Source: Vicinamibacteria bacterium
GTDB lineage: Bacteria; Acidobacteriota; Vicinamibacteria; Fen-336
Direction of reading: 5' to 3'
DNA: 64,000 nt
NCBI GenBank assembly: GCA_041481445.1
Contig: JBGPBV010000016.1
Span: forward strand, 12,432 to 76,431
The notes under the pieces: model-generated
What the model was told of the DNA's origin: nothing
What the model saw: only the letters and a program-made list of their open reading frames with translations
The model's database searches: none
Translations under genes and position numbers: made by a program
Shown: positions 1-64,000 of the stretch, one piece after another
Numbering within the stretch: position 1 is the first letter of the stretch
Layout: the number at the start of each line of letters is the position of its first letter

Positions 1-126
1 CGAGCAGGCGCCAGGAGGGTCGCACCCAGGAGGTCGTCAACCGCATCTCCTGCTAGCCTAGCAGCGGAGCCCCGGCGGCCGGCACTGGCACGCGCGCGGC
101 GCGGTTGCCGCGGGGCCGGCGATGGA

Positions 127-1236
127 GTGTACTGGACGGGCATGGCCGGCTCCCTGAACGACCTCCCCACGCCCGCCGTCCTCATCGACCTGGACGTGCT
201 CGAGCGCAACGTCCAGCGGATGGCAGAGGATGCGCGCGCCAAAGGCGTCCGCCTGCGGCCGCACGCCAAGACGCACAAGGTCCTCGAAGTCGGCCGGCTC
301 CAGCTCCGGGCGGGGGCGGCCGGGCTGACCCTGGCCAAGACCTCCGAGGCGGAGGTCTTCGCCGCCGCCGGCTTCGAGGACATCTTCCTCGGCTATCCCG
401 TGGTGGGCGCGGACAAGGCGCGACGGCTGCTCGCCCTGGCCGAGCGCGTGCGGATCCTGGTCGGCGTCGACTCCGTGGAAGGGGCGCGCACGCTGTCCGA
501 CGTGTTCGCCGCCGCCGGACGCCGCCTCGAGGTGCGGCTCAAGATCGACAGCGGCCTCCATCGCGTCGGGGTATTGCCGGAGCAGGCGGTGGGGATGGGC
601 CGCGCGGTCGCCGGGCTGCCGGGGTTGCGCCTCACGGGCGTGTTCACGCACGGCGGCCAGTCCTACGGCGAGACGAGCCGGGAGGGAGTCGCCGCCGTCG
701 GGCACCACGAGGGCGCGACGATGGCCGCGGTCGCGGACGCTCTGCGGGAGGCGGGGCTGCCCGTGGAGGAGGTCTCGGTCGGCTCGACTCCCACCGCCCG
801 CCACGCCATGGGGATGCGCGGAGTCACGGAATGCCGGCCCGGCACCTACGTCTACAACGACGCCTCCCAGGTCTCGCTCGGGGTGTGCGGCCTCGAGGAC
901 TGCGCGATCAGCGTCCTGGCGACGGTGGTCAGCGCGCCCGCCCCCGATCGCGCGGTGATCGACGCGGGCAGCAAGAGCCTCTCGAACGACCCCCTGCGGC
1001 CGCGCGCGGACGGCCACGGGTGGATCCGGGGACGTCGCGCCCGCGTGGCCCGGCTCAGCGAGGAGCACGGCGTCCTCGCCGTCGAGGAAGGCGAGCGGTT
1101 CCGGGTCGGGGAAAGGGTCCGCGTGCTGCCCAATCACGCCTGCGTGGTCTCGAACCTGTTCGACCGCGTCGTGGCCCACCGGGGAGAGAGCATCGAGGAG
1201 GAGTGGCGGGTGGCCGCGCGCGGCCGGGTGGAGTGA
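127..1236 (+). CDS. PLP-dependent D-serine/D-threonine deaminase- or aldolase-like enzyme (alanine-racemase-fold family)
   Basis: 369-aa ORF with a PHAKTHK lysine motif typical of alanine-racemase-fold PLP enzymes. An alternative start is at 145. The overlapping 58..1179(-) ORF is an Arg-rich frame artefact. Confidence 0.75.
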   Translation: MYWTGMAGSLNDLPTPAVLIDLDVLERNVQRMAEDARAKGVRLRPHAKTHKVLEVGRLQLRAGAAGLTLAKTSEAEVFAAAGFEDIFLGYPVVGADKARRLLALAERVRILVGVDSVEGARTLSDVFAAAGRRLEVRLKIDSGLHRVGVLPEQAVGMGRAVAGLPGLRLTGVFTHGGQSYGETSREGVAAVGHHEGATMAAVADALREAGLPVEEVSVGSTPTARHAMGMRGVTECRPGTYVYNDASQVSLGVCGLEDCAISVLATVVSAPAPDRAVIDAGSKSLSNDPLRPRADGHGWIRGRRARVARLSEEHGVLAVEEGERFRVGERVRVLPNHACVVSNLFDRVVAHRGESIEEEWRVAARGRVE

Positions 1237-1259
1237 GAGGCCGAGGCCCCTTGGCGTGA

Positions 1260-1463
1260 CTACCAGTCGAGCGGCTTGGGCGGCCGCTCGTACGCCGGCT
1301 TGGGCTTCCCCTCCGGTGTCTTCGTCTGCTTGAGTTGCTTGAGCTTCTGGTCCAGGGCGTCCCAGGTCTGCTCGTCCCGGGCCAGCGCCTCGTCCAGCCA
1401 GTCCCGGTAGGTCTTCTCTTTCGGTTCTTTCGAGGGGTCATCCTCGGGCATCGTCATCCTCAC
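1260..1463 (-). CDS. small charged hypothetical protein (about 63-67 aa)
   Basis: ORF with balanced K/E/D-rich composition, unlike GC-frame artefacts. The start is ambiguous (M1, M3 or M5). Confidence 0.4.
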   Translation of the reverse strand: MRMTMPEDDPSKEPKEKTYRDWLDEALARDEQTWDALDQKLKQLKQTKTPEGKPKPAYERPPKPLDW

Positions 1464-1643
1464 GGAACCACGCGGGCCTCGCCCGTGCCGCTCTCTTGGG
1501 GCGGCCCGGAGCGCGAACCCAGGGAATGTCGTGATCCAATCAGGCAGTACGTCCTTGTGCGATCAACGGTTTGTGTGGACGGTCACCCATCTTCACACCA
1601 ATTTACTTGACGCGTCATGTATTGTCGGACTAACGTACGCGGC

Positions 1644-2123
1644 ATGTCCCGGGTTCGGAGCGCCGTCCAGGAGGAGATCCGGCAGAGCCGGCCGTTCTCC
1701 TCGCCCTCCGAGGAGGGCGTGGTCGCGCTCGTGCGCACCGCGGACCTCCTGCGCCGCGCCCTGACCGGCGTGGTGGAGCCGCACGGGATCACGCTGCAGC
1801 AGTACAACGTGCTCCGCATCCTCCGCGGGGCCGGCCCCGAGGGGCTGCCCACGCTCGAGATCGCCGGCCGGATGATCGAGCACGCTCCGGGCGTGACGCG
1901 ACTGGTCGACCGGTTGCAGGCCAAGGGCCTGGTCCGGCGCCAGCGCTCGACGGAGGACCGCCGCGAGATCCGGTGCCGGATCGCGGCGGAAGGGCTCGAC
2001 CTCCTGGCGCGGCTCGACGGCCTGATGCAGGACGCCGCGCGGGAGTTCATGTCTCCGCTGGACGCCGAGGCGCTGGACCGCTTCATCCGCGACCTCGACG
2101 CGCTGCGCGCGGCCATCACGTGA
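1644..2123 (+). CDS. MarR-family transcriptional regulator
   Basis: Winged-helix MarR signature (LTLQQYNVLRIL...VTRLVDRLQAKGLVRR). ATG at 1644. Lies upstream of the YceI gene, a classic pairing. Confidence 0.85.
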   Translation: MSRVRSAVQEEIRQSRPFSSPSEEGVVALVRTADLLRRALTGVVEPHGITLQQYNVLRILRGAGPEGLPTLEIAGRMIEHAPGVTRLVDRLQAKGLVRRQRSTEDRREIRCRIAAEGLDLLARLDGLMQDAAREFMSPLDAEALDRFIRDLDALRAAIT

Positions 2124-2200
2124 GCCCGCGCGCCGAGGATCCCGGGAACGTCGTCGCCATCGCGGCCGGCCGCCTGCCGCCGCGCCATTCAAGGAGAGAA

Positions 2201-2803
2201 ATGATGATCCGTAAGCTGTCCCTCGCCGCCGCCGCCGCCTTCCTGGCCGCCTCCCCCGTCCTCGCCGACACCTGGGTGATCGACAAGAACCACTCGGAGA
2301 CCGGCTTCCAGATCCGCCACATGATGAGCAAGGTGCGCGGGCACTTCAACGACTACGCGGGCACGGTCGTCGTGGACCCGGCCAAGCCGGAGGCCGCCAC
2401 CGTGGAGTTCACCATCAAGGCCGCCACCATCGACACCGCCAACGAGAACCGGGACAAGGACCTGCGCAGCGCGAACTTCTTCGACGTCGAGAAGTTCCCC
2501 GAGATCAGCTTCAAGAGCACGAAGGTGAAGGCGGCGGGCAAGGACCGCTACGACGTCATCGGCACCCTGACCATGCACGGGGTCTCGAAGGAAGTGACGC
2601 TGCCCGTCCAGTACCTGGGCGTGGGCAAGGATCCCTGGGGCAACGAGAAGGCCGGCTTCTCCGCCGACGTCACCCTGAACCGCAAGGATTTCGGGATCAC
2701 CTGGAACAAGACTCTCGACAGCGGCGGCGTGCTGCTGGGCGACGACGTCTGGGTCTCCATAAACCTCGAAGCGGCAAAGAAGAAGGAGGCGGCCGCCAAC
2801 TGA
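2201..2803 (+). CDS. YceI-family periplasmic protein
   Basis: Starts MMIRKL with a signal peptide and has an AAGGAGAG RBS 6 nt upstream. Carries YceI motifs (HSETGFQIRHMMSKVRGHF, FPEISFKST, MHGVSKEVTLP). Confidence 0.85.
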   Translation: MMIRKLSLAAAAAFLAASPVLADTWVIDKNHSETGFQIRHMMSKVRGHFNDYAGTVVVDPAKPEAATVEFTIKAATIDTANENRDKDLRSANFFDVEKFPEISFKSTKVKAAGKDRYDVIGTLTMHGVSKEVTLPVQYLGVGKDPWGNEKAGFSADVTLNRKDFGITWNKTLDSGGVLLGDDVWVSINLEAAKKKEAAAN

Positions 2804-2854
2804 CGGAATAGCGCCCCGGGCTGGGCCGTACTCCTGAGGCAAGGAGGCCGGCCC

Positions 2855-3823
2855 ATGCCCTCGCCGCTCGCCGCTCCCACCCCTGTCCCGCTCGGCCCTC
2901 GACGGGCCGGCGCGGCGGCCGTCATCGCGTTGTCGTTCCTTCTCACCCCTTCCGCTCGGGCCGGCGTCTGGCAGGCGAGCGGGTCCCTCGTCGACCTCTC
3001 GGTCGAAGTCGAGGGATCCGCGGCGCCGCTCTATCCGGCACGCGACGGCTCCGGCCGCTACTACCTCGAGGCCCGCAGCGGCTCCGCGTACACCGTCCGC
3101 GTGGCCAACCGGAGCTCCCGGCGCCTCGGCGTCCTGCTCGCCGTCGACGGGCTCAACGCGATCAGCGGCGAGCGTGAGCCCGGTCCGACCGCGGCCGGCC
3201 GGCCGGGCCGCATGTACGTCATCGATCCCTGGGACGAGGTGAGGGTGCGCGGCTGGCGCACGTCGCTCGAGGACGTGAGGCAGTTCACGTTCGTGGACGA
3301 GCGGGCGTCGTACGCGACCCGGAGCGGACGCGCGAACGGGAAGATGGGCTGGATCGAGGCCTGGGTCTATCGCGAGCGCTTCGGCCCGCGGGTCTCGCGC
3401 GGCGGGACGGAGCCATGGGACCGCGGGTCGCGGCCGGAGGACCAGGCGGAGGAGCGCCCGCGGCGCGACATCCCCCCGCCCGACGCCGCCGGCACCCTCC
3501 CCGGCGCCGCTCCAGAAGGCGCGGCTCCCCCCGCCAGCGCGCCCCCGGCCGACGCCGACGCGTCCAGGGAGCGCGCCGAAGGCCTCCGCAAGGCGCAGCC
3601 CTCCGAAGAGTCGTACCCCGGCACCGGCTGGGGCAGCCGCGCCTGGGACCCCGCGACGGTGGTGAGCTTCGTGGCCGAGGCCCGCCCCTCCGACGGCGTG
3701 ACCATCCGCTACGAGTACGCGCCCGCGCTCCGCGCCCTCGGCCTGATCCCGCCGCCGTGGCATCGCGACCGCCTGGCCGAGCGCGAGCGCGGCGAGGGAT
3801 TCGCGCGGCCGCCCGCCTGGTGA
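2855..3823 (+). CDS. secreted hypothetical protein with a Pro/Ala/acidic low-complexity linker
   Basis: N-terminal signal peptide (AAAVIALSFLLTPSARAGV). Coding-like composition. No recognisable family. Confidence 0.55.
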   Translation: MPSPLAAPTPVPLGPRRAGAAAVIALSFLLTPSARAGVWQASGSLVDLSVEVEGSAAPLYPARDGSGRYYLEARSGSAYTVRVANRSSRRLGVLLAVDGLNAISGEREPGPTAAGRPGRMYVIDPWDEVRVRGWRTSLEDVRQFTFVDERASYATRSGRANGKMGWIEAWVYRERFGPRVSRGGTEPWDRGSRPEDQAEERPRRDIPPPDAAGTLPGAAPEGAAPPASAPPADADASRERAEGLRKAQPSEESYPGTGWGSRAWDPATVVSFVAEARPSDGVTIRYEYAPALRALGLIPPPWHRDRLAERERGEGFARPPAW

Positions 3824-3856
3824 GGCGGCAGATCGCCAAGCCGTAGCGGGGAAAGG

Positions 3857-5641
3857 TCAGCGGCCGCCGGCCACGAGCAGCGTCTCCGCCAGCTCGAACA
3901 CGTCGGCCGGCCAGAACGTCCTCGGGCGCGGGTGGTGCGCGAACCCCGCCACGGGATGGCAGCTCAGGACCATCGAGCGCCATTGCGCCGGTATCCCCGC
4001 GCGTCCATGGAGGGCGCCGAGCAGCGCCCCCGCGATGGCGGCGTTGGTGTCGGTGTCGCCGCCGCGGAGGACGGTCGCGGCCAGGCCCTCCTCCACCGTC
4101 CGCGCCCGCAGCGCTTCGTGGAACGCGTTCTGCAGCGCGATGAGGACCCAGCCCTGCTGCGGGCCGTCGGCGGGCCGGGCGGCCCCCGCCGCCGCCTCCA
4201 GCGCCTCCCGCACCGCGGGGACCGCGGGCGCGCCTCGCGCCCAGTCCAGGGCGGCCCGATACGCGCCCTCCGCCCCGTCGCCGCGGTCGATCGCGTGCGC
4301 GATCGCGACCACGAACGCGGCCGTGGCGTCGCCGCACACGGGATGGGGATGGGTGAGCGCGGCGTCGGCGCGGCCCAGCTCCGCGGCCCCCCGCGCCTCC
4401 AGGCGGTGGGCGAGCACGCCGAGCGGGCTCGCGCGCATCAAGGAGCCGTTGGCCTGGCTGTCGCGGCGGGGCGCGCCTTCCAGGGCGGCGCGGACCGTGG
4501 TGCCGACGTCGAAGGGCGCGGAATCCAGCCACCGGCGGTAGGCGTCGAAGGCGCGCGCGGGGTCGTAGCCGCCGCCGTCGACGATCGTGCGCGCCAGCGC
4601 CAGCGCCATCTCGCCGTCGTCGGTGGGCTGGCCGGCCAGGAGGTGCCACCGGCCGCCGTCGACGAGCTGGCGCGGACCGTCCGGGTAGAGGCGCCGGACC
4701 TCGTCCGCGGAGGCGAACTCCACGAGCGCACCCAGGTTGTCACCCGCGATCTGCCCGAGCAGGCAGCCCTGCGCCCGCGCCAGCCGCTCCGCGTCCGCGA
4801 TCGCCACTCCCGGGCGAAGGCGGGCCGGGCGCTCGGCGCCCCAGGGGCCGGCGGACACGTTCCACGGCCGCGCGGCCAGGGCCTGGCTCACCTCGAGCGA
4901 CCCCGCGAACGCGCGGGCGGAGCGGCTGTCGCCGCCGCCGTCGTAGATCATCGGCCGGCCGCTCTCGTCCACCACGGCGCCGCCCGCCGCCCGGACCATG
5001 GCGTCACCCCCCCCGTAGTCCCAGGCGCAGGGCGCGAACAGGGCGCTGGCCGCCGCCCCCTCCCCGCTCGCCACCAGGGCCAGCCGGTGGGCGATCGAGG
5101 GCACGCTGCGGTAGCGCGCGGGGGCCACGTTGCGGAGGTTGCCGCCGGGATCGCGCTCGCCGTTGCTGGAGACGAGCACGATCTGCGCGCGGTCGAGCCG
5201 GGCGGGCGGTGACGCCTCGGCGGCGCGGCCGTTGCGCTGGAGCGGCCCCCGGCCCTCCGCCCATGCGAAGAGGTCGCCGCGGTCGTCCGGATAGCCGAAC
5301 GCGAACACGACGCCGAGGACGGGCTGGCCCTCGCGCGCGAGCCCGATCGAGACCGCGCTCCCGCGCCGGCCGGCCAGGTAGTCGCGCGTGCCGTCGTTGG
5401 GATCCACGAGCCAGATGGGCTGGCCGGGCTGGCCGGCCTGGACGCCCGTCTCCTCGCCGCGATAGCCCCAGCCCGGGAAGGCCTGGAGGAGGCGCGCGCG
5501 GACCTCGCGCTCCGCCTCCGTGTCCGCCTCCGCCTTGTCGCCCCCCCCGCGCGCCCCGTCCGGGCGGTGGAAATCCGCGCGCAGGATCTCGCCCGCGCGG
5601 AGCGCCGCCTCCATCGCGACCGAGAGGGCGCGCTCGAGCAT
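3857..5641 (-). CDS. fusion protein: inositol-monophosphatase-family (IMPase/CysQ/FBPase-like) domain plus ADP-ribosylglycohydrolase (DraG/ARH) domain
   Basis: The true start is MLERAL at 5641; the upstream part of ORF 3857..6124 is artefact. IMPase motifs: WLVDPNDGTRDY and WDYGGG. ARH motifs: GCLLGQIAGDNLGALVEF, GQPTDDGEMALALA, GGDTDTNAAIAGALLGA. Confidence 0.75.
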   Translation of the reverse strand: MLERALSVAMEAALRAGEILRADFHRPDGARGGGDKAEADTEAEREVRARLLQAFPGWGYRGEETGVQAGQPGQPIWLVDPNDGTRDYLAGRRGSAVSIGLAREGQPVLGVVFAFGYPDDRGDLFAWAEGRGPLQRNGRAAEASPPARLDRAQIVLVSSNGERDPGGNLRNVAPARYRSVPSIAHRLALVASGEGAAASALFAPCAWDYGGGDAMVRAAGGAVVDESGRPMIYDGGGDSRSARAFAGSLEVSQALAARPWNVSAGPWGAERPARLRPGVAIADAERLARAQGCLLGQIAGDNLGALVEFASADEVRRLYPDGPRQLVDGGRWHLLAGQPTDDGEMALALARTIVDGGGYDPARAFDAYRRWLDSAPFDVGTTVRAALEGAPRRDSQANGSLMRASPLGVLAHRLEARGAAELGRADAALTHPHPVCGDATAAFVVAIAHAIDRGDGAEGAYRAALDWARGAPAVPAVREALEAAAGAARPADGPQQGWVLIALQNAFHEALRARTVEEGLAATVLRGGDTDTNAAIAGALLGALHGRAGIPAQWRSMVLSCHPVAGFAHHPRPRTFWPADVFELAETLLVAGGR

Positions 5642-5704
5642 CCGGAATTGTACCGGCGCGCGCTCGTTGACGCTCGCATGGACGCCGCGTACGCTTCTTC
5701 GATC

Positions 5705-6337
5705 ATGGCCCTGATCCAGTTCGTGGAGAACTACGACGATCTTTCGACCGACCGCGGCTTCCAGTTCAAGTTCTATTGCGACAAGTGCCGCAACGGGTAC
5801 ATGTCGGCCTTCCAGGCCTCGGTGGTGGGCACCGCGGGCAGCCTCCTCCGCGCCGCGGGCGACCTCTTCGGCGGCGTGTTCAGCCAGGCCGGCTCCAGCG
5901 CCTACGAGATCCAGCGCGCGGTGGGCGGCCAGGCCCACGACAGCGCGCTGCAGGCCGCGGTCACGGAGGTCAAGCCCAACTTCACGCAGTGCGTGCGCTG
6001 CGGGAAGTGGGTCTGCAACACCGTGTGCTGGAATGCCGACCGGGGCCTCTGCTCCAACTGCGCCCCCCAGACCGAGGAGGAGATCGCGGCCGCCCAGGCC
6101 CAGGCCCAGGTGGAGCAGATCCACTCCAAGGTGCGCGAGCGCGACCAGACGAGGGGCCTCGACCTCGACGACCAGATGGTCGCGCGCTGCCCCAAGTGCT
6201 CAGCCCAGACCGCGGGCGGGAAGTTCTGCCCCGAGTGCGGCGCCCCCCTCCACCCGCGGGACGCCTGCGCCCAGTGCGGGGCCAAGATGGCCCCGGCGGC
6301 GAAGTTCTGTCCCGAGTGCGGGGCCCGGAGGGCCTGA
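5705..6337 (+). CDS. multi-zinc-ribbon protein (Cys-rich N-domain plus C-terminal double zinc ribbon)
   Basis: ATG at 5705 (MALIQFVENYDD). N-domain cysteines: CDKC...CVRCGKWVC...CSNC. C-terminal ribbons: CPKC..FCPECGA and CAQCG..FCPECGA. Divergent from the IMPase-ARH gene with a 63-nt spacer. Confidence 0.65.
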   Translation: MALIQFVENYDDLSTDRGFQFKFYCDKCRNGYMSAFQASVVGTAGSLLRAAGDLFGGVFSQAGSSAYEIQRAVGGQAHDSALQAAVTEVKPNFTQCVRCGKWVCNTVCWNADRGLCSNCAPQTEEEIAAAQAQAQVEQIHSKVRERDQTRGLDLDDQMVARCPKCSAQTAGGKFCPECGAPLHPRDACAQCGAKMAPAAKFCPECGARRA

Positions 6338-6342
6338 GGGGC

Positions 6343-6531
6343 TCAGGCCGGGTCCGGGCGGGACACGAAGAGCGCGCAGGCGAGAACAGGCTGGGGCGGG
6401 TAGCGCTGCAGCAGCGGACAATAGATGAAGACCGACCCGCGGTCGCTCGTCACGTAGCGCGGCGGGGCCGCGCAGCGGTGGCAGAGGCTCTCCGGAAAGG
6501 GGTAAGGGTCGGGCCGGCCCTCGGGCACTAG
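6343..6531 (-). CDS. small Cys-rich protein (about 62 aa; CHRC...YCP...C)
   Basis: Only the C-terminal 62 codons of ORF 6343..6852 look coding. A GTG start overlaps the stop of 6528..6944. Sequence: PEGRPDPYPFPESLCHRCAAPPRYVTSDRGSVFIYCPLLQRY. Confidence 0.3.
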   Translation of the reverse strand, partial: LVPEGRPDPYPFPESLCHRCAAPPRYVTSDRGSVFIYCPLLQRYPPQPVLACALFVSRPDPA

Positions 6532-6944
6532 ACGGGTCGGCGCGGAGGGGTCAGCTCGGAGCGCCGATGGTCGCGCCGCTCCAGGATCTCGGCCGCGCAA
6601 CGCAGCGCGCCCGCGTCCTCCTCCTGCAGCCCGTAGGCCCGGCCGATCGCGTCCACTTCGTTCTGGTCCGGCGTGGGGGCGCTGCCGCCGGGCGTCTCCT
6701 CGCCCACGTACTCGTTGGCCAGGAAACGGTCGTCGGGATCGCCGACGCGGATCGTCTCGCCGGCGCGTGGGATCTCCGCCCGGCGGCTCGCGCGGGCCGC
6801 CCGCGGCAGCACTCCGGTGCGCAAGGCCTCGGCCGCCACCGCGGTCGCGCAACTCGTGTACCGCCCGTTCACTTCGTCGAGGGGAGGCAGCCGGAGGGTT
6901 CCCGGCCGGTCGTCACGCGATTTCCGCCTCGTGCGTACCGCCAT
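6528..6944 (-). CDS. hypothetical acidic protein (138 aa)
   Basis: ORF with coding-like composition (EYVGEETPGG...DQNEVDAIGRAYGLQEEDAGAL). Its TAG stop overlaps the GTG of the next small ORF (TAGTG). Confidence 0.4.
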   Translation of the reverse strand: MAVRTRRKSRDDRPGTLRLPPLDEVNGRYTSCATAVAAEALRTGVLPRAARASRRAEIPRAGETIRVGDPDDRFLANEYVGEETPGGSAPTPDQNEVDAIGRAYGLQEEDAGALRCAAEILERRDHRRSELTPPRRPV

Positions 6945-7008
6945 CGTCGATCCCGGTCATACCCTGCTCCTCCAACACGTCGCTGGTCAAGGATTTTCTT
7001 TGCCCCCG

Positions 7009-7425
7009 TCACGATGCGGCATCCACCTGGAAGGCACGATCCGCCACCACGCGGCCGTCGATGAGGATCTCGACCCGGTACTGCCCCGGAGCCCATCCCG
7101 CCGGGTTGAACACGTGGAACTCGCTCACGGTGGTGCCGTCGGGCGCGATCTTCTGTGCCGTCTCCTCGAGCAGCGCGCCCTGGTAGGTCCATCGCGCGGA
7201 CATCACCGCCCGCCGCGCCTCGCCGTCCGTGACCACCGACGCGAAGATGACGTCCCCGGGCGCGAACGTGCCGGCGGGCGCGGTGACGCGCTTGTCCGCG
7301 CCCACCGCCCGTCCGACCTCGACGTCGACGACCTTGAGCTCGGCGTTGGGCGGGAAGGCCGAGCGCGGCACGGAGCAGCCGCTCGAGGCGAGGACGGCGA
7401 CGGCGAGGAGGGGGACGGGGCGCAT
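7009..7425 (-). CDS. lipoprotein (hypothetical)
   Basis: Signal peptide and lipobox (MRPVPLLAVAVLASSGC). An alternative start is at 7452. Confidence 0.6.
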   Translation of the reverse strand: MRPVPLLAVAVLASSGCSVPRSAFPPNAELKVVDVEVGRAVGADKRVTAPAGTFAPGDVIFASVVTDGEARRAVMSARWTYQGALLEETAQKIAPDGTTVSEFHVFNPAGWAPGQYRVEILIDGRVVADRAFQVDAAS

Positions 7426-7545
7426 CGGGGTTTCCGGCTCGTCTTCCAGCATGATAGCCCGCGGCCCGTGTCCGGTCGGGCACTTTGCCCACGATCACGC
7501 GCGGCGCCGCCGAGCGGAACGCGTCTTGCTGCCTTCCGGAAGTAC

Positions 7546-8844
7546 ATGGTGCCAAAGGGACCGCCGGCGACCGACCGCAGCGAGCGCGCGCGAGCGGGCA
7601 GGCTTCGGCCCACGACCTGGGTGCTCCTCGTGGCCCTGGTCGTGGCCCTCTCGGGCCTGGCCGTGCGCTTCCGATGGGAGCGAGGTGCGGAGGCGGACGC
7701 ACCTGGCCCCGAATCGGCGGCGGCGCCACCTCCGGCCGTTCCTCCGGCCCAGGTGAATCACTGGAAGGAAGCGGCGCGCCGCGTGGAGGAGGACCGCGGT
7801 GAGCCGGTCGGTCGTGCCGCGCATATCCACGTCCCGTCCGAGCTGCGGCACTACGCCGACCGGCGGCGGTTCCTCGCCGTGCAGGTGGCGGCGTGGATGG
7901 AGAAGGACTACCCGATCCCGCACGACGAGGCCGAGCTCGCGCAGATGATCGGCCAAGGCGACCTGGTCGAGGTGCCCGCGCTGGGCGACCACTACATCCT
8001 CTACGGCGTGGGGGCGAACGCCACCGGCGAGCCGCTCGCCCACTACGACCGCGCCACCGGCGCCGAGGTCCCGCTGTACGGCCGCTACGATCTCTTCCAG
8101 GACCGTGCGGCCGAGATGGCCCAGGAGATCCAGGCGATGAAGGCGGCGGCGTCCGAGGCCGCGGCGCAGGCGGCGCGGCTCCCCCGAACCCAGGCCCGAC
8201 GGCGGCGCGCGCTCCTTGCCCAGGCCCGCAAGGCCAGGCAAGAGGCGGCGGCGCTCGAGAAGGAGAAGGCACGCGCGGCCGCCTGGTACGACGACTACGA
8301 CAAGCGCCGCCGGCTGGTCTCCGAGCGCCAGACGCTCGAGGACTTCGCGCGGCACCTGGGGAAGCGGCCGTACGACCTCGACGATCCGAAGGACCGCCGC
8401 GCCTTCCGCGGCCGGCTGCTGGGCTTCCTCCGGCCGGCCGCGCGCGACGTCCTGCTCGAGCTGGCCGCCCGCTACGACCAGCGCTTCCATCGCCCTCTGC
8501 CGGTGACGTCGCTCGTCCGCACCCTGGCCTACCAGCGCCTGCTCGGCGAGACCAACCCGAACGCGACGCACATCTCGATCCCGCCCCACACGACGGGCCT
8601 GGCCTTCGACGTGTACGACCGCTACATGACGGGCCCGGAGCAGGACGCGCTCATGGACATGGTCGCGGAGCTCGAGAGGAACGGCCGCGTGGAAGCCCTC
8701 CGCGAGAACCGCGACCACATCCACATGCTGGCGTTCGCGGACGGGCGGCGGCCTCCGGAATCGCTGATCGCGGAGGCCCTCGGCGTGGTGCGGCCCTGGA
8801 CGCGCGTGGCCGCGCGCCACGGCGGGGTGGCCGGCACGCCCTAG
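7546..8844 (+). CDS. membrane-anchored protein with coiled-coil region and C-terminal peptidase-M15 (VanY-like D-Ala-D-Ala carboxypeptidase) domain
   Basis: ATG at 7546 followed by a TM helix (TTWVLLVALVVALSGLAV). M15-like motifs HTTGLAFDV and a C-terminal DHIHM. The upstream part of ORF 6673..8844 is artefact. Confidence 0.55.
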   Translation: MVPKGPPATDRSERARAGRLRPTTWVLLVALVVALSGLAVRFRWERGAEADAPGPESAAAPPPAVPPAQVNHWKEAARRVEEDRGEPVGRAAHIHVPSELRHYADRRRFLAVQVAAWMEKDYPIPHDEAELAQMIGQGDLVEVPALGDHYILYGVGANATGEPLAHYDRATGAEVPLYGRYDLFQDRAAEMAQEIQAMKAAASEAAAQAARLPRTQARRRRALLAQARKARQEAAALEKEKARAAAWYDDYDKRRRLVSERQTLEDFARHLGKRPYDLDDPKDRRAFRGRLLGFLRPAARDVLLELAARYDQRFHRPLPVTSLVRTLAYQRLLGETNPNATHISIPPHTTGLAFDVYDRYMTGPEQDALMDMVAELERNGRVEALRENRDHIHMLAFADGRRPPESLIAEALGVVRPWTRVAARHGGVAGTP

Positions 8845-8860
8845 TGTCTCGTGGCCGACG

Positions 8861-9238
8861 TCAGTTGGCGTGGTGGGTGGCGTCCGTCATCACGAGCCCG
8901 GAGCCGATCTGCTCGGGCAGCTTGATGATCGTGCCGAGGTCCGCCACGTCGCGGATCTTGCCCTCGACCTTCACGCGGGCGCCCCGCCGGGGGACGCCGT
9001 GGCTCGAGATCACCCAGATCGTGCCCGTCCCGTCGTCGAGCTTGAAGGCGCCGTGACCGAGAAGGGACATGCTCTCCAGGACGTTCCCGGCGAGTTGGAC
9101 GTCGTCGCGGTGGGTGTACTTCTGCGGCTCGGCCAGGATGCGCGCCACCGTCGTCGTGGCACAGCCCATCGAGGACAGGGTCAGGGCGCCGAGCAGGAGC
9201 AGCACCCCTGTCCGCGGCGCCGGTTTCATGTAGGCCAT
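8861..9238 (-). CDS. small lipoprotein (OB-fold-like, hypothetical)
   Basis: MAYMKPAPRTGVLLLLGALTLSSMGC lipobox. About 125 aa. Start at 9238 or 9229. Confidence 0.55.
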   Translation of the reverse strand: MAYMKPAPRTGVLLLLGALTLSSMGCATTTVARILAEPQKYTHRDDVQLAGNVLESMSLLGHGAFKLDDGTGTIWVISSHGVPRRGARVKVEGKIRDVADLGTIIKLPEQIGSGLVMTDATHHAN

Positions 9239-9340
9239 GCAGGATCTCCCCTCGTCTTCTAGCGTAGCATCGGACCCCCGCGAGTTCCGGGCGCTCGATT
9301 TCGGACCCGCGAAGGTGCAACATGCGGCCCCGAAGTCCTT

Positions 9341-11131
9341 ATGTCCGCTCCCCGGATGCGCTTTCGCCTGAAGGGGCAGGTCGACGACCTGCCCCGCACG
9401 TTCCTGCTGTTCGCGGACGGAGAGACGCGGGTCGGCAGCGCGCCCACCAACGACGTCGTCCTGCCGCAGGCCGGGGTGTCCCGCCGGCACGCCGTCCTCC
9501 GGGCCTGCGAGGGGGGCTTCGAGGTCACCGACCTCGAGAGCAAGAACGGCGTCCACGTCAACGGCGTGCGCACCGCCTCCGCGGTCCTGGCCGCCGGCGA
9601 CGAGGTACGCTTCGGATCCGTCTCGCTGGTCCTCGATCCGATCGACGAGGCCGACGTCGAGCTGGCGCTCGCCCTCGACGGTCGGGTCCCGGCGGCGCGG
9701 GCGCGTGAAGCGGCGGAGCGCGCCACCGAGACGTGGGCGGGCGCGGAGCCTGTGGACGCGCTCGCGGTCGTCGAGCACCTGCTGGGCCGGTTGCGCGGCG
9801 GTCCCGCCGCCCTGGGGGATGCGCTCACCCGCCTCGTCGAAGAGGCCGGCCTGCAGGGCTGCTGCATCGCCGAGGTCCAGGAAGGCTCGCCGGTCGTGGT
9901 CGCGGCCGCGGGCACGCTACAGGCGGTGGACGAGACGCGAGTGCTCGCCGCCGTGCAGGGCGCGGAGGGGCCGGACGCGACTTCCGGCGTGCTGGCCGGC
10001 GCTCCCGACCTCGTGTGGTCCGCGATGCCCGGCCATCCGCCCCGCGTCGCCCTCGCCTGGGGCGGTCGCCGCGCGGCTTCCCTGGAGCCGGTCCTCCGCA
10101 TCCTGGTGCAGGCCGCGGCCTGGCCGGAGGCGGCGCCCCGACGCAGACACGCGGCGCCGGAGCCTCCGCGCCCGCTCGTGTTCCCCACCCACTACGTCCG
10201 CGGGACGTCGCGTCCCATGATGGCGCTGTACGCCCTCATGGAGCCCATCGCCAACACCGGCCTGCCCGTCCTCCTCATCGGCGAGACGGGGGCGGGCAAG
10301 GAGGACGTGGCGCGCGCCCTGCACTTGTCGTCGGCGCGCGTGGGCGGCCCCTTCGTCCCCGTGAACTGCGCGGCCATCCCGTCCGAGCTCCTCGAGGCGG
10401 AGCTGTTCGGCGTCGGCAAGGGCGCGGCCACGGGGGTGGCGCCGCGGACGGGGCGCTTCCAGGCCGCCCACGGCGGTACGCTGTTCCTGGACGAGATCGG
10501 CGAGCTCGGCCTCCCCCTCCAGGCCAAGCTGCTGCGCGCGCTGGAGAGCGGCGAGGTGGAGCCGCTGGCCGCCGCCCCCGTGCGCGTCGACCTGCGCATC
10601 GTGGCCGCCACCAACGTCGACGTCGCGACGCGCATCGAGGCCGGCCAGTTCCGTGCCGACCTCTACTATCGCCTGAGCGGAGCCGTCCTGCGGATCCCAC
10701 CCCTGCGCGAGCGGCGGGGGGACATCCCCACCCTGATCGACGGGATCCTCCGCCCGCTCGCGGTCGCCTCCGGCAAGCCCGTCCGAGGCGTGACCGCCAA
10801 GGCCCTGGTCGCCCTCGTCGACTACGACTGGCCCGGCAACGTCCGCGAGCTGGTGCACGAGATGCACCGCCTGTTCCACGGCTGCCCGGCCGGGGAGGCC
10901 GTGGAATTCGGCATGCTCCGCGACGATATCCGGGCGGGACCCCGCGCCGCGCGGAGAGCGCCGGACGGAGGCTCCCTGGAGCTGCAGCCCCAGGTCGACG
11001 CCCTCGAGGGCCGCCTCATCCAGGAGGCGCTCGCGCGGAGCGGCGGCAACCGGACGGAGGCCGCGAAGCTGCTGGGCATCTCGCGCAACGGCCTCGCTCT
11101 CAAGATCACGCGGCTCGGGCTCGACGCCTGA
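9341..11131 (+). CDS. FHA-domain sigma-54-dependent transcriptional activator (bacterial enhancer-binding protein)
   Basis: N-terminal FHA domain (GSAPTNDVVL...VSRRHAVL...SKNGVHVNG). Central AAA+ sigma-54 interaction domain (GETGAGKE Walker A, GAFTGA-like GKGAATGV, DEIGEL). C-terminal Fis-type HTH. Confidence 0.85.
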   Translation: MSAPRMRFRLKGQVDDLPRTFLLFADGETRVGSAPTNDVVLPQAGVSRRHAVLRACEGGFEVTDLESKNGVHVNGVRTASAVLAAGDEVRFGSVSLVLDPIDEADVELALALDGRVPAARAREAAERATETWAGAEPVDALAVVEHLLGRLRGGPAALGDALTRLVEEAGLQGCCIAEVQEGSPVVVAAAGTLQAVDETRVLAAVQGAEGPDATSGVLAGAPDLVWSAMPGHPPRVALAWGGRRAASLEPVLRILVQAAAWPEAAPRRRHAAPEPPRPLVFPTHYVRGTSRPMMALYALMEPIANTGLPVLLIGETGAGKEDVARALHLSSARVGGPFVPVNCAAIPSELLEAELFGVGKGAATGVAPRTGRFQAAHGGTLFLDEIGELGLPLQAKLLRALESGEVEPLAAAPVRVDLRIVAATNVDVATRIEAGQFRADLYYRLSGAVLRIPPLRERRGDIPTLIDGILRPLAVASGKPVRGVTAKALVALVDYDWPGNVRELVHEMHRLFHGCPAGEAVEFGMLRDDIRAGPRAARRAPDGGSLELQPQVDALEGRLIQEALARSGGNRTEAAKLLGISRNGLALKITRLGLDA

Positions 11132-11144
11132 AGGCGGGCCGCGT

Positions 11145-13277
11145 TCAGCGGCCGCGACTGCTCCGGCGGCTACGGTCGTGCGTCCAGCGCCAGGACGATC
11201 GGATCAGCTCGTCGCGTACCTCCATCACGCCGCGGCGCGCCGGGAGCGGCGCGGCCACGGCCCCGATGAGCGGGAAGAGGGCATCCCGGATCGCCGCCGG
11301 CAGCACCTGGTCGAGATATTCGAGGGCGGTCCCCCGCAAGGCCGCGTCGTGGCCGCGTACGGCGCGGCGCGCGATGTCGATCGGCTCTCCCTCCCGGGCC
11401 AGGGCCAGGATCGTGAAGACGTGGTCGAGCCGGATCGGGTCCGCGTGCCCTCCGAGCTCCTCCATCTCACGCTGCGCCGCCGCGAACGCCCGATCCGCGG
11501 GGACGGCCAGCCCCGCGCGCTGGCGTAGCCGGAGGAGGGCCGCCCCCGAGCGGTAGCGCACGTCGAAACGCTCGCATTCCAGGCCGGCGAGCAGGCCGTC
11601 GGCGGCGCGCCGGGTCGGAGCGGAGGCCAGCACGCGCGCGGCGCGCCGGCGGATCACGGGGTCCACCGCGGGGTCGAGCAACGCATCCACGAGCTGGCCG
11701 GTGAACCGGGACGCGGCCGGCCGCAAGGCGGGGACCACGTCCTTGAAGAGGTCGTCCCGCCGCAGCAGAGGCAGGGCGGCGGCGACGGCGGTCGCGTCCG
11801 AGAGGCCGAGCGCGAGGGCGGCGCGGATCCGGACGGGATCGCTCGAGCGCAGGTCGGCCACCTGACTCCCTTTCGGCTCCTCCTCCGCCGCCGCCGCCGG
11901 CACCGTCTCCTCCCGTCCGGCCTCTTCGCGCCCGGCGCTCTCCACCGCCCGCTGGGTCGTGGAATCCACGACCTCCTCCTGCTCGAGCCGGACCACGCCG
12001 CGGCGGAGGCTCTCCACCAGGGCCGTCACGTACGCGCGGTGGAAGCGCCACGTGACGGCCAGCATGGCCAGGGCCGCCGCCGTCGCCAGCAGGGCCAGCG
12101 CCCGGCCCACATGAGGACCGGCCACGACGAGGGCGAGGGCAGTGGCTCCGCTCCCCGCGAGCGTGCCCAGGCGGTCGGCGCCGACGTCGATCCAGGGCTT
12201 GGCCGGCCGCTTGAGGGTGTGGGGCAGGGGCGTGTAGAGCAGCTCGTAGGAAGAGCGGAACGTGGAATTCCTCAGGACGGCCTCCGCACCGCGGAGCAGG
12301 ACCATGACGTTCATGCGCGGGATCACGCTGGCCACGCCCGCGAGGAGGGCCACGACCAGTGGATGCGTGGCCAGCGTGCCGGCCAGGCCGAGCCGCGTGA
12401 GCGATCGCCTCACCAGGGAGGCCTGCACGATCAGCCCGGCCAACCCGGTGAAGGTGTGGAAGGCCGCGAAGAACCCGGCCAACGCCTGGCCTTGGGCAAA
12501 CCGGCCGGCGGCGGCCGCGTTGAACGCGTAGTCCAGGAGCGCCTCCACGAACGCGCAGAGCACCATCAGCGCGGCCAGGGCGCGCAGGTAGGGATCCCGG
12601 GCGAGCCAGGCGAGCGACGGCTCGGACCGCGCCGGCTCCGCGTCCACGCGCGGCGACGGCCCCGGCCGCCCGGCGGCGGGCCGGCTCCGCCCGATCCCGC
12701 GCAGCGCCAGCGCGCACAGCACGAGCAGGCCCGCGAGACCGAGGAGCAGCGTGGGCACGCGGACCAGACGGGACGCGCGCCAGGTCAGGGCCCCCCCGAG
12801 GACGCCGCCCACGCTGGCCCCCGCCCCGATCGTGCCCATGGCCTTCCGGGCCGCGTGCGGGTCGAAGCTCTCGTTGATCAGGGACCAGTACCCGGAGACC
12901 AGAGTGGCCCCGAACGTGGCCACGTGCAGGTAGACGAGGGCGGCCGCCGCCCGCGGCGCGCCCAGGCTCAGCGCCCACTCCAGGGCCAGGAGAAAGGCGC
13001 TCGACCAGAGCATCATGCGCACCACTGCCCCGGGATGGCGGCGGGCGGTGACACGCGACAGCGCGGCCACTGCGATCAGGGAGATCGCGGCGCCGGCGGC
13101 CAGGGCCAGCGGCAGCGTCGTGACCGGGAACTCCGAGAGGAAGAACGCGTCGCGGACGACCTTGGCCGCCACCTGCTGGCCGACCAGGAGCCCCGCGCCC
13201 AGGGCGGCGCGCAGGGCGGTGACCGGACCCGTTTCGGGGCTCGATCCGCCCTCGGCGGCGTCGGCTTCACTGCTCAT
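11145..13277 (-). CDS. polytopic membrane transporter (MFS / ATP:ADP-antiporter-like) fused to C-terminal HEAT/PBS-lyase repeat domain
   Basis: 710 aa. About 12 predicted TM helices in the N-terminal 450 aa. C-terminal repeated D-x-VR-x-AA-x-AL HEAT-like repeats. The transporter-family assignment is from memory and low-confidence. Confidence 0.65.
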   Translation of the reverse strand: MSSEADAAEGGSSPETGPVTALRAALGAGLLVGQQVAAKVVRDAFFLSEFPVTTLPLALAAGAAISLIAVAALSRVTARRHPGAVVRMMLWSSAFLLALEWALSLGAPRAAAALVYLHVATFGATLVSGYWSLINESFDPHAARKAMGTIGAGASVGGVLGGALTWRASRLVRVPTLLLGLAGLLVLCALALRGIGRSRPAAGRPGPSPRVDAEPARSEPSLAWLARDPYLRALAALMVLCAFVEALLDYAFNAAAAGRFAQGQALAGFFAAFHTFTGLAGLIVQASLVRRSLTRLGLAGTLATHPLVVALLAGVASVIPRMNVMVLLRGAEAVLRNSTFRSSYELLYTPLPHTLKRPAKPWIDVGADRLGTLAGSGATALALVVAGPHVGRALALLATAAALAMLAVTWRFHRAYVTALVESLRRGVVRLEQEEVVDSTTQRAVESAGREEAGREETVPAAAAEEEPKGSQVADLRSSDPVRIRAALALGLSDATAVAAALPLLRRDDLFKDVVPALRPAASRFTGQLVDALLDPAVDPVIRRRAARVLASAPTRRAADGLLAGLECERFDVRYRSGAALLRLRQRAGLAVPADRAFAAAQREMEELGGHADPIRLDHVFTILALAREGEPIDIARRAVRGHDAALRGTALEYLDQVLPAAIRDALFPLIGAVAAPLPARRGVMEVRDELIRSSWRWTHDRSRRSSRGR

Positions 13278-13379
13278 GCGCTCCCGTTCCGCGGTACGAT
13301 CAGGCTGCCAAGATCAGCGCATCGTACGCCCGCCGGCCTCCTCGGCCACGGCCCGCGGGCCAGCGTGGGAGCGGGAGCC

Positions 13380-16300
13380 ATGCCCTCCACGGATCCCGAA
13401 TCGTTCGCGGGGACCGAACGATTCGCCGTCCAGCGCCGCCTGGGTGCGGGGTCGTTCGGCGTCGTCTACGAGGCCTTCGACCGCCAGCGGAACACGCGCG
13501 TCGCGCTCAAGACCCTGCGCGTGGGCACGGGCCGCACCCTCTATCGTTTCAAGCAGGAGTTCCGGGCCCTGACCGACGTGTCTCATCCGAACCTGGTGAC
13601 CCTCTACGAGCTGCTGGCGGAGGGTGACCAGTGGTTCTTCACGATGGAGCACATCGACGGCGTGACCTTCCTGCAGCACGTGCGGGGCAGCGAGGGCGGG
13701 ACCTTCTCGAGCGGGTTCTCGTCCCCCACCACCCCGGCGCTGGAGGCGCTGCTCCGGCCGCGCGGGTCGCCGGGATCCTCCGCGTCCACGGCGGGGTCCT
13801 CGGAATCGACTCCGGACGACGAGCCCGAGCCGCCGCCCGACCGGGTGCCCGATCCGCGGCCGGCGCTGCCGCCGATTCCAGCCGGGATGTCGGGCGCGGT
13901 CTTCACCGACCGCCTTCGCGCCGCCCTCGCCCAGCTCGCGGAGGGCGTCGGGGCCCTGCACTCCGCGGGCAAGCTCCACCGCGACATCAAGCCCTCGAAC
14001 GTGCTCGTCACCGGGGCCGGGCGGGTGGTGCTGCTCGATTTCGGCCTCATCCGCGAGCTGCGACCGGACGTCACCTACACCGTCGAGACCGCGGGCACCC
14101 CCGCCTACATGTCGCCCGAGCAGGCGGCGGAGCGCCCGCTGAGCGAGTCCAGCGACTGGTACAGCGTGGGGGTCATGCTGTACGAGGCGCTCACCGGAAA
14201 CCTTCCGTTCACGGGGGCCACCCTGCAGGTCCTCCGCCGCAAGCAGCTCGACGAGCCACCGCCGCCCTCCACCGTGGTCCCGGACGTCCCCGAGGACCTC
14301 GACGTCCTGTGCCAGGGTCTCTTGCGCCGCGCGCCCGGGCAGCGGCCGTCCGGGGCGGAGGTGCTCCGGCGGCTCCGCCGCGATGCCGTCGCCGCCGAGG
14401 TCACGTCGCCGCCGCCCCTCTCCGCGCCCTCCGCGGGAGTTCCCTTCGTCGGCCGGACGGGCGAGCTCGCGCGGCTCCACGAGGCCTACGCCGTCCTGCG
14501 CAGCGGACGCGCCATCACCGTGACCGTGCACGGCGGATCCGGCATGGGCAAGACGGCCCTGGTCCGGTCGTTCCTCGACGAGGTGCGCGGGCAGAGTCCG
14601 CCGCCGGTGATCCTCTCCGGCCGCTGCTACGAGCGCGAATCGGTCCCCTACAAGGCCTTCGACAGCGTCGTGGACGCGCTGAGCCAGCACCTGCGCCGCC
14701 TCTCGCCGGCCACCGTCGAGGCCCTCCTGCCCCACGACCTGTCGGCGCTGGTGCGCCTGTTCCCGGTGCTGCGACAGGTGCGCGGAGTAGGCACGCAGCG
14801 GCCCCCGCCGGAGATCCCGGACTCCTACGAGCGGCGCCGGCGGGCCTTCGCCGCCTTGCGCGAGCTGTTCGTGCGGCTGGCCGATCGCTACCCGGTCGTG
14901 GTCGTGATGGACGACCTGCATTGGGGCGACGTGGACAGCGCGGCCCTGCTCACCGGGCTCATGGAGCCGCCGGACGCGCCGGCCGTGCTGATCATCGGGT
15001 GCTATCGGACGGAAGAGGCCACGACCAGCCCCCTGTTGTCCGTGCTCCTTCCCCTGCGCGACCTCCCGGCGGCGGCCCCCCTCGTGAAGATGGACATCCC
15101 GCTCGGGGAGCTGGGACCGGAGGAGGCGCGCGCGCTGGCCCGCGAGCTGCTCGGGCACCGTCCCCAGGCCACCGATCGCACGGAGGCGATCGTCCGCGAA
15201 GCACAGGGGAACCCGTTCCTGGTGGACGCCCTGTCCCGATTCTCGGCCGACGAGACCTCGGGCCTGGCCGTCGACGAGTTGATCTGGCGCCGCGTCCGCG
15301 AGATGCCCGAAGCCGCGCGGCGGCTCCTGGCCGTGGTGGCCACGGCCGGCCGGCCGATCGAGCTCGGGGTGGCCGTGCAGGCGGCCGGTCTCGAGGGCGA
15401 GGGCGACGCCGCGCTGGCCGCCCTGCGCTCCGTCCACTTCGTCCGCACCCGCCGGAGCTCGGCCTGGGAAGAGGTCGAGCCCTATCACGACCGCATCCGG
15501 TCCGCCGTCACCGCCGGCCTGCCCCCGGACGAGACGCGCCACGTCCACGAGCGGCTCGCCACCGCGCTCCTCGCCTCCCGTCGGGCGGATCCCGAGCGGC
15601 TGGCCGAGCACTTCCGGGAGGCCGGACACCTCGAGGAGGCCGCCGACTACGCGGCCGCCGCCGCCGACGCTGCCGCGGAAGCGCTCGCCTTCGAGCGCGC
15701 GGCCCGCCTGTATCGGCTGTCGCTGAACCTGGTCGCGCATCCCCGGCCCCAGGACCAGCGGCTGCGGGTCCTTCTCGGCCACGCCCTCGCCAATGCGGGG
15801 CGCGGCCGCGAGTCCGCCGAGGCCTACCTGGCGGCGGTGGCGGGCGTGACCGACGCCTCCGAGCGGATCGATCTCCAGAGGCGGGCGGCCCAGCAGCTCC
15901 TCATGGCGGGGCATGTCGAGGCCGGGGACCGCCTGGTCGGCACCGTCCTGGACGCCGTGGGCATCTCCCGGCCCCGCACCACGCGCCAGGCCCTGGTCTC
16001 GCTGGTCCTGCGCCGCGCCTTCCTCTTCGTGCGTTGCTTCCCGCGCGCGTGGTTCCGCGAGCGCGAGGAGGCGCGGGTCCCCGCCCGCGACCTCCTCCGC
16101 ATCGACACCTGCTGGTCGATGGCGGTCGGCTTGGGGCTCATCGACATGATCCGGGCCGCGGAGTTCCACGCGCGCAGCCTGCAGCTCGCCCTGCGGGCGG
16201 GCGAGCCGTACCGCGTCGCCCGCGGGCTGGCCCTGGAGGCGGTGTTCGTGGGCGTGGGCGGGACGAGGACCCGCCATCGCGTGGATCGCCTGCTCGGCGA

Positions 16301-17264
16301 GGCCAACGCCCTGGCCTCGAAGCTGGGGCACGAGCACGCGCACGGAGTGGCGGCCATGGCGGACGGGATCTGCGCCTGGGTCCAGGGGCGCTGGAAGGAC
16401 GCACGGCGCCTGTGCGACGAAGCGACGGCCCTCCTGCGCGGGCAGCGCACGGGCGCGACCTGGGAGGCGGACAACGCGGAGATGTACGCGCTGGCGTCCC
16501 TGTTCATGCTGGGCGAAGTGACGGAGCTGTCGCGACGGCTGCCCCGGCTGCTCGAGCGCGCGGAGGACCGCGGCAACCTGATGATGGCCACCAGCCTCCG
16601 GCTGGGCGGCTTCTTCGCCCACATCGCCTGGCTGGCCGCCGACGATCCGGACGGCGCCCGGCGCGAGCTCGAGAGGGGGCTGGCCGCGTCCACCGAGGGC
16701 AAGTTCGACTTCCGGCACATCTGGGCGCGCGGGGCGCGGCGGGACATCGCCCTCTACACGGGCGTCGGGCTCGAGGCGACTGCTCCCATCGCCGAGGGCT
16801 GGCGGCGGGCGGCCCGGCTGCTCGACCGCTTCCCGCAGGCCGGCCTCATCCTCGGGATGTTCTCTCGCGCCCGGCGGCGGCTGGCCCTGGCCGCGGCCGC
16901 CGCCGATCCCGACGCCGTCGGCCCGCACCTCGAGCAGGCGGATCGACACGCGCGCGACATGCAGCGGCACCGGACGCGGTGGGGCGACGCGCTCGCGTTG
17001 CTCGTGCGGGCCGGAGCCTCCAGCATCCGTGGCCACCGCGAGCGCGCGATCGCGGAGGCCGCGGAGGCGGAGTCGCGTCTGGAGGCAGCGGACATGGCCC
17101 TCCACGCGGCGGCGGCCAGGCACGGCCGGGGCGAAGCGATCGGGGGCGAGGCCGGACGCGCCCTGGTCACGGAGGCGGAGGCCTGGATGACCGGCCAGTC
17201 CATCCGCCGTCCGGACCGCATGGCCCGCATGCTCGCCCCGGGAGCGTGGCGCAGGCCGAGCTAG
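13380..17264 (+). CDS. serine/threonine protein kinase with AAA_16-type ATPase and TPR-like helical C-terminal region (PknK/STAND-like)
   Basis: ATG at 13380. Hanks kinase motifs: GAGSFGVV, VALK, HRDIKPSNVL, DFG, TPAYMSPE. After a Pro-rich linker comes a P-loop (GGSGMGKTALV), then about 650 aa of alpha-helical repeats. ORFs 13314..17309(-) and 13631..17632(+) are frame artefacts. Confidence 0.85.
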   Translation: MPSTDPESFAGTERFAVQRRLGAGSFGVVYEAFDRQRNTRVALKTLRVGTGRTLYRFKQEFRALTDVSHPNLVTLYELLAEGDQWFFTMEHIDGVTFLQHVRGSEGGTFSSGFSSPTTPALEALLRPRGSPGSSASTAGSSESTPDDEPEPPPDRVPDPRPALPPIPAGMSGAVFTDRLRAALAQLAEGVGALHSAGKLHRDIKPSNVLVTGAGRVVLLDFGLIRELRPDVTYTVETAGTPAYMSPEQAAERPLSESSDWYSVGVMLYEALTGNLPFTGATLQVLRRKQLDEPPPPSTVVPDVPEDLDVLCQGLLRRAPGQRPSGAEVLRRLRRDAVAAEVTSPPPLSAPSAGVPFVGRTGELARLHEAYAVLRSGRAITVTVHGGSGMGKTALVRSFLDEVRGQSPPPVILSGRCYERESVPYKAFDSVVDALSQHLRRLSPATVEALLPHDLSALVRLFPVLRQVRGVGTQRPPPEIPDSYERRRRAFAALRELFVRLADRYPVVVVMDDLHWGDVDSAALLTGLMEPPDAPAVLIIGCYRTEEATTSPLLSVLLPLRDLPAAAPLVKMDIPLGELGPEEARALARELLGHRPQATDRTEAIVREAQGNPFLVDALSRFSADETSGLAVDELIWRRVREMPEAARRLLAVVATAGRPIELGVAVQAAGLEGEGDAALAALRSVHFVRTRRSSAWEEVEPYHDRIRSAVTAGLPPDETRHVHERLATALLASRRADPERLAEHFREAGHLEEAADYAAAAADAAAEALAFERAARLYRLSLNLVAHPRPQDQRLRVLLGHALANAGRGRESAEAYLAAVAGVTDASERIDLQRRAAQQLLMAGHVEAGDRLVGTVLDAVGISRPRTTRQALVSLVLRRAFLFVRCFPRAWFREREEARVPARDLLRIDTCWSMAVGLGLIDMIRAAEFHARSLQLALRAGEPYRVARGLALEAVFVGVGGTRTRHRVDRLLGEANALASKLGHEHAHGVAAMADGICAWVQGRWKDARRLCDEATALLRGQRTGATWEADNAEMYALASLFMLGEVTELSRRLPRLLERAEDRGNLMMATSLRLGGFFAHIAWLAADDPDGARRELERGLAASTEGKFDFRHIWARGARRDIALYTGVGLEATAPIAEGWRRAARLLDRFPQAGLILGMFSRARRRLALAAAAADPDAVGPHLEQADRHARDMQRHRTRWGDALALLVRAGASSIRGHRERAIAEAAEAESRLEAADMALHAAAARHGRGEAIGGEAGRALVTEAEAWMTGQSIRRPDRMARMLAPGAWRRPS

Positions 17265-17289
17265 CCGTCTCCGGCGGCCGACCTCCGCG

Positions 17290-17445
17290 CGTGCCTTCGT
17301 CCGTGGCACGGTCCACCGCCGCCACCACCGCCGCGGGGGCCTCTTCGAACAGGAAGTGGCCTGCGCTCGGCACCGTCTCCAGCTGGAACGAAGGAAGGCC
17401 GTCCGCGAGCCGCCGGATGTCCGCTTCGGTGATGGCGGTCGGCGG
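17290..17445 (-). pseudogene. C-terminal fragment of an alpha/beta hydrolase (about 50 codons)
   Basis: Minus-frame peptide ...ADIRRLADGLPSFQLETVPSAGHFLFEEAPAAVVAAVDRA matches the typical alpha/beta-hydrolase C-terminus. The upstream frame is Arg-rich junk with no start. Confidence 0.35.
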
Positions 17446-17632
17446 CCGCGCCGACCTCGCCGCGCGCGTTCCCGGCCTGTGGGACCTGCTGACGCACGAC
17501 AACCCCTTCTCGTCCGAGCGCGCGCGGCGTGAGCTAGGATGGTCGCCCGTCATCCCGCCCTCGGAAGGCCTCCCGGAGGCGTTCCGCTGGTGGCACGACC
17601 ACCGGTCCCGCCGGCAGAGAGAGGAGCACTGA
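17428..17632 (+). pseudogene. C-terminal fragment of an NAD-dependent epimerase/dehydratase (about 65 codons)
   Basis: ...NPFSSERARRELGWSPVIPPSEGLPEAFRWW... matches the canonical epimerase C-terminus. No upstream coding frame. Confidence 0.35.
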
Positions 17633-17635
17633 GAC

Positions 17636-18544
17636 ATGCCTCGTGCCTTGACCCTGATCACCGTTCCGATCACCGTCGCCATCGCCCTGGCCGCCCCCGC
17701 GGCCGCGTCCGAGGACCTGCGCGCCCCCGGGGCGAAGGTCGAGAAGCTGGCCGGAGATTTCTCGTTCACCGAGGGCCCGACCGCCGACGCCGCCGGCAAC
17801 GTCTTCTTCACCGACCAGCCGGGCGACCGGATCATGAAGTGGGGCGTGGACGGAAAGCTCACGACCTTCCTCCAGCCCGCGGGACGCAGCAACGGCATGT
17901 ATTTCGACCGCGCCGGGAACCTCATCGCCTGCGCGGACGAGAAGAACGCGCTCTGGTCCATCGGCAAGGACGGCCAGATCACGGTGATCTGGACGGAGTA
18001 CCAGGGCAAGAAGCTGAACGGGCCCAACGACGTCTGGGTCCATCCGAGCGGCAGCCTCTACTTCACCGACCCCTTCTACAAGCGGCCATGGTGGTCACAC
18101 GACGCGCCGCCGCAGGACGGCCAGCACGTCTATCGCCTGTCCGCCGATCGCAAGACGATCACGCGCGTGACGAGCGACCTCGAGCAGCCCAACGGCATCA
18201 TCGGCTCGCCCGACGGCAAGACGCTGTACGTGGCGGACATCAAGGCCGGCAAGACCTACGCCTACGACATCCAGGCGGACGGCAGCCTTGCCGGCAAGCG
18301 GCTGCGCGCCGCGCTCGGCTCCGACGGGATGACCCTGGACGACAAAGGCAACCTGTACCTGACCGGCAAGGGCGTGCACGTGTTCGACAAGACGGGCGCG
18401 GAGATCCAGGTCTTCGACATCCCCGAGGACTGGACGGCGAACGTGAGCTTCGGCGGGGCCGGCCACCGCACGCTGTTCATCACCGCCAGCAAGGGGCTCT
18501 ACGCGGTCCGGCTGCGGGTCAAGGGCGCGAACGCGGCCAAGTAG
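17636..18544 (+). CDS. SMP-30/gluconolactonase/LRE-family beta-propeller hydrolase, secreted
   Basis: Signal peptide. Family motifs FTEGPTADAAGNVFFTD and NGPNDV. Confidence 0.85.
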   Translation: MPRALTLITVPITVAIALAAPAAASEDLRAPGAKVEKLAGDFSFTEGPTADAAGNVFFTDQPGDRIMKWGVDGKLTTFLQPAGRSNGMYFDRAGNLIACADEKNALWSIGKDGQITVIWTEYQGKKLNGPNDVWVHPSGSLYFTDPFYKRPWWSHDAPPQDGQHVYRLSADRKTITRVTSDLEQPNGIIGSPDGKTLYVADIKAGKTYAYDIQADGSLAGKRLRAALGSDGMTLDDKGNLYLTGKGVHVFDKTGAEIQVFDIPEDWTANVSFGGAGHRTLFITASKGLYAVRLRVKGANAAK

Positions 18545-18602
18545 GCCTCGCCCCTTCGGAGACGTCCGCCGGCGGATGTAGACTCGTACCGGAGATCGGG
18601 CC

Positions 18603-19994
18603 ATGGCTATGAAGAGAATGGATCGCCGGCGGTTCCTGGCCACGGCGGGCCAGGGGGTGGTGGCCTCGTCCGTGGTCGCGGGCTTCCCCGCCATCGTGCC
18701 CGCCTCGGTGTTCGGCGCCACCTCTCCCAGCAACCGCATCAGCGTGGCGGCCATCGGCACCGGGCGCATCTCGCGCGGGCACGACCTGCCCGGCATCTGG
18801 CAGCACGACATCGCCACGATCATGGCGGTCTGCGATCTGGATAGCCGGAGGGTGGAGGACGCGAAGACCCTGGTCAACGGCTACTACGCCGGGAAGACGG
18901 GCAAGCCCTACGACGGGGTCAGGACGTACACGAACTACCACGACCTCCTCGCCAACAAGGACGTGGACGCCGTCGTCATCAGCACCCCCGACCACTGGCA
19001 CTGCATCATCGCCATCGACGCCGTGGAGGCGGGCAAGGACGTCTACCTCCAGAAGCCGGCCTCGCTGACCATCGCCGAGGGCCGGGCGCTGAGCAACGCC
19101 GTCCAGCGCACCGGCCGCATCTTCCAGATCGGGAGCCAGCAGCGCTCGACCGTGCAGTTCCGCTACGCCGCGGAGCTGGTCCGCAACGGCCGCATCGGCC
19201 AGTTGCAGACGGTCGAAATCGGCCTGCCCGGCGATCCCTCCGGCGACGACGAGCCGGAGATGCCGGTGCCCAAGAACCTCAACTACGAGATGTGGCTCGG
19301 CTCGACGCCCGTCGTGTACTACACCGAGAAGCGCGTCCATCCGCAGGAGGGCTACGACCGGCCGGGCTGGCTGCGCTGCGAGCAGTTCGGGGCGGGCATG
19401 ATCACGGGCTGGGGCGCGCATCACATCGACAGCGCGCACTGGGGCATGGACACCGAGCTCACGGGGCCGGTGGAGATCTGGGGCACGGCCGAGTTCCCGA
19501 AGAAGGGCCTCTGGGACGTCCACGGCCCCTTCAAGACGGAAGCGCTCTACGCCAATGGCGTGCACATGATCGTCAGCGGCGATTTCCCCAACGGCATCAA
19601 GTTCATCGGCACCAAGGGCTGGATCTTCGTCTCGCGGGGCAACGAGAAGGTCACCGCCAGCGATCCCGTGGCGAAGCTCAAGGACTCGACCGCGCTCGAC
19701 GCCAGTGACCCCCGGATCATCACGTCGGTCATCGGCCCGGGCGAGATCCACCTTCCCGAGAGCACCGAGCATCACCTCAACTGGCTCGAGTCCGTGAAGT
19801 CGCGCCGGCCGCCCATCGCCCCGGTCGAGGTCGCGCACCGGTCGTGCTCGGCCTGCCTGCTCCACCACGCGGCCATGAAGCTGAAGCGCAAGCTCTACTG
19901 GGATCCCGTCAAGGAGCGCTTCAAGGACGACGAGCAGGCCAACGCGATGCTGTCGCGCCCGCAGCGGGCGCCCTACACGATCGCCTACTCCTAG
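18603..19994 (+). CDS. Gfo/Idh/MocA-family oxidoreductase with Tat signal
   Basis: Twin-arginine motif RRRFLATAG. Rossmann motif AAIGTGRISRGH and family signature TPDHWH. Confidence 0.85.
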   Translation: MAMKRMDRRRFLATAGQGVVASSVVAGFPAIVPASVFGATSPSNRISVAAIGTGRISRGHDLPGIWQHDIATIMAVCDLDSRRVEDAKTLVNGYYAGKTGKPYDGVRTYTNYHDLLANKDVDAVVISTPDHWHCIIAIDAVEAGKDVYLQKPASLTIAEGRALSNAVQRTGRIFQIGSQQRSTVQFRYAAELVRNGRIGQLQTVEIGLPGDPSGDDEPEMPVPKNLNYEMWLGSTPVVYYTEKRVHPQEGYDRPGWLRCEQFGAGMITGWGAHHIDSAHWGMDTELTGPVEIWGTAEFPKKGLWDVHGPFKTEALYANGVHMIVSGDFPNGIKFIGTKGWIFVSRGNEKVTASDPVAKLKDSTALDASDPRIITSVIGPGEIHLPESTEHHLNWLESVKSRRPPIAPVEVAHRSCSACLLHHAAMKLKRKLYWDPVKERFKDDEQANAMLSRPQRAPYTIAYS

Positions 19995-20010
19995 CCGCTA
20001 CTCCTAGCCG

Positions 20011-20280
20011 CTACTGCTTCGGTCCCTCGAAGCGTTCGAAGAACTCGTGCAGGGCCTGCTGGCGGTATTCCTCCAGGTTCTGGGTGAACTCCTCCATCTT
20101 CTGCTGCGCCTGCGTCCCTTCCTCGGCGGCCAGCAGCTTCTCGAACTCCTCGGCCTTGATGACGCCGCCCTGCTGCAGCGTCGCGCGGAGGGTCTTCACC
20201 AGCGCCTCGTTCCGGTCCAACCGCTTCCAGAGGATGCCGAGGAGCATCTCCAGGGTCTCGATCTGCGTTTCGTGATCCAT
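20011..20280 (-). CDS. small helical hypothetical protein (89 aa)
   Basis: Coding-like composition (MDHETQIETLEMLLGILWKRLD...). No known family. Confidence 0.5.
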   Translation of the reverse strand: MDHETQIETLEMLLGILWKRLDRNEALVKTLRATLQQGGVIKAEEFEKLLAAEEGTQAQQKMEEFTQNLEEYRQQALHEFFERFEGPKQ

Positions 20281-20403
20281 GCGCTCTCACCCGAGCCCAC
20301 GGGCATCGTGGGCGAAATCCGCGGCCAGGTTGCTGCTGGTGCCGGGACTGGAACCAAAGACCCGCCGATTCTACGTTCTTTTGGAGGTGAGGCCGCGCCC
20401 GTA

Positions 20404-21459
20404 CTATCGTGCCGCCTGGAGCTCTCCTTCGAGCGCGCGCTTGACCACCCGCACCTGGGCGTCGAGCCGCCGCCGGACCAGGCGATTCAGGAGGAGCCGC
20501 TCGATCCAGGTGAAGCCGGTCGGACGGATGTCCGCTCGCGTGCGGTTGATGGTGACGAGATAGGAGCCTCTGGCCTCTTCCAGGAACATCGTGGTGGCCA
20601 GCGAGGCCTCGTAGTAGTGGGTGGCGTAGAGCTGCTTGGTGGTGGCGATGATGATCCTCTCCCCCGGGCTCTTGCGATCGACGATGGTGCAGTGGTTCAG
20701 GCTGAGAACGCCCGTCCGCCAGAACTTCTCCTTCATCCAGTAGATGAAGTCCTCGGCATCCGGCGGACGCCGGTTCGGGTAGGAAGCCAGGTACGCCGCC
20801 ACGTCGGGTGCGGTCGCTCCCAGAAGGGACGACCGGGAAAGGATGCGATTGAAGCCGGCGGCGATGTGGACGGGATCATCGTTGTTGATGTACTCGAACA
20901 GGGCGGCGTCCCCGGTGCTCGTGTATCCGGCGGCGTAGCTGGCGAGGATCTCGCGCGCGAGCCCGTTGGCCTCGGCGGCGGCCGCCGGCGACGACCAATG
21001 GATACGGGTCCGGAACTGCTCGATCGCTTCGCGCGAGAGCCGCACCTCGCAGTCGCCTACGCGGCAGCGAGCCAGGTCACGAATGTCGCCGGCGTCGAGG
21101 GTCAGCCCCTCGAGATCGCGCGGAGCCGGCGGGCGGCCGAGTCGTCCGGTCTGCACGACCCACGGCTGCCGGCGCCAGTCGTCGACGCCGCGCAGCCAGG
21201 CCAGCACGGCTTCTGGCGTCGCCCGTACGCGCAGGGCGGCCACGGACAGCACTTCGGAGCGGTCGTCGGTGTCGATCGTCTTCGCGACCACCTCACCCTT
21301 CTCGATGGCGGCGATCTCGGACGGGGTGAGGCTGGCCTCGCGGAAGGCGGCGAGGCGGACGGACAGGCTGCCCAGCGCCGCCTCCGGGACGAGAAGGAGG
21401 TAGACGATCACCGCGGCGCCGAGCCCGGCGGTCTTCCCGGCCGCCGGCACCCTCCGCAT
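20404..21459 (-). CDS. hypothetical exported/membrane-anchored protein
   Basis: Start MRRVPAAGKTAGLGAAVIVYLLLVP at 21459. Its ATG overlaps the TGA of the upstream GT4 gene (TGATG), indicating a coupled operon. Confidence 0.6.
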   Translation of the reverse strand: MRRVPAAGKTAGLGAAVIVYLLLVPEAALGSLSVRLAAFREASLTPSEIAAIEKGEVVAKTIDTDDRSEVLSVAALRVRATPEAVLAWLRGVDDWRRQPWVVQTGRLGRPPAPRDLEGLTLDAGDIRDLARCRVGDCEVRLSREAIEQFRTRIHWSSPAAAAEANGLAREILASYAAGYTSTGDAALFEYINNDDPVHIAAGFNRILSRSSLLGATAPDVAAYLASYPNRRPPDAEDFIYWMKEKFWRTGVLSLNHCTIVDRKSPGERIIIATTKQLYATHYYEASLATTMFLEEARGSYLVTINRTRADIRPTGFTWIERLLLNRLVRRRLDAQVRVVKRALEGELQAAR

Positions 21460-22592
21460 CAACGGCGGATGCGGAGCGCCGCTTCGTACTCGCCGCGGAC
21501 GCGGGTGGCGATGGAGTCCCAGTCGAAGGTCTCGGCCCGCTGCCGGTTCACCTCCCCCATGGCGTGGCGCCGATCGGGATCGCCTACGAGCGAGAGGATC
21601 GCCTCCTCCAGCGCCTCCACGTTCGAAGGAGGCACGAGGCGAGCCCCGCCGGGATCGACCACCTGGCGGTAGCCCGGGATGTCGGAGCACACCACCGCTT
21701 TCCCGCACGCCATCGCCTCGAGCAACACGATGCCGAAGGATTCCTGGCCGGTGGCCGGCGACACGAAGAGGTCGCAGCGCTGGTAGTGGCCGGCCAGCTC
21801 CGTCTCCGCGGCCACGCGCCCGTGGAAGGTGACCCCGGGAATGGACGGCGCCTCGGAGCCCCCCTCGCCGACGACGTCCAGCTCCAGCGCGAGCCCTCGA
21901 GCGCGGAGGCGCGCGAAGGCTCGCAGAAGGTACGAGAGACCCTTGCGGGCATCACGCCAGTTGCCGACGAACAGGAGCCGCAACGATAGCGGGCGCGGAC
22001 CCGCCCCGTTCGGGGCCGGGCGGAACGTCTTCGTCGGAACGCCGTTCGGAACCACGGACAGGGTCCGAGCCCAGGCCTCGGCGGCGAACGCGGCGGCCGG
22101 CCGCGACACGGCGATCGCGCGATCGAACCTCGGGAAGATGCGCCGCCCCAGCAGTCGCCGCGCCGCCCGCGAGAGGCCACTCTCGGCCTCCGCGTACATG
22201 TGGAAGGTGCAGACGTGGGCGGCCCGCGGCGAGAACCACAGCGCGTAGTACGGCAAGAGCGGGACGAGGGGCTCGTGCACGTGGACGACGTCGAAGTCGC
22301 CGTCGAGGAAGAACCGCCGCACCGACCAGGGTGGGGTGAGCAGGGCCATGGAGTTGGCGGCGCCGTTGGCGGGAACGTTGACGACGCCGCCGAATCCGCG
22401 CGTGTGGTCTCCGGCTCGTCCCCGGCTCAGCGGACCGACGACCGTCACCTGGTCCCCGCGGCGCCGCATCGATTCCGACAGGTGCTCCGCGTGCCGCTTC
22501 ACGCCCCCCTCGTCGGCCATGTCGTAGGGCACGACGAGACAGACGCGGAGCGGGCGAGCCCGGTCCACGACCGCGCACGGGCGGCTGGCCAC
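21459..22592 (-). CDS. glycosyltransferase family 4 (GT4, GT-B fold)
   Basis: N-terminal RVCLVVPYDMADEGGV. C-terminal E-x7-E motif region (FVSPATGQESFGIVLLEAMACGKAVV). Likely GTG start at 22592; the upstream ORF extension overlaps the preceding gene. Confidence 0.8.
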   Translation of the reverse strand: MASRPCAVVDRARPLRVCLVVPYDMADEGGVKRHAEHLSESMRRRGDQVTVVGPLSRGRAGDHTRGFGGVVNVPANGAANSMALLTPPWSVRRFFLDGDFDVVHVHEPLVPLLPYYALWFSPRAAHVCTFHMYAEAESGLSRAARRLLGRRIFPRFDRAIAVSRPAAAFAAEAWARTLSVVPNGVPTKTFRPAPNGAGPRPLSLRLLFVGNWRDARKGLSYLLRAFARLRARGLALELDVVGEGGSEAPSIPGVTFHGRVAAETELAGHYQRCDLFVSPATGQESFGIVLLEAMACGKAVVCSDIPGYRQVVDPGGARLVPPSNVEALEEAILSLVGDPDRRHAMGEVNRQRAETFDWDSIATRVRGEYEAALRIRR

Positions 22593-22606
22593 ACCTCGCC
22601 CCGGTG

Positions 22607-23216
22607 TCAGCGCCGTCCCTCGATCGCCGCCGCGAACCTTTCCGCGACCCAGACATTCCCCGCCTGCGTGAGGTGGATCCCGTCCACGAAGTGCTCCCGG
22701 GGAATCCCGGAAAGCTCCACCAGCGACAGGCCGCGCTCCGCGGCAATGCGCCGGTAGGCCTTGTTGAGCTGCTCGATCATGCCGTTCATGCTCCAGGGCT
22801 CCAAGGGAGCGCCGAAGCCGGTCTTGCCGGGGAGGGTGGCGAGGTAGACGAACCGGCCCGCGACGCGACATTGATCGAGTACGGCCTCGCAGGCGGCCAG
22901 GGCCTGCTCCAGCGAGCGGTCCTGCTTCGCGTCGTTGGTTCCACCCCAGAGGCAGACCTCCTTGGCCTCGGGGACGGAAAGAAGCTCGTGATAGTTGCGC
23001 CGCCAGATCTCGGCCCAGCCGTCCCGCGGCACCCCGAGGTTCACCGCCGCCCAGGTCTGGCCGTGCTTCTGGGAGAGCAGCCGCCCGAGGTACAGGGGAT
23101 AGCTCATGCCGTCCGGGTCGCGCGATCCGAACGTCAGGGAGTCGCCCTGACAGGCGAGGAGTCCGTAGACACTGGCGCGCCTTTTTTGCGTCTTCCCCGA
23201 GGCCGAGCCCTCCATC
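22607..23216 (-). CDS. SGNH/GDSL-family hydrolase
   Basis: SGNH block I (ACQGDSLT), block III (WGGTND) and block V (DGIHLT). ATG at 23216. Confidence 0.75.
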
Positions 23217-23747
23217 AGGCCGGTGTCACGGGACACTGAGCCGGATTCCTCCAGAGTCAATCTCCACCTCCGATCCTGATGCGACCAGTTGACCGCGATC
23301 CACGCGGCCACTGTGCAATCGCTGTACCCGCTCGCGATTCGGTCGGACCAGGAGGCCTCGCCGCATCCCCGCCGCGATCCTTCTCGCCGTGAAGCTGGTC
23401 GGGTGCGGCGAGCGACGTCATCGCGGGCCATGCGACCGGCTTCGTATGGCTGCGCACCCGTGGCCGCGGCCGACCGCCTGCGGCGCCGCCCGGGAGCGAT
23501 CGGCTGCCCAACCGCCGTATAGGAGCTCCCGAACAGATCCCGAACGGCGCCTATCTCCACACGATCATCGACGGGGCCCGCCGCCGAGTCCGCGGACCGG
23601 CCGTCAGCAAGTCCGCCACAGCGAGGCCATCGCGCCACAGCCGGGCCGGCTCGGTTGGCCGGTGGACGTCAGTGTCCCCCAAGCCTGGCGCGGTCGGTTT
23701 CGACGCCTTCCGCACGGAAGCGAACCACGGCGACGATGGCGAGGACG

Positions 23748-24017
23748 TCAGTACTCGGCAAACGCGTCGTCCGGGTAGCAGTAGAGCCACCGCTCTCCCG
23801 GCTCCGCGGAGGCGATCACCGGATGTCGGCTGGCCCCCGCGTGCTTGCTGGCGTGCCGGTTGGGCGAGTCGTCGCAGCATCGCGTGGTGCCGCATTCCTG
23901 GCAGGTCCGGAGGTGTACCCACTGCGCGCCCGTCTTCACGCACTCCTCGCACTCCCGGCGCTTCGCGTGCTTCACCGCCGTCACGGCTTGGATGTGATCA
24001 CAGGCTCCGTCCGGCAT
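23748..24017 (-). CDS. UBP-type zinc-finger domain protein
   Basis: 89 aa with C/H-rich zf-UBP pattern (CDHI...CEEC...HLRTCQECGTTRCC...H). Confidence 0.65.
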   Translation of the reverse strand: MPDGACDHIQAVTAVKHAKRRECEECVKTGAQWVHLRTCQECGTTRCCDDSPNRHASKHAGASRHPVIASAEPGERWLYCYPDDAFAEY

Positions 24018-24049
24018 GGCGCTTTCCTCACTCCTTCAGCCAGCCGTCC

Positions 24050-24841
24050 TTACTGCAAAGTCCGGACACCGGCGGCGGCGCTTTCGATCAGTGACGCGAC
24101 GGCCCGGGGCTGCGACACGAAGATGGCGTGGCTGCCCTTGACCTCGACGACCGTCGAACCCGCGCGCCGGGACATGGCGCGCTGCGCGTCGGGTGGGATC
24201 ATCTTGTCGTCGGTGGCGACCAGGTACCAGCTGGGCTTGGTCTTCCACGCCGGCTCGCTGATGCTGCCGCTCAGCGCGGCCACGCCCCACGGAACCTGGG
24301 AGTCGGCCATGAACGCCGCCCTTTCCACGGCCACGTCCGCCGCGAAGGAGGCGGGGAACTTCGCCTTGTCGAGGAATAGATAGCCGTCCTGCGGCGGCAG
24401 GATCGGCGGCACGGGGGCGCCCGGCACCGGGTCCTTGATGAGGGTGGACACCGACTCGCCCTTGTCGGGCGCGAAGGCAGCGATGTACACGAGCCCCGCA
24501 ATCTTTGGATCGTTCCCGGCTTCGGTAATCACCACTCCGCCGTACGAGTGGCCGACGAGAACCACGGGGCCGTTCTGCGCGGCAACAATGCGCCTGGTTG
24601 CGGCGACATCGTCGGCGAGCGATGTCGTCGGATTCTGAACGATGGCGACGGTGTAGCCGTCCTTCTTCAGGGCGTTGTAGACGGCCTCCCAACCGGAGCC
24701 GTCTACGAAGCCCCCGTGCACGAGAACGACGGTCCTCACGCTCGTCGGATGGCTCGTCTGTGCCATCAGAACCTCGGCCGAACCCAACAGCAACGCAACG
24801 CCGAACACAGCTGCCGCAAACGTTCCTTGCCTCATGACCAA
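24050..24841 (-). CDS. secreted alpha/beta hydrolase
   Basis: Signal peptide. HGG oxyanion motif (VVLVHGGF) and nucleophile elbow GHSYGG. Confidence 0.8.
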   Translation of the reverse strand: MVMRQGTFAAAVFGVALLLGSAEVLMAQTSHPTSVRTVVLVHGGFVDGSGWEAVYNALKKDGYTVAIVQNPTTSLADDVAATRRIVAAQNGPVVLVGHSYGGVVITEAGNDPKIAGLVYIAAFAPDKGESVSTLIKDPVPGAPVPPILPPQDGYLFLDKAKFPASFAADVAVERAAFMADSQVPWGVAALSGSISEPAWKTKPSWYLVATDDKMIPPDAQRAMSRRAGSTVVEVKGSHAIFVSQPRAVASLIESAAAGVRTLQ

Positions 24842-24889
24842 GTCTCCTTTTCAATTCCTCGCGGCCGCGAACGTCGGCGACCAACGGCA

Positions 24890-24995
24890 AAGTACGCTTC
24901 GGCGCGCCCTCGCACATCACGACATCGAAGGCTTTTGCGCTACCCCGCGAGCGGAGTCTCGCGATACCCAATTCGAGGGAGTCAGGAGACTCGTC
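24890..24995. repeat. intergenic cassette F (shares the 30-mer CATCACGRCATCGARGGCTTTTGCSCTA with G, plus GCGATACCCAAT)
   Basis: Compared with 30335..30430. Lies upstream of alpha/beta hydrolase 24050..24841. Confidence 0.5.
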
Positions 24996-25060
24996 AAGGC
25001 TCTCACCGCGAAGGCACGTGTCCTCGCCACGTTCTCGTGCGCGGAGGCGAGGGAAGCCGG

Positions 25061-25690
25061 CTAGAGCTGGATGATTCCCCGCCGTATCGCGATCGCGACC
25101 GCTTCCGTCCGGTCGCTGGCCCCGAGCTTTTCCATGACGTGCTTGACGTGAACCTTGACCGTCTCTTCGGAGATGAACAGGTGCTCCGCGATATCACGGT
25201 TCCGGTTCCCTCCCGCCACCTGGCGCAGCACCTCCACTTCACGCGCAGTGAGGGTCTCGTCGCTGAGATGCTCGGCCAGGTGAGCCACGATCTCGGGAGG
25301 GATCCGCTTCTTTCCCGCGTGGACCTGGCGGATCCCGTCGAGCAGCTCCTTGGGGGGCATGCTCTTCAGGAGGTACCCGCGCGCTCCCGCCTCCAGGGCG
25401 CGCTGGATCTCGACGTCGCCCTCGAAGGTGGTGAGGATGACGATGCGGGCGTCCGGGAACTCCGAGCGGATCGCCGCCATGGCGTCGATCCCGTTCATGT
25501 CCGGGAGGCGAAGGTCCATCAGCGTGATGTCTGGCCGGTGCTGGCGGAACCGCTCGAGGCCGTCCCGGCCGTTGCTGGCCTCCGCAACCAGCTCCATGTC
25601 GAGCTGGCTCCTGATCATCGCGGAGATCCCCTCGCGCAGGAGCGGATGGTCGTCGACACTGAGGACGCGGATGGGGGCAGTTGCGCTCAT
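25061..25690 (-). CDS. NarL/LuxR-family two-component response regulator
   Basis: ATG at 25690. REC domain (VLSVDDHPLLREG...DITLMDLRLPDM). LuxR HTH (LTAREVEVLRQVAGG.NRDIAEHLFISEETVKVHV). Confidence 0.85.
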   Translation of the reverse strand: MSATAPIRVLSVDDHPLLREGISAMIRSQLDMELVAEASNGRDGLERFRQHRPDITLMDLRLPDMNGIDAMAAIRSEFPDARIVILTTFEGDVEIQRALEAGARGYLLKSMPPKELLDGIRQVHAGKKRIPPEIVAHLAEHLSDETLTAREVEVLRQVAGGNRNRDIAEHLFISEETVKVHVKHVMEKLGASDRTEAVAIAIRRGIIQL

Positions 25691-26526
25691 GGACCTGTCT
25701 CCCGTCGGCTCGATGTGCTGGATTGCTCGTGGAAGGCCGCTGCTTCCGGAACGGAGAGCTCGACCTCCCTGCGGAGGCGCTCGTCGTCCCCGCATCGGAG
25801 ACCGTGGAGCACGCGACGGGCTTCATCGGTCGCGCGTCCCATGACGGCGAGGACCTGTTCGAGACGCGTGCGGTCCGGCGAGCCCTCGGGCAGGTGATTC
25901 ACGGCCAGATGGAGCTGCATCGACACGCTCAGGAATCCCTGGAGGAGCGTATCGTACAGCTCCTGCGCGATTCTCGCGCGCTCCGCCAGCCGTTCGTCCG
26001 AGCGCGCGTCGAGCTCCCGCGCGAGCTGCCGCAAGCGATAGCGGTGGAGACCGACCGCTCCCAGCACCGCCACCGCGAGGCAAGCGACCCAGAACCACGG
26101 GGCCTTCCACCAAGGCGGCGCGCCGTCCCTGACGGTGAGAGCGGCCACCCCGCCTCCGATCCCGGGGAGGGACGGCGTTCGCGCGAGGGGACGGTACTCC
26201 GCATCGACGAGGAGGGCAGCATACTCCGTTCCGAGGTGCGTCGAGCTCCTCCAGGTGGAGTCGGCCTGGATGGCCGTGAAGGGCTGGTCCGCGAACGGCT
26301 GCACGTACCAGTCTCCGCTCCGGGCATAGAGGACGATCCGTTGCCCGCTGCGCGCGCCCGACACCCGGCCCGCGATGGCTCCGAGGCGGACGGTGCCGCC
26401 CTCGTCCGCCGGGGGCACCTGGCTCAACTTGACGACGGGTCCGGCGGCCATCGCCGGCGGACGCGTCCTCGCAAGGAGGATGACGGCGCAGAGGAGGGCG
26501 ATTGTGCTCGCCCTCGGCCACGTCAT
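25687..26526 (-). CDS. membrane pseudo-sensor: periplasmic domain plus TM plus HisKA_3-like dimerisation domain with His->Tyr, and no ATPase domain
   Basis: ATG at 26526 overlaps the upstream TGA (ATGA). The signal/TM, periplasmic domain and second TM are followed by ERLAERARIAQELYD, where the codon is TAC (Y) at the conserved His. The ORF then ends 50 aa later without a HATPase_c domain. Its stop overlaps the response-regulator ATG. Confidence 0.65.
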   Translation of the reverse strand: MTWPRASTIALLCAVILLARTRPPAMAAGPVVKLSQVPPADEGGTVRLGAIAGRVSGARSGQRIVLYARSGDWYVQPFADQPFTAIQADSTWRSSTHLGTEYAALLVDAEYRPLARTPSLPGIGGGVAALTVRDGAPPWWKAPWFWVACLAVAVLGAVGLHRYRLRQLARELDARSDERLAERARIAQELYDTLLQGFLSVSMQLHLAVNHLPEGSPDRTRLEQVLAVMGRATDEARRVLHGLRCGDDERLRREVELSVPEAAAFHEQSSTSSRRETGP

Positions 26527-28208
26527 TCCTTCAGCACCTGGTGCACGAGGGCGATGGCCGTCGATCCCTCCCCCACCGCCGACGCCACCCGCTTCTGGTT
26601 GCCGCTGCGCACGTCGCCCACGGCGAAGACGCCGGGAAGGCTCGTCTCCAGGAGGTGCGGGGCCCTCGTCAGCGGCCACTCCGCCGTCCGCAGGTCGTCC
26701 GGCGAGAGATCGGGGCCCGTCTTGATGAATCCCTTGTCGTCGCGCGTGACGCAGTCCTCGAGCCAGCGCGTGGTGGGCTCCGCGCCCGTCATCACGAACA
26801 CGTGCCCGACGTCGTTTCGCTCCATCACCATCGTCTGGTTGTCGCGCCAGAGCACGGCCTCCAGACGATCGCCGCCCTCGAGGCTCACGATCTCCGCGCG
26901 TGTCCGGAGCTCGATGTTGGGGCTCTGCTCGATGCGGCGGATCAGGTAGCGCGACATGGTCTCCGCCAGCCCGGCCCCGCGCACGAGCATGGACACGCGC
27001 CGTACGGACGTGGAGAGGAACACGGCGGCCTGCCCCGCCGAGTTCCCGCCCCCCACGACCACCACCTCTTCTCCCTGGCAGAGCTGGGCTTCCATGGGGG
27101 TCGCGCCGTAATACACGCCCGCGCCCTCGAAGCGGGCCAGGTCGGCCACGGCCAGCTTCCGATAGGCAGCGCCGGTGGCGATCACGATGGTCCGCGCGGG
27201 CACCGTCGTCCCGTCCTCCAGCTCGATCGAGTAGGGCTTGCGCGTGCAACGAAGGGCCCGCGCCCCCTTGGCCACCGTCACCTGGGCCCCGAACTTCTGG
27301 GCCTGGCTGTACGCGCGCCCGGCCAGCTCCGCGCCCGAGATGCCCATGGGGAAGCCGAGGTAGTTCTCGATCCGAGAGCTCGAGCCCGCTTGCCCTCCGG
27401 GGGCCGTGGATTCGAGGACGAGGACGTCGAGACCTTCGGACGCGCCGTACACGGCCGCGGCCAGACCCGCCGGCCCCGCCCCCACGATGACGGTGTCGCG
27501 CACGTGGGCGTGGTCGATGGGCGCGTTGAGGCCGAGGCAGTCCGCGATCTGCTGGTTGGTCGGGTTGCGGAGGACGGTGCGGCCGCCGCAGATGAGCACG
27601 GGCACGTCCCCGACGCCGATGTGGAAGCGATCGAGGAACTCCTGCGCCTCCGCGTCCTGCTCGAGGTCGATGTACGAGATCGGATGCCCGTTGCGGGTGA
27701 GGAATTCCTTGATGCGGAGGGTGCCCGCGGAATGGCGCGAGCCCAGGAGGACCACGTCCGCGGAGCCGCGGGCGATCAGCTCCAGCCGGCGCAGGATGAA
27801 GGCCCGCATGAGAAGGTCGCTCAGCTCGCTGTCCGTCTGCACCAGCGCCATGAGCTGGGGGCGGTCCACCTCGATGACTTCCCCGCTCTCGCGCGCGCGC
27901 GTCCTGGCCAGACCGCGCCGGCCGGAGAGGATGGCCATCTCCCCCGTGAACGACCCGACTCCGTGCACCACGATGATCTCTTCGGCGTCGCCGACGCCCC
28001 TCACCGTCTCGACGCTGCCGGCGGTGATCACGAAGATCCGCGCGCTGTCGCCCTGCCCGAGAAGGATCTCGCCCGCCTCCACCCGCCGCACCCGCCCGTG
28101 CGCGGCCACCCGCGCGATCTGCGCCGGGGTCAGCCGGGGAAAGACGTGCTCGAGGGGAGAGTTGAGCCGGAGCGTCGTGGTGGCGCCGGCGGTCAGGGCG
28201 CTGGTCAT
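26523..28208 (-). CDS. cyclic-nucleotide-binding domain protein fused to degenerate glutaredoxin-like and thioredoxin-reductase-like (FAD/NAD(P)-binding) domains
   Basis: cNMP-binding beta-roll (GEILLGQGD...FTGEMAIL). Glutaredoxin-like segment with GSRHSAG in place of CPYC. TrxR-like fold (IVGAGPAGLAAAVY, VVVVGGGNSAG, GVFAVGD) where GATPMEAQLC replaces the CATC redox disulfide. Confidence 0.8.
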   Translation of the reverse strand: MTSALTAGATTTLRLNSPLEHVFPRLTPAQIARVAAHGRVRRVEAGEILLGQGDSARIFVITAGSVETVRGVGDAEEIIVVHGVGSFTGEMAILSGRRGLARTRARESGEVIEVDRPQLMALVQTDSELSDLLMRAFILRRLELIARGSADVVLLGSRHSAGTLRIKEFLTRNGHPISYIDLEQDAEAQEFLDRFHIGVGDVPVLICGGRTVLRNPTNQQIADCLGLNAPIDHAHVRDTVIVGAGPAGLAAAVYGASEGLDVLVLESTAPGGQAGSSSRIENYLGFPMGISGAELAGRAYSQAQKFGAQVTVAKGARALRCTRKPYSIELEDGTTVPARTIVIATGAAYRKLAVADLARFEGAGVYYGATPMEAQLCQGEEVVVVGGGNSAGQAAVFLSTSVRRVSMLVRGAGLAETMSRYLIRRIEQSPNIELRTRAEIVSLEGGDRLEAVLWRDNQTMVMERNDVGHVFVMTGAEPTTRWLEDCVTRDDKGFIKTGPDLSPDDLRTAEWPLTRAPHLLETSLPGVFAVGDVRSGNQKRVASAVGEGSTAIALVHQVLKE

Positions 28209-29131
28209 GGAGCGGGTGACGCGGAGGCGTCGTCGAGGAATGCCGTCAGCTCCGGGATCACCTTGGCCGGCGCCTCGTCGATGAGCCAGTGTCCGGACCC
28301 CGGAACGATGACGCCCTTGACGTTGGTCGCGGCCAGGCGTGTCTGGTCGATGAGCCCCTGTCCGGAGGCCTTCTCACCGGTCAGGACGAGGACCGGCATC
28401 GTGAGCGGCGTGCGAGCGAGTTGCGCGAAGTCCTGGGCGTCCTTCTCGAAGTTGCGGAAGTACTCGAAGCCGGCGCGCACGCCGCCGGGCTGGGCGAAGG
28501 CGGCAGCGTAGAGCCGGCGGTCGGCCTCCGAAACGGAATGGTTGCGGTCCGCGGCGAAGTCGTTCCAGAAGTGCTCGAGGTACGTCCGCTCGCGGCCCGT
28601 GACCAGGGCCAGCGGAGTCTCGCCGTAGAAGTGGAAATGCCAGAGGTCGCGCATCAGCCAGACGCTCTTCCAGTCCCCGATTCCGGGAAGGAAGGCGTCC
28701 ATCAACACGAGGCGGTCGGTGCCCGCCGGGAACTGCGCCGCGTACCCGTAGGCGACCATGAGGCCGATGTCGTGGCCGACCACGCTCACCCGATCGAAGC
28801 CAAGCGAGCGCGTGAGCTCGTGGACGTCCACGGCCATGCTCTTCTTGTCGTATCCGCCTTCCGGCTTGGCGGAGTCGCCGGCTCCCCTCAGGTCCGGCAC
28901 GATCACGGTGTGCCGCTGGGCCAGGAGCGGCATGATCGGCCGCCACATGAGTCCCGTCTGGGCGAACCCGTGCAGGAGGACCACGGCCGGGCCCTTGCCG
29001 CCGATCGAGTAGTGCAGCCGGACCCCGTTCACGTCCGCGAACCGCTCCGAGAATCCGGCGGTGGGCGCCGCCTTGGCGGCCGGCGCCGGTGCGGACGCGA
29101 GGAGGACGGCGACGGCCAGGCTCATGAGCAT
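28205..29131 (-). CDS. secreted alpha/beta hydrolase (epoxide-hydrolase / haloalkane-dehalogenase-like)
   Basis: Signal peptide. LLHGF and GHDIGLMVAYGYA nucleophile motif. The stop overlaps the downstream ATG (ATGA). Confidence 0.8.
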   Translation of the reverse strand: MLMSLAVAVLLASAPAPAAKAAPTAGFSERFADVNGVRLHYSIGGKGPAVVLLHGFAQTGLMWRPIMPLLAQRHTVIVPDLRGAGDSAKPEGGYDKKSMAVDVHELTRSLGFDRVSVVGHDIGLMVAYGYAAQFPAGTDRLVLMDAFLPGIGDWKSVWLMRDLWHFHFYGETPLALVTGRERTYLEHFWNDFAADRNHSVSEADRRLYAAAFAQPGGVRAGFEYFRNFEKDAQDFAQLARTPLTMPVLVLTGEKASGQGLIDQTRLAATNVKGVIVPGSGHWLIDEAPAKVIPELTAFLDDASASPAP

Positions 29132-29288
29132 CTTGTGGCCCTCTCACGGCACCGCAGGCTGCGGGTGCAGGCAGGAAGCGTAGCGCCCCCACCGCCCGAA
29201 ATCGTCCCCTCATCCAGGGGTTGTGGGGTACCACGATGGATCCATGGGGGACTACCACCATCGTGGTACCTCGAGGTTTCCGAGGCGG

Positions 29289-30122
29289 CTATGACTTGAG
29301 GAACGCCAGCAGGTCGGCGTTGATGGTGTCGGCCTCGGTCGTGGGCATGCCGTGCGGAAAGCCCTTGTAGGTTTTCAGCGTGCCGTTCCTCAGCAACTTT
29401 GCCGACAGTGGTGCCGAATCGGCATAGGGCACGATCTGGTCGTCATCGCCATGCATCACCAGGACGGGCACGGTGATCTTCTTCAGGTCTTCGGTGAAGT
29501 CCGTCTGGGAGAAGGCGACGATGCCGTCGTAGTGCGCCTTTGCGCCTCCCATCATGCCCTGGCGCCACCAATTCCAGATCACGCCCGGAGAGGGTTTCAC
29601 TCCAGGCCGGTTGTAACCGTAGAACGGTCCAGCCGGCAGATCGTAATAGAACTGGGCTCGGCTGGCGGCGAGCTGTGCCTGAAGCCCGTCGAACACGTCC
29701 TTGGGCAGCCCGCCGGGATTGGCCGGCGTCTTGACCATCAGCGGCGGCACCGCGCTGATGATCACCGCTTTTGCCACCCGGCTTTCGCCGTGGCGGGCCA
29801 GGTAGTGCACCACTTCGCCGCCGCCGGTCGAGTGGCCGACGTGCACTGCCCCCTTGAGGTCGAGATGTGCGGTCAGCGCCGCCAAGTCGTCGGCGTAATG
29901 ATCCATGTCATGCCCGCCACCGGTCTGGCTGGAGCGGCCATGGCCGCGCCGGTCATGGGCGATGACGCGATAGCCGTGCGCGAGGAAGAACAGCATCTGC
30001 GCGTCCCAATCATCCGCGCTCAGCGGCCAGCCGTGGCTGAAGACGACGGGCTGCCCCTTGCCCCAGTCCTTGTAGTAGATCTGCGTGCCGTCCGTGGTCG
30101 TGATCGTCGACACGTCGTTCAT
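29289..30122 (-). CDS. alpha/beta hydrolase of the non-heme haloperoxidase/esterase family
   Basis: ATG at 30122 ([21 protein letters not shown]). VFSHGWPLS and GHSTGGGEV motifs. Confidence 0.8.
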
Positions 30123-30126
30123 GGCG

Positions 30127-30297
30127 TCATTCCTCCTCGCTGCACGCGGCAGCCGTCTTGACCAGCGCTTTGGCACCGTCCGAACGGCTCACGTAGTTCA
30201 CGACGACGGCAATCCCGTCCGCGGCCAGGCGCTTGGCCACGGAGGAGCCGATGCCCCCGGACGCGCCGGTGACGATTGCGACTCTCGCATCACTCAT
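30127..30297 (-). pseudogene. N-terminal fragment of a short-chain dehydrogenase/reductase (SDR)
   Basis: MSDARVAIVTGASGGIGSSVAKRLAADGIAVVVNY... Rossmann segment runs into a stop after about 57 codons, 4 nt before the next gene start. Confidence 0.5.
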
Positions 30298-30334
30298 GAG
30301 ACCGCGTCCTCCTGAGTGATCAAGGTAGCGATCC

Positions 30335-30430
30335 GGTGCGCCAGGGCGCATCACGGCATCGAGGGCTTTTGCCCTAACACCCTGGATGGAACGCGGGATT
30401 ACTCGATGGTGGTACCGCGCTCGTCTAGGA
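30335..30430. repeat. intergenic cassette G (paralog of F) upstream of the SDR fragment and haloperoxidase-like hydrolase
   Basis: Shares a 30-mer at about 27/30 identity with F, followed by GGATGGAACG and GATGGTGGTACC. Confidence 0.5.
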
Positions 30431-30685
30431 CTTGGTCGCGGAGGCCGGGACAGGATCTGCGGGCTTCGTACCGCTCCGACGCGCAGGCGCCCACACGGAC
30501 GCGCCGACGGTCGCGAGCAGCACGACGCCGATCACGACGATCGACTGGAGGGGGCTGATGTGGATCCAGTCGCTGGCCAGCATCTTCCCGGCCGTGAAGA
30601 GCAGGACGACGGCCAGGCACTGGCGCAGGAAGCGCAGGCGGGTCAGGGTGTCGGCGAGAACGAAGTAGATCGAACGCAGTCCGCG

Positions 30686-32341
30686 TCAGACGCCGGCCGA
30701 CTCCAGGGCCCGGCCCACGATGGCCTGCGCCTCGCTCAAGATCGCGTCGAGGTGGGCCTGGCTCCGGAAGCTCTCCGCGTAGATCTTGTACAGGTTCTCC
30801 GTACCGGAGGGGCGGGCCGCGAACCAGCCGCTGGGGGCGACCACCTTCAGGCCGCCGATCGGCGCGTCGTTGCCGGGAGCGCGCGTCAGCTTGGCCGTGA
30901 TCGGCTCGCCCGCGAGCATCGAGTCCTTGACCGCCTCCGGCGACAGCTTCTCCAGGGTGGCCTTCTGCGCGGGGGTGGCCGGAGCATCGATGCGCGCGTA
31001 GTACGGCGTCCCGAACTCCTCGGTCAGCGCGCGATAGCGCTCGCCGGGGTCCCGGCCCGTCCGCGCCGTGATCTCCGCGGCGAGCAGGGCCATGATCAGC
31101 CCGTCCTTGTCCGTGGCCCAGGCCGTGCCGTCCTGCCGGAGGAAGCTCGCCCCGGCGCTCTCCTCGCCGCCAAAGCAGTACGAGCCGTCGAACAGATGCG
31201 GCCCCAGCCACTTGAATCCGACCGGCACCTCGGACAGGCGCCGGCCGAGCTTCGCCACCACGCGGTCGATCATGCCGCTGCTCACGAGCGTCTTCCCCAC
31301 CGCCGCCCGCGCCGGCCATGACGGCCGATGGGTCAGCAGGTACTCGATGGCGACGGCCAGGTAATGGTTCGGGTTCATCAGACCCGCGCCGGGAGTCACG
31401 ATGCCGTGCCGATCGGCGTCGGGATCGTTGGCGAACGCAAGCCGGTACCGATCCTTGAGGCCGACCAGCCGGGCCATGGCGTACGGACTGGACGGGTCCA
31501 TGCGGATCCGGCCATCGTGATCCACGGTCATGAAGGAGAACGTCGGGTCGATCGCCGGGTTGACCACCGTGATGTCCAGCCCATAGATGGAATTGATCGG
31601 CTCCCAGTACGGCAGCGACGCGCCGCCAAGAGGATCGACCCCGAGCGCCAGCTCGGCCCCGCGGATGGCGTCCATGTCCACGACGTTGCGAAGGTCGCGG
31701 ACGTACGGCAGCACGAAGTCGGCCTCCTGGGTCGTGTCCGCCCGCATGGCCTCCGCGAACCCGATTCTCCTCACGCCGGCGTTGCCTTCGCGCAGCAGCG
31801 CGTTGGCGCGGTCCTGTATCCAGCGGGTGGCGCCGGTGTCGGCCGGCCCGCCGTCGGTCGGGTTGTACTTGAAGCCGCCGTCTTCCGGCGGATTGTGCGA
31901 GGGGGTCACCACGATCCCGTCCGCGAGGCCTGACGTGCGCCCGCGGTTGTACACGAGGATGGCCCGCGAGATCACCGGCGTCGGCGTCACACCGTCGTCC
32001 GGCTGGATGATGGTGGACACGCCGTTGGCAGCCAGGACCTCCAGCGCCGTGCGCTGCGCCGGCCCCGAGAGCGCGTGCGTGTCCTTGCCCATGTGGAGCG
32101 GCCCGTCGGTGCCCTGGCCTCGCCGGTAGTCGCAGATGGCCTGGGTGACGGCGAGGATGTGCGCTTCCGTGAACGAGCCGCGCAGCGACGAGCCCCGGTG
32201 CCCGCTGGTCCCGAAGGCGACGAGCTCGCGCGGATCGCTCACGTCCGGCGTACGCTCGTAGTACGCGCGTACGAGCCGCACCGGGTCCATCAGCAGCTCC
32301 TTCGGGGCGGGCCGGCCGGCCAGCGGGGAGATCGCGCTCAT
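30686..32341 (-). CDS. pgm: phosphoglucomutase, alpha-D-glucose-phosphate specific
   Basis: 551 aa collinear with E. coli-type Pgm. Active-site TSGHRGSS, metal loop DPDADR, sugar-binding GEESAG. Confidence 0.9.
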
Positions 32342-32348
32342 GGCGACA

Positions 32349-34826
32349 TCATGGCACCGGGCACGGCGTGACGTTCCAGATCTCGGCCGCGTACTCCGCG
32401 ATGGCGCGGTCGGACGAGAACCGGCCCGACCCCGCCACGTTCAGGATGGCCCGGCGCGTCCATTCCTCGGGGGTGGCCCAGAGCGCGGCCAGCCGCCGGT
32501 CGGCCTCCAGGTACGACGCGAGGTCGGCGAGGTGCATGTAGGGCTCGCCGCGGAGGAGGAGGCCGTCGCGCATTGGTGCGAAGAGGCCGCGCTCACCGGG
32601 GCTGAAGTGGTCGGAGGCGATGAGGTCGAGGGCCGCCCGCGTTTCCGGCTCCCGGTCGTAGTGCCAGCGCGGGTCGTACCAGTCGCGGCTGGCCGCGACC
32701 TGCGACGCGGTCAGGCCGAAGAGGAAGAAGTTCTCCTCGCCCGCCTCCTCCGCCATCTCGATGGTGGCGCCGTCGCGGGTGCCGATGGTCAGGGCGCCGT
32801 TCATCATGAACTTCATGTTGCTGGTGCCGCTGGCCTCGTACCCCGCGGTGGAGATCTGGTTGGAGACGTCGGAGGCCGGGATCAGCCGCTCCGCCAGCGA
32901 CACCGAGTAATCGGGGAGGAACACGACCTTGAGCCGGCCGCGCACGGCGGGGTCGCCGTCGATGGTGGCGGCCAGGTTGTTGATGAACTTGATGTTGAGT
33001 TTCGCGGTGTGATACGCGGGCGCCGCCTTGCCCCCGAAGAGGAACGTCCGCGGGGCCATCTCTCGATTCGGTTCCTCTCGCAGGCGGTTGTAGAGGACGA
33101 CGATGCGCAGCGCGTTGAGGAGCTGCCGCTTGTATTCGTGGATGCGCTTGACGTGGCAGTCGAAGACCGAGTCCGGGTCCACCTTCAGTCCGTGCTGCGA
33201 GGTGAGCCAGCCCGCGAAGCGCGCCTTCGCTTCGCGCTTGGCGCGGCGGAAGTCCTCCCGGAAGCCGGGGTCGTCGGCCAGGGGCGAGAGCTTGCGCAGC
33301 TCGCCCAGCTCGGTCGTCCAGCCCTCGCCGATGGCGCCGGTTATGGCGCGAGAGAGGGCCGGGTTGGCCAGCCGCAGCCAGCGCCGCGGCGTGACGCCGT
33401 TGGTCTTGTTGCCGAAGCGCTCGGGGAACATCTCGGCCAGGTCGCGGACGGTCGTCGTGCGCAGGAGGGTGGAGTGGATCGCGGCCACGCCGTTGGTGCT
33501 GTGCGAGCCCACCACGGCCAGGTTGGCCATGCGGACGTGCTTGCCGGCGCCTTCCTCGACCAGGCTGATCCGGGCCACGCGCCCCTCGTCGCCGGGGAAC
33601 CGAGCCCCCACGTCGTCGAGGAGCCGCCGGTTGATCTCGAAGACGATCTCGAGGTGGCGCGGCAGCATCAACTCGAACCACGCCAGCGGCCATTTCTCGA
33701 GCGCCTCCGGCAGGAGGGTGTGGTTCGTGTAGCCGAGCGTCCGCTTGGTGATGTCCCAGGCGTCGTCCCAACCCAGGCCGGCTTCGTCGAGGAGGATGCG
33801 CATCAGCTCGGGCACGGCCAGGGCCGGATGCGTGTCGTTGAGCTGGATGGCCGCCTTGTCCGGAAGCGCGGCCCAGTCCGCGTTGCCACGCCGGAAACGG
33901 CGCACGAGGTCGCCCAGAGAGCAGGCCACGAGGAAGTACTCCTGCAGGAAGCGCAGGCCCCTTCCCTGGGTGGTGGAATCGTCGGGATAGAGCACACGCG
34001 TGAGCGACTCGGCGGTGAGCGTCTCCGCCAGCGCCCCCACGAAGTCGCCGCGGCTGAATTGCTGGAAGTCGAAGTAGTCGGGGGTCCCCGCCATCCACAG
34101 CCGGAGCGTGTTGATGTTCTTTCCTCCGTAACCGACGACGGGGCGGTCGTAGGGGATCCCGAGCAGCGTCGACGGCCGGCCCACGATGGGGCGGAGCTCG
34201 CCCGCGCGCAGCTCGAACGAGCAGCCCAGCCGCACCTCGACCGCTTCCTCCGGCCGCACCACGCCCCAGGGGTCCGGCCGGCGCAGCCAGTTGTCCGGCT
34301 GCTCGAGCTGCCAGCCGTCGCGGATCGTCTGCTTGAAGATCCCGTACTGGTAGCAGAGGCCGTAGCCGATGGCCGGGAGCTGCCGGGTGGCCATCGATTC
34401 CATGTAGCACGCGGCCAGCCGGCCCAATCCGCCGTTGCCCAGCCCGGCGTCCGGCTCCTCCTCGAGCAGCGCCGTCCAGTCGAGCTTCCTCTCGGAGACC
34501 GCCTCGCCGATGACGGGATCGAGGAGGAGGTTCTGCACGTTGTGGGCGAGGGAGCGCCCGATGAGGTACTCCATCGAGAGGTAGTAGATGCGCTTGGCGT
34601 TCGCGAGCTCGTAGGTCTTCTCCGTGCGCACCCAGCGCTGGGACAGGATGTCACGCACCGAGCGGGCGAAGGCCTCGAAGCGCTGGCGAGGGTCCGCCGT
34701 GGCCGGATCGATCACGTCGTCGAAGAGGAGGTGGCGCTCGTAGAGCGCGTGGTCGGCCCCCGTGAGCGCCACCGGGCCGCATCCGTAGCGCTCGGCGAGG
34801 TCGGGGGCGGGCCTGACGCCGCTCAC
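32349..34826 (-). CDS. glgP: glycogen/maltodextrin phosphorylase (GT35)
   Basis: About 825 aa. PLP-site region [28 protein letters not shown] and many family blocks. GTG start at 34826 overlaps the zwf stop (GTGA). The upstream part of the ORF is artefact. Confidence 0.9.
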
Positions 34827-36178
34827 GACGCCACCGCGGGATCCTGCCAGCCTCCGGGCGGCGTCACGCTGGGTGAGGTGGGGCCCCAGGTGCCCGGGTC
34901 GTATTCGGTGGGAGCCGTCGTGGGCCTCAGCACCGGCTCGACGATGCGCCACGCCTCCTCGACGTAGTCCTCTCGCGCGAAGAAGGTGGCGTCTCCCGCC
35001 AGCGCGTCCCCGAGCAACCGCTCGTAGGCGTCCATCTCTTCCGGACCCGGGTGGTGGCTGGCCAGCATCTCCACGACCTCGCTCCCGCCTTCCTGCCCCG
35101 AAGGGATCGCGTTGGCACCGATCGCGATCGTGATGTCGGGGCTGATGCGCATCCGGCAGTAGTTCGCCTTCAGGGGGAAGTCCGCGAACATCGTCGGGGG
35201 CTGCCGCCAGCGGACGACGATCTCCGTGCAGGTCACGGGAAGGCACTTGCCGGCACGGAGGTAGATCGGGACGCCCTTCCATCGCCAGGAGTCGACCTCG
35301 AGCCGCAGGGCCGAGAACGTCTCGACCCGGGAATCACTGGCCACGCCCGGCTCGGAGCGATACCCGCGGAACTGGCCGCGCACGACTCGCGCCGGATCGA
35401 GAGGAGGGACGCCCTTGAGCAGCCGCACCTTCTCGTCCCGGATCGACTCGCTGTCCGTCCGGATCGGCGGGTCCATGGTGAGGTTGGTAAGGAGCTGGAA
35501 GAGGTGGTTCTCCACGACGTCGCGGATGGCGCCGGCCTCCTCGTAGAAGACGCCCCGCCCCTGCACGCCGAAGCTCTCCGCCATCGTGACCTGCACGCTC
35601 TCGACGTGGCCGCGGTTCCAGACCGGCTCCAGGAACGCGTTCGCGAAGCGGAAGAAGAGCATGTTCTGGACCGGCGCCTTGCCCAGGTAGTGGTCGATGC
35701 GGAAGATCGACTTCTCGGGGAAGCAGCGGAGCAGGATGGCGTTGAGCTCTCGCGCCGAGGCCAGGTCGCGGCCGAAGGGCTTCTCGACGATGACGCGGGC
35801 GCCTTCGAGGCAGCCCTTACGGTTGAGCTGATCCACCACGACACCGAACTGTGATGGCGGAATGGCGAGGTAATAGGCGGGACGCTGCGCGGAGCCGAGC
35901 TGCCGGCGAATGGCCTGGAACGTGGCGGGGTCTCCGTAGTCGCCGCGGACGTAGCGGAGGAGTCGGGACAGCTTCTCGAACGCGGCCGGATCGACGCCGC
36001 CGTGCCTCACCAGGCTCTCCCGAAACCTGGGCTGGAACTCTTCGACCGGCCGCCGGCCGATGCCGATGACCGGCACGTCGAGGCGGCCCCGCTTCACCAT
36101 CGCCTGCAGCGCCGGGAAGATCTTCTTGTAGGCGAGATCCCCGGTCGCGCCGAAGAAGACGAGCGCGTCGGACTTCAC
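34823..36178 (-). CDS. zwf: glucose-6-phosphate 1-dehydrogenase
   Basis: NADP site [15 protein letters not shown] signature and EKPFGRD motif. Confidence 0.9.
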
Positions 36179-36834
36179 CGCGCTCCCCCGCCGCGCTCGG
36201 AGATGCCGATCGTCACCCGGATGGGATCGACGGTCGAAACCGTGGTCATCACCGACTGCGTGTTGACGAGGTCACCCACCTGCGTGCGGGCGATCCCCAC
36301 GATGCCCTCGATGGGCGAGGTCGCCCTCGTCCAGCCGAGGTTGAGCGCGGACTGGTCGACCGCCGCCCGCGCCGCCGCCAGCCCTCCGCGCGCGTCTTGC
36401 TCGGCCGCCACCGCGTTGTCGAGCTCCTGCTGGCTGATCGCCCGCTGGGCGGCCAGCGGAGTGAAACGCTCGACGTCCCGCCTGGCTTTCGAGAGCTGCG
36501 CCTCCGCGCGGGCCAGGGTGCCGCGCGCCTGCTCCAGGGCGGCCCGGAACTGGCGGGGGTCGATCTCGAACAGGGGATCGTCGCGACGGACGAATTGCCC
36601 CTCCTTGTAGAACTCCCGGAGGAGGTACCCCTCGACCTTGGGCCGGATGTCCGCGTTCACGGACCCGTCGAGGGTGCCGATCCACTCCCCCACCACGGGC
36701 ACGTCCATCTGCGCGACGGGTACGACCAGGACGTCGACGGGACGAGGGGCGGGCGCGGGCTTCCGCGCGCAGGCGGAGGCGAGCAGGAATGGCATCAGCA
36801 CCGGCGCGAGACCGCGGCCGAGGAGGGATCTCAC
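36175..36834 (-). CDS. truncated efflux-transporter periplasmic adaptor (MFP/HlyD-family) lipoprotein
   Basis: GTG start at 36834 gives a lipoprotein signal ([22 protein letters not shown]). Coiled-coil and lipoyl MFP region. Ends after about 219 aa inside the beta-barrel domain. The stop overlaps the zwf ATG (ATGA). Confidence 0.55.
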
Positions 36835-36836
36835 GC

Positions 36837-37088
36837 CTACTGCTCGTAATTCTCGACGACCTTCGGCGGTCGCACGCGGGCCTCGCCCGGATCGCGGCCG
36901 GCGTCGCGGAGCGCCTGGCGCTGGCGCAACAGGTCCCAGCATTGATCCAGCTCGACCTTGATCTCGTGCAGGCGGGCGCGGTCCCCGTCGTCGAGCGATC
37001 CCTGCCCGTAGAGCCGGTGCTCGTCGGCGACGAGCCGTTCGATGCGCCCCCGCACGGGCTCGTCCGTCTTGCCCTCGGGCATGGTCAT
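36837..37088 (-). CDS. DUF2630-family small protein
   Basis: 83 aa. EHRLYGQGSLDDGDRARLHEIKVELDQCWDLLRQRQALRDAG matches the DUF2630 family as I recall it. Confidence 0.65.
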   Translation of the reverse strand: MTMPEGKTDEPVRGRIERLVADEHRLYGQGSLDDGDRARLHEIKVELDQCWDLLRQRQALRDAGRDPGEARVRPPKVVENYEQ

Positions 37089-37612
37089 CGACCTGCCCCG
37101 TCGGCTCCGATCCGTTCCGCACGGAACCGGATCGCGGCGACGATGGCGAGCACGATGAACAACACGAGGACGATGCCCTGGGACACCACGAACGGCGGCT
37201 CCGTCTGCTTCGGGGCCAGCGCCCTGAGCGCGGGAATCTTGAGGAACGACTGCACCACCCCGACGAAGACGTTCAGGTAGAGGGCCAGCGCGGCGCCGAC
37301 CACGTAGACGTGACGCCAGGCCCCGTGGAGGCGGAAGGCGTAGCGCGCCGCGATGGCGATGGCAAGCACCACCAGCGAGATGAAGCCGACGATGTGGGAC
37401 GGAAGCAGGTGTTCGAACGGGAACCCGAAGCCAGTGACGCTGGTGGCCACCGTCGTGGCCAGGAACAGGGCGGTCCAGCCCTCGAGCCGCCTGGCGGTGA
37501 CCAGGCCGAACAGGACCACCAGCCCCGATCCGATGCCGACCAGGCTGATCAGCACGTGCACCAACGTGTAGGTCGCGAGCGACATCCCGAACACGGTCTC
37601 CGGCGAGCTCAT
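37085..37612 (-). CDS. small integral membrane protein (4 TM), hypothetical
   Basis: Hydrophobic helices. Its stop overlaps the DUF2630 ATG. Confidence 0.6.
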   Translation of the reverse strand: MSSPETVFGMSLATYTLVHVLISLVGIGSGLVVLFGLVTARRLEGWTALFLATTVATSVTGFGFPFEHLLPSHIVGFISLVVLAIAIAARYAFRLHGAWRHVYVVGAALALYLNVFVGVVQSFLKIPALRALAPKQTEPPFVVSQGIVLVLFIVLAIVAAIRFRAERIGADGAGR

Positions 37613-37866
37613 GGCACTCTCCTCTTCCTCTTCAGTCGGCCCGCACCAGCGGCACGTCCACGACGTGCTCGGACCGGCTGGTCCTGGACTTGCTCATGTC
37701 GACGCCTCCGTGAGAGCGACGGAAGGACACTACGATGGCGCCGGGGCCTCTGACATCACGACAAGGCATGGTTTTCGGCTACCGCTACCGGCGTATCTCG
37801 CAATACCTCGGTCGAGGTACGGAGGCCGATCGACTATCCTCGTACGCTGACTGCCCACGAAAGCCA

Positions 37867-39198
37867 ATGGTCAGGCTCCGCCTTTCCGCCCCGCTCGCCT
37901 TGCTGCTGGTCCTCGCCGCCGCGGCCTGCCGCCGGCATCCCGTGGGAGAGCCGGTGACGGTGGTGCTCCTCGACATCGGCCCGGCCAGGAACCGGGAGTA
38001 CACGGAATGGACGGAGCAGGCGCTGGAGGGCTTCCGCCGCGAGACCGGCGTCGCGGTGAAGCGGCTGCCCGCCCCGGAATCGTCGGACGAGCAGCTCGTC
38101 TTCGAACGGCAGCTCCTAGAGGGGGGCGCGACCACGCCGGACGTTTACATCATCGACGCCATCTGGCCCGGGATGCTGGTCGAGCACTTCCTCGACCTGC
38201 GGCCGCGATTGGGCAGGGAAGCCGCCCGGCACTTCCCCGCCCTCCTCGCCAACAACGTCGTCCAGGGCCGGCTGGTGGCGATGCCGTACCACGCCAACGT
38301 GGGCATCCTCTTCTACCGCACCGACCTGCTGCGCGAATACGGGTACGGCGCACCTCCGCGCACGTGGGCGGAGCTCGAAGGCATGGCGGCGGCGATCCAG
38401 AAGGGGGAGCGCGCGAAGGGCGACGACGGTTTCTGGGGCTACATGTGGCAGGGAGCGCCCTACGAAGGCCTCACCTGCAATGCCCTGGAGTGGCAGGCTT
38501 CGGACGGTGGCGGCCACATCGTCGAAGACGACGGGTCGGTCTCGGTCGACAACCCGCGAACGATCGCGGCGTGGGAGAGAGCGGCCTCCTGGGTCGGCAC
38601 CATCTCCCCGCCGGAGGTCGTCGGCTACCGCGAAGCGGAGGCGGAGGAGGCCTGGCGCGCGGGCCGGGCCGCGTTCATGCGGGCCTGGCCCTCGAACTAC
38701 CGCCCCAGCCAGGACAGCGGCTCGCGCATCCAGGGGCGGTTCGACATCACGTTCGTGCCCGCCGGCGCGCACGGGCACGCCATGGTCCTTGGCGAGAACG
38801 CGCTGGCGGTGTCGCGGTACTCGAAGCACGTCGAGGAGGCGGTGGCCCTGGTGAAGTACCTCTCGAGACGCGACGTGCAGCTCGGGCGGGCGCGCGCGAC
38901 CTCGCTCCCTCCGACCGTCCCCGATCTCTACGACGACCCGGAGGTCCAGAGGGCGAATCCCTACTACACGCCGCTGAAGCAGGTCTTCCTGGGGGGCGCG
39001 GTGTCCCGGCCGTCGTCCGTGACCGGCCACAAGTACGCGGAGGTCTCCCGCGCATACTTCCGCGCCGTCCATTCCGTCCTCACGCGCCAGCAGGAGCCCT
39101 CGGCGGCGGCGGCGGCCCTGGAGCGCGAGCTCGTCTGGATCACCGGATTCCCGGTGGCGAGGCCTCGCCCAGGCCGGAGCGCGCCCGCGACACGCTGA
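37867..39198 (+). CDS. ABC-transporter substrate-binding lipoprotein (family-1 sugar-binding type), orphan
   Basis: ATG at 37867 with lipobox MVRLRLSAPLALLLVLAAAAC. Family-1 SBP features. No adjacent permease or ATPase genes. Confidence 0.75.
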   Translation: MVRLRLSAPLALLLVLAAAACRRHPVGEPVTVVLLDIGPARNREYTEWTEQALEGFRRETGVAVKRLPAPESSDEQLVFERQLLEGGATTPDVYIIDAIWPGMLVEHFLDLRPRLGREAARHFPALLANNVVQGRLVAMPYHANVGILFYRTDLLREYGYGAPPRTWAELEGMAAAIQKGERAKGDDGFWGYMWQGAPYEGLTCNALEWQASDGGGHIVEDDGSVSVDNPRTIAAWERAASWVGTISPPEVVGYREAEAEEAWRAGRAAFMRAWPSNYRPSQDSGSRIQGRFDITFVPAGAHGHAMVLGENALAVSRYSKHVEEAVALVKYLSRRDVQLGRARATSLPPTVPDLYDDPEVQRANPYYTPLKQVFLGGAVSRPSSVTGHKYAEVSRAYFRAVHSVLTRQQEPSAAAAALERELVWITGFPVARPRPGRSAPATR

Positions 39199-39201
39199 CC
39201 C

Positions 39202-39627
39202 TCAGTCTTCGCGCGCCGCCTCCCGCCGCGCCGGGATCGTGATCTCGCGGCGCCCGAACAGCGCGGCGTCGACCGAGATCGCCCCCGGCCCGAGCAGAGC
39301 GATGGCCGCCGCCACGACGACCGGAAGGACGCCCGCCACGCCGGGGCCGAACGTGCTCGGGGTGGGCGACGGCAGCCAGGAAAGGAAGACGCCCGCGCTG
39401 GCCAGGGCGGCCAGCGCGCCCGCCACCGGGGTCAGGAGCCCGACCAGGAGGAAGGCTCCGGTGAGGGCCGAAACCACGCCGATGGCCCACGTCCCTCGCG
39501 CGGAAGCGACCGCGCCGCCGAGGCAGGCCGCGCCGTGGGAGACGAGCACGACGGCCACGCCGAATCGCAACAACAGCAGGCCGATCCCTGGCGATCCGTT
39601 CGGGAACGTCGAGAACAACCTCTGCAA
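39202..39627 (-). CDS. DoxX-family membrane protein
   Basis: 141 aa, 4 TM, DoxX-like. Confidence 0.65.
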   Translation of the reverse strand: MQRLFSTFPNGSPGIGLLLLRFGVAVVLVSHGAACLGGAVASARGTWAIGVVSALTGAFLLVGLLTPVAGALAALASAGVFLSWLPSPTPSTFGPGVAGVLPVVVAAAIALLGPGAISVDAALFGRREITIPARREAARED

Positions 39628-39682
39628 TCGGCTCTCCTCGCCGGCGCCGTCGCCAGCCCGTGCGCGGAGAGGCTACCGAAAG

Positions 39683-42600
39683 TCAGTGCCCCGCGGAATC
39701 CCCAGATCGGGGTATTTGGCGCGTCCACGATCGGGTCAGGGCCCTCAGCCAGCCGGCTGGACCGCGTGAGGACGCGGCCGGAAAGGCCACGTGCCCGGGA
39801 ACCGTGAGCTCCACTTCGGTACCGGCTCCGGGGCGGCTCCACAGCCGCAACCGGCCGCCGATCCTTTCCGACCGCTCGCGCATCCCCGAGAGTCCCCAGT
39901 GGCCGTCGCGCCCCGCGCGGAGGACCTCGGCGTCGATCCCCTTCCCGTCGTCGCGCACGAGGACACGGAGCCGGCGGGCCTCGCGTTCGACTCCGACCTC
40001 GATACGGGTCGCCCCCGAGTGCCGGAACGCGTTGATGAGCGCTTCCCGTCCGATGCGGTAGACCTCGTCGCGGATCATCGGATGCAGGCGGCGGGGCGGC
40101 CCTCCGCCGATCACGCGGAAGGCAACGTCGTCCCTCACTCCGAGCTCGTCCCGGATGCGCGAGAACGACTGCTCGAGATCGTCGAGGCTGCTCTGGGACG
40201 AGCGGAGGCCCCGCACGGCGTTCCGGCCCTCTTCGATGACCCGCTTGATCAGCTCGAGGACCCCGGCCAGGCTTCCCCTCTCGGGCGAGCCTGGCGGCAT
40301 GCGGTCCACCGCCAGGTGGAGCTGCATCGAAGCGCTCAGGAACCCCTGCAGCAGCGTGTCGTGCAGCTCCTGCGCGATGCGCGTCCGCTCGGCCAGCCGC
40401 TCCTCGAACCGGACGTTCAACTGGCGCGTCAAGCGATGGAGCCGCATCCGGTAGAGGCCGAGCAGGATCAGCGCGCCGGCCAGCGCGCTCGTCAAGCGAA
40501 ACCATCGCGTCTGCCAGACCACGGGTTCGATGTCGAATCCGAGCGCGGCCTCGGCGCCGTTCCAGAAGCCCTCGCTGTTCGAGGCCATGACTCGGAACTG
40601 GTAGGCGCCGGGCGCGAGGTTGGTGTACACGGCCTCCCGCGCGGAGAAGGGCTCGCTCCAGCCGCGATCGAATCCGTCGAGCCGATAGCGGAATCGGATC
40701 TCGTCCGGGGCGCCCAGGCTGACTCCGGAATAGCCGAGGGTGACGCGCCGCGATCCCGCGGGTATCGCGTGCGTCCCCTCCAGATCGATGAGGTTGCCGT
40801 CGGCGGACAGGGCCTCGATGCGGGCCACGACGGGAGCCGCGCTGCTGGTGGCGCGCACGGGATCGACGACGGAGAGGCCGCGGCTCATCGAGAACCAGAT
40901 CCGGCCGAACAGGTCGGCCACCACCGACCGGTGCCGGCGGGCGACCTCCGTGCTGTACAGGCCATCGGAGGGGCCGTACTCCGCCACTTCCGCGCGTCCC
41001 GGGGAGGGGTCGAGGAGCTGGTCACGCCGGGCCCGCAGCACCCGCGTCGAGGTGGCGATCCAGAGCCATCCCTGGCGGTCCTCCGCCAGCCCGAAGATCG
41101 GCTCGTGGAGCGACCCTGGCACGCCGCCCGGCACCCGGATCCCTTCCGGACCGAGCCGCGCGAGCCCGTCACCGGTCCCTATCCAGAGGCCGCCCGCGGA
41201 GTCCTCCAGGAGGCAGCTCACGTCGTCGGACGGCAATCCGTCGCGGGTCGTGAAATATCGCCAGTGACCCTTCGAGAGCGCGCCGAGGCCGCTCGGCGTG
41301 GCGAACCACGTCGTGCCGTCGGCGGTGTCCACGATCGACACGACGGTGTTGGAGACGAGGCCACTCTCGGAGTCGTAGGTCGTGAACCGGCCATCCCGGA
41401 AGCGGCTGGCGCCGCTCTCGAGCGTTCCTGCCCAGACGGTGCCGTCGCGGCTCTCGTGGACGGCGTACACCGTGTCGTCGACGAGGCCGTCCGCGGTCCG
41501 GTACGTCCGAGCCACGACGGCGCCGCCCCTGGTGACCAGGCGCGTCAGCCCGCCCGCTTTCCGGCCGACCCAGAGACCGTCCTTGCCGCCCGCGAGCGAG
41601 TAGACCACGTCCCCCGGTAGCCCGTCCGCGGTGACCTTGCCCACCCGCCCGTTGTGGAGCCAGAAGAGCCCGCCGCCCAGGGGCGCGAACCACGTGCGTC
41701 CCTCGGCGTCGACGTGGATCGGCCCGCTGCTCTCCGACGGCAGCCCTTCGGCGGGCCCGTAGGTGGTGAAGCTGGTGTCGCGGAGGCGCTCGAGGCCACG
41801 GGGAGTGCCGACCCACAGGCTCCCTTCGCGGTCTTCGAAGAGGGCGGTCACCGCGACACGGGCCGCCGGATCCTCGAAGCGGGAGACGCCGCGCGCGTTC
41901 ACGCGCAGCAGGCCCTCGGCGGTGCCGATCCAGACGTTCGACTCGCGATCCACCGTCATCGTCGACGCCACCACCCGTCGCAGACCAGGGGCGAGCCCGT
42001 CCGCGCTGATCCCGCTTCCGTTCCAGCGCACCATGCCTTTCGGCGTGGCCACCCACACGTCTCGGGCGCCCACGGCGAGCACGGCGCTGATGGTCCGATC
42101 GGGAAGTCCCTGCCTCACCGCGATGACCTGTCCCTGGACGGCACAGAAGAGGCCTTCGCCCTGCGTTCCCATCCAGATGCGGCCGTCCCCCGCTTCCGTC
42201 ATCGAGGTCACGGGAGACCGCGCGGGCAGGGAGGCGCGTGGGGCGAGGCTCTCCACGCGCTCCCCACTCCAGCGCAGGGGGCCGTTCACGATGCCGGCCA
42301 TCATCATGGTGCCGTCGGGAGCGCGCGCCATCGCGGTGATCGCATCCTCCATCGTCTCCAGGGAGGGCACGCTCTCGAACCGGCGGTCGCGATAGCGCAG
42401 GACCCGGGGCCCGCCGAGCCTGACCCACATGGTGCCGCGCCCGTCCACGGTCAGCCCCAGGACCTGGGTGATCGACGGCGACGCGGAGCCCGGCTCCGGA
42501 AAGCGGCGGAAGGCCGAGCCGTCGAAGCGGTACAGTCCCCGGTCGGTTCCGAGCCAGAGGTATCCGTCCGCGGTCTGGCTGATGGCCTGGACGGTTCCCC

Positions 42601-42754
42601 CCGGGAATCCGCGGTCGGCGCCCCAGCGTTCCCGCACGTACTGGGACATCGTCCGGTCGGGGTCGATGGCCTGGGCGGTGCCGGCGAGGCACGTCACCGC
42701 CACCGCGGCCCAGAGCCCAACCCGTCGACGCGCCGCGCCACCTCCGAGCCTCAC
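39683..42754 (-). CDS. sensor histidine kinase with periplasmic two-component-regulator beta-propeller (Y_Y_Y-type) domain, HisKA_3 and HATPase_c
   Basis: GTG start at 42754 overlaps the upstream TGA (GTGA). Signal peptide and repeated propeller blades (DG.LW.GT..GL.R). TM followed by ERLAERTRIAQELHDTLLQG (H-box), then N-box, G1 and G2 (DDGKGID, GLSGMRER). Confidence 0.8.
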   Translation of the reverse strand: MRLGGGAARRRVGLWAAVAVTCLAGTAQAIDPDRTMSQYVRERWGADRGFPGGTVQAISQTADGYLWLGTDRGLYRFDGSAFRRFPEPGSASPSITQVLGLTVDGRGTMWVRLGGPRVLRYRDRRFESVPSLETMEDAITAMARAPDGTMMMAGIVNGPLRWSGERVESLAPRASLPARSPVTSMTEAGDGRIWMGTQGEGLFCAVQGQVIAVRQGLPDRTISAVLAVGARDVWVATPKGMVRWNGSGISADGLAPGLRRVVASTMTVDRESNVWIGTAEGLLRVNARGVSRFEDPAARVAVTALFEDREGSLWVGTPRGLERLRDTSFTTYGPAEGLPSESSGPIHVDAEGRTWFAPLGGGLFWLHNGRVGKVTADGLPGDVVYSLAGGKDGLWVGRKAGGLTRLVTRGGAVVARTYRTADGLVDDTVYAVHESRDGTVWAGTLESGASRFRDGRFTTYDSESGLVSNTVVSIVDTADGTTWFATPSGLGALSKGHWRYFTTRDGLPSDDVSCLLEDSAGGLWIGTGDGLARLGPEGIRVPGGVPGSLHEPIFGLAEDRQGWLWIATSTRVLRARRDQLLDPSPGRAEVAEYGPSDGLYSTEVARRHRSVVADLFGRIWFSMSRGLSVVDPVRATSSAAPVVARIEALSADGNLIDLEGTHAIPAGSRRVTLGYSGVSLGAPDEIRFRYRLDGFDRGWSEPFSAREAVYTNLAPGAYQFRVMASNSEGFWNGAEAALGFDIEPVVWQTRWFRLTSALAGALILLGLYRMRLHRLTRQLNVRFEERLAERTRIAQELHDTLLQGFLSASMQLHLAVDRMPPGSPERGSLAGVLELIKRVIEEGRNAVRGLRSSQSSLDDLEQSFSRIRDELGVRDDVAFRVIGGGPPRRLHPMIRDEVYRIGREALINAFRHSGATRIEVGVEREARRLRVLVRDDGKGIDAEVLRAGRDGHWGLSGMRERSERIGGRLRLWSRPGAGTEVELTVPGHVAFPAASSRGPAGWLRALTRSWTRQIPRSGDSAGH

Positions 42755-43800
42755 GGGAGGTATTCGAACTTCTCGATCACGACCTCCGTCCCGCGCTCCA
42801 GGGCCCGCGCGCTCCGGCGGAAGACATAGAGGTTCATGCGCACCGTCTCGTTGCCCGGGGAGGGCACGCCCGACGTGAACGTGTGCTCGGCGACCGCCGG
42901 CGCGCGGTTCTCGGGGCCAGCCCCGCGGACGGTCCGGGCCATGAGGCGGCCGGGCTCCCAGCGGAGCCCGTGGGTCAGGACGCCCGGAGGCGCCACGAAG
43001 GGCCAGACGTTCGCGGCGACGTAATAGGGCTGGACCACGTACTGCGCGTTCTTCGCCGCCGGCTCGCCCCACCGGCTGACCTCGATGTCCATCTCGCGAT
43101 GGTTCTCGCTCGCGGCCGGTCCGTCCCAGGTGAACAGGGTCAGTACCACCGCCGGCTCCAGTTGCGACACGTCGCGCACGACGAACCGGTACGAGCCATA
43201 CCCGAGCCGGCGCGTGAGGCGCACTTCTGCGCAGGTCCAGCGCGGCGCCTCTCCCCCGATGCGGAGGTGCATCGCTCCGCTTCCGTCCGTCCAGGCGTTG
43301 GCGGGATCGTAGTCGTTGGTGCCGCCCCGGTCGCTGGGGGCGGCGCGGGCGATCCATTCGTATCCGCTGAACTGGATCGTGTGATGTTGGGCGCGCGCCG
43401 AGGGGTCACCCGGTGCGATCGTGACGGCCACGACGCCGCCGCCGGCAGGCGGCAACGTCTCCGTGGAGAGCGGCGGACGATATCCGGCATCGACGAGGAG
43501 GGCCGCGTACTCCGTCCCCAGGTGGGTGGAGCTCGTCCAGGTCGAGTCGGCACGGACCTCCGTGAACGGCTGCCGGGCCTCCGGCTGGACCCACCACACC
43601 CCGCTCTTGGCGAACAACACGATGCGCTGCCCGCGCTGCGCGCCGACCACGCGGCCTTCGATCACGTCGAGCGTGTCCGGTCCGCCCTTGTCCGCGGGCG
43701 GGATCCTCGTGAATTGGATCGAGGGCCCACCGTCGCCCTGGCGGCCGGCGCAGCCGGTCAGGAGGAGCCACGGTACGACCAGCAGGAGCCTGAGCCTCAC
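42751..43800 (-). CDS. lipoprotein: N-terminal domain of unknown function plus C-terminal GH16-like (concanavalin-type glycoside hydrolase) domain
   Basis: Lipobox LLLTGC. The N-domain is paralogous to the pseudo-sensor's periplasmic domain. The C-terminal domain has a GH16-type E-x-D-x-E catalytic motif (REMDIEVSRWG). Confidence 0.6.
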   Translation of the reverse strand: MRLRLLLVVPWLLLTGCAGRQGDGGPSIQFTRIPPADKGGPDTLDVIEGRVVGAQRGQRIVLFAKSGVWWVQPEARQPFTEVRADSTWTSSTHLGTEYAALLVDAGYRPPLSTETLPPAGGGVVAVTIAPGDPSARAQHHTIQFSGYEWIARAAPSDRGGTNDYDPANAWTDGSGAMHLRIGGEAPRWTCAEVRLTRRLGYGSYRFVVRDVSQLEPAVVLTLFTWDGPAASENHREMDIEVSRWGEPAAKNAQYVVQPYYVAANVWPFVAPPGVLTHGLRWEPGRLMARTVRGAGPENRAPAVAEHTFTSGVPSPGNETVRMNLYVFRRSARALERGTEVVIEKFEYLP

Positions 43801-43996
43801 GGGAAGTGAAGGGTCGATGGAAACTCGAAGCCGCTACAGTACCCCTTCAGCCGTGGGTTTCCAAGACTCTCGCCTCGTCGTGCCTCGCCCGCCGCGCCTC
43901 GCTACCAAGGTATCTCCCGGACATTCAGAGCGACCTCTTCTAGGATTAGCGGACGAACGTCGACGTGAAGGAGCGGCGGGCACGGAGGGCAAGGCG

Positions 43997-44869
43997 GTGA
44001 CGTCCAACAGGGTCAGCAACGATGGCATCCCCGATCACATGCCGCCGTTGCTGCGGCGGCGCCTCGAGCGTGCGGAGGCCTGGGCCGGCAACGAGAAAAC
44101 GGCGGCTCTCGTCGAGATGCCAGGTCTGGTGGCATGGGTGCATTCCGTGCCCAGCGACTCCAGTACGGGTGGCGGCGACGTCCACTACCTGTCCGTCTGC
44201 CCCAGCGGGATCGTCTCCCGGATCGCCCTTGCCGACGTGAGCGGGCACGGACAGGCCGTGATGAGCGTCGGTGAGAAGCTGCGTGAGCTCATGCTCCGAT
44301 ACCTCACGGCGCTGGAACAGGTCGGGCTCATGCGGGATCTGAGTCGAGCGGTCCGGGAAGAACTGGACGGCGTGCACTACGCCACGATGGTAGCGGTCGG
44401 ATGGCATGGCCGCCGCCGCCTGCTCGTCGTGACGAATGCGGGGCACCCCCCGCCGTGTTGGTACCGCGCGGCCCTTGGTGAATGGAGTTGGATTGGAGCG
44501 CGACACGCCAGCGAGCGAGGGCGGACGGTCGGCGTTCCCCTCGGCCTGCTCGCCGACAGCAGCTACGACCGCGCGGTACTCAAGCCCGAGATAGGCGACC
44601 TGGTGGTGCTGTACACGGACGGGGTCTTTGAAGCCTCGAACGAGGCGGGAGACGAGCTGGGTCGCGACGGGCTGATGAGGATCGCGCGCGGGTTGGACGC
44701 GAGCTCGGCCGAGGCTTTCGGAAGCCAGTTGGCGGCCGCGCTGCGCCGCTTCCGCGGACGCGCGGAACCCACCGACGATCAGACGATCATCGTCCTGCAG
44801 AGGGTGGCTCCCGAGACGTCGCCAAGTGGATCCCGGCCTGACCCACGGAAACGGGCCGCGCGGAAATAG
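43997..44869 (+). CDS. PP2C-family (SpoIIE-like) serine/threonine phosphatase, stand-alone
   Basis: A GGAGGG RBS precedes a GTG at 43997; an alternative ATG is at 44039. SpoIIE-like metal-binding motifs ALADVSGHG and YTDGVFEA. Confidence 0.7.
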   Translation: MTSNRVSNDGIPDHMPPLLRRRLERAEAWAGNEKTAALVEMPGLVAWVHSVPSDSSTGGGDVHYLSVCPSGIVSRIALADVSGHGQAVMSVGEKLRELMLRYLTALEQVGLMRDLSRAVREELDGVHYATMVAVGWHGRRRLLVVTNAGHPPPCWYRAALGEWSWIGARHASERGRTVGVPLGLLADSSYDRAVLKPEIGDLVVLYTDGVFEASNEAGDELGRDGLMRIARGLDASSAEAFGSQLAAALRRFRGRAEPTDDQTIIVLQRVAPETSPSGSRPDPRKRAARK

Positions 44870-45026
44870 CTCCCCGCCCCTCCCCCTAACGAGGTATGCG
44901 CAGGCCCCTCCATTGCGTGGGGCGGAAACGACCCGATTGCGTGATGCGCGCGCGGCGGCCGGCCCGCTAGCATCCGGCGTTCGCTGCGCAACCGGACCGC
45001 GCAGGGTTCGAGAGGAGGCAAAGAGC

Positions 45027-45698
45027 ATGACGGCCAGACCCATCGTGTTCGTCGTCGACGCCGACGTCTCCGTGCGTGAGTCCCTGGAGCTGCTGATCGA
45101 CCGCAGTGGCTGGCAGCCGAGGACGTTCGCGTCGGCGCCGGAGTTCCTGGCTCAGGCGCGTGTCCCCGCTCCGAGCTGCATGGTGCTCGACGTCGCTCTC
45201 CCGGGCCTCAGCGGCCTCCACCTGCAGAAGCTCGTCGCCGACCGGACCGACATGCCGATCATCTTCCTCACCGGCTCCGGCGACGTGGCCATGACCGTCC
45301 AGGCCATGAAGGCGGGCGCCGTGGAGTTCCTGACCAAGCCGTTCCGTCCCGACGTGCTCGTTGGCGCCATCCGCGAAGCGCTCGAGCGCAGCTGGCAGGC
45401 ACTGGCGCGGGAGACGGCGCTGAAGTCTCTCCGTGAGTCCTACGCGTCCCTCAGCCGCCGCGAACGGGAAGTGATGGCCCTGGTCGTCGCCGGGCTCCTG
45501 AACAAGCAGGTCGGGGGCGAGCTCGGCATCAGCGAGATCACCGTCAAGGCGCACCGCGGCCAGGTGATGCGGAAGATGCAGGCCGACTCCCTCGCCGCCC
45601 TGGTGAAGATGGCGGCGAGACTCGACCTTCCCGCCGCCTGGCCGGCGGAGCCGGTTCGCCCGGTCGCGGTGACCGCCTATGGCCAGTTGTCCCTGTGA
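45027..45698 (+). CDS. FixJ/LuxR-family response regulator
   Basis: A GAGGAGG RBS precedes the ATG at 45027. REC domain (IVFVVDAD...CMVLDVALPGLSG). LuxR-type HTH (SRREREVMALVVAGLLNKQVGGELGISEITVKAHR). Confidence 0.85.
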   Translation: MTARPIVFVVDADVSVRESLELLIDRSGWQPRTFASAPEFLAQARVPAPSCMVLDVALPGLSGLHLQKLVADRTDMPIIFLTGSGDVAMTVQAMKAGAVEFLTKPFRPDVLVGAIREALERSWQALARETALKSLRESYASLSRREREVMALVVAGLLNKQVGGELGISEITVKAHRGQVMRKMQADSLAALVKMAARLDLPAAWPAEPVRPVAVTAYGQLSL

Positions 45699-45716
45699 GA
45701 TGCCCTGGAGTCTGGC

Positions 45717-47081
45717 TCAGGGGCCATGGCCAGACGCGGCGAGCGGCTCTCGACGTGCCTGGGAGACATCGTGCGCCAGCGCCTTCAGGGCGTCCGCGTA
45801 GATCTCCGAGAACGTCGGGAAGGGCTGGATCACGTCTCTCAGCACATCGAGAGGCACACGGGCGCGGATGGCCAGCGTGGCCTGCTGCAGCCACTCGCCG
45901 GCCTCGGCGCCCAGCGCGTAGGCGCCGGTGAGCCGGTCGCCGTCGCTGAGCAGGGTGAGGAATCCATTGTCCTCGGCGTAGGCGCGCGAATAGGTGGCCG
46001 TCCTCGCCACCGCCGACAGGCGGGCCGTCCCGCGGAAGCGCGCCTCCGGCGCCCCCACCGCCGCCGCTTGCGGCTCCGTGAAGACCACACGCGGTACCGC
46101 TTCGTAGTGGGCCTCACGCGACTCGCCGAGGATGTTCGCGGCGACGATGTCGGCCTGGTACTTGCCGACGTGGGTCAGCAACCAGATTCCGTTGACGTCG
46201 CCGACGGCCCAGAGACGCTCACCCGCGCGCAAACGCGCGTCGACGGGGATCCCGTGTCCGTCGGCCTGGATTCCCACGTTCTCCAGACCGAGGCCGGCGA
46301 CCCGCGGGCGACGGCCCGTCGCGACGAGGAGGCGGTCGCCGCGCACCTCGCGGCCATCTCCGAGGGCCAGGACGTAGTCCTCGCCTTCGCGTCGCGCCGC
46401 CGTGACCTTCGCGCCGAGGACGAGCTCCACTCCCTCGCGACGCAGGACCGCGCCCAGCGCCTCGCCCAGCGGGGCCGGCTCCCGGGCGAGGACCCGCTCC
46501 GCACCCTCCACCACGACGACCTCACCCCCGAAACCACGGACCGCCTGCGCGATCTCGACGGCGACGGTTCCGCCGCCGAGCACGAGCAGACGGCGCGGAA
46601 CCACCTTCATGCCGGTCGCCTCGCGGCTGCCCCAGACGCCGTCGAGCTCGCGCAGGCCCGGCACCGGCGGCACGACCGGCTCCGAGCCCGTCGCGACCAC
46701 GATGTGCTCGGCGGTGTAGCGGACGCCGTTCACCTCGACCGCACCGGTGCCCGCGATCCGGCCGCGGCCGCGCAACAGGTCGATGCCCGCGCCCGCCAGC
46801 CAGCGGACCTGGCCCGCATCGGAGTAGTCCGAAACCATGACGTCGCGCCAGGCCAGCGCGGCCGGGACGTCCACCTCTGCCCTCGCCGCCGCCTCCCGCG
46901 CCGCCCGCGCCGCCTGGCCGGGACGCAGCAGCGTCTTGGAAGGGATGCACGCCCAGTAGGAGCATTCGCCTCCCACCAGCTCGCGCTCGACGACGGCCAC
47001 GCGCAGGCCGCCCTCCGCCAAGGCGCCGGCGCAGTGCTCGCCGGCCGGCCCGCCGCCGATGACGATGACGTCGTAGTGCAT
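45717..47081 (-). CDS. class-I pyridine-nucleotide-disulfide FAD oxidoreductase (dihydrolipoamide-dehydrogenase/glutathione-reductase family)
   Basis: ATG at 47081 ([15 protein letters not shown]). Redox-active [13 protein letters not shown]. Second Rossmann [13 protein letters not shown]-terminal dimerisation domain. Confidence 0.85.
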
Positions 47082-47107
47082 GACGCCTCCTCCAGGACGC
47101 GAAGGGC

Positions 47108-48181
47108 CTAGTCGATCCGCAGGCTTTGTTCCATCGAGTAGCACTGGTCCCAGACGTAGATGTCGAAGGCGGCGAGCCTGGCCGACCACTTCGGCGTCAG
47201 CCGCTCGACGCACTGCGCCGCCACCCGGTCGATGTAGTTGTCGAAGACCGCCCACGGGTTCGACTTGTCGAGCGGATTCAAGCCCTCACCGGGCTTGGTG
47301 GTGGCCAGGGCCGTGCCCGCCGCCTGCTTCACGTCCGCATAGAATTGCGCCTGCACGTCCACGTCGGCATGGGTACCCGTACGCGCGACATGGCCTCCCA
47401 CCAGCGTGTCCCAGTCCATCTTGCGGATCTCTTCCACCTGGGCGATGGAGCGTTGTACGTCCTGAGCCACCGCGAAACGACGCCACGGCATCCAGCCCGG
47501 GAAGACCACGTCGACGACCATCAGCACCCGCTGGGCGGGCGCGGAGATGAAGATGTTGCCCGGCTCGTGTGCATTGCCGTGGTACGAGAGCTCGAGCACC
47601 TGGCTGCCGGCGCGGAGGGTATAGCGGTCGGCGAACGTCACCGTGGGCAGGGGCCGGTTCGGATCGGCCGCACGCTTGAGCAGCCGGAGGGTTTCCTCGT
47701 GCGCGATGACGACGGGATGACCGCCGAGGGCCTTGATGCCCGCGATGTGGTCGGTGTGCGAATGGCTGTAGACGACGTGCGTGATCGGCCGGTCGGTGAC
47801 CTCGGCGATGGCCTGCGGAATGTGCGCGGCGTAGCCCGGGGGCGCGTCGATCACCACGACACCGCTCTCGTACACCAGGAACATCGACTGGTACGCGCCG
47901 TCCGTGACCATGTAGAGGCCCTTGCCCAGGTCCTGGCGGCGATAACCCTTGGCGGGGTCGATGGCCGGCCCCTGGGCCGAGGCGGGCACGTCCATGTACT
48001 TGCCGATTCTCACCCCGATCGGGGCGATCGCGGGCATGCCCGGGTAGGGTTCCCCGGCTGCCCCCGGGACCACGGCCGAGTCCGCGGAAGCGGCGTTCGT
48101 CGTCGCCGCGGGTCCGTTGAGGACGGCGAGGGCCACCGCCAAGGCCAACACGCCGGCGCCGAGCTTGATCGTCGTCGTCAT
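47108..48181 (-). CDS. secreted metallo-beta-lactamase-fold hydrolase
   Basis: A GGAGGA RBS precedes the ATG at 48181. Signal peptide. HSHTDH zinc motif. Confidence 0.8.
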   Translation of the reverse strand: MTTTIKLGAGVLALAVALAVLNGPAATTNAASADSAVVPGAAGEPYPGMPAIAPIGVRIGKYMDVPASAQGPAIDPAKGYRRQDLGKGLYMVTDGAYQSMFLVYESGVVVIDAPPGYAAHIPQAIAEVTDRPITHVVYSHSHTDHIAGIKALGGHPVVIAHEETLRLLKRAADPNRPLPTVTFADRYTLRAGSQVLELSYHGNAHEPGNIFISAPAQRVLMVVDVVFPGWMPWRRFAVAQDVQRSIAQVEEIRKMDWDTLVGGHVARTGTHADVDVQAQFYADVKQAAGTALATTKPGEGLNPLDKSNPWAVFDNYIDRVAAQCVERLTPKWSARLAAFDIYVWDQCYSMEQSLRID

Positions 48182-48220
48182 GTGATCCTCCATTCTGGAC
48201 GCCTGCGCGATCTGACCACA

Positions 48221-48316
48221 CGCTCGAACACCGAAACCATTGGACGAAAGTGTCGGTCGAAACCGATACCAAAGTCCGATGGACGAACCGCCCTCGCCGC
48301 GCGCATCCTGACCGCC
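48221..48316. repeat. intergenic cassette C: ATTGGACGA-N-ACCGATACCAA-N-GATGGACGA-N16-GCGCATCCT
   Basis: Same architecture and about 75% identity to 54741..54848. Lies in the MBL/VOC divergent region. Confidence 0.65.
48280..48309 (+). promoter_or_regulatory. putative sigma70-like promoter (-35 TGGACG, 18-nt spacer, -10 CATCCT) of the VOC gene, embedded in cassette C
   Basis: The -35/-10 hexamers are conserved in position and sequence with cassette D. Lies 72 nt upstream of ATG 48381. Confidence 0.3.
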
Positions 48317-48380
48317 AACCATGGAAGCCGCGATTGAGACGGATGCATCCCATACAAACGATCAGGAGAGAGAGGCCACG

Positions 48381-49058
48381 ATGAGCACGCAGACACGCAG
48401 TGAGCAAGCCGCCCGGGCCCCGAACGCCGCGACGGTCGAAACGAAGCTCGAGGTCGTCGTCCTTCCGGTGTCCGATGTCGATCGCGCCAAGCGCTTCTAT
48501 GGGGGCCTGGGATGGAGGCTGGACGCCGATTTCACCAACGGCCCGGATTGGCGGGTCGTGCAAATGACCCCTCCCGGCTCGCAAACCTCCGTCCAAATCG
48601 GCAAGGGAATCACGACGGCCATGCCGGGCTCGGTCAAGGGAACGTTCCTCGTCGTCGAAGACATCGAGGCCGCACGCGCCGAGCTCATCGGCAAAGGCGC
48701 CGACGTGAGCGAGCCGTTCCATTTCGCCAGCATCGGGGGACCGCGCTTGCCCGGCGTCGACCCCGAACGTCGCACCTACAACACCCGGGCCACGTTCAGC
48801 GATCCGGACGGCAACACCTGGCTGCTCCAGGAGATCACGACGCGGCTTCCCGGACGCGGATTCAGCGGGCTGGACGTCGCGACGCTGACCGGGCTCCTGC
48901 GGGAGGCGGAGACGCGCCACGGCGCGTACCAGCCGACCGCTCCGAAGCACCACTGGTCGGACTGGTACGCCGCCTACATCGTCGCCCGCGAGCGCGGCCG
49001 GACTCCCGAGGACGCCGTCAAGGACGCGGGGCTCCACTTGGAGGGCGCGCGGCGTTGA
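48381..49058 (+). CDS. VOC (glyoxalase/bleomycin-resistance/dioxygenase) family protein
   Basis: An AGGAGAGAGAGG RBS precedes the ATG at 48381. Two beta-alpha-beta-beta-beta modules. Confidence 0.8.
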   Translation: MSTQTRSEQAARAPNAATVETKLEVVVLPVSDVDRAKRFYGGLGWRLDADFTNGPDWRVVQMTPPGSQTSVQIGKGITTAMPGSVKGTFLVVEDIEAARAELIGKGADVSEPFHFASIGGPRLPGVDPERRTYNTRATFSDPDGNTWLLQEITTRLPGRGFSGLDVATLTGLLREAETRHGAYQPTAPKHHWSDWYAAYIVARERGRTPEDAVKDAGLHLEGARR

Positions 49059-49651
49059 GAGCAGACATCGTTCCCGGGACCGTTTTCCCCGACTACGAGC
49101 TGTCCGACCACCGCGCGACGCACCGAAAGCTCTCGGAGCTGCAGAGGGACGATCCGCTGGTGCTGGTGCTCTCCCGCGGAGGGTTCTGTCCGAAGGATAG
49201 ACGCCAGCACGAAGGGCTCCTGCAGCTCCACCGCGAGATGCGCGTCGGCTACTGCCGCCTGGTGACGGTCTCGACGGACAACCTCATCGAGACGAACGAT
49301 TTCCGCGACGGCGTCGGCGCCCACTGGCCGTTCCTCTCGGACCCTGGGCGGATGGTCCAGAAGGATCTCGACATCGCGGAGTACACCGACCCGGATCACA
49401 ACCCGATGATCCCGCACACGCTGGTGCTCGAGCCCGCCCTGCGCGTCCACAAGATCTACAACGGCTACTGGTTCTTCGGACGGCCGACGGTGGAGGAGCT
49501 GCGCCTCGACCTGCGCGCCGTGCTGCGGCCCTGCCGTCCCGATTGGGACATCAGCAGCGCGGAGCAGCGAACAGCCTGGGAGAAGGGCGAGAAAGCGCGT
49601 TTCTTTCCGTACGGGAAGACGCGGGTGCAAGTGCTGGCCGAGCGGGACTGA
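49055..49651 (+). CDS. redoxin / AhpC-TSA-like thioredoxin-fold protein
   Basis: TTG start overlapping the VOC stop (TTGA). GGFCPKDRRQHEGL peroxiredoxin-like Cys motif. Confidence 0.6.
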   Translation: MRADIVPGTVFPDYELSDHRATHRKLSELQRDDPLVLVLSRGGFCPKDRRQHEGLLQLHREMRVGYCRLVTVSTDNLIETNDFRDGVGAHWPFLSDPGRMVQKDLDIAEYTDPDHNPMIPHTLVLEPALRVHKIYNGYWFFGRPTVEELRLDLRAVLRPCRPDWDISSAEQRTAWEKGEKARFFPYGKTRVQVLAERD

Positions 49652-50053
49652 TGCGCGAACCGGAGCTGCTCGAGCCGACGTTCATGGCGAACGGCTTGGA
49701 GGTCAGGCCGCGGATCTCGGCGATCACGTCGCGGATCGCCTCCGCGCCGGGCCGTGCGCGCCGAAGGACCCGAGACCGCCGAAGTTCGAGACCGCCGCCG
49801 TCAGTCTCTGCGATGACCGCCCGCCGAGCGGACCCTGGATCACGGGATAGAGACGCCGGTGTCCAGCCCGATGCGCGCATGGGCGATGCCTTGCACGTCG
49901 TCGAGAGCCGGCAGCAGGCCGACGGTCGATGGCTCCTCGATCGCTCGCACAATGAGGCGCTCGCCTTCCCGTTCGGCGAGTCGGTGGGCGCGCCCAGTCG
50001 GTGGAACACGCTCCGGGCGCTGCGTGTGCTCCGTTGGTACGAGCGAGCACCGG

Positions 50054-51127
50054 CTAGCCGAACGTGAACACGACCGCCCGGACGCCCGGATCGAGGAACT
50101 CGATCTCGAACCTGCGATCGTCGACGCGCGTGCCCTGTCGAATGAGCTGGTAGAGACGAGGCTCGCGGACCTCGCCGCTGCCGTCGGGGGCCGAATCGGA
50201 TCCGTGCGCGTCGCCGGGCGCGGCGCCGTCCAGCCTCACCTTGAAACGAACGGGGCGTCCGTCCTTCCCCGGAGCCAGCACGAGGTGCAGGTCGCGGCTG
50301 TGGAACCGGAAGACGATCCGGCCGCCCGCGGTCTCGAGCAAGGCGCTCTCGGGGCCGACGTTCCACGATCCGACGAGTCCCCAGTCGTTCCGCGCGAGCC
50401 GGTCCGGTACGCGGTACGTGTTGGGGACGCCGCTGGCCAGCCGCCCGGGTGATGCGAATCGCTCAGCCTGGCGGGAGCCGATATACGTCTCGGGCGACTG
50501 CACCGCCGCGCTGGGCGCGGCTTCGACGCCGTCACCGGCGACACGGACCGTGCTCTCGTCCAGGCCGACCGCTCCGCTCTCCTTCAAGAGCTCCTGCAGG
50601 ACGCGCTCGGCCTCGACGTATTGGCCCTCGCCGAAGTAGTGATGGCGAATGCGGCCCTTGGCATCGATGAAGTACAGCGCCGGCCAGTACGCGTTGTGAA
50701 AGGCCTCCCAGATCCTGTAATCGCTGTCGATGGCGACGGGGTAGGTGACCTTCAGGCCGCGCACGGCCTCCTGCACGTTGGCGCGCTCCTTCTCGAACGA
50801 GAATTCGGGCGTGTGCACGCCGATCACGACGAGCCCTGCATCCTTGTACTTGTCTGCCCAGGCCTTAACGTAGGGTAGAGGCCGCAGCGAGTTTATGCAG
50901 GTGTACGTCCAGAAGTCGACCAGCACGACCTTTCCGCGCAGCGACTCGCTGCTGAGCGGAGCGGAGTTGAGCCAGCAGAGCGCGCCGCCGAGGTCAGGCA
51001 GGCGGCCCTCGTCGGCCAGGGCGGGACGAGCGCTGGTCCCCAGCGCGCCCAGGGCGGCCACCGTCGCCGCCCCGATCGCGGGCAGCGCGGCCAGTCCGAT
51101 GATCACGTTTCTCATGATGCTCCTCAT
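50054..51127 (-). CDS. secreted thioredoxin-like (TlpA/redoxin family) protein with extra C-terminal domain
   Basis: Signal peptide. The thioredoxin-fold motif WTYTCINSL retains a single Cys (CxxS). Confidence 0.7.
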   Translation of the reverse strand: MRSIMRNVIIGLAALPAIGAATVAALGALGTSARPALADEGRLPDLGGALCWLNSAPLSSESLRGKVVLVDFWTYTCINSLRPLPYVKAWADKYKDAGLVVIGVHTPEFSFEKERANVQEAVRGLKVTYPVAIDSDYRIWEAFHNAYWPALYFIDAKGRIRHHYFGEGQYVEAERVLQELLKESGAVGLDESTVRVAGDGVEAAPSAAVQSPETYIGSRQAERFASPGRLASGVPNTYRVPDRLARNDWGLVGSWNVGPESALLETAGGRIVFRFHSRDLHLVLAPGKDGRPVRFKVRLDGAAPGDAHGSDSAPDGSGEVREPRLYQLIRQGTRVDDRRFEIEFLDPGVRAVVFTFG

Positions 51128-51136
51128 TCGTGGCTC

Positions 51137-52168
51137 TCAAATGCCGTCGACGTCGATGACCGCCCGGGCGAACGCTTCGGGCGCCTCCTGGGGAACGTTG
51201 TGCCCAATGCCGTCGAGGATCCGGTGCGCGTGCTTGCCGGCGAACTGCCGGGCATAGGGCGCGCCATCCGCGGCGGCGCCGTCGAAATCACTGCCAATGG
51301 TGATGGCCGGCACCGTGATGGCGGGACGCCGGAACAGCTTCTGCTCCAGGTCCTCGTATCGGGATTCACCCTTGGCCAGGCTCAGCCGCCAGCGGTAGTT
51401 GTGGATCACGATCGCGACGTGATCGGGGTTGTCGAAGGAAGCCGCCGTGCGGTCGTACGTCGCGTCGTCGAAGTCCCACTTGGGCGAGGCGATCTTCCAG
51501 ATGAGCTTGTTGAACTCGTACCAGTTCCGGCGGTAGCCGAGCTGGCCACGCTCCGTCGCGAAGTAGTACTGGTACCACCATCCCCATTCCGCCTTCGGCG
51601 GCAGGGGCTGCTGGTTGGCCTCCAGGTTCACGATCAGGTAGCCGCTGACCGACACGATCCCCTTGCAGCGCTCGGGCCAGAGGGCGGCCATGATGTCGGC
51701 CGTCCGCGCCCCCCAGTCGAAGCCGGCGACGATCGCCTTCTGGACGCCGAGCGCATCCATCAAGGCGAGGATGTCGGCCGCGATCGCCGACTGCTGGCCG
51801 TTGCGGAACGTGTCGGCGGAAAGGAATCGCGTCGTGCCATAGCCGCGCAGGAAGGGCACGATCACCCGGTATCCCTCGGCCGCCAGCAAGGGCGCCACGT
51901 CCACGTAGCTGTGGATGTCGTAGGGCCAGCCGTGGAGGAGAACGACGGCGGGGCCACTCCTGGGGCCTGCTTCGGCGTACCCCATGTTCAGCAGCCCCGC
52001 CTCGACCTGCCGGATCGGGCCGAGCGACGTGTTCGTTCCCGGCTTGCGCTCGCCCATTCGCGGCGCTGCCTGGGCGGACTGCGCGAGCGGGGAGCCCATG
52101 GCGAGCTCGGCCACGGTCAGTGCCGCGGCTCCCATGAAGCGGCGGCGATCGAGCTCGATCCCCGTCAT
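51137..52168 (-). CDS. Tat-exported alpha/beta hydrolase (epoxide-hydrolase-like)
   Basis: RRRFMGAAAL twin-arginine signal. LLHGWPYD and GFDWGA motifs. Its ATG overlaps the upstream stop (ATGA). Confidence 0.8.
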   Translation of the reverse strand: MTGIELDRRRFMGAAALTVAELAMGSPLAQSAQAAPRMGERKPGTNTSLGPIRQVEAGLLNMGYAEAGPRSGPAVVLLHGWPYDIHSYVDVAPLLAAEGYRVIVPFLRGYGTTRFLSADTFRNGQQSAIAADILALMDALGVQKAIVAGFDWGARTADIMAALWPERCKGIVSVSGYLIVNLEANQQPLPPKAEWGWWYQYYFATERGQLGYRRNWYEFNKLIWKIASPKWDFDDATYDRTAASFDNPDHVAIVIHNYRWRLSLAKGESRYEDLEQKLFRRPAITVPAITIGSDFDGAAADGAPYARQFAGKHAHRILDGIGHNVPQEAPEAFARAVIDVDGI

Positions 52169-52746
52169 AGGATCTCGTCGATCCGGTGCACCGCTCCGTC
52201 CGGGCGCGTTTCGCCGACACCGACGCTGATGATGCGATTCAGGAATGCGTACGTCTCCGCCGAGGTCTCGAACCTCGGCACCGTTCGGAAGTAGTAGCGC
52301 GCGGGATCGACGACCTCTCCACGCCCGAGGGCGGCGATCGCGTCCGGGGGGCCGTGACGGAGCCCCTGGAACGTCATGTAGATCAGCCCATGGTCGTCCG
52401 TCTCCAGCGTGATGCGCAGGTCCAGCTCCAGGACGCCGTCGGAGCGCAGCAACAGCCAGTCCCCTCCCCCGGGCAGGATCTTTCCGCGCAGTCGCGGGCC
52501 TTCGAAGTCGCCGCCCGTGACCGGCACGATGATGCGCGTGCCATGGGGCACCGTGCCGAGCTTCTGCGGCGGAGCGGCGGTGATCCTCACCGTCATCAGT
52601 GGTCGCGAGTTCATGGCGGGCTGTCTCCCCTTCGCGGCGGCGGGGGCGCCATCGGCGGCGGCCCTCGGCGCAAGTCCCGGCAGGGCGCTCGCGGCCCCGG
52701 CAACGAGAGGGGCCGCCACGGCCTTGAGCACGTCTCGGCGAAACAT
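52165..52746 (-). CDS. DUF3237-family protein with Tat signal
   Basis: MFRRDVLKAVAAPLVAGAASALP. Paralog of the next gene. Confidence 0.65.
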   Translation of the reverse strand: MFRRDVLKAVAAPLVAGAASALPGLAPRAAADGAPAAAKGRQPAMNSRPLMTVRITAAPPQKLGTVPHGTRIIVPVTGGDFEGPRLRGKILPGGGDWLLLRSDGVLELDLRITLETDDHGLIYMTFQGLRHGPPDAIAALGRGEVVDPARYYFRTVPRFETSAETYAFLNRIISVGVGETRPDGAVHRIDEIL

Positions 52747-52748
52747 GA

Positions 52749-53198
52749 CTAGAGGATTTCCTCGATCGTATAGATCGGTCCGTTCGCGCGGCGATCGCCC
52801 GACGCGATGGCGATCACGCCGTTCAGGTAGGCGTACTGCGGCGCGCTCGTCTCGAACCGTGGCGCGGTCCGGAAGTAGTACCTGGACGGATCGACGGACT
52901 CGCCTCGCGCCAGCGCCGCGAGCACGTCCGCGGAGCCGTGACGGAAGCCGAACGACGACATGTTGATCAAGGCGCCGTCGTCCGTCTCCAGCGTGATCCT
53001 GAGATCGAGCTCCAGCACGCCGTCCGCCCGCAAGAGCGTCCAGTCCCCTCCGCCCGGCAGGACCTTGCCGCGCAGCCGCGGGCCGTCGAAGCTGCCGCTG
53101 GTGATCGGCGCGATGACGCGTGTTCCATGCGGCACCGCGCCGAGCCTTTGCGGCGGAGGGACGACGACCCGCAGCGTCATCAGCGGACGTGAAGTCAT
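52749..53198 (-). CDS. DUF3237-family protein (cytoplasmic paralog)
   Basis: About 149 aa. Roughly 70% identical to the C-terminal 150 aa of 52165..52746, indicating tandem duplication. Confidence 0.65.
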   Translation of the reverse strand: MTSRPLMTLRVVVPPPQRLGAVPHGTRVIAPITSGSFDGPRLRGKVLPGGGDWTLLRADGVLELDLRITLETDDGALINMSSFGFRHGSADVLAALARGESVDPSRYYFRTAPRFETSAPQYAYLNGVIAIASGDRRANGPIYTIEEIL

Positions 53199-53212
53199 CG
53201 GGGCTCCCCGGA

Positions 53213-54514
53213 TCACCGGAGCGACTTGAATCCCGCGCGGAGATCCGCGACCAGGAGCTCCGGCTGCTCCCAGGCCGCGAAGTGGCCGCCCTTGTCGAGT
53301 TTGTTGTAGTAGACGAGTTTCGGATAGGCCCGCTCTGTCCAACTGCGCGGCGCCTGATAGAGCTCATCGGCAAAGGCGCTGACGGCAACCGGGATGGCGA
53401 TGCCTTTCGGGGCGAAAAAGACGAGCTTGCTCTCCCAATAGAGACGAGCCGACGAGACCCCCGTGTTCGTCAACCAGTAGAGGGTCACGTTGTCGAGGAT
53501 ATCGTCTCGGGTCAGGCCCTCCTTCTGGCCGCCAATGACGCGCGCGATGAGCGCATAACTGCTAGCGTCGTGATCGATCATCCAAGCGGCGAGACCGATC
53601 GGCGAATCGTCGATCCCGTACAGCGTCTGCGGGCGGTGGCTCATCTCCTGGGCGTAGCCGAGGCCGTTCTTGTAGAAGAAGTCGAGCTGATCGTACGCAT
53701 GACGCTCATCGGCCGAGAGGCCGGCCGGCGCCGCGCCGCCGGACGAGAGCGCCTTGGCAATGTCGTCGGGGACGGTGGCCGGCATATTGGTGTGAATGCC
53801 AAGGAGCTCCGGAGGCGCCTGCAGGGCCATCTGCTCGGTGACGGCATTCCCCCAGTCGCCCCCCTGGGCCACGAATCGCGTGTAGCCGAGGCGCTTCATC
53901 AGGACGGTCCAGGCGCGCGCGATGCGAATAGGGTCCCAACCGGGAGTGGTGGGCTTCCCTGAGAACCCGTGGCCCGGCAACGACGGAATCACGACGTCGA
54001 AGGCGTCCGATGCACTTCCGCCATGGGCCGTTGGATTCGTCAGCGGATCGATGATCTTCAACTGCTCGATGATCGAGCCTGGCCACCCATGCGTGACGAT
54101 GAGCGGCAATGCACTCGGATGCTTCGAACGCACGTGGATGAAATGAATGTCCACCCCGTCGATGTTCGTGATGAACTGCGGCAGGGCGTTCAGCCTCGCT
54201 TCGGCCTTCCGCCAGTCGTAATCGGTCTGCCAATAGCGCGCGAGCTCTCGCATCGTCGCGAGCTGCACGCCTTGCGATGCATCCGTTACCGTTTCCCGCG
54301 ACGGCCACTTGCTTGCGGCGATGCGCCGACGCAGGTCCGCGAGAGCCTCATCGGATGCATGAAACTGGAATGGCCGGACCTGTTTGTCGTCCGTGGCCGG
54401 GTCCCTTTCGGCGGCGGACGGCGGCGCCGCGGCCCGAGCGCTGGCGGCGAGCACGCCGAGGACGAAGAGCCCCCCGGCGGCGGCCGTGAACGTCGTCTGT
54501 CCGAAATGGGTCAT
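53213..54514 (-). CDS. epoxide hydrolase (microsomal-EH-like, N-terminal EHN domain)
   Basis: ATG at 54514 with a signal peptide. Motifs IHFIHVRSKHP...LIVTHGWPGS, GGDWG and HFAAWEQPE. Confidence 0.85.
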   Translation of the reverse strand: MTHFGQTTFTAAAGGLFVLGVLAASARAAAPPSAAERDPATDDKQVRPFQFHASDEALADLRRRIAASKWPSRETVTDASQGVQLATMRELARYWQTDYDWRKAEARLNALPQFITNIDGVDIHFIHVRSKHPSALPLIVTHGWPGSIIEQLKIIDPLTNPTAHGGSASDAFDVVIPSLPGHGFSGKPTTPGWDPIRIARAWTVLMKRLGYTRFVAQGGDWGNAVTEQMALQAPPELLGIHTNMPATVPDDIAKALSSGGAAPAGLSADERHAYDQLDFFYKNGLGYAQEMSHRPQTLYGIDDSPIGLAAWMIDHDASSYALIARVIGGQKEGLTRDDILDNVTLYWLTNTGVSSARLYWESKLVFFAPKGIAIPVAVSAFADELYQAPRSWTERAYPKLVYYNKLDKGGHFAAWEQPELLVADLRAGFKSLR

Positions 54515-54560
54515 GTCGGATTCCTTTCTCAGGCGCTCACCCCGCCGGTCCGAGGGGATC

Positions 54561-54660
54561 GGTGGCGCGCGAAGACACCGACAAGATCGTCCCGCGGGCC
54601 CGGATGTTCCATTGGACGATGGTGTCGGCGATACCTTCGTATCGGTCGCGACGGTCACGC
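54561..54660. repeat. intergenic cassette A (about 100 nt) with CCATTGGACGA and the 7-1-7 imperfect palindrome GGTGTCGGCGATACC
   Basis: About 80% identical over roughly 100 nt to 60619..60712. Lies between the EH1 start and the SDR fragment. Confidence 0.7.
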
Positions 54661-54770
54661 CTTGTCTGCGTAGGCTCTGTTGTCCACGGGCACGAGTCCG
54701 CGGATCATCTGGCCGCCGTCCACGACGAAGGTCTGCCCCGTGGCGTACGAGGCGGCGTCCGATTTATTGG
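54655..54770 (-). pseudogene. C-terminal fragment of an SDR-family oxidoreductase
   Basis: ...ASYATGQTFVVDGGQMIRG...* is the canonical SDR C-terminus. The upstream part of ORF 54655..55008 is non-coding-like. Confidence 0.4.
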
Positions 54771-54848
54771 ACGATGGCATCGATCCCACCTGAACCGATA
54801 CCAACGTCTGATGGACGATTGCGCTGTGGATGCGCATCCTTTGCCGGG
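54741..54848. repeat. intergenic cassette D (paralog of C) upstream of the SRPBCC gene
   Basis: Sequence: ATTGGACGAtggcatcgatcccacctgaACCGATACCAAcgtctGATGGACGAttgcgctgtggatGCGCATCCT. Confidence 0.65.
54812..54840 (+). promoter_or_regulatory. putative sigma70-like promoter (-35 TGGACG, 17-nt spacer, -10 CATCCT) of the SRPBCC gene, embedded in cassette D
   Basis: Same arrangement as in cassette C. Lies 47 nt upstream of ATG 54887. Confidence 0.3.
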
Positions 54849-54886
54849 ACGCCGCCTCCGAATGGCGGGTCAAGCAAGGAGCACGC

Positions 54887-55336
54887 ATGTCCACGATCCA
54901 TCTCCACCAGACGACCACCGTGACGCCCGAGCAGTTCGTGGCCGGGCTCACCGACTTCGGGCCGGGCCGCTCGAAGCTGTTTGGCAACAGCGCCGACGAG
55001 TACCTCAAGGTGCATCACCAGGCCTCCAAAGAGGCCGACGTCACCGAGGGATCGGGGGGTATCTGGGAACGCCTGCACTACGACTGGTCCGACCCCAACC
55101 GCGTCGTCCTCACGACGACCGACTCCAACCTGTGGGGAGGCGCTTCCGGCCACACCTACACCTTCACGCGGCAGCCCAACGGCACGACCGACATCGACGC
55201 CGTCGTGGTACGCGACGGCAAGAACCTCAGGGGACGGATGCTCGGCCTCGTGCTCGGGACCGTCGGCAAGGGCGTCCTGGAAAAGGCCTTTCGAAACACC
55301 GTCAAGGCCGTCGAAGCCCGAAACGCCGGGGCATAG
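54887..55336 (+). CDS. SRPBCC-family (polyketide cyclase/START-like) protein
   Basis: ATG at 54887 (MSTIHLHQTTTVTPEQFVAG). About 149 aa. Confidence 0.65.
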   Translation: MSTIHLHQTTTVTPEQFVAGLTDFGPGRSKLFGNSADEYLKVHHQASKEADVTEGSGGIWERLHYDWSDPNRVVLTTTDSNLWGGASGHTYTFTRQPNGTTDIDAVVVRDGKNLRGRMLGLVLGTVGKGVLEKAFRNTVKAVEARNAGA

Positions 55337-55399
55337 GCGCCGGCAGCCGATCGCTGACCGAACGCTGAGACGAGGTGATTGGCGTGAAGACCAATATTC

Positions 55400-56670
55400 G
55401 TGTCAATAACGCGGCCTACGAGCTCTCCGTGGGACGCCGAAGGCTCGTTCGCTTTGGAGTCGGCCATCGACGAGCTCTCGTACGCGCTGGGCATCGATCC
55501 AATCGAGCTGCGAGTGAAGAATCACGCGCACGTGCATCCGGAGAGCGGCCTGCCGTGGTCGAGCAATGCGCTGATGGACTGCTATCGACGCGGTGCGGAA
55601 CGCTTCGGCTGGTCGGCGCGCAATCCAAAGCCTCGATCGATGAGGAACGGGGGGCAGCTCGTCGGATACGGCATGGCCCGAGCGGCATTGGTCGCGTACC
55701 AGCCCCCATGCAAAGCCATCGCATCCATACGGCGCGATGGAACGGCCTTCGTTCGCAGCGGCGCGACCGATATCGGGCCGGGCCCCCCCTACACCGTGAT
55801 GACGATGCTCGCGGCGGATTGCCTTGGCGTGCCGATCGAGCGTGTGCAGTTCGGTCTGGGTGATAGCCCGATGCCGAAGGCGCCGCAGGAAGGTGGGTCC
55901 GGACTGACGGGCGCACTCGGCAACGCCGTCCAGGCGGCCTGTGTCGATCTCGTCCGCGCATTCGTGAATCGCGTCCGCGACGACGAGGCGTCTCCCCTCG
56001 AGGGATGTCGATTGGAGGGCATCACCGTTCGGGACGGAGGCATCCAGATCACCGACGATCCCGCGCGCTTCGAAACATATGCCGCCATACTCACGCGGCA
56101 CGGTCTGGACGAGATCACCATTGAAGCAGAGAGCGCGCCGCCGGGTGAGACCTCGCCCGTCACGATGATCGCCCGCGCCGGTCGCTTCGTCCCCTTCACG
56201 GCGCCGTCGACGGGCGCCCGCGCGCACGCCGGGGGATATGCCGCGCACTTCGTCGAGGTCCACGTCGATCCGGATCTCGGAACGATCCGCGTGGCGCGCG
56301 TCGTGTCGGCGGTGGATGGAGGCCGGATTCTCAACCCGAAGACGTCCCGCAGTCAGATCACCGGGGGCATGGCCGGCGGAATCGGCATGGCACTGCTGGA
56401 GGAAACCGTATCGGACCGTACCGTCGTCTGGTGAACACGTCGCTGGCCGACTATGTCGTGGCGCTGAACGCGGACGTGCGGGATGTCGATGTGCTGTTCG
56501 TGGGACAACCCGATTCAATGACCCCCCTCGGAACAAAGGGGGTCGGGGAGCTCGCCATCGCCGGGATGGCGGCCGCAATCGCCAATGCGGTCTATCACGC
56601 GACGAGCACGCGGGTCCGCTCGTTGCCGCTCTCCATCGAGAAGGTGCTCGGACAGGAGTCCTCCCGTTGA
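55400..56670 (+). pseudogene. N-terminally truncated, frameshifted molybdopterin-binding subunit of a xanthine-dehydrogenase/CO-dehydrogenase-family oxidoreductase
   Basis: Only the C-terminal roughly 420 aa are present. A -1 frameshift at about 56425 (ACCGTCGTCTG where ACCGGTCGTCTG would restore ...SDRTGRLVNTSLADY...). Just upstream, about 16 codons resembling the start of a 2Fe-2S small subunit (VKTNIRVNNAAYEL) lie out of frame. Confidence 0.7.
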
Positions 56671-56686
56671 AGCAGGAGATCAGGAG

Positions 56687-57568
56687 ATGTCGATGACAAC
56701 GGCAGCCAGCAACACGACGGCCCCAACGCAGCTCCTCCGAGGGAGAAGCGAGACGTACGCGTATCGCCGTTTCGGCGGCGGACCCGCACGTCCCTTGCTG
56801 TTTCTCCAGCACTTCACCGGGACGCTCGACAACTGGGATCCTGCCGTGACTGATCCGCTCGCAACAGAGCGAGAAGTCATCTTGTTCGATAGCGCAGGCG
56901 TAGGGCGGTCAACCGGCAAGGTGCCCGTCACGGTAGCCGGAATGGCGGCGCATGCGCTGGACTTCCTGGACGGCTTGGGGTTGGACAGATGTGATGTCCT
57001 CGGATTCTCGCTCGGCGGAATGGTCGCGCAGCAGATGGCGCGGGACCGCCCCTCGATGTTCCGCCGGATGATTCTCGTGGGGACCGCGCCGCGCGGCGGC
57101 GACGACATCATGCACCTGGAGAAACCGAGTCTGGCCAGGCACCTTGGTGATCCGACCCTCAAGGGATACGCAGTGTTGCCGAAGCTTTTCTTTGCGCCGA
57201 CGTCGTCGAGCCAGGCGGCCGGCGGGGCGTTCATCGAGAGGCTGGCACAACGAAGCGAGGACCTCGACACCGCATCCGGACCGGCCGTCGCCGCCGCGCA
57301 GATGGCGGCGTTCCGTGAGTGGGAGCAGTCTACGGGGACCCGCTTCGGCGATCTCGAGGGCATCCTTCAGCCCACCCTCGTCGTCAATGGCATCTACGAC
57401 GAAATGATTCCCGTCGCGAACTCCTATCGGTTGGCCGAGAACCTTCCGAACGCCGTACTTCTCGCGTACCCGGACTCCGGACACGGTTCCCTCTTCCAGT
57501 TTCACGACTCCTTCACCCGGCACGCGGCGGCATTCCTCGCGTCGGACTCGCCGTTCGCACCCTACTGA
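56687..57568 (+). CDS. alpha/beta hydrolase
   Basis: An AGGAGATCAGGAG RBS precedes the ATG at 56687. GFSLGG nucleophile motif. Confidence 0.8.
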   Translation: MSMTTAASNTTAPTQLLRGRSETYAYRRFGGGPARPLLFLQHFTGTLDNWDPAVTDPLATEREVILFDSAGVGRSTGKVPVTVAGMAAHALDFLDGLGLDRCDVLGFSLGGMVAQQMARDRPSMFRRMILVGTAPRGGDDIMHLEKPSLARHLGDPTLKGYAVLPKLFFAPTSSSQAAGGAFIERLAQRSEDLDTASGPAVAAAQMAAFREWEQSTGTRFGDLEGILQPTLVVNGIYDEMIPVANSYRLAENLPNAVLLAYPDSGHGSLFQFHDSFTRHAAAFLASDSPFAPY

Positions 57569-57569
57569 G

Positions 57570-58382
57570 TCAGGTCGCCCACCATCCGGGCCAGCGCCAG
57601 CTCCGCGTCCCGCGTCTGGGAAGCCGCGCTCCATCGCGGCCCCGAACCGGCCTTGCGTCTCGGGGCTGCACGCGCCCTCGCCGAAGAGCTCGGAATCGCG
57701 ACGGAAGTCCTCGGCCGGAGCAAGCGCGATGGCATTGATCCGGTCCTTGAGCGCGACCGGGCCGGCGGCCGGAAACCCGGCGATCCGTTGCGCGAGCGAT
57801 CGCACGAAATCGCCGAGAGCGCTGGCGGGCAACGCCCGGTTGATCCAGCCGTACCGTTCCGCCAGGTCCGCGTCGCAATCCTCCGCGCTCAACATGACTT
57901 CGAGCGCCCGCCCGCGGCCCATGAGACGCGTCAAGTGCTGGACACCGCCCGCGCCGGGGATCAGGCCGAATGCCTGCTCCGGCTGCCCGAAAATCGCCGA
58001 CTCTCGCGCGGCAAAGCGCATGTCGCACCGCCAGCACGAACTCGCTGCCCGCGCCGCGCACGCGTCCCTCGATCTGGGCGATGGTGACGAAGCGGCTTGC
58101 GCTCAGGTGGCGAAACAGGAGGCCGATCGACGCTTCGCCGGTCAGCTTCGCCGCCTCCTGCCGGTACTCGCCTATCCGCGTCACATCGACGTGTGAAATG
58201 AAATAGTCGGGGTCGGCGCTCGTGAACACGAGCACCCGGACCGCGTCGTCGGCCTCGGCCCGCTGAATCAGGGACACCAGATCGCGGACCATTTCGGGCC
58301 CGAGGAGGTTCGTGGGCGGGGCCGCAATGGCAACGAACAGAACGGCCCCTTGCTGGCGCACCGTGAGGGTCTCGAGAGCCAT
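57570..58382 (-). pseudogene. enoyl-CoA hydratase/isomerase (crotonase) gene with +1 frameshift
   Basis: The N-terminal 120 aa are in one frame (MALETLTVRQQGAVLFVAIAAPP...GAGSEFVLA). The continuation CDMRFAARESAIFGQPEQAFGLIPGAGG... is in another frame, caused by an extra G at about 58030 (CTGGCGGTGCGAC). No in-frame stop lies at the expected C-terminus. Confidence 0.6.
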
Positions 58383-58390
58383 GGCGACTC

Positions 58391-59677
58391 CTACCGCAAC
58401 GACCGGAACGCCGCCCGGACCTCTTCGGAGAACAGCTGCGGCTGCTCCCAGGCCGCGAAGTGACGGCCCTTGTCCACCTCATGGAAGTAGATCAGGTTGC
58501 GGTACGTTCTCTCCACCCAGGTTCGTGGCGCACGCCAGATCTCGCCGGCGAAGACCGTGAATGCCGTGGGAACGGTGACGTCCCCCTTGTAAACGAGGCG
58601 CGCGTTCTCCCAGTAGAGCCGCGCGGCGGACGCGCCCGTGTTGGTGACCCAGTAGAGCGTGATGTTGTCGAGGATCTCGTCTCGCGTCAGTTCGCCCTCG
58701 GGGTGTCCTTCGAAGGCGTGCGCGATTTGCTCATAGGAGTGCGGGTCGTGATCGAGCATCCAGGCGGCGAGGCCGGCGGGGGTCTCCGCGAGGCTGTAGC
58801 CTATGGTCTGCGGGCGCGTGGCCTGCATGGCGAGATAGGCCAGAGCCAGGGCACTGCGTTGATCGAAAGCGGCCTTCTCCTTCTCGGATAGTCCGGCTGG
58901 CGCCGGGTCGTGCGTGGCGACCGCCCGCGAGATCTCCGGCGGGATGTTCAAGAGCAGGTTCATGTGGATGCCCAGCAGGCCCGGCGGCGCCTGGCGCGCC
59001 AGCGCCTCCGAGACTTTCGCGCCCCAGTCGCCGCCCTGCGACACGTAGCGCGTGTAGCCCAGGCGCTTCATCAACGTGTCCCAGGCGCGGGCGATGCGGT
59101 CGGTGTTCCAGCCGGCCGTGGTCGGTTTGCCTGAAAACCCGTAGCCCGGCATGGACGGAATCACCACATCGAACGCGTCCGACGCGCTCCCGCCATGTGC
59201 CGTGGGATTGGTGAGGAGATCGATGATCTTCAGCTCCTCGATGATCGAGCCAGGCCATCCGTGCGTGACGATGAGCGGCAAGGCATTCTTGTCTTTCGAA
59301 CGAACGTGAATGAAATGGATGTCCAGCCCATCGATCGTCGTCACGAACTGGGGCAAGGCATTGAGCTTTGCCTCCGCCTTCCGCCAGTCGTAGTCGGTCT
59401 GCCAGTAGCGCACCAGCTCCTTCATCGTCGCCGACTGGACGCCCTGCGATTGATCCGTAACCGTTTCCTGGTCGGGCCACCGGGTCGCGGCCAGGCGCCG
59501 CCGGAGGTCGACGAGCGTCTCTTCCGGAACGTGGACCTGGAAGGGACGGATGGCGCTGTCGTTGCCGCCCGCGGCCACGGCCGCCGTCCCCGTCGGCAGC
59601 CCGATCACCATCACCATGAACATGACGGTGCCGATTCGGTGTGCCACGCGGTGGGCCGGTCGTTCGAGTGGCTTCAT
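58391..59677 (-). CDS. epoxide hydrolase, paralog of 53213..54514
   Basis: About 75% identical to EH1 over the full length. Signal peptide. Confidence 0.85.
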   Translation of the reverse strand: MKPLERPAHRVAHRIGTVMFMVMVIGLPTGTAAVAAGGNDSAIRPFQVHVPEETLVDLRRRLAATRWPDQETVTDQSQGVQSATMKELVRYWQTDYDWRKAEAKLNALPQFVTTIDGLDIHFIHVRSKDKNALPLIVTHGWPGSIIEELKIIDLLTNPTAHGGSASDAFDVVIPSMPGYGFSGKPTTAGWNTDRIARAWDTLMKRLGYTRYVSQGGDWGAKVSEALARQAPPGLLGIHMNLLLNIPPEISRAVATHDPAPAGLSEKEKAAFDQRSALALAYLAMQATRPQTIGYSLAETPAGLAAWMLDHDPHSYEQIAHAFEGHPEGELTRDEILDNITLYWVTNTGASAARLYWENARLVYKGDVTVPTAFTVFAGEIWRAPRTWVERTYRNLIYFHEVDKGRHFAAWEQPQLFSEEVRAAFRSLR

Positions 59678-59694
59678 TGCGATGTCCTCCACAC

Positions 59695-59765
59695 ACATGA
59701 AACCAGACGCGCAACGTCCGATCCATTAGACTAAGGTATCGACGACACTCTCGTATCGCTCCACC
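59695..59765. repeat. intergenic cassette E (inverted core GGTATCGACGACACT plus CCATTAGAC) upstream of EH2
   Basis: The core 15-mer matches B in reverse orientation. Flank halves are shared with A. Confidence 0.55.
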
Positions 59766-59787
59766 GCCTGTGCGGCGGAGGTCAAGC

Positions 59788-60468
59788 TCAGAACCTGTCG
59801 GCCTGGGGATCCCAGAACGTGTCCGTCAGGCCGATCCGCGCGAAGATCTGCCTGATCTCGCTCGCGTCAGGCCGATGCGCTTGGGGGCTCAGACGGTTCG
59901 AATACCACGCCATGGCCATCTGCCAGAGCTGTGGAAGCGTCGCCGTGGGGCGCCGCGGCTGTTGGAGCGCGGTGCACCAGTCGTTCAATGCCTCTTCCGA
60001 CCGGAAGAACAGCATCAGGCTTCAAGTGAACACGATGTCGTTCCACCATTTCGACGCGGGAACGACGCAGTGGAACCGCCATCCCGAAGACGGCGGCCCG
60101 TCCGGGGTCAGATGAAGGACAAGCGGTTCGAGTGTCTGCTCGCAACGGGAGAGAACGCTACCGGTCCCGCCCAGCGCGGCGACGACACCGAACGCGTCCC
60201 ACGCGCAGTTTGCGAAGTACTCCGCTGCGTTCACCGTCGCCCGATGCTGGGTGGGGACGCCGGAAAACGGCGGTGCCATCCGAATGGATGCGAAATCGCC
60301 AGCGGGCAAGAGCATTCGTTTGGCGTACAGCCGGCGATACCCGTCCCGGACTTGCTCGCTCGTGGCGCCGACCGCCTCGCGCATGGCATCCAGCGTTGGA
60401 GACTGACCCGTGGTCGCGAAATGCCGATACACGGCCGTCCGCAAGGTCACATCAAAGGTGTCGTCCAC
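59788..60468 (-). pseudogene. alkylmercury-lyase (MerB)-like gene disrupted into two ORFs
   Basis: ORF 60022..60468 matches MerB through ...NCAWDAFG...RFHCVV. ORF 59788..60015 in another frame continues MLFFRSEEALNDW.... About 36-40 non-homologous nucleotides lie between the two. Confidence 0.5.
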
Positions 60469-60618
60469 ACTTCACTCCGATGTCTTCCACGCACATGATA
60501 CCAGGACACGCGACGCTCGATGTTGCGGGAAGTCGTTGACAGGAACTGCGTTGGCGGTGGATGACGCGCACCTCAGCCGCGCCGTCCACCGCACGGCCTT
60601 TGAACTACCGTCGCCAGC

Positions 60619-60712
60619 GGCGCGAAGACGCCGGACACGATGGCCCCGCGAGCCCAATGTTCCATTGGACGAAGGTGTCGTCGATACCTTCGTCCCGGTC
60701 GCGACGGTGGCC
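60619..60712. repeat. intergenic cassette B (paralog of A) with GGTGTCGTCGATACC
   Basis: Directly compared with A. Lies between the MerB-like start and the SDR 60726..61457 stop. Confidence 0.7.
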
Positions 60713-60725
60713 CGCTCCGCTAGCG

Positions 60726-61457
60726 CTAGCCGGCCACGAGCTGCTGCCCGCCGTCGATGTCGTAGGTCGCGCCCGTGAGGGCGGTGTTGATCATGATGTG
60801 TACGGCGAGCGCGGCGACGTCGGCCGGTCCGACGACACGCCGGATGGGAAGCGTGGCGCGGAGCTGATTGCGGCGGTCTTCGAGCTGATCGCCGAGGAGC
60901 GATGCCGACAACGGTGTGTCCACGAAGCCGGCGGCGATGAGGTTGACTCGGACGGGTGCGAGCTCGAGCGCGAGGTTCTTCGTCAGGGCGGGAAGCGCGG
61001 CGGTGAGAGCCGAGATGAACGCGAGTCCCGCCGCCGGGCGGCGGCCACCGGTGCCGCCCATGAAGAGCAGGGTCCCTCCCGGACGAACCTTGCTCGCGGC
61101 GTTCCGGGCGACCTGCAGCGGCAGCAAGAGATGGGCGTCCACGTCCCGGCGTGCCGCTTCCACGTCGAACGCCGCCAGCGGCGCGTAGTAGGGACCGGGG
61201 CCCGTGACCAGCACGTGGTCGATCGGCCTGGGCAGCTCGTGGAAGAACCTCCCGAGCCGTTCGAAGTCGGTGGCGTCGAAGGCGGTGATGCGGGCCCCAA
61301 GCTCGAGGCCGGCGCGGTGCAGGCGATCCGGGTCGCGCGCGGTGAGGATCACGTCGGCTCCCTCGGCGCGGGCGCGCCGGGCCGTCTCGAGGCCGATGCC
61401 CGAGCTGCCGCCGATCACGACGACAGTCTGCCCGGCGAGCTCAGGCTTGCCGCTCAT
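60726..61457 (-). CDS. SDR-family oxidoreductase
   Basis: VVVIGGSSGIG Rossmann motif. C-terminal YDIDGGQ. Confidence 0.85.
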   Translation of the reverse strand: MSGKPELAGQTVVVIGGSSGIGLETARRARAEGADVILTARDPDRLHRAGLELGARITAFDATDFERLGRFFHELPRPIDHVLVTGPGPYYAPLAAFDVEAARRDVDAHLLLPLQVARNAASKVRPGGTLLFMGGTGGRRPAAGLAFISALTAALPALTKNLALELAPVRVNLIAAGFVDTPLSASLLGDQLEDRRNQLRATLPIRRVVGPADVAALAVHIMINTALTGATYDIDGGQQLVAG

Positions 61458-61589
61458 GGTCGTTCCTTTGCGCCCTCACTTGACCGGCACGGACCTCTTT
61501 CTGGTCGCACCACCATGGTGCAGGAACAGAGTAGAGCGCGCACCCATTCGCAGGCGTCCCACGATCGAGTGCTTGTGCGCTACGTCGGG

Positions 61590-61730
61590 CGCGAAGGCGG
61601 CGACATACACGAATCCCGCCACCTCTGCATCCTACCCGGCTTCGGTAATCACCGCACCGCCGTAGGAGTGGCCGACGAGGATCACCGGGCCGCTCACCGC
61701 GGTAGAGGGGGTGTGCGTTTCTCTTTGATC
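61590..61730 (-). pseudogene. fragment of an alpha/beta hydrolase paralogous to 24050..24841, with in-frame stop
   Basis: The DNA at 61600-61700 is about 80% identical to 24480-24580. It translates to GPVILVGHSYGGAVITEAG*DAEVAGFVYVAAFAPD with no flanking coding frame. Confidence 0.5.
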
Positions 61731-61778
61731 AATCGCGGGAGCTACGAACGCCGTGCTCGCCGCTCGGCCGCCGCTCCC

Positions 61779-62714
61779 TCAGCGCTCGGGGGCGTCGCGG
61801 GCGAGGGCCAGGACCGGGGCGCGCGGCAGCGCCGGTCTCGGCGTGACCGAGGGCGCGGGGGAAGCCGCGGGTGCCCTGGGGTCCAGGCGCGCCTGCCGCA
61901 CTCCCATCGCCACGAGCAGTCCGTTGAGGATCGCCTGCGGCCGCGGCGGGCACCCCGGAACGTAGACATCGACCGGGAGCACGTGGTCGACGCCTCCGAT
62001 GGAGGCATAGGTGCCTTCACCGAAGATCCCGCCACTGCATCCGCAGGCGCCCACGGCGACGACGACCCGCGGCTCCGGCGCCGCTTCGTAGGTCCTCACG
62101 AGCGCGATCTCCATGTTCCGCGTGACGGGGCCGGTGACGAGGAGGAGGTCCGCGTGCCGTGGGCTGGCCACGAAATGGATGCCAAAGCGTTCGAGGTCGA
62201 AGACCGGATTCGCGGTGGCCGTGATCTCGAGCTCGCAACCGTTGCAGCTCCCGGCGTCCACCTCGCGGACGTGAAGCGAGCGTCCCAGCAACCCATGGAT
62301 CCGCGCGCGGAGGCGAGCCGCGGACTCCCCGAGCCCGGGACCGGGTTGAACCTCCATGTGCGTGAACCGGGCGAGGCCCGTGCCGTCCACTTCGAACGAC
62401 GCGGTCTGCGTGAGCTGCTCGCGGGTGTAGGCGGCGACGTCGACGTCGTGTCCGGAGGCCACCACTTGCGGCGGACACGCGTCCACGCACTCACGGCACT
62501 GGATGCAGGCGGCATAGGACAGCGAGAGCTGCCGGCGGTCGGGGGCGGGCGCCTTGAGCTGGATGGCGCCCGTGGGGCAGGCGCGCGCGCACTGCTCGCA
62601 GGCGGTACAGCGGGCGAAATCGATCACGGGGAAACCGAACGGCGGCCTGGCTCGGAACGGGTCCGCCTTCGTCACCACTCCGGTCTTGAGGCTCTTCGAC
62701 AGGATGCGGAACAC
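61779..62714 (-). CDS. fusion of 2x[4Fe-4S] ferredoxin (HycF/NuoI-like) with hydrogenase-small-subunit/NuoB-like (HycG-like) domain
   Basis: A GGAGGAG RBS precedes the GTG at 62714. Ferredoxin clusters CTACEQCARACP and CIQCRECVDACP. Then GSCNGCELE, GACGCSGG and GCPPRP cluster motifs, nearly collinear with E. coli HycG. Confidence 0.8.
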   Translation of the reverse strand: MFRILSKSLKTGVVTKADPFRARPPFGFPVIDFARCTACEQCARACPTGAIQLKAPAPDRRQLSLSYAACIQCRECVDACPPQVVASGHDVDVAAYTREQLTQTASFEVDGTGLARFTHMEVQPGPGLGESAARLRARIHGLLGRSLHVREVDAGSCNGCELEITATANPVFDLERFGIHFVASPRHADLLLVTGPVTRNMEIALVRTYEAAPEPRVVVAVGACGCSGGIFGEGTYASIGGVDHVLPVDVYVPGCPPRPQAILNGLLVAMGVRQARLDPRAPAASPAPSVTPRPALPRAPVLALARDAPER

Positions 62715-62722
62715 GTCTCCTC

Positions 62723-64000
62723 CTAGAGGTCGTTGCCGGAATAGGACAGGTTGAAGCTCTTGTTGATCACCGGAAAGTCGGGAAGGATGTTGCCGGGCAC
62801 CGCGTGCGCGAGCCCCTGCCAGTTCTTGAAGCTCGGATCCGTCACCTTGACCCGGCGGAGGCGTCCCTCTCCATCCGTCTGGACCCAGTGCAGGCACTCG
62901 CCGCGCCAGCCTTCGGCCCAGCCGACGGCCGAGGAGGAAGGCGGCAGCGCGTCCGGCAACGGGCTCGACACCCCCCCCTCGGGCAGGTCCTCGAGCACGT
63001 GGCGGAGGATGTCCAGGGACTGCTCCACCTCGCGCGCGCGGATCATGAAGCGGGCGCGGACGTCTCCTCCCTCCTCGACGGGGACGACGAAGCGCAGCCC
63101 CGCGTAGGCGTCATGAGGCTGGTCGCGCCGGAGGTCGAGGTCGAGGCCGGACGCCCGCCCGGCCAGGCCGACGACGCCGAAGTCCCGGGCGACGTGCGTC
63201 GGCAGGATGCCCGTCCCGTCGACGCGGTCCGTGAAATTGCCGGAGTCGACGAGCAGCGTCACCAGATCGTCGAACTCGCGCTGCAGCCCCTCGAGCTCCA
63301 GCAGGATCTCGCGGCGGCGGCCGAGGGCGAGGTCGCACTTCACGCCCCCGAGGGCGACGGTGCCGCGCAGCGTGCGTGAGCCGAACAGGCGCTCCTGCAT
63401 GCTGACGAGCCCCTCGCGCAGGATCTGGGCGCGCGCGGCGGGAACCGTGAACGCCACGTCGGTGGCGATGCCGGCGATGTCGGCGACGTGGTTGTAGACG
63501 CGCTCGAGCTCGAGGAGGACGACGCGCAGGTGTCGTGCCCGCGGCGGCGGCTCGACTCCGGCGAGCCGCTCGATCGCGTGCGCAAAGGCCAGGGCGTGCC
63601 CGACGGCCGTGTCGCCGGAGATCGATTCCGCGAGGAAGAGGCCGTGCCGCCAGGGCAGTCGCTCGAAGCGCTTCTCCGTGCCCTTGTGCGTGTAGAACAG
63701 CCGGACCTGCAGGTAGAGGATCGGCTCGCCGGCGACGCCGAACCGGAAGTGACCGGGCTCGATGATGCCCGCGTGGACCGGTCCGACCGGGACATGGAAC
63801 ACGCCCTCTCCCGTCACCGGCCGATAGGGACGGGCCTGTCCCCCGACGCGCGGGACGACCTGGCGGTCGTCGAGATCCTTCCGGAGCGGCCAGACGTTCT
63901 CCGGCCAGTCGTCGTGAAGAGCCACACGGCTCCGGTTGGGATGGCCCTCGGGCACGAGGCCGAAGTAGTCCATGACCTCGCGCTCGAACCAATTGGCCAC
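62723..64000 (-). CDS. NuoC-NuoD-fused hydrogenase-large-subunit-like protein (HycE-like) lacking NiFe-ligand cysteines; 5' end outside window
   Basis: GPVHAGIIEPGHFRF and ELERVYNHV blocks as in HycE. The N-terminal RxCGxC site reads AESISGDTAV and the C-terminal DPCxxC reads NLSYSGNDL. The ORF is open to the window end. Confidence 0.85.
   Translation of the reverse strand: MANWFEREVMDYFGLVPEGHPNRSRVALHDDWPENVWPLRKDLDDRQVVPRVGGQARPYRPVTGEGVFHVPVGPVHAGIIEPGHFRFGVAGEPILYLQVRLFYTHKGTEKRFERLPWRHGLFLAESISGDTAVGHALAFAHAIERLAGVEPPPRARHLRVVLLELERVYNHVADIAGIATDVAFTVPAARAQILREGLVSMQERLFGSRTLRGTVALGGVKCDLALGRRREILLELEGLQREFDDLVTLLVDSGNFTDRVDGTGILPTHVARDFGVVGLAGRASGLDLDLRRDQPHDAYAGLRFVVPVEEGGDVRARFMIRAREVEQSLDILRHVLEDLPEGGVSSPLPDALPPSSSAVGWAEGWRGECLHWVQTDGEGRLRRVKVTDPSFKNWQGLAHAVPGNILPDFPVINKSFNLSYSGNDL

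Follow-up and report, generated by a model that had tools for sequence, protein, structure and literature searches.

Bacterial enzymes that erase ADP-ribosylation have mainly been described together with a transferase encoded beside them, as in DraT/DraG, DarT/DarG and Tre1/Tri1. In the window (the whole 64-kb stretch of DNA analysed here), one gene encodes an ADP-ribosylglycohydrolase (ARG/ARH) domain in the same polypeptide as a phosphatase domain of the inositol monophosphatase (IMPase) family. What would two such activities do together, and on which molecules would they act?

Domain composition of the fusion protein

The fusion gene is a stop-free ORF whose product begins with an IMPase-family domain and ends with a DraG-like ARG/ARH domain (Table 1). 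Direct translation places WLVDPNDGTRDY at residues 77-88 and WDYGGG at residues 207-212. The catalytic motifs are complete in both halves and both Pfam domains score above cut-off, which bears out the sequence-only reading of this locus as a single 594-aa fusion with both active sites intact. That reading had also allowed for a frameshift or stop that separates the two domains. Such a frameshift, or an assembly artefact, is ruled out by the presence of the identical protein in two contigs of independent origin, an NCBI contig and a Logan assembly of SRR29604914, and by hundreds of in-frame homologues. The protein has 120 full-length homologues at 62-78% identity.

Table 1. Features of the fusion locus, in window coordinates
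Feature	Position	Strand	Remarks
Predicted secreted protein	2855..3823	+	322 aa, no Pfam family; convergent with the fusion, 33-nt gap
Fusion gene, IMPase-family phosphatase / DraG-like ADP-ribosylglycohydrolase	3857..5641	-	594 aa, stop codon 3857-3859
ARH/DraG-fold domain, C-terminal	3860..4786	-	about residues 286-594
Inter-domain connector	4787..4936	-	about residues 236-285, mostly ordered
IMPase-fold domain, N-terminal	4937..5641	-	about residues 1-235; D40, E63-E64, D80-P-x-D83-G-T85, W207-D208
Divergent intergenic spacer	5642..5704		63 nt, sequence read directly
Multi-CxxC zinc-ribbon protein	5705..6337	+	210 aa, seven CxxC pairs
Cys-rich protein	6343..6528	-	61 aa, no Pfam family
DUF6335 protein	6528..6944	-	138 aa; Pfam DUF6335, 9.6e-17

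The N-terminal half matches Pfam Inositol_P (PF00459) over residues 2-233 (E = 2.6e-31; 109.6 bits against a cut-off of 27). Across 90 sequences, comprising the window protein and 89 diverse full-length fusions, the residues of the IMPase metal/phosphate motifs are kept in 84-88 sequences and W207 in 55. SuhB, the bacterial inositol monophosphatase, is the best match at about 25-28% identity, and the closest solved structures are likewise those of SuhB/IMPase (E about 1e-14; TM to target 0.73-0.82). The metal-binding motifs are common to both proteins; unlike SuhB, the IMPase half stops short at its C-terminal end, matching profile positions 2-245 of 271, and is joined to an ARH domain. Additionally, it scores under every characterised NCBIfam equivalog cut-off tested, namely those for SuhB/IMPase (NF008027, 40.7 vs 332 bits), HisN (TIGR02067, 67.3 vs 275), CysQ (TIGR01331, 67.3 vs 229; NF008182, 45.3 vs 379) and FBPase/IMPase (NF009321, 26.4 vs 264). 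PDB entries 3t0j and 5i3s, taken here as structures of the S. aureus IMPase/NADP phosphatase, give E about 3e-6 with this half, vs 1e-14 for SuhB. The IMPase half shows no specific sequence affinity to NADP phosphatases and lies nearer to generic SuhB/IMPase.

The C-terminal half matches Pfam ADP_ribosyl_GH (PF03747) over residues 292-552 (E = 1.9e-58; 198.9 bits against 26.2), covering profile positions 1-286 of 287. It contains the motifs GDxLG (D301), T340-D341-D342, D378, N398-G-x-x-M-R403, T430-H431 and D529-x-D531-T532, and each of these residues is kept in 81-90 of the same 90 sequences; for the metal ligands (T340-D341-D342, D529/D531/T532), D378 and T430-H431 the range is 81-86. DraG (R. 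rubrum 2woc/2woe; A. brasilense 3g9d) is its best match in both sequence and structure (E = 3.5e-26). Specifically, the binuclear-metal ligands, the catalytic D378 and the TH motif all align residue by residue to 2woc/2woe, with D378 equivalent to D97 of DraG. In line with these alignments, the AlphaFold model of this half adopts the all-helical ARH fold, with a TM to target of 0.87 against DraG 2woc and 0.87 against 2cwc in Foldseek. On the basis of its profile, its metal and catalytic residues and its predicted fold, we assign the C-terminal half to the ADP-ribosylglycohydrolase superfamily, with hydrolase activity predicted.

In the AlphaFold model, the fusion protein forms a single compact body with a pLDDT of 95.5, and the pTM of 0.94 predicts that the two-domain body is rigid. 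The connector has a pLDDT of at least 90 in each block, except for residues about 261-270 (76). Within the Vicinamibacteria-type sequences the connector keeps an RPW element, and it has invariant residues among close homologues; an L..RA element is conserved where the ARH domain begins. Among diverse representatives, the median identity of the connector is just 24.5%. In a Foldseek search of solved structures, no single chain spans both halves, and the structural neighbours are DraG and SuhB/IMPase.

Distribution of the pairing and its gene neighbourhoods

We retained 80 loci drawn from species-representative genomes, with nearby HSPs merged by script (one locus, L054, may be frameshifted). 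The fusion is present in all 80, each a different species genome, across at least ten phyla, and the match covers both domains from query residues about 1-50 to 566-594. The order IMPase to ARG is seen in 133 of the best 150 clusters at 50% identity, and the order ARG to IMPase in 2. By this comparison the pairing is shown to be under selection, and functional coupling of the IMPase and ARG activities is very likely. The architectures of relatives extend the pattern: an extra NUDIX domain occurs in four (P0122, P0124, P0125, P0177), an extra SIR2_2 domain in two (P0127, P0138), an extra ARPP-1 domain in P0166 and a second ARG in L045 and L047. Among close ARG relatives, P0266 and P0238 have a DSP-PTPase where the fusion has its IMPase, and P0267 has a microbial PARG there; the DSP-PTPase of these sister ARG domains is also matched by a Pfam family that carries the description 'fused to NAD+ kinase'. 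Whether the fusion is common and already characterised, as the sequence-only reading had asked, is answered in two parts: it is common, and our literature searches found no paper describing or characterising an IMPase-ARG fusion, the ARG-plus-phosphatase theme having been predicted earlier (PMC9503650).

An ordinary metabolic phosphatase of the IMPase/HisN/CysQ type might instead have been joined to a DraG-like regulator-eraser with no common pathway, as the generic look of the IMPase half, with SuhB/IMPase as best matches, and the lack of a conserved operon beyond synteny in the window lineage would allow. We consider this very improbable, given that the pairing recurs in both domain orders and is kept across at least ten phyla, that sister ARGs have a phosphatase of unrelated fold where the fusion has its IMPase, that NUDIX, SIR2 or ARPP-1 is repeatedly joined to the fusion, and that the IMPase half fits no characterised equivalog.

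In the window, the 63-nt spacer between the fusion and the divergent zinc-ribbon gene agrees with what had been described, and the zinc-ribbon protein matches Pfam DZR (6e-10), Zn_Ribbon_1 and, weakly, Prok-RING_2. In a profile search of 81 non-redundant loci, this gene is found beside the fusion in two, the window locus and its 74%-identical relative (L004); L001, which also carries it, is a duplicate of the window locus. The zinc-ribbon gene is lineage-specific, and its earlier designation as a functional partner is rejected; it appears to be an insertion between the fusion and its usual upstream neighbours. These neighbours form a syntenic string, DUF6335 / 61-aa / fusion. The 61-aa Cys-rich gene is the usual same-strand upstream neighbour in Vicinamibacteria-type genomes (18 distinct loci, 19 rows), usually 24-100 nt from the fusion start, and the DUF6335 gene at the head of the string is upstream and co-directional in 21 distinct loci (22 rows), Acidobacteriota throughout. 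The 322-aa gene is kept downstream and convergent in 15 distinct loci (16 rows), solely in Acidobacteriota, and probably represents synteny only. Within Vicinamibacteria, the fusion protein is both syntenic and 62-78% identical. A scan of positions 3600-7100, uninformative at their 72-77% GC, returned no sigma-70-like promoter and no intrinsic terminator.

The statement that no ADP-ribosyltransferase is nearby holds for the 16 called genes with precomputed Pfam hits, and these genes lack sirtuin, Nudix and macro domains as well; another six small neighbours, for which Pfam gives no match, might include novel transferases. With no transferase nearby, the locus is not a classic toxin-immunity pair. 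Additionally, the 64-kb window contains no homologue of the NUDIX, SIR2, PTP, ARPP, PARG or DUF6508 segments, nor a further copy of either the IMPase or the ARH domain. Solitary and chromosomal, the window copy has none of the regulators and nucleases that accompany the fusion on proteobacterial plasmids.

For the relatives, genes were called by codon usage, and the genes around loci at 47-56% identity, 86 of them immediate neighbours and 111 in second or third place, were compared with Pfam. No neighbour family recurs across phyla, and the synteny is lineage-specific. The commonest family accounts for 4 of the 86 immediate neighbours and for 8 of the 111 second or third neighbours, all 8 from the synteny of one lineage, and YbjN-family proteins make up 3 of the 86. 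In Rhodobacter sp. CZR27, a NUDIX hydrolase gene starts 8 nt past the fusion, with a WYL protein and a RecB-like nuclease nearby. The Pseudomonas luteola fusion lies among two WYL proteins, an HD protein, a restriction endonuclease and a RecB-like nuclease, and recombinase and mobilisation genes are also found around the proteobacterial plasmid copies. The hypothetical genes that flank the plasmid copies have no homology among themselves or with the fetched loci, among which the window was represented by its first 16 kb. In locus L042, ARPP-1 is encoded about 650 nt upstream of the fusion, and an ARG-only relative (P0252) adjoins HEPN_Swt1/DUF499 and AAA_14 genes. Separately, the ARG-only relative P0258 adjoins an Rph-like gene; a rifamycin-modification link for this ARG clade is an idea from that single locus.

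Some of these surroundings would suit a dedicated counter-defence or conflict enzyme that reverses ADP-ribosylation of host proteins or nucleic acids by the toxin of a phage or a competitor, with the window copy as its minimal form. The plasmid copies with their WYL regulators, restriction-fold and RecB-like nucleases, recombinase and mobilisation genes point in this direction, as do ARPP-1, part of the polypeptide in P0166 and a neighbour in L042, the genes beside P0252, and the match to the arrangement described by a published prediction (PMC9503650). However, the window locus and about 20 related Acidobacteriota loci lie in stable chromosomal synteny with non-defence genes, sequence conservation is high, and regulator and effector are absent from the window. 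Moreover, PADLOC yields no defence-system match for the window locus, the zinc-ribbon and 322-aa genes included, and the phage genomes searched carry no copy of the fusion, only ARG-only or IMPase-only partial matches at no more than 36% identity. On balance, we regard a dedicated counter-defence role as possible but doubtful.

Proposed roles of the two halves

Taken together, these comparisons suggest, with a probability of roughly 0.55, that the gene product works in the NAD+/ADP-ribose (ADPr) network with two activities, as an ARG-plus-phosphatase module whose DraG-like half would de-ADP-ribosylate a macromolecule and whose IMPase half would dephosphorylate an ADPr-derived molecule. In the first step, the DraG-like half would cut the glycosidic bond between ADPr and the modified macromolecule, freeing ADPr; because of the closeness to DraG, Arg-linked protein ADPr is the most likely ARG substrate. 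Free ADPr has no phosphomonoester, so an IMPase-type enzyme is unable to act on the immediate product of the ARH half. The earlier idea that one polypeptide processes the modified substrate and then the released phospho-sugar thus survives as coupling of the two activities and fails for direct action of the IMPase half on that product. For the same reason, either Nudix cleavage of ADPr to AMP and ribose-5-phosphate would have to come first, or the phosphate would have to be on the ADPr moiety itself, and the fused or adjacent NUDIX in relatives fits the Nudix-first route.

In the second step, the IMPase half would hydrolyse a phosphomonoester on an ADPr-derived molecule. The likeliest substrates would be ribose-5-phosphate or AMP, after a Nudix enzyme has split ADPr; this enzyme, fused or adjacent in relatives, would here be encoded elsewhere in the genome. 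Alternatively, the 2'-phosphate of NADP-derived ADPr may serve as substrate. In the third step, the released nucleotide would be cleared by dephosphorylation, so that the reversal reaction is pulled forward. The role of the module would be to remove ADP-ribosylation set by a non-adjacent enzyme, such as a transferase of a phage, of a competitor or, encoded at a distance, of the cell itself. The window enzyme is probably available constitutively, for repair or surveillance. Near the window fusion there is no Nudix, WYL, chaperone, nuclease or ARPP gene, which counts against the module. The lack of a neighbour family common to several phyla, the absence of a PADLOC match and the likeness of the IMPase half to generic SuhB/IMPase weigh against it as well.

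The order of the two reactions may also be reversed, with the IMPase half acting before ARG cleavage on the conjugate itself, for instance on the 2'-phosphate of an NADP-derived 2'-phospho-ADP-ribosyl group or on the 5'-phosphate of phosphoribosyl remnants that stay attached to proteins or nucleic acids. We hold this order to be quite unlikely. If true, it would mean that bacteria have a previously unrecognised, phosphorylated form of ADP-ribosyl modification and an eraser dedicated to it that works in two steps. This eraser would be widespread among soil phyla and would occur in Azospirillum, Rhodobacter and Pseudomonas luteola, which can be cultured.

It is also conceivable that both halves act on a soluble phosphorylated ADPr derivative, detoxifying or recycling it rather than de-modifying macromolecules. 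Candidate substrates would be 2'-phospho-ADPr or 2'-phospho-cADPr (from NADP), ADPr-1''-phosphate and sirtuin O-acyl-ADPr. Such a metabolic role suits the solitary, housekeeping-like context of the window copy, and is consistent with the SIR2_2 and NUDIX fusions among relatives, the NAD+ kinase-associated family matched by the sister-ARG DSP-PTPase, and NADP(H) phosphatase precedents in the IMPase family (PMC8553519; PMC10622864). Nevertheless, the ARG half retains all DraG residues and is nearest to protein-Arg-ADPr hydrolases, ARG domains have been argued from phyletic patterns to favour macromolecular conjugates (PMC9503650), and no NAD-salvage genes are seen near the window fusion or among the neighbours of its relatives. 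We consider action on small molecules unlikely and retain the module acting on a macromolecule as the preferred reading.

Comparison with known systems

The fusion family is large and conserved and consists of 'orphan' erasers joined to a phosphatase; at least 80 species genomes from at least ten phyla and 133 clusters at 50% identity contain it, and it is common in soil bacteria. It is also found in the cultured, tractable Azospirillum, Rhodobacter sp. CZR27 and Pseudomonas luteola, so the role of the phosphatase is testable with one recombinant protein.

Unlike the window fusion, DraG is a stand-alone protein of about 295 aa without a phosphatase domain. The ARH half is not a DraG orthologue (TIGR02662, 128 bits vs a cut-off of 337), and the neighbours for which Pfam hits had been precomputed include no noted homologue of DraT, nitrogenase/nif or PII proteins. 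Tri1 (6dre), the immunity protein against the Tre1 toxin, has the same ARH fold and undoes the Arg-ADP-ribosylation by the toxin, yet it too is without a phosphatase domain. By profile, the ARH half is not of the Tri1 type (NF041672, 66.6 bits vs a cut-off of 490), and an adjacent toxin gene is absent. On the phosphatase side, NADP(H) 2'-phosphatase activity is documented for IMPase-family enzymes, and MJ0917 of Methanocaldococcus jannaschii is an IMPase-like NADP phosphatase fused to NAD kinase (PMC8553519; PMC10622864). Like the window fusion, MJ0917 joins an IMPase-fold domain to an NAD-metabolism partner, although this partner is a kinase and not an ARH domain; enzymes of the MJ0917/CysQ type provide a precedent for the IMPase family acting on the 2'-phosphate of an adenosine-diphosphate-ribose scaffold.

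ARG-centric counter-ADP-ribosylation systems are a computational prediction of Iyer, Burroughs, Anantharaman and Aravind (Viruses 2022;14:1977; PMC9503650, section 3.8), in which a phosphatase and a Nudix enzyme are proposed to process the ADPr freed by the ARG. The phosphatases named there are rhodanese-phosphatase, calcineurin-like, HD and HAD, with IMPase unnamed in the text, and about 42% of the described systems have a Nudix-HTH or WYL regulator (PMC9503650). The window fusion resembles these systems in that its ARG domain has no linked ART or sirtuin among the Pfam-annotated neighbours and has a phosphatase in the same polypeptide. Additionally, relatives of the window protein share accessories of ARG-centric systems, including NUDIX, WYL, an HD protein, nucleases and ARPP-1, with DSP-PTPase in the sister ARGs. 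In contrast to the published systems, however, the phosphatase of the fusion comes from the IMPase family, with which the predicted ARG-plus-phosphatase theme gains a fifth phosphatase fold. The window copy further differs in having stable chromosomal synteny and no regulator, chaperone or effector, and this stripped-down form may be housekeeping rather than defence. Rapid evolution is a hallmark of conflict systems for Iyer et al. (PMC9503650); the neighbourhoods of the fusion vary among phyla, but the Vicinamibacteria copies are syntenic and 62-78% identical and thus depart from this hallmark, which also counts against the proposed module. Taken as a whole, the fusion family looks like the IMPase version of the ARG-plus-phosphatase systems predicted to undo foreign ADP-ribosylation.

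An intact two-domain enzyme

The fusion gene (see the table) is a single ORF whose 594 codons translate without an internal stop; the longest ORF in this frame extends to 6124, and the ATG at 5641 agrees with the starts of homologues. The same protein occurs with a 100% match on two contigs in public data, one from NCBI and one from the Logan assembly of SRR29604914. With the ORF uninterrupted and both Pfam domains above their cut-offs, the observation made in the sequence-only reading, an intact single protein joining IMPase and DraG/ARH domains, is confirmed, and its interpretation is partly supported.

The C-terminal, ADP-ribosylglycohydrolase (ARG) half aligns with R. rubrum DraG full-length across that half, and this alignment retains the DraG-type motifs GDxLG, T340-D341-D342, D378, N398-G-x-x-M-R403, T430-H431 and D529-x-D531-T532, in which D378 is the counterpart of DraG D97, which PDB entry 2woe carries in mutated form. 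The N-terminal half keeps the IMPase motifs E63-E64, D80-P-x-D83-G-T85 and W207-D208. Residue numbers count Met1, which is omitted from alignments A1 and A3 (built from window:3857-5638(-)), so that positions there are one lower. In an alignment of 90 sequences, the window protein plus 89 representative full-length fusions of at most 50% pairwise identity, the catalytic residues of both halves are each kept in 81-90 of 90 sequences, W207 excepted (55/90), and median identity of the representatives to the window protein is 46% in the IMPase half, 50% in the ARH half and 24.5% in the connector.

The AlphaFold2 model (99 homologues; mean pLDDT 95.5, pTM 0.94), whose pLDDT falls only at residues ~261-270, to 76, indicates that the fusion would form one rigid two-domain body. 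In a Foldseek search of the PDB the C-terminal half finds DraG (TM to target 0.87) and the N-terminal half SuhB/IMPase (0.73-0.82); none of the solved chains there spans both halves, the best query-normalised TM being 0.44. Neither half attains any of the characterised NCBIfam equivalog cut-offs tested (DraG, Tri1, HisN, CysQ, SuhB, FBPase/IMPase). Judged by their motifs, both halves look active. Because catalytic residues and domain identity are kept across 90 diverse sequences, both domains are under purifying selection. The protein is thus a predicted bifunctional enzyme of compact form in which both metal-dependent active sites are intact, and the coupling of its domains is under selection. 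An uncoupled fusion whose halves share no pathway would be very improbable.

Coordinates of the fusion, its domains and the genes discussed
Feature	Location	Strand	Description
Fusion	window 3857..5641	-	594 codons
Inositol_P domain	residues 2-233		Pfam, 109.6 bits (cut-off 27)
ADP_ribosyl_GH domain	residues 292-552		Pfam, 198.9 bits (cut-off 26.2)
322-aa protein	window 2855-3823	+	apparent N-terminal signal sequence; convergent, downstream of fusion at 15 distinct Acidobacteriota loci
Zinc-ribbon protein	window 5705..6337	+	210 aa, CxxC-rich; Pfam DZR, Zn_Ribbon_1, weakly Prok-RING_2
61-aa Cys-rich protein	window 6343-6528	-	no Pfam family; usual upstream neighbour in Vicinamibacteria-type genomes
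DUF6335 protein	window 6528-6944	-	usual upstream neighbour in Vicinamibacteria-type genomes
Regulator	window 9341-11131	+	apparent FHA-plus-sigma-54-activator type
710-aa protein	window 11145-13277	-	apparent membrane/HEAT-like
878-aa protein	window 13365-15998		apparent Ser/Thr-kinase-like
Zinc-ribbon gene	L004 7277-7906		adjoins fusion
ARG-family gene fragment	L027 5977-6711		separate, upstream of fusion
ARPP-1 gene	L042 6343-7335		~650 nt upstream of fusion
Protein with second ARG domain	L045 199-3234		Pirellulaceae/Anammoximicrobium
Protein with second ARG domain	L047 6831-9830		Pirellulaceae/Anammoximicrobium
Fusion homologue	L054 8001-9786		Acidobacteriota MAG
Stand-alone IMPase-family gene	L090 6998-7786		Pseudomonas sp. 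XWY-1 plasmid pXWY

Distribution and domain variants

A word-indexed protein search returned 2,685 matches; every one of the best 120 is a full-length fusion (62-78% identity), and some are labelled Vicinamibacteria. A one-genome-per-species scan found 497 stretches encoding a relative, and each of the best 80 of these, which were retained, covers both domains; by record title they comprise Acidobacteriota (~37), Planctomycetota (11), Chloroflexota (8), Gemmatimonadota (6), Myxococcota (5), Burkholderiales (4) and Eremiobacterota/Xenobia (3), and also include UBP9, Armatimonadota, Schekmanbacteria and Thermodesulfobacteriota. In that scan an Acidobacteria MAG, 74% identical, is the closest genome to the window, whose own DNA is GC-rich (65-77%). 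A library clustered at 50% identity yielded 732 proteins at E <= 1e-30, of which the best 150 divide into 133 IMPase->ARG, 2 in reverse order (P0223, P0224) and 15 ARG-only. Automated JGI/NCBI annotation names both domains or writes "inositol monophosphatase family protein", and our literature search found no paper with both domain names together. The sequence-only reading had held that a common and already characterised fusion would count against it: the architecture is indeed common (133/150 best clusters, 80/80 best loci), but no characterisation was found, and the family is one of common but uncharacterised enzymes. At L054, the gene caller gave no full-length fusion ORF, only a 70-aa C-terminal fragment; the gene may be frameshifted or a pseudogene, or the assembly may be in error.

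Several longer relatives carry additional domains, namely NUDIX (N-terminal in P0122; C-terminal in P0124, P0125 and P0177), SIR2_2 (P0127, P0138), ARPP-1 (P0166) and DUF6508 (P0137), and the ~1,000-aa proteins of L045 and L047 place the phosphatase between two ADP-ribosylglycohydrolase domains (ARG-IMPase-ARG). ARG domains 49-54% identical to the window ARG half have other partners: DSP-PTPase (P0266, P0238), which also matches the Pfam family "DSP-PTPase phosphatase fused to NAD+ Kinase", microbial PARG (P0267) and DUF6508 (P0240).

Stand-alone ARG proteins (P0258, P0252) are 52-54% identical to the window C-terminal half. The gene for P0258 (L084) adjoins a PPDK_N/Rph-like (rifampin-phosphotransferase-type) gene with a TetR-type regulator, and that for P0252 (L086/L087) adjoins HEPN_Swt1/DUF499 and AAA_14/DUF4143 genes in a defence-island-like setting. 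Stand-alone IMPase genes ~40-44% identical to the window N-terminal half lie on Pseudomonas megaplasmids (L090 and similar matches H19-H23) amid IS elements, an integrase and an MbcA/ParS/Xre-family antitoxin gene, with no adjoining ARG gene. Antitoxins of this family pair with NAD+-consuming and ADP-ribosylating toxins.

Genomic neighbourhood

The sequence-only reading described the divergent zinc-ribbon gene accurately, as its CxxC-rich sequence, Pfam zinc-ribbon matches and 63-nt spacer bear out. This gene adjoins the fusion only in the window (with its duplicate, L001) and in L004, the closest relative. In the window it stands on the opposite strand between the fusion and the usual upstream pair, and seems to have been inserted there in this lineage specifically, separating the 61-aa gene from the fusion. 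A codon-usage gene caller trained on neighbouring genes missed it, a possible hint that its codon usage is atypical.

The usual pair, DUF6335 then the 61-aa gene, forms a same-strand string upstream of the fusion in ~20 Acidobacteriota genomes (window, L003, L008, L010, L012, L013, L015, L018, L019, L021-L023, L025, L054, L071, L072), the 61-aa gene usually ending 24-100 nt from the fusion start; at some loci DUF6335 alone lies directly upstream. The 61-aa protein has the motif CHRC...RGSVFIYCPLL..YP.QP. Co-transcription of the two genes with the fusion is possible. The 322-aa protein has no Pfam or PADLOC match. The zinc-ribbon, DUF6335, 61-aa and 322-aa associations are all limited to Acidobacteriota and may be plain synteny.

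Among window neighbours with precomputed Pfam matches there is no sirtuin, macro or Nudix gene and, as the sequence-only reading had noted, no ADP-ribosyltransferase; no homologue of the accessory domains seen in relatives occurs anywhere in the 64-kb window. Three further window genes (9341-15998) were read by eye from their translations, with no family search. For loci at 47-56% identity, genes were called with a self-trained codon-usage model and neighbours scanned against Pfam: no family exceeds 4 occurrences in the 86 immediate neighbours, and counts for the 111 second and third neighbours peak at 8, reached by a cupredoxin pair apparently confined to a Gemmatimonadales synteny block. Because no neighbour family recurs widely, the fusion gene is solitary in most genomes, the window's included. 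L027 and L042 have an ARG-family fragment and an ARPP-1 gene, respectively, upstream.

The full fusion also occurs in four cultured Proteobacteria, at 42-49% identity and borne on plasmids or chromids. In Rhodobacter sp. CZR27 the start of a NUDIX hydrolase gene lies 8 nt downstream of it, and genes for a RecB-like nuclease, a WYL protein and a recombinase are close by; in Pseudomonas luteola, where a WYL protein precedes the fusion, the surroundings also hold another WYL protein, an HD protein and two nucleases, a restriction endonuclease and a RecB-like one; in Azospirillum ramasamyi the flanking genes are a restriction endonuclease gene and an RNase-H-like gene; in the Azospirillum brasilense record the stretch is unannotated. 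A dedicated anti-phage or anti-toxin role, overlapping the model we propose below, is a possibility we consider unlikely; PADLOC gave no defence-system match in the window.

Proposed role and relation to predicted ARG-centric systems

We propose, with a probability of roughly 0.55, a general model in which the ARG domain removes ADP-ribose (ADPr) from macromolecules and the IMPase domain dephosphorylates an ADPr-derived molecule. Specifically, the DraG-like half would strip ADPr from a modified macromolecule, most likely from arginine since the active site is DraG-like, and the IMPase half would take a phosphomonoester off an ADPr-derived molecule. The sequence-only reading suggested that the released phospho-sugar could be processed in one polypeptide; we keep the single polypeptide but not the chemistry, because the phosphates of free ADPr form a pyrophosphate diester and nothing else. 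A substrate for the phosphatase must therefore come by another route, either Nudix cleavage or a phosphate already on the ADPr scaffold. By the first, AMP and ribose-5-P would be the substrates, in keeping with the NUDIX domains fused to relatives and the NUDIX gene next to one of them; by the second, the phosphate could be the 2'-phosphate of NADP-derived ADPr or that of ADPr-1''-P. Hydrolysis of the NADP(H) 2'-phosphate is an activity of IMPase-family enzymes (PMC8553519, PMC10622864), as exemplified by MJ0917, an IMPase-like domain fused to NAD kinase (PMC8553519). A purely small-molecule role seems rather improbable.

Iyer, Burroughs, Anantharaman and Aravind (2022) computationally predicted ARG-centric systems, in which an ARG domain occurs without a linked transferase, and proposed that they counteract viral ADP-ribosylation (PMC9503650). 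A phosphatase (rhodanese-phosphatase, calcineurin-like, HD or HAD) is coupled to ARG in just over 55% of these neighbourhoods, with Nudix-HTH or WYL regulators, chaperones, restriction-fold nucleases and an ARPP protein as other parts, and ARG-released ADPr is proposed to be handled by the phosphatase jointly with Nudix (PMC9503650, section 3.8). Because the same accessory repertoire surrounds relatives of the window protein, the fusion family belongs with these systems. The phosphatase differs, being IMPase-family here; neither "inositol monophosphatase" nor "IMPase" occurs in the text of PMC9503650. Distinct from the published systems, the window copy has none of the accessory genes and is syntenic and well conserved. 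The fusion would not startle specialists, and it offers a clean, testable entry into the role of the phosphatase within these systems, with orthologues in culturable bacteria. The family is best classed among the predicted ARG-plus-phosphatase systems, as a variant that bears an IMPase and is often solitary.

Follow-up and report, generated by a model that had tools for sequence, protein, structure and literature searches.

A kinase-STAND, FHA regulator and transporter gene cassette in soil Acidobacteriota, a candidate variation on kinase-to-FHA-effector signalling

Genes for an FHA-domain regulator, a membrane transporter and a 1,294-aa kinase-STAND protein lie together in the stretch of Vicinamibacteria DNA analysed here (64,000 nucleotides; the window), and because the three recur jointly, in several gene orders, in related bacteria, they most likely constitute one signalling unit in soil Acidobacteriota. 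The cassette is a new variation on the known kinase-to-FHA-effector theme, with a mechanism that we infer.

Architecture of the three proteins

An earlier note, made from the sequence alone, had described three open reading frames here. All three (activator, transporter and kinase) are genuine at the coordinates given there, and its domain calls hold. We read the activator as FHA-GAF-AAA+-HTH, the membrane protein as TLC-like with a HEAT-like tail, and the 1,294-aa protein as a kinase-STAND fusion with a TPR-like sensor. A public near-twin of the window (NCBI GCA_041499675.1, contig JBGQKR010000013.1; 11 mismatches over 21,776 nt) carries the exact activator protein, whose start is placed in the public record at 9356 (591 aa). 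None of the three proteins reaches the cut-off of any NCBIfam equivalog. The features are as follows.

9341 to 11131, + strand: regulator of FHA-GAF-AAA+(sigma-54-activator type)-HTH_8 architecture, 596 aa (Pfam; exact protein on record)
9413 to 9640, + strand: FHA domain of non-canonical subtype, aa 25-100
9758 to 10132, + strand: GAF-fold sensor domain between FHA and AAA+, aa about 140-264
10202 to 10684, + strand: AAA+ domain of sigma-54-interaction type in the activator (Pfam)
11000 to 11113, + strand: Fis-type HTH_8 DNA-binding domain of the activator (Pfam, E 6e-13)
11145 to 13277, − strand: membrane protein, 710 aa
11988 to 13277, − strand: TLC/MFS-like membrane domain, aa 1-430 (weak matches to PF03219, E 3.6e-5, and TIGR00769, E 1.2e-6)
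11148 to 11987, − strand: cytoplasmic C-terminal HEAT-like helical domain, aa 431-710 (HEAT_2 E 0.0045, below cut-off)
13278 to 13379, no strand: intergenic region between the transporter and kinase genes, 102 nt
13422 to 14384, + strand: Hanks-type Ser/Thr kinase domain, aa 15-335 (Pkinase E 6.9e-44)
14442 to 14996, + strand: AAA_16 P-loop NTPase, the STAND nucleotide-binding oligomerisation domain
15522 to 17234, + strand: TPR-like alpha-solenoid sensor domain, aa about 716-1285

The regulator has the organization of an enhancer-binding protein (EBP), with a Sigma54_activat AAA+ domain (PF00158, aa 288-448, E 1.8e-53) containing Walker A (GETGAGKE, aa 314) and Walker B (LFLDE, aa 381), followed by AAA_lid_14, the motif GNVREL (aa 499) and a C-terminal HTH_8; Pfam places the FHA domain at aa 29-92 (E 1.2e-16). 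Its GAF-fold domain has neither a Pfam match nor a sequence-level GAF signature, and in this respect, as well as in the extra N-terminal FHA domain, the regulator differs from the GAF-regulated enhancer-binding proteins NifA, NorR and Aquifex Nlh1 and Nlh2. The family is found chiefly in Acidobacteriota. A profile of the N-terminal FHA and GAF region matched 2,191 clusters at 50% identity (E up to 1e-30; proteins with several FHA domains counted in), and among the best 150 of the 2,191, about 100 are single-stretch matches in proteins of about 600-650 aa, fitting the regulator architecture.

The kinase-STAND protein joins a Hanks kinase to a MalT-like STAND NTPase. The catalytic motifs of the kinase are complete (GAGSFGVV at 22, VALK at 41, HRDIKPSN at 200, DFG at 220 and SPE at 245), and the domain is interrupted by a disordered, Ser/Thr/Pro-rich insert at aa about 103-175 (nt 13686-13904), in which alignment reveals a semi-conserved S-P-T at aa 115-117. 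The AAA_16 domain carries Walker A (GGSGMGKT, aa 385) and Walker B (VVVVMDD, aa 506), and a helical and winged-helix arm precedes the TPR-like solenoid, as in MalT-like STAND proteins. Compared to PknK of M. tuberculosis and the MalT/AfsR class of STAND regulators (AfsK-AfsR of Streptomyces; PMC10936776), the protein lacks a DNA-binding domain, its output is proposed to pass through a separate FHA-bearing partner, and its family is conserved over the full length and specific to Acidobacteriota-like lineages.

The STAND architecture, which is shared with other bacterial STAND/NLR-type proteins, raises the alternative of a sensor for anti-phage defence beside incidental neighbours; the PADLOC models mad6 and PD-T4-6 do match it. 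These matches cover the generic kinase domain only, NCBIfam MADS6 scores far under its cut-off, neither a mobile-element nor a defence-island context was seen, and the protein persists in many genomes at 46-72% identity over its full length beside fixed regulatory neighbours. We therefore reject the defence reading as extremely improbable.

The transporter contains roughly 9-11 hydrophobic segments by our count, the TLC core having 12 helices; PF03219 scores 23.2 bits over the whole protein (cut-off 21), yet no individual stretch passes, and TIGR00769 reaches 27.8 where its cut-off demands 387. PF03219 is annotated on many of its homologues. For the HEAT domain of the earlier note, the match on the window protein by itself is weak, at 17.7 bits against a cut-off of 27.7; HEAT_2 (PF13646) is annotated on many full-length homologues, about 15 of 120.

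Linkage of the cassette genes across relatives

At least three gene orders place a kinase and an AAA_16/TPR STAND module, joined in one protein (KIN-STAND) or encoded separately, beside relatives of the FHA activator; the activators of the linked loci (L numbers) are 33-67% identical. The main arrangements are given below (> and < denote direction).

Type A, EBP>, <HEAT-TLC, KIN-STAND>: window, L005, L106, L107, L115, L119, L124, L127
Type B, stand-alone kinase divergent from an AAA_16-TPR gene, then EBP: L086, L087, L088, L103
Type C, KIN-STAND> directly upstream of EBP>: L089, 21-nt gap

The type B activators are only about 47% identical to that of the window. Further loci show parts or permutations of these orders: the C-terminus of a STAND protein lies directly upstream of the EBP gene in L090 and L091; an AAA_16-TPR gene and an EBP gene are present in L092 and L093, whose contigs stop short of any kinase; all genes lie on the same strand in L100 (TLC-HEAT>, KIN-STAND>, EBP>); and L002 has EBP> and KIN-STAND> with no intervening transporter. 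The trio is retained where flanking genes are lost, and L168 has the divergent kinase-transporter pair with no EBP. In L171 and L172 (<kinase, AAA_16-TPR>, FHA-TLC-HEAT>), an FHA domain of the activator's subtype, 49% identical to that of the L087 EBP, is fused onto the transporter, not onto an activator. The functional link of activator, transporter and kinase that the earlier note had suggested is thus upheld by orthologous trios, by the other gene orders and by the FHA-transporter fusion.

Co-location of the cassette genes exceeds chance. When only loci flanked by 4 kb or more on each side are counted, 9 of the 10 from the family have a kinase no further than 6 kb away, as do 2 of the 54 controls built around generic EBPs (Fisher p 1.9e-8); STAND homologues occur in 7 of the 10 family loci and in 0 of the 54 controls. 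These counts are phylogenetically non-independent, since many type A loci are closely related, and most of the controls are from other phyla. The controls were drawn from a genome-collection scan with the full-length activator alignment, in which 4 of 80 loci belonged to the family and the others held generic activators.

The cassette is not obligate. L003 and L112 have the transporter without a kinase, L004 has a different kinase, and no kinase is within view in L040, L041 or L052. A Sorangium transporter homologue (L170) has neither kinase nor activator nearby, so the link does not reach the Myxococcota homologues. The incompleteness of the cassette in some relatives, together with the size of the kinase family (thousands of matches), would fit a reading of the genes as independent neighbours, kinases and activators being merely abundant in these genomes. 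We regard that as very improbable: neither the enrichment over controls nor the recurrence of the linkage across gene orders, fusion states and divergent activators is accounted for, and the linkage counts already disfavour it.

The explanation that we favour, and consider moderately probable, is that the three genes form one signalling cassette in which the STAND-kinase is read by the FHA regulator and to which the transporter also belongs. The 1,294-aa protein would be a MalT-like STAND switch whose TPR-like solenoid senses the signal; its AAA_16 NTPase domain would mediate oligomerisation, allowing the N-terminal Hanks kinase domains to meet and to trans-autophosphorylate; the resulting phosphothreonine(s), on the kinase-STAND protein, on the regulator or on both, would be read by the FHA domain of the regulator; and FHA binding would relieve N-terminal repression of the AAA+ ring and thereby alter transcription. 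The TLC-like, HEAT-tailed transporter of the same unit may be a kinase-controlled effector or a transport-coupled sensor talking to the STAND module.

Two pairs from M. tuberculosis provide precedents: in PknH-EmbR, a kinase is encoded beside an FHA transcription factor, and in PknF-Rv1747, a kinase is encoded beside an FHA transporter. EmbR is a SARP/BTA regulator whose FHA domain is C-terminal and of the canonical G-R form, whereas the regulator described here is of the AAA+ enhancer-binding type with an N-terminal G-S FHA domain and a GAF domain; likewise, PknH is a membrane receptor kinase, whereas the present kinase is a soluble STAND fusion. PknF-Rv1747 has the triangle of kinase, FHA domain and transporter in common with our cassette, and in L171 the FHA domain is fused straight to the transporter; however, Rv1747 is an ABC exporter with two FHA domains, and our cassette instead encodes a secondary carrier of the TLC/MFS type that has a HEAT-like tail and, in the window, no FHA domain of its own. 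The FHA enhancer-binding proteins of Myxococcus xanthus (Jelsbak, Givskov and Kaiser 2005, PNAS 102:3010, as cited in PMC12288465) embody the common idea of an FHA domain in place of an NtrC-type receiver domain, linking the activator to Ser/Thr kinases; the family studied here is mainly from Acidobacteriota.

A non-canonical FHA subtype

The FHA domain of the activator belongs to PF00498 by its beta-sandwich fold and by HMM match, and its best sequence match in the PDB is FHA-2 of Rv1747 (E 3.9e-13). The earlier note had staked its proposed relay from kinase to regulator on conservation of the FHA Arg, Ser and Asn residues. Ser and Asn stand: Ser47, Arg48, His50, Ser67, Asn69 and Gly70, which include the Ser-x-x-His and the Asn of the peptide-binding loops, are kept in 113-120 of 121 sequences (the activator and its 120 best homologues). 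The phosphate-binding Arg of the G-R motif does not, being replaced by Ser33 (nt 9437-9439) in the window and by Ser or Ala in 108 of the 121 (S 94, A 14, R 3). FHA proteins beside ordinary stand-alone kinases in other retrieved loci retain the canonical G-R, which marks the G-S form as a distinct subtype.

Mutation of the phosphate-binding Arg abolishes binding in studied FHA domains, and the FHA-like domain of YscD is generally held to be phospho-independent. The family-wide absence of this Arg, the separation from G-R FHA proteins and the additional match of the domain to the YscD-type model PF16697 (E 2.2e-12) would all fit a cassette that is real but whose FHA domain works independently of phosphothreonine, as a constitutive interaction or autoinhibitory module that docks, for example, on the STAND/TPR or HEAT domains, while the kinase phosphorylates the transporter, the GAF domain or unrelated substrates. 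We consider this rather unlikely, because the remaining residues of the phosphopeptide site (Ser47, Arg48, His50, Ser67 and Asn69) are nearly invariant, because the constant neighbour is a catalytically intact kinase, which is hard to explain otherwise, and because loss of the Arg co-varies with gain of Lys or Arg in the neighbouring loop: a Lys or Arg directly precedes the conserved Asn, as does Lys68 before Asn69 in the activator, in 156 of 180 G-[S/A] FHA domains versus 19 of 83 G-R domains. The relocated Lys/Arg may compensate for the missing Arg, in which case the FHA domain would still read phosphothreonine.

ATPase loop, promoter regions and a distant phosphatase

Whether the regulator is a sigma-54 activator, as the earlier note called it, is uncertain from the sequence. 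The AAA+ and HTH domains agree with the label, but the L1 loop reads GAATGV (aa 361-366, nt 10421-10438) in place of GAFTGA, with the Thr retained and the Phe replaced by Ala, and we found no −24/−12 element near the genes. A G[AVI]ATGV loop is present in nearly all of the 120 best activator homologues, as well as in proteins of unrelated architecture. Variants of the GAATGV type are catalogued in the literature, where we found no characterisation of them: Francke 2011 (PMC3162934 supplement) lists G[AV]ATGV as defective, whereas Kazakov 2015 (PMC4641369) predicts that it functions. The same Phe-to-Ala variant occurs in the 'GVATGV' enhancer-binding proteins, DVUA0100 of Desulfovibrio vulgaris among them (PMC4641369, PMC3162934); DVUA0100 differs in having another, uncharacterised N-terminal region and in its location, in type III secretion operons for which sigma-54 promoters are predicted (PMC4641369). 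We found no promoters of this kind near the present cassette.

We tentatively propose an undescribed, widespread cassette of Acidobacteriota and neighbouring phyla, in which a MalT-like STAND NTPase gates a fused or split Hanks kinase; an Arg-less FHA subtype with a relocated Lys/Arg, modular on either a GAF-AAA+ regulator or a TLC-HEAT transporter, would read the output; and the regulator, one of a clade of enhancer-binding-type ATPases with a G[AV]ATGV loop, may contact RNA polymerase non-canonically. FHA domains were proposed about twenty years ago as the connection between Ser/Thr kinases and sigma-54 activators, but the idea has been short of dedicated, testable kinase-regulator pairs; the cassette offers such a pair, the cognate kinase adjoining the regulator in many genomes. 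It raises the questions of whether an FHA domain without the canonical Arg reads phosphothreonine via a relocated Lys/Arg, and whether an enhancer-binding ATPase with Ala for the GAFTGA Phe activates sigma-54 polymerase. As the family comes from poorly studied soil Acidobacteriota, the answers would be relevant to a sizeable share of soil bacterial signalling.

The earlier note had also advised identifying the sigma-54 promoters controlled by the EBP; our searches gave no excess of them. Matches to −24/−12 numbered 37 in the window against 48.7 expected, and 38 against 39 expected in 31 family loci, where good sites are isolated and not conserved. Divergent −24/−12 candidates in L040 and L052 were discarded, there being no conserved gene downstream (one ORF is AraC-like and the other probably spurious). 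A scan of 9200 to 17700 for consensus sigma-70 promoters and terminators gave nothing useful.

The spacer between transporter and kinase genes, 102 nt rather than the 103 nt reported earlier, contains neither a consensus sigma-70 nor a −24/−12 site. Nonetheless, alignment of seven type A spacers gives a mean column identity of 81%, above expectation for non-coding DNA, with invariant start codons for both divergent genes and a conserved block (about 13288-13332) in which each strand has a TAnnAT box, reading TACGAT (13295-13300 on the + strand, 13326-13321 on the − strand); spacers of relatives also carry a palindrome, ATGGCGCC-N10-GGCGCCAT. These features would suit a purely transcriptional flow, in which the regulator binds the conserved block and controls the divergent transporter and kinase genes, so that the linkage is one of regulator and target. 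Loss of the GAFTGA Phe makes sigma-70 dependence possible for such a regulator; TyrR, HupR and DhaR, which are EBP-like and have a defective GAFTGA, act with sigma-70 (PMC3162934). We judge this flow decidedly improbable as the whole explanation: the palindrome is not preserved in the window; in types B and C, a TTGACA-N17-TAnnnT promoter precedes an operon shared by the regulator and STAND genes, an arrangement more in keeping with co-expressed partners than with a regulator and its target; and L171, whose FHA-transporter fusion lacks a DNA-binding part, still keeps the kinase and STAND. It is compatible with the signalling cassette that we favour, to which it would add an autoregulatory loop.

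A PP2C-type phosphatase gene at 43997 to 44869 had been put forward as the antagonist of the kinase. No PP2C lies beside the cassette in the annotated related loci, and the candidate is therefore not credible in that role. Its product has a SpoIIE-family catalytic domain (PF07228, E 2e-29), and the gene sits 27 kb from the cassette in a two-component locus, flanked by a hybrid histidine kinase gene and overlapping the gene for a NarL-type response regulator.

Linkage of kinase, STAND module and FHA domain

The three ORFs that the earlier note had called are present, and the public record carries the same gene calls:

9341..11131 (+), regulator of 596 aa (FHA-GAF-AAA+-HTH)
11145..13277 (−), transporter of 710 aa (TLC-like membrane protein with a HEAT-like tail)
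13380..17264 (+), kinase-STAND protein of 1,294 aa (Hanks kinase, AAA_16 and a TPR-like solenoid)

The best-supported reading of this cassette is a STAND-gated kinase that signals to an FHA reader, with the transporter as partner: the kinase would make phosphothreonine marks; the FHA domain of the regulator, or in some lineages that of the transporter, would read them; and the transporter would be either an effector or a sensor coupled to transport. We infer both the direction of signalling and the phospho-dependence of FHA reading; what the analysis shows is the domain architectures, intact motifs, folds, and a linkage of the parts that is conserved and modular.

Related loci were gathered by exact-protein look-ups, a genome scan and a metagenome scan, and homologues of each part were mapped by tblastn. 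Four kinds of neighbourhood evidence agree: recurrence of the window order, other orders, fission and FHA transfer. The window order (regulator, opposite-strand transporter, kinase-STAND; type A) is also found in L005, L106, L107, L115, L119, L124 and L127, and the upstream genes common to the closest relatives have no detectable homologue in L005, L106 and L119. As to other orders, the kinase-STAND gene directly follows the regulator in L002; the regulator lies immediately 3′ of the kinase-STAND gene in L089, with a STAND C-terminus at the same place in L090 and L091; and one strand carries transporter, kinase-STAND and regulator in L100. In the fission loci the regulators, which share only ~47% identity with the window protein, are preceded by an AAA_16-TPR gene; this gene is divergent from a stand-alone kinase gene in L086, L087, L088 and L103 (type B) and accompanies the regulator in L092 and L093, whose contigs stop short of any kinase gene; the kinase and STAND functions, joined in one protein in the window, are encoded here by two adjacent genes. 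Finally, L171 and L172 carry a kinase gene, an AAA_16-TPR_MalT gene and then an FHA domain of the G-S subtype (see below) fused to a TLC-HEAT transporter, this FHA domain being 49% identical to that of the L087 regulator. In L171 (517-5668, and likewise L172) the fused protein (P0359, 806 aa), with its FHA domain at the N-terminus, is encoded by a gene that overlaps the upstream AAA_16-TPR_MalT gene, from which a Zn-ribbon kinase gene is divergent. L168 has a divergent kinase-transporter pair without a regulator.

Among loci flanked on each side by 4 kb or more, a kinase lies within 6 kb in 9 of 10 family loci vs. 2 of 54 generic activator loci (Fisher p ~2e-8), and a STAND homologue is present in 7 of 10 vs. 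0 of 54 (Fisher p ~2e-7), several type-A loci being close relatives and the control loci belonging mainly to other phyla. The parts do not always occur together: the kinase is missing from L003 and L112, L004 has another kinase, and none was seen in L040, L041 and L052. A UvrA-like paralogue of 928-949 aa adjoins the FHA activator in two otherwise unlike loci (L003 4571-7357 and L086 9817-12666), and is itself accompanied by a HEAT-repeat protein in L003.

Two departures from textbook motifs in the regulator

Pfam places FHA, Sigma54_activat, AAA_lid_14 and HTH_8 domains on the regulator, with no match in the 190 residues from FHA to AAA+; in an AlphaFold model of the first 283 residues (pLDDT 80), a confidently predicted FHA sandwich is followed by a disordered linker and an alpha/beta domain. 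Together these give the architecture FHA-GAF-AAA+-HTH.

The earlier note had looked to conservation of the FHA Arg, Ser and Asn residues: Ser and Asn are conserved, whereas Ser33 (window 9437-9439) stands in place of the phosphate-contacting G-R arginine, as aligned to GarA, Rv1747 and OdhI. When the query is aligned with its 120 best homologues, S stands at this position in 94 sequences, A in 14 and R in 3; Ser47, Arg48, His50, Ser67 and Asn69 are almost invariant; and in 106 of 121 a Lys or Arg precedes Asn69 (Lys68 in the regulator, window 9542-9544). The two changes go together: across the FHA domains of all retrieved proteins, Lys/Arg precedes the Asn in 156 of 180 G-[S/A] domains vs. 19 of 83 G-R domains. 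FHA proteins that have an ordinary stand-alone kinase as neighbour in other retrieved loci still show G-R, and Gln precedes their Asn. These alignments suggest that G-[S/A] domains with Lys/Arg before the Asn are an FHA subtype of their own, whose positive charge may have shifted to the adjacent loop. Many metagenome loci (L128-L164, e.g. L134, L140, L143, L152 and L158) encode a non-activator FHA protein with canonical G-R and a stand-alone kinase divergent ~1.1 kb upstream, which seems to be a separate kinase-FHA pair, likewise conserved.

The sigma-54 contact loop reads GAATGV, not GAFTGA (window 10421-10438), and nearly all homologues have G[AVI]ATGV. Activators with other sensors (receiver, GAF, TPR-GAF) also have the G[AV]ATGV loop; the variant marks an AAA+ clade with receiver, GAF, TPR-GAF and FHA-GAF N-termini from several phyla (L028, L038, L050, L059, L040, L041, L052). 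A "GVATG__V, F3->A" motif of Solibacter and Desulfovibrio was listed as defective (Francke et al. 2011, PMC3162934), and DVUA0100, which has GVATGV, was predicted still to serve sigma-54 promoters (Kazakov et al. 2015, PMC4641369). A search for the sigma-54 promoters that the earlier note had expected gave no enrichment of consensus matches, either in the window (37 vs. 48.7 expected) or in 31 family loci (38 vs. 39 expected). The label of sigma-54 activator is therefore uncertain: the Sigma54_activat and HTH_8 domains fit it, the loop departs from GAFTGA, and −24/−12 matches are not enriched. The sigma factor used by the regulator is something we infer. Type-B operons begin at TTGACA-N17-TAnnnT promoters. 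L087 has two divergent sigma-54-like elements, TGGCACTCCCCATGCA and TGGCACGCCCCTCGCT (11244-11569), 1.5 kb 3′ of its type-B FHA activator; they lie upstream of a PQQ-repeat/TonB-receptor operon and a hydrolase gene, and are not conserved in L086.

The gene neighbourhood described in the earlier note is confirmed, and the proposed kinase-to-FHA-EBP relay is partly supported: the gene linkage is conserved and modular, while the FHA Arg and the GAFTGA loop depart from the textbook; because these two departures are unexplained, the cassette is useful as a test case. PknH-EmbR, PknF-Rv1747, PknK, AfsK-AfsR and the FHA activators of Myxococcus xanthus are established analogues, and the cassette is a variation on this known kinase-to-FHA-effector theme. 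The M. xanthus activators are cited in PMC12288465. The searchable literature, coverage of which is incomplete, yielded no earlier account of the G-S FHA subtype or of this cassette.

Kinase-STAND protein, transporter and the DNA between them

In the kinase-STAND protein the Hanks motifs are complete and the AAA_16 Walker A and B motifs intact, and full-length identity to many homologues is 46-72%. The predicted model of residues 345-1294 (pLDDT 81, pTM 0.71) has a P-loop domain, a helical and winged-helix arm and a solenoid of ~30 helices. No TPR is detectable by sequence, and it is this predicted fold that bears out the description "kinase-AAA-TPR STAND". A variable Ser/Thr/Pro-rich insert within the kinase domain holds a semi-conserved S-P-T (aa 115-117, window 13722-13730; ~25 of 40 homologues), a candidate phospho-acceptor or docking site.

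The transporter family is small (191 matches at E up to 1e-10), with members of roughly 700 residues that match TLC (PF03219) and HEAT_2 (PF13646), some labelled ATP:ADP antiporters by JGI. Both matches are weak in the window transporter itself.

Transporter and kinase are divergently arranged as described, but their spacer is 102 nt, not 103. Over 7 loci it has 81% column identity, invariant start codons on both sides and TAnnAT boxes on both strands; no −24/−12 element was found in it. The non-coding block 13288-13332, with its both-strand TAnnAT boxes, is strongly conserved over the 7 loci. A palindrome, ATGGCGCC-N10-GGCGCCAT, is present in the spacer of relatives and absent from the window.

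The PP2C locus and the wider window

A stand-alone PP2C phosphatase had been put forward as antagonist of the kinase. Its neighbours are as follows:

39683..43357, hybrid histidine kinase (Reg_prop/Y_Y_Y/HisKA_3), on one side of the PP2C gene
43997..44869 (start possibly 43421), SpoIIE-type PP2C phosphatase
44826..45698, NarL-type response regulator gene, overlapped by the PP2C ORF

The phosphatase gene has these two genes on either side, nothing ties it to the cassette, and 39683-45698 looks like a separate signalling locus.

The public counterpart of the window is contig JBGQKR010000013.1 of the metagenome-assembled genome GCA_041499675.1 (11 mismatches in 21,776 nt). All 11 differences, over window 1-21100, are single bases, two of them in the activator gene (9411, Ser24Phe; 9751). 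G+C is ~72% overall; it falls from ~0.74 to ~0.68 at about 18000, just 3′ of the kinase gene, and is lower to the window end. By name, the closest homologues indicate Acidobacteriota: those of the transporter are labelled Vicinamibacteria, those of regulator and kinase Thermoanaerobaculia, Holophagales or "Acidobacteriota".

At 3857-6124 (−) lies a fusion of inositol-monophosphatase-family and ADP-ribosylglycohydrolase domains (ORF of 755 aa; 594 aa in the public record). Divergent from the activator gene is a small secreted lipoprotein-like ORF (8861-9238, −, 125 aa) with no Pfam match, which shares ~72% identity with its counterparts in the closest relatives (L104, L107, L110, L112, L114, L115); at the equivalent place L100 has two small ORFs, unrelated to it, that are also lipoprotein-like. 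Such ORFs beside the activator gene are possible targets.

Follow-up and report, generated by a model that had tools for sequence, protein, structure and literature searches.

An ATPase-less HisKA_3 membrane sensor belongs to a clade of pseudo-histidine kinases with tyrosine in place of the phospho-acceptor histidine

The sensor gene described here lies in a 64,000-nucleotide stretch of DNA from a Vicinamibacteria bacterium, the whole of which is called the window below. It is a real, intact and selectively maintained gene and a member of a monophyletic clade of HisKA_3 proteins in which Tyr replaces the phospho-acceptor His. Alignments with its relatives show it to be an in-frame deletion derivative of a Tyr ortholog of ~396 aa from which the ATPase (CA) domain was removed. 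We propose that the product may act as a ligand-gated, kinase-dead phosphatase or binder of its NarL-type response regulator, with a propeller kinase encoded elsewhere in the window as phosphodonor, and we give this proposal an even chance of being right.

The sensor gene, its parts and its operon

In the sensor, a signal anchor and a periplasmic Ig-like domain are followed by a TM helix and then by the HisKA_3 DHp hairpin; AF2 modelled the protein with a mean pLDDT of 86.5 (Table 1). In the model, one helix (residues 143-211) spans both the TM stretch, whose sequence WFWVACLAVAVLGAVGL is hydrophobic, and DHp helix 1, and a second DHp helix follows at residues 217-245. HisKA_3 (PF07730) was detected by Pfam at residues 182-244 with 46.4 bits against a cut-off of 24 (E 5.8e-12), and the H-box string ERLAERARIAQELYDTLLQGFLSVSMQLHLAV was found in the translation. 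The earlier note on this DNA, made from the sequence alone, had described a membrane sensor with a periplasmic domain, a TM helix and a HisKA_3 helix whose phospho-acceptor codon is TAC near position 25955. Pfam and AF2 bear out this layout, and the codon is found at that place.

Only HisKA_3 was found in the Pfam search of the sensor, with no match to HATPase_c. When the CA domain of the closest full-length ortholog was used as a query against those six-frame ORF segments of the window that are 80 aa or longer, only the propeller kinase matched, in agreement with the absence of an ATPase domain from the sensor that the note had claimed. The ORF had also been said to stop about 50 aa beyond the H-box with no HATPase_c; the second part holds, but the ORF runs for 88 residues after the Tyr and ~34 after the end of the DHp. 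According to the alignment and the AF2 model, what follows residue 245 is the tail of the parent protein, which is disordered. Compared with a functional HisKA_3 kinase, the sensor has the DHp, the DxxxQ motif and an adjacent NarL-family regulator but neither the His nor HATPase_c. Since it is without both the phospho-acceptor His and the CA domain, it cannot autophosphorylate or donate phosphate.

Table 1 Features of the sensor gene, its operon and the propeller kinase locus in the window
Feature	Position	Strand	Basis
NarL/LuxR-type response regulator gene, 209 aa, phospho-acceptor pocket intact	25061..25690	-	Pfam Response_reg + GerE
Sensor gene, 279 aa, Tyr-for-His, CA-less HisKA_3 protein	25687..26526	-	ORF translation, Pfam, AF2
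Retained C-terminal tail of sensor, residues 254-279, predicted disordered	25690..25767	-	pLDDT ~50
Shine-Dalgarno-like GGGAG within sensor tail	~25699..25703	-	
Deletion junction E249-R-L / R-R / E254, ~117 codons (whole CA domain) missing	25765..25782	-	Protein and DNA alignment
HisKA_3 DHp hairpin, residues 176-245	25792..26001	-	Pfam PF07730, AF2 helices
D192-T-L-L-Q196, HisKA_3 DxxxQ phosphatase motif	25939..25953	-	Conservation in clade
Tyr191 codon TAC, phospho-acceptor position	25954..25956	-	Read from sequence
Second TM helix, ~residues 143-165, unbroken into DHp helix 1	26032..26100	-	AF2, hydrophobicity
Periplasmic Ig-like beta-sandwich, residues 28-137, common to GH16 lipoprotein family	26116..26445	-	
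cNMP-binding TrxR-like flavoprotein gene, 561 aa, no CxxC	26523..28208	-	Pfam, NCBIfam
Alpha/beta-hydrolase gene, first of four-gene string joined by 4-nt overlaps	28205..29131	-	
Propeller (Reg_prop/Y_Y_Y) HisKA_3 kinase gene, His and HATPase_c intact; candidate phosphodonor	39683..42754	-	Pfam
Lipoprotein gene, same Ig-like N-domain and a GH16 catalytic domain; GTGA overlap with propeller kinase gene	42751..43800	-	

The ATGA coupling of the sensor gene to the NarL-type regulator gene downstream, which had been reported before, is real, and a second ATGA overlap couples the sensor gene to the TrxR-like gene upstream. Across the Tyr-clade loci the regulator is 89-96% identical, with its DD, D57, T and K residues conserved. 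The TrxR-like gene immediately precedes the sensor gene, in the same orientation, in 10 of the 11 Tyr-clade loci with room for it and in 0 of 81 His-clade loci; at the eleventh Tyr-clade locus (L086) it is divergently oriented. An Abhydrolase_1 gene is also present upstream in loci L002 and L003. The sensor tail reaches across the ATG of the regulator gene, and GACGGGAGA together with the ATG before the regulator gene is kept in 10/12 Tyr-clade loci examined, full-length and truncated. The start region of the regulator survives in every CA deletion examined. A scan of 24700..29500 for promoters and terminators brought out no informative signal.

The Tyr-for-His clade and the loss of the ATPase domain

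In an NJ tree, the Tyr proteins form one monophyletic clade of ~52 clusters. Tyr stands at the phospho-acceptor position in 52/52 members of this clade, whereas the sister group has His there in 65/65, and H191Y is the sole diagnostic difference that is 100% fixed on both sides. No compensating His or other clade-specific catalytic change was found between the two groups, the remaining differences being conservative (D/E, L/V and V/I). Among all 18 Tyr-clade gene copies for which the DNA was read, the codon is TAC in 17 and TAT in one. D192 and Q196 are 100% conserved in the clade, and the DxxxQ motif is equally invariant in the kinase-competent sister clade. The relatives within the Tyr clade are soil acidobacterial, and two members are annotated as Vicinamibacteria (P0031 and P0035). 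A scan of GTDB species-representative genomes returned relatives of the His clade at 49-55% identity and no member of the Tyr clade.

The closest relatives of the sensor are proteins of ~396 aa with 72-86% identity, which have the same N-domain, TM and HisKA_3 followed by HATPase_c. An intact His, which the earlier note had proposed to look for at orthologous loci, is present in none of them; all carry Tyr, though HATPase_c is there. In the DNA alignment with one full-length locus (L001), the sequence flanking the deletion on its left is gagcgcctc, encoding ERL just past the DHp, and that on its right corresponds to (G)RLR...GTEVELSVP, where the CA domain ends. The deletion thus spared the sensor domain, the DHp and the translational coupling to the regulator gene, and the sensor retains the C-terminal tail of the full-length protein. 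This 279-aa form occurs in two assemblies, one residue apart.

The note had taken the sensor for a chimera assembled from two local paralogs, the propeller kinase and the lipoprotein encoded beside it. The sensor TM and DHp are 46% identical to the propeller kinase over 136 aa, with a nearly identical alpha-1, as had been noticed for the H-box, and the N-domain is indeed like that of the lipoprotein, at 62% identity over 110 aa rather than the ~70% given. Both local genes are less similar to the sensor than the full-length ~396-aa orthologs, which match it at 81-86% identity over its length. In addition, the N-domain-TM-HisKA_3 layout is common to >1300 homologs, and with HATPase_c behind it forms a widespread, ancestral architecture. 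A recent chimera was rejected on these grounds.

Eight other CA-less clusters exist in the Tyr clade. The six that were looked up have complete ORFs, with the regulator gene next wherever the contig is long enough, and a second homolog search seeded with a short form yielded no further CA-less clusters. The window protein groups with full-length P0002-5 (bootstrap 100%), the short forms P0015/24 group with full-length P0018 (85%), and the short forms other than the window protein were monophyletic in 0/500 bootstrap replicates. By these groupings, the ATPase domain was lost at least two times independently. Since the breakpoints of loci L164-L168 are similar to one another, a count of losses beyond two rests on the protein tree and not on the junctions.

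The dN/dS between short forms is 0.22-0.28, against 0.21-0.26 for full-length pairs; for the DHp it is 0.13-0.30 between short forms and 0.04-0.30 overall. The CA domain itself is under purifying selection in most Tyr-clade members (dN/dS 0.15-0.36), and the N-box and G1 are intact in full-length members. Because the CA domain is constrained and these motifs are intact, it has a role that the DHp-only forms go without. The sensor gene does not look like a pseudogene: an in-frame deletion has left the ORF whole and the couplings in place, and dN/dS is <1. As quoted in PMC12632262, Collins and Childers define a pseudo-histidine kinase as a histidine kinase homolog that is without at least one histidine kinase function and lies within a two-component network. 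The sensor has the homology, the loss of a catalytic residue and domain, the selection and, judging from synteny, the two-component wiring.

The propeller kinase locus and possible modes of action

The lipoprotein encoded next to the propeller kinase belongs to GH16 by fold and by catalytic motif. Its top Foldseek matches are all GH16 (prob 1.00, TMt 0.65-0.73), it matches PDB 1mac with E 7e-5, and E236 and E240 of its EMDIE motif (ExDxE catalytic) are invariant, which agrees with its earlier description as GH16-like. Its scores do not reach the NCBIfam and Pfam cut-offs, which marks it as a divergent member of the family. No NarL-type regulator gene adjoins the propeller kinase gene in the window. 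In relatives, the genes for the lipoprotein, the propeller kinase, the N-domain sensor and the regulator stand next to one another at 11 of the 45 His-clade loci where there is room for them, as well as at locus L086 of the Tyr clade, and such four-gene clusters always have one regulator. Synteny suggests that the two sensors may share one regulator, and a putative functional link of the sensor to the propeller kinase locus gains independent support from this adjacency. The DHp identity between propeller kinase and N-domain sensor was 0.624 within loci and 0.622 between loci; since it is no higher within loci, there is no signal of specific co-evolution.

Since the His and the ATPase domain are both lost, the sensor most likely switches the regulator off or holds it. 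The strongly conserved DHp would still dimerise and dock the regulator, under the control of the periplasmic Ig-like domain, which may bind a glycan. The most likely role would be that of a dedicated phosphatase of the phosphorylated regulator acting through the invariant DxxxQ, and the minimum role would be signal-dependent binding of the regulator. In HisKA_3 kinases, phosphatase activity needs DxxxQ and not the His (PMC3510030, PMC5231405, PMC12632262). The phosphate of the regulator would come from elsewhere, and the best candidate donor is the propeller kinase, given its near-identical regulator-docking helix, the lack of a NarL-type regulator near it and its adjacency to the sensor-regulator pair in relatives. 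Kinase and phosphatase roles would then be divided between two sensors with one common regulator. With the His gone, the CA domain may have become dispensable and been discarded repeatedly. Counting against the phosphatase activity, His-less domains are less frequent in HisKA_3 than in HisKA (PMC12632262), which speaks against such a role for pseudo-kinases in general, and the pseudo-histidine kinase DivL of Caulobacter crescentus, which has Tyr550, shows neither kinase nor phosphatase activity (PMC4211667).

DivL is also the model for a rather unlikely alternative, in which a Tyr-DHp dimer keeps the regulator at the membrane, perhaps only when it is phosphorylated, and does not dephosphorylate it; the periplasmic signal would then set the amount of regulator free for DNA. 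DivL binds DivK~P specifically via its DHp (PMC4211667). The Tyr clade has a highly conserved DHp and a Tyr that is strictly invariant and not merely a residue other than His, as would be expected if the Tyr side chain has a positive role. The invariant DxxxQ speaks against pure sequestration, though the motif is the same in the kinase-competent sister clade and may only reflect docking; furthermore, the sensor is a DHp-only protein with no further output domain, whereas DivL acts on CckA.

It is distinctly unlikely that the sensor forms a dominant-negative or modulatory heterodimer with the propeller kinase or another HisKA_3 kinase, in the manner of RetS-GacS, or competes with it for the same periplasmic ligand; heterodimerisation with the full kinase and titration of its ligand had both been suggested in the note. 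The near identity of DHp alpha-1 (67-81% between the two sensor types), the periplasmic domain common to the lipoprotein encoded beside the kinase and the neighbouring position of the two gene pairs in relatives would fit such an interaction, but between the sensor types the identity of alpha-2 and the hairpin loop drops to 37-60%. The invariant genomic partner is the translationally coupled regulator and not the kinase, which is not adjacent to the sensor in most Tyr-clade loci. Paralogous kinases are usually insulated against heterodimerisation, which also counts against this alternative.

We consider it quite improbable that the sensor is a recently disabled remnant in the window lineage, left by a neutral or slightly deleterious deletion, with a roleless protein whose ORF survives as an in-frame carrier of the regulator RBS. 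The three-point dN/dS of the window branch is raised (~0.5, from few substitutions), T184A, A201V and D210N change DHp residues that are otherwise conserved, disorder is predicted for the 26-residue tail, and the SD and ATG of the regulator alone can explain the conserved 3' end. There may be some relaxation of selection in the window lineage. Against a remnant, dN/dS is still below 1 and the allele is present in two assemblies. The sensor domain and TM are intact with all four ATGA couplings kept, and independent CA-less lineages persist across substantial divergence (dS 0.3-0.6) under constraint equal to that of full-length genes.

It is very improbable that the CA domain phosphorylates Tyr191 in full-length members and that Tyr191 of the window protein is phosphorylated in trans as a docking or regulatory mark. 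The Tyr is invariant, the ATP-binding residues are conserved and the CA domain is under purifying selection in full-length members, but wild-type DivL shows no autophosphorylation, phosphotyrosine cannot feed the receiver Asp, and where CA was lost, as it was repeatedly, the remainder of the protein stayed under constraint. A sequencing or assembly artefact, with CAC misread as TAC and a frameshift hiding the CA domain, which the note had named as its own refutation, has next to no probability and was rejected: the allele is in two assemblies, Tyr is clade-wide with TAC or TAT in 18/18 copies, and the six-frame search revealed no CA remnant.

Significance and comparison with known systems

Pseudo-histidine kinases are poorly sampled, with DivL being essentially the sole mechanistically understood case of Tyr for His. 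The Tyr clade is a second, independent Tyr-for-His lineage, in another DHp family and another phylum. The earlier note had considered its arrangement not to be a described system. Tyr-for-His pseudo-kinases are described, as are His-less HisKA_3 domains, which make up 0.3% of the family (PMC12632262); no published description of the Tyr clade or of recurrent ATPase loss was found, and to that extent the statement stands. Possibly, and we say so tentatively, the clade is an unrecognised class of ligand-gated, membrane-bound, DHp-only regulator phosphatases, split from one of two regulator-sharing sensors. If so, the kinase and phosphatase halves of a two-component sensor would have come apart stepwise in nature, ending up in two proteins that each have an input of their own. 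This would have happened in a GH16-linked glycan-sensing cluster, with the change from His to Tyr first and repeated shedding of the ATPase after it, and DHp-only phosphatases would be newly connected with an operon for a cNMP-binding flavoprotein. A natural series runs from kinase-competent relatives through Tyr forms that have an ATPase domain to those that have none, the last of which arose at least two times. With this series one can ask what role the conserved Tyr has, what purpose the ATPase serves once the kinase is dead, and whether a HisKA_3 DHp alone is sufficient as a signal-regulated phosphatase in nature. The findings also point to a conserved, GH16-associated module of two sensors and one regulator in Acidobacteriota, a major and poorly characterised soil phylum.

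The sensor shares with NarX and DesK the HisKA_3 DHp, the xDxxxQ H-box context and NarL-family regulator partners. In phosphatases of the NarX/DesK type, it is the Gln that places the water for hydrolysis, and the His is dispensable (PMC3510030, PMC5231405, PMC12632262). Unlike the sensor, NarX and DesK have kinase activity as well, and when they are in the phosphatase state their CA is packed against the DHp. Domain A of EnvZ, a DHp alone, keeps phosphatase activity (Zhu et al. 2000, as cited in PMC3510030), but it is an engineered HisKA fragment, whereas the sensor is natural, membrane-anchored, His-less and DHp-only. That natural sensors can be net phosphatases is known from the bacteriophytochrome of Deinococcus radiodurans (PMC8292422), which differs from the sensor in keeping its His and CA domain.

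RetS-GacS resembles the proposed scheme in that a signalling-defective sensor modulates the pathway of another kinase, giving two sensors and one output. RetS works as a heterodimer formed through the DHp and still has its HK and receiver domains, whereas the conserved partner of the sensor is the regulator. Spo0B, ChpT and split kinases such as M. tuberculosis HK2 have DHp-type four-helix bundles without a working ATPase; these proteins keep the His and relay phosphate, while the sensor has Tyr and cannot relay it.

A close parallel is with DivL, which like the sensor clade has a conserved Tyr for His, is kinase-dead yet retained, and docks a regulator through its DHp (PMC4211667). DivL differs in having a HisKA DHp, several PAS domains, a retained CA and a single-domain partner, DivK, and in acting on CckA; the sensor has a HisKA_3 DHp with DxxxQ, a periplasmic Ig-like domain, a NarL-type DNA-binding partner and no CA or PAS. 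The sensor is an analog of DivL and not a member of its group, and it is of independent origin, in Acidobacteriota as against the alphaproteobacterial DivL.

The Tyr sensor and its operon

The Tyr sensor, a 279-aa protein with tyrosine (Tyr191) at the phospho-acceptor position, is encoded in a minus-strand string in which 4-nt ATGA overlaps chain the hydrolase, flavoprotein, sensor and regulator genes. It comprises an N-terminal signal anchor, a periplasmic domain, a second transmembrane (TM) helix and HisKA_3, the only domain detected by Pfam (residues 182-244, 46.4 bits). Its AlphaFold model (mean pLDDT 86.5) contains an Ig-like beta-sandwich (residues ~30-135), a continuous helix formed by TM2 and alpha-1 of the HisKA_3 hairpin, DHp (143-211), a helix closing the hairpin (217-245) and a disordered tail (246-279). 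The H-box reads IAQELYDTLLQ, with Tyr encoded by TAC (25954..25956). To search for a hidden ATPase, all six frames of the window were screened, in ORF segments of 80 aa or longer, with the HATPase_c (CA) domain taken from the closest full-length ortholog. That domain matched only the propeller kinase, indicating that no ATPase domain is hidden near the Tyr sensor gene. The earlier note had correctly read the Tyr codon, the absence of HATPase_c and the ATGA coupling to the regulator gene; it had placed the end of the ORF about 50 residues after Tyr, and the end lies 88 residues after it, with no ATPase following.

Features of the window and of the homologous cluster at locus L007
Feature	Location	Strand	Remark
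Alpha/beta-hydrolase gene	28205..29131	-	start of four-gene string
cNMP-binding, TrxR-like flavoprotein gene	26523..28208	-	Pfam
Tyr sensor gene	25687..26526	-	279 aa; HisKA_3 (Pfam)
Response_reg+GerE regulator gene	25061..25690	-	209 aa; Pfam; overlaps sensor gene by 4 nt
Propeller kinase gene	39683..42754	-	HisKA_3
GH16-like lipoprotein gene	42751..43800	-	
Other receiver-domain ORF	44826..45698	+	
L007 lipoprotein gene	140..709		
L007 propeller kinase gene	~730..3728		
L007 N-domain kinase gene	3965..5263		
L007 regulator gene	5264..5893		

The Tyr clade

More than 1300 homologs of the Tyr sensor were recovered from 5.8 billion protein clusters. Among 117 aligned homologs, 52 with Tyr and 65 with His, the Tyr proteins formed a single clade in a neighbor-joining tree. 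H191Y alone separates the Tyr and His clades completely, each being 100% fixed for its own residue; the remaining diagnostic differences are conservative, and a search among them for a compensating His found no new His in the Tyr clade. Since Tyr is encoded by TAC (17) or TAT (1) and His by CAC (85) or CAT (20), one transition accounts for the replacement. The Tyr clade is old, with identities to the window protein down to about 50-60%. Tyr191, D192 and Q196 are invariant in it, and conservation along alpha-1 is 75% or higher throughout, reaching at least 84% at most positions. In full-length Tyr proteins the N-box Asn/His and the G1 motif DxGxG remain intact, and the CA domain is under purifying selection (dN/dS 0.15-0.36) comparable to that on the sensor domain. 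The G2/lid motif is GHWGLSGM(RER) in the His clade and G(D/G)(C/G)GL(P/A)GM(R(K/E)R) in the Tyr clade (positions 343-352 of the full-length protein P0004); the loss of the His-Trp pair from the ATP lid may be related to loss of autophosphorylation. NCBI names place two Tyr-clade members in Vicinamibacteria. The GTDB species representatives returned included none with a Tyr-clade gene; the His-type relatives were mostly Blastocatellia and Pyrinomonadaceae.

Deletion and repeated loss of the ATPase domain

The nearest homologs, clusters P0002-P0014 (72-86% identity, ~396 aa), have the same periplasmic domain, TM helix and HisKA_3 plus HATPase_c, and every one has Tyr in the H-box. The window protein aligns with these full-length relatives end to end save for a gap of ~117 residues spanning the whole CA domain, and its last 26 residues, EVELSVPEAAAFHEQSSTSSRRETGP, match their final strand and tail. 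DNA alignment placed the left edge of the deletion at the ERL codons directly after DHp and the right edge at the (G)RLR...GTEVELSVP codons ending the CA domain. The protein gap and the junction edges show that the gene arose from a full-length ortholog by in-frame deletion and is not, as the earlier note proposed, a chimera of two genes, which lie 13-17 kb away. With those genes it merely shares ancient common domains, at 46% (propeller kinase) and 62% identity (lipoprotein); the N-domain likeness to the lipoprotein is real, at a lower value than the ~70% first estimated.

Besides the window allele, eight clusters (counted at 90% identity) lack the CA domain: P0015, P0017, P0020, P0024, P0027, P0028, P0030 and P0034. 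In all six whose contigs were looked up, the ORF is complete and ends in a stop, with a TrxR-like gene upstream and a 209-aa regulator downstream wherever the contig is long enough. The window protein falls together with full-length P0002-P0005 (100% bootstrap) and the other short forms with full-length P0016, P0018 and P0021 (92%). These other short forms were monophyletic in none of 500 replicates, P0015/P0024 joining full-length P0018 (85%). The junction and tail of the window protein are clearly unlike theirs; among them, P0017 retains 19-22 nt more at the left edge and the remaining breakpoints are similar. The grouping and the distinct window junction indicate that the ATPase domain was lost at least twice independently, and probably three or more times. 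The start region of the regulator gene is conserved at every locus (GACGGGAGA followed by ATG in 10 of 12) and was retained by every CA deletion, which accounts for the short C-terminal tail that always survives. Pairs of short forms gave dN/dS of 0.22-0.28 (residues 28-245; DHp 0.13-0.30), the same range as full-length pairs (0.21-0.26), indicating that the sensor domain and DHp are still selected after ATPase loss.

DHp-only forms lacking CA also occur in the His clade (L059:3937-4723; P0050, P0085, P0087 and P0119) with His kept, although one of them, P0119, has Gln at the phospho-acceptor position. About 20 more His-clade proteins (P0049, P0057, P0066 and P0069 among them) have a full-length C-terminal region without recognisable N, G1 or G2 boxes and without HATPase_c by Pfam. 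Loss of kinase function seems to be a tendency of the sensor family as a whole.

Regulator, linked kinase and possible function

Across Tyr-clade loci the regulator shows 89-96% identity, with the acidic pocket, D57, Thr and Lys all retained; it is built for phosphorylation, which its operon partner cannot supply. In both clades the sensor gene is followed by the regulator gene. Of the 11 Tyr-clade loci with room, 10 have the TrxR-like gene immediately upstream in the same orientation and the eleventh (L086) has it divergently oriented; the arrangement of the 10 occurs at none of 81 His-clade loci. The window flavoprotein has five Cys and no CxxC redox motif in its translation and scores 210 bits, below the NCBIfam TrxR cut-off of 343.

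The two loci connected in the earlier note lie side by side in relatives. Among 45 His-clade loci with sufficient DNA upstream, 11 (L005, L007, L016, L034, L037, L051, L055, L058, L059, L103 and L133) carry, one after another on one strand, the genes for the GH16-like lipoprotein, the propeller HisKA_3 kinase, the N-domain HisKA_3 kinase and the regulator; at Tyr-clade L086 the Tyr sensor gene comes first, followed by those for regulator, lipoprotein and propeller kinase (2950-6756). Each such cluster has two sensors and a single NarL-type regulator. In the window the halves (39683..43800 and 25061..26526) are separated by ~13 kb, and no NarL-type regulator lies beside the propeller kinase, whose DHp alpha-1 is almost identical to that of the Tyr sensor. 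Apart from the regulator gene, a single ORF of the window encodes a receiver domain. It lies ~2 kb from this kinase on the opposite strand, matches the NarL-type receiver weakly (E 9e-6) and is FixJ-like by eye. The lipoprotein has a lipobox (LLTGC), an Ig-like N-domain and a divergent GH16 domain, missed by Pfam and below NCBIfam cut-offs but clear by fold search; its family numbers more than 3800 acidobacterial proteins, mostly annotated 'hypothetical', and its stop overlaps the kinase GTG start (GTGA, 42751..42754).

Because the phospho-acceptor His, any substitute for it and the ATPase are all absent, the Tyr sensor cannot autophosphorylate or donate phosphate. Yet it has been conserved, sits in the membrane with its sensor domain intact and is coupled to a canonical regulator. 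We propose that Tyr proteins would act as kinase-dead phosphatases of their regulator under signal control, or would at least bind it; the regulator would receive phosphate from another donor, most plausibly the propeller kinase of the same cluster in relatives; with kinase chemistry gone, the CA domain would no longer be essential and could be lost repeatedly. The isolated DHp of EnvZ keeps phosphatase activity (Zhu et al. 2000, as cited in PMC3510030). However, the CA domain is under selection in most Tyr-clade members, no co-evolution signal was found between the DHp domains of the two sensors, and a census found His-less domains rarer in HisKA_3 than in HisKA (PMC12632262). We give this model as a whole an even chance; its evolutionary and structural part is highly probable, and the phosphatase role specifically is less certain.

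A non-catalytic binder resembling DivL, which has neither kinase nor phosphatase activity (PMC4211667), is the likeliest of the alternatives, though itself unlikely. Less probable is heterodimerisation of the Tyr sensor with the propeller kinase. Slightly behind it stands a functionless recent remnant in the window lineage, where a three-point estimate gave dN/dS of ~0.5 against 0.17-0.26 in its two full-length sisters and T184A, A201V and D210N fall at conserved DHp positions; these changes could be mild relaxation or noise. Phosphorylation of the Tyr itself is very improbable, and a sequencing or assembly artefact can practically be dismissed, the allele being present in two assemblies one residue apart (T8I).

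No account of a conserved HisKA_3 clade with Tyr in place of His turned up in a limited literature search, nor any of naturally occurring DHp-only transmembrane derivatives or their repeated origin. The Tyr sensor lacks His and HATPase_c, both among the features that define a functional HisKA_3 kinase; it works like a pseudo-histidine kinase and fits the operational definition of one. It does not belong to the DivL family, from which it differs in DHp family, domain set, partner and phylum. The Tyr clade is not a new principle; it offers a clean natural series that bears on the role of a conserved Tyr and a residual ATPase domain in pseudo-kinases, and on whether two sensors can split kinase and phosphatase roles.
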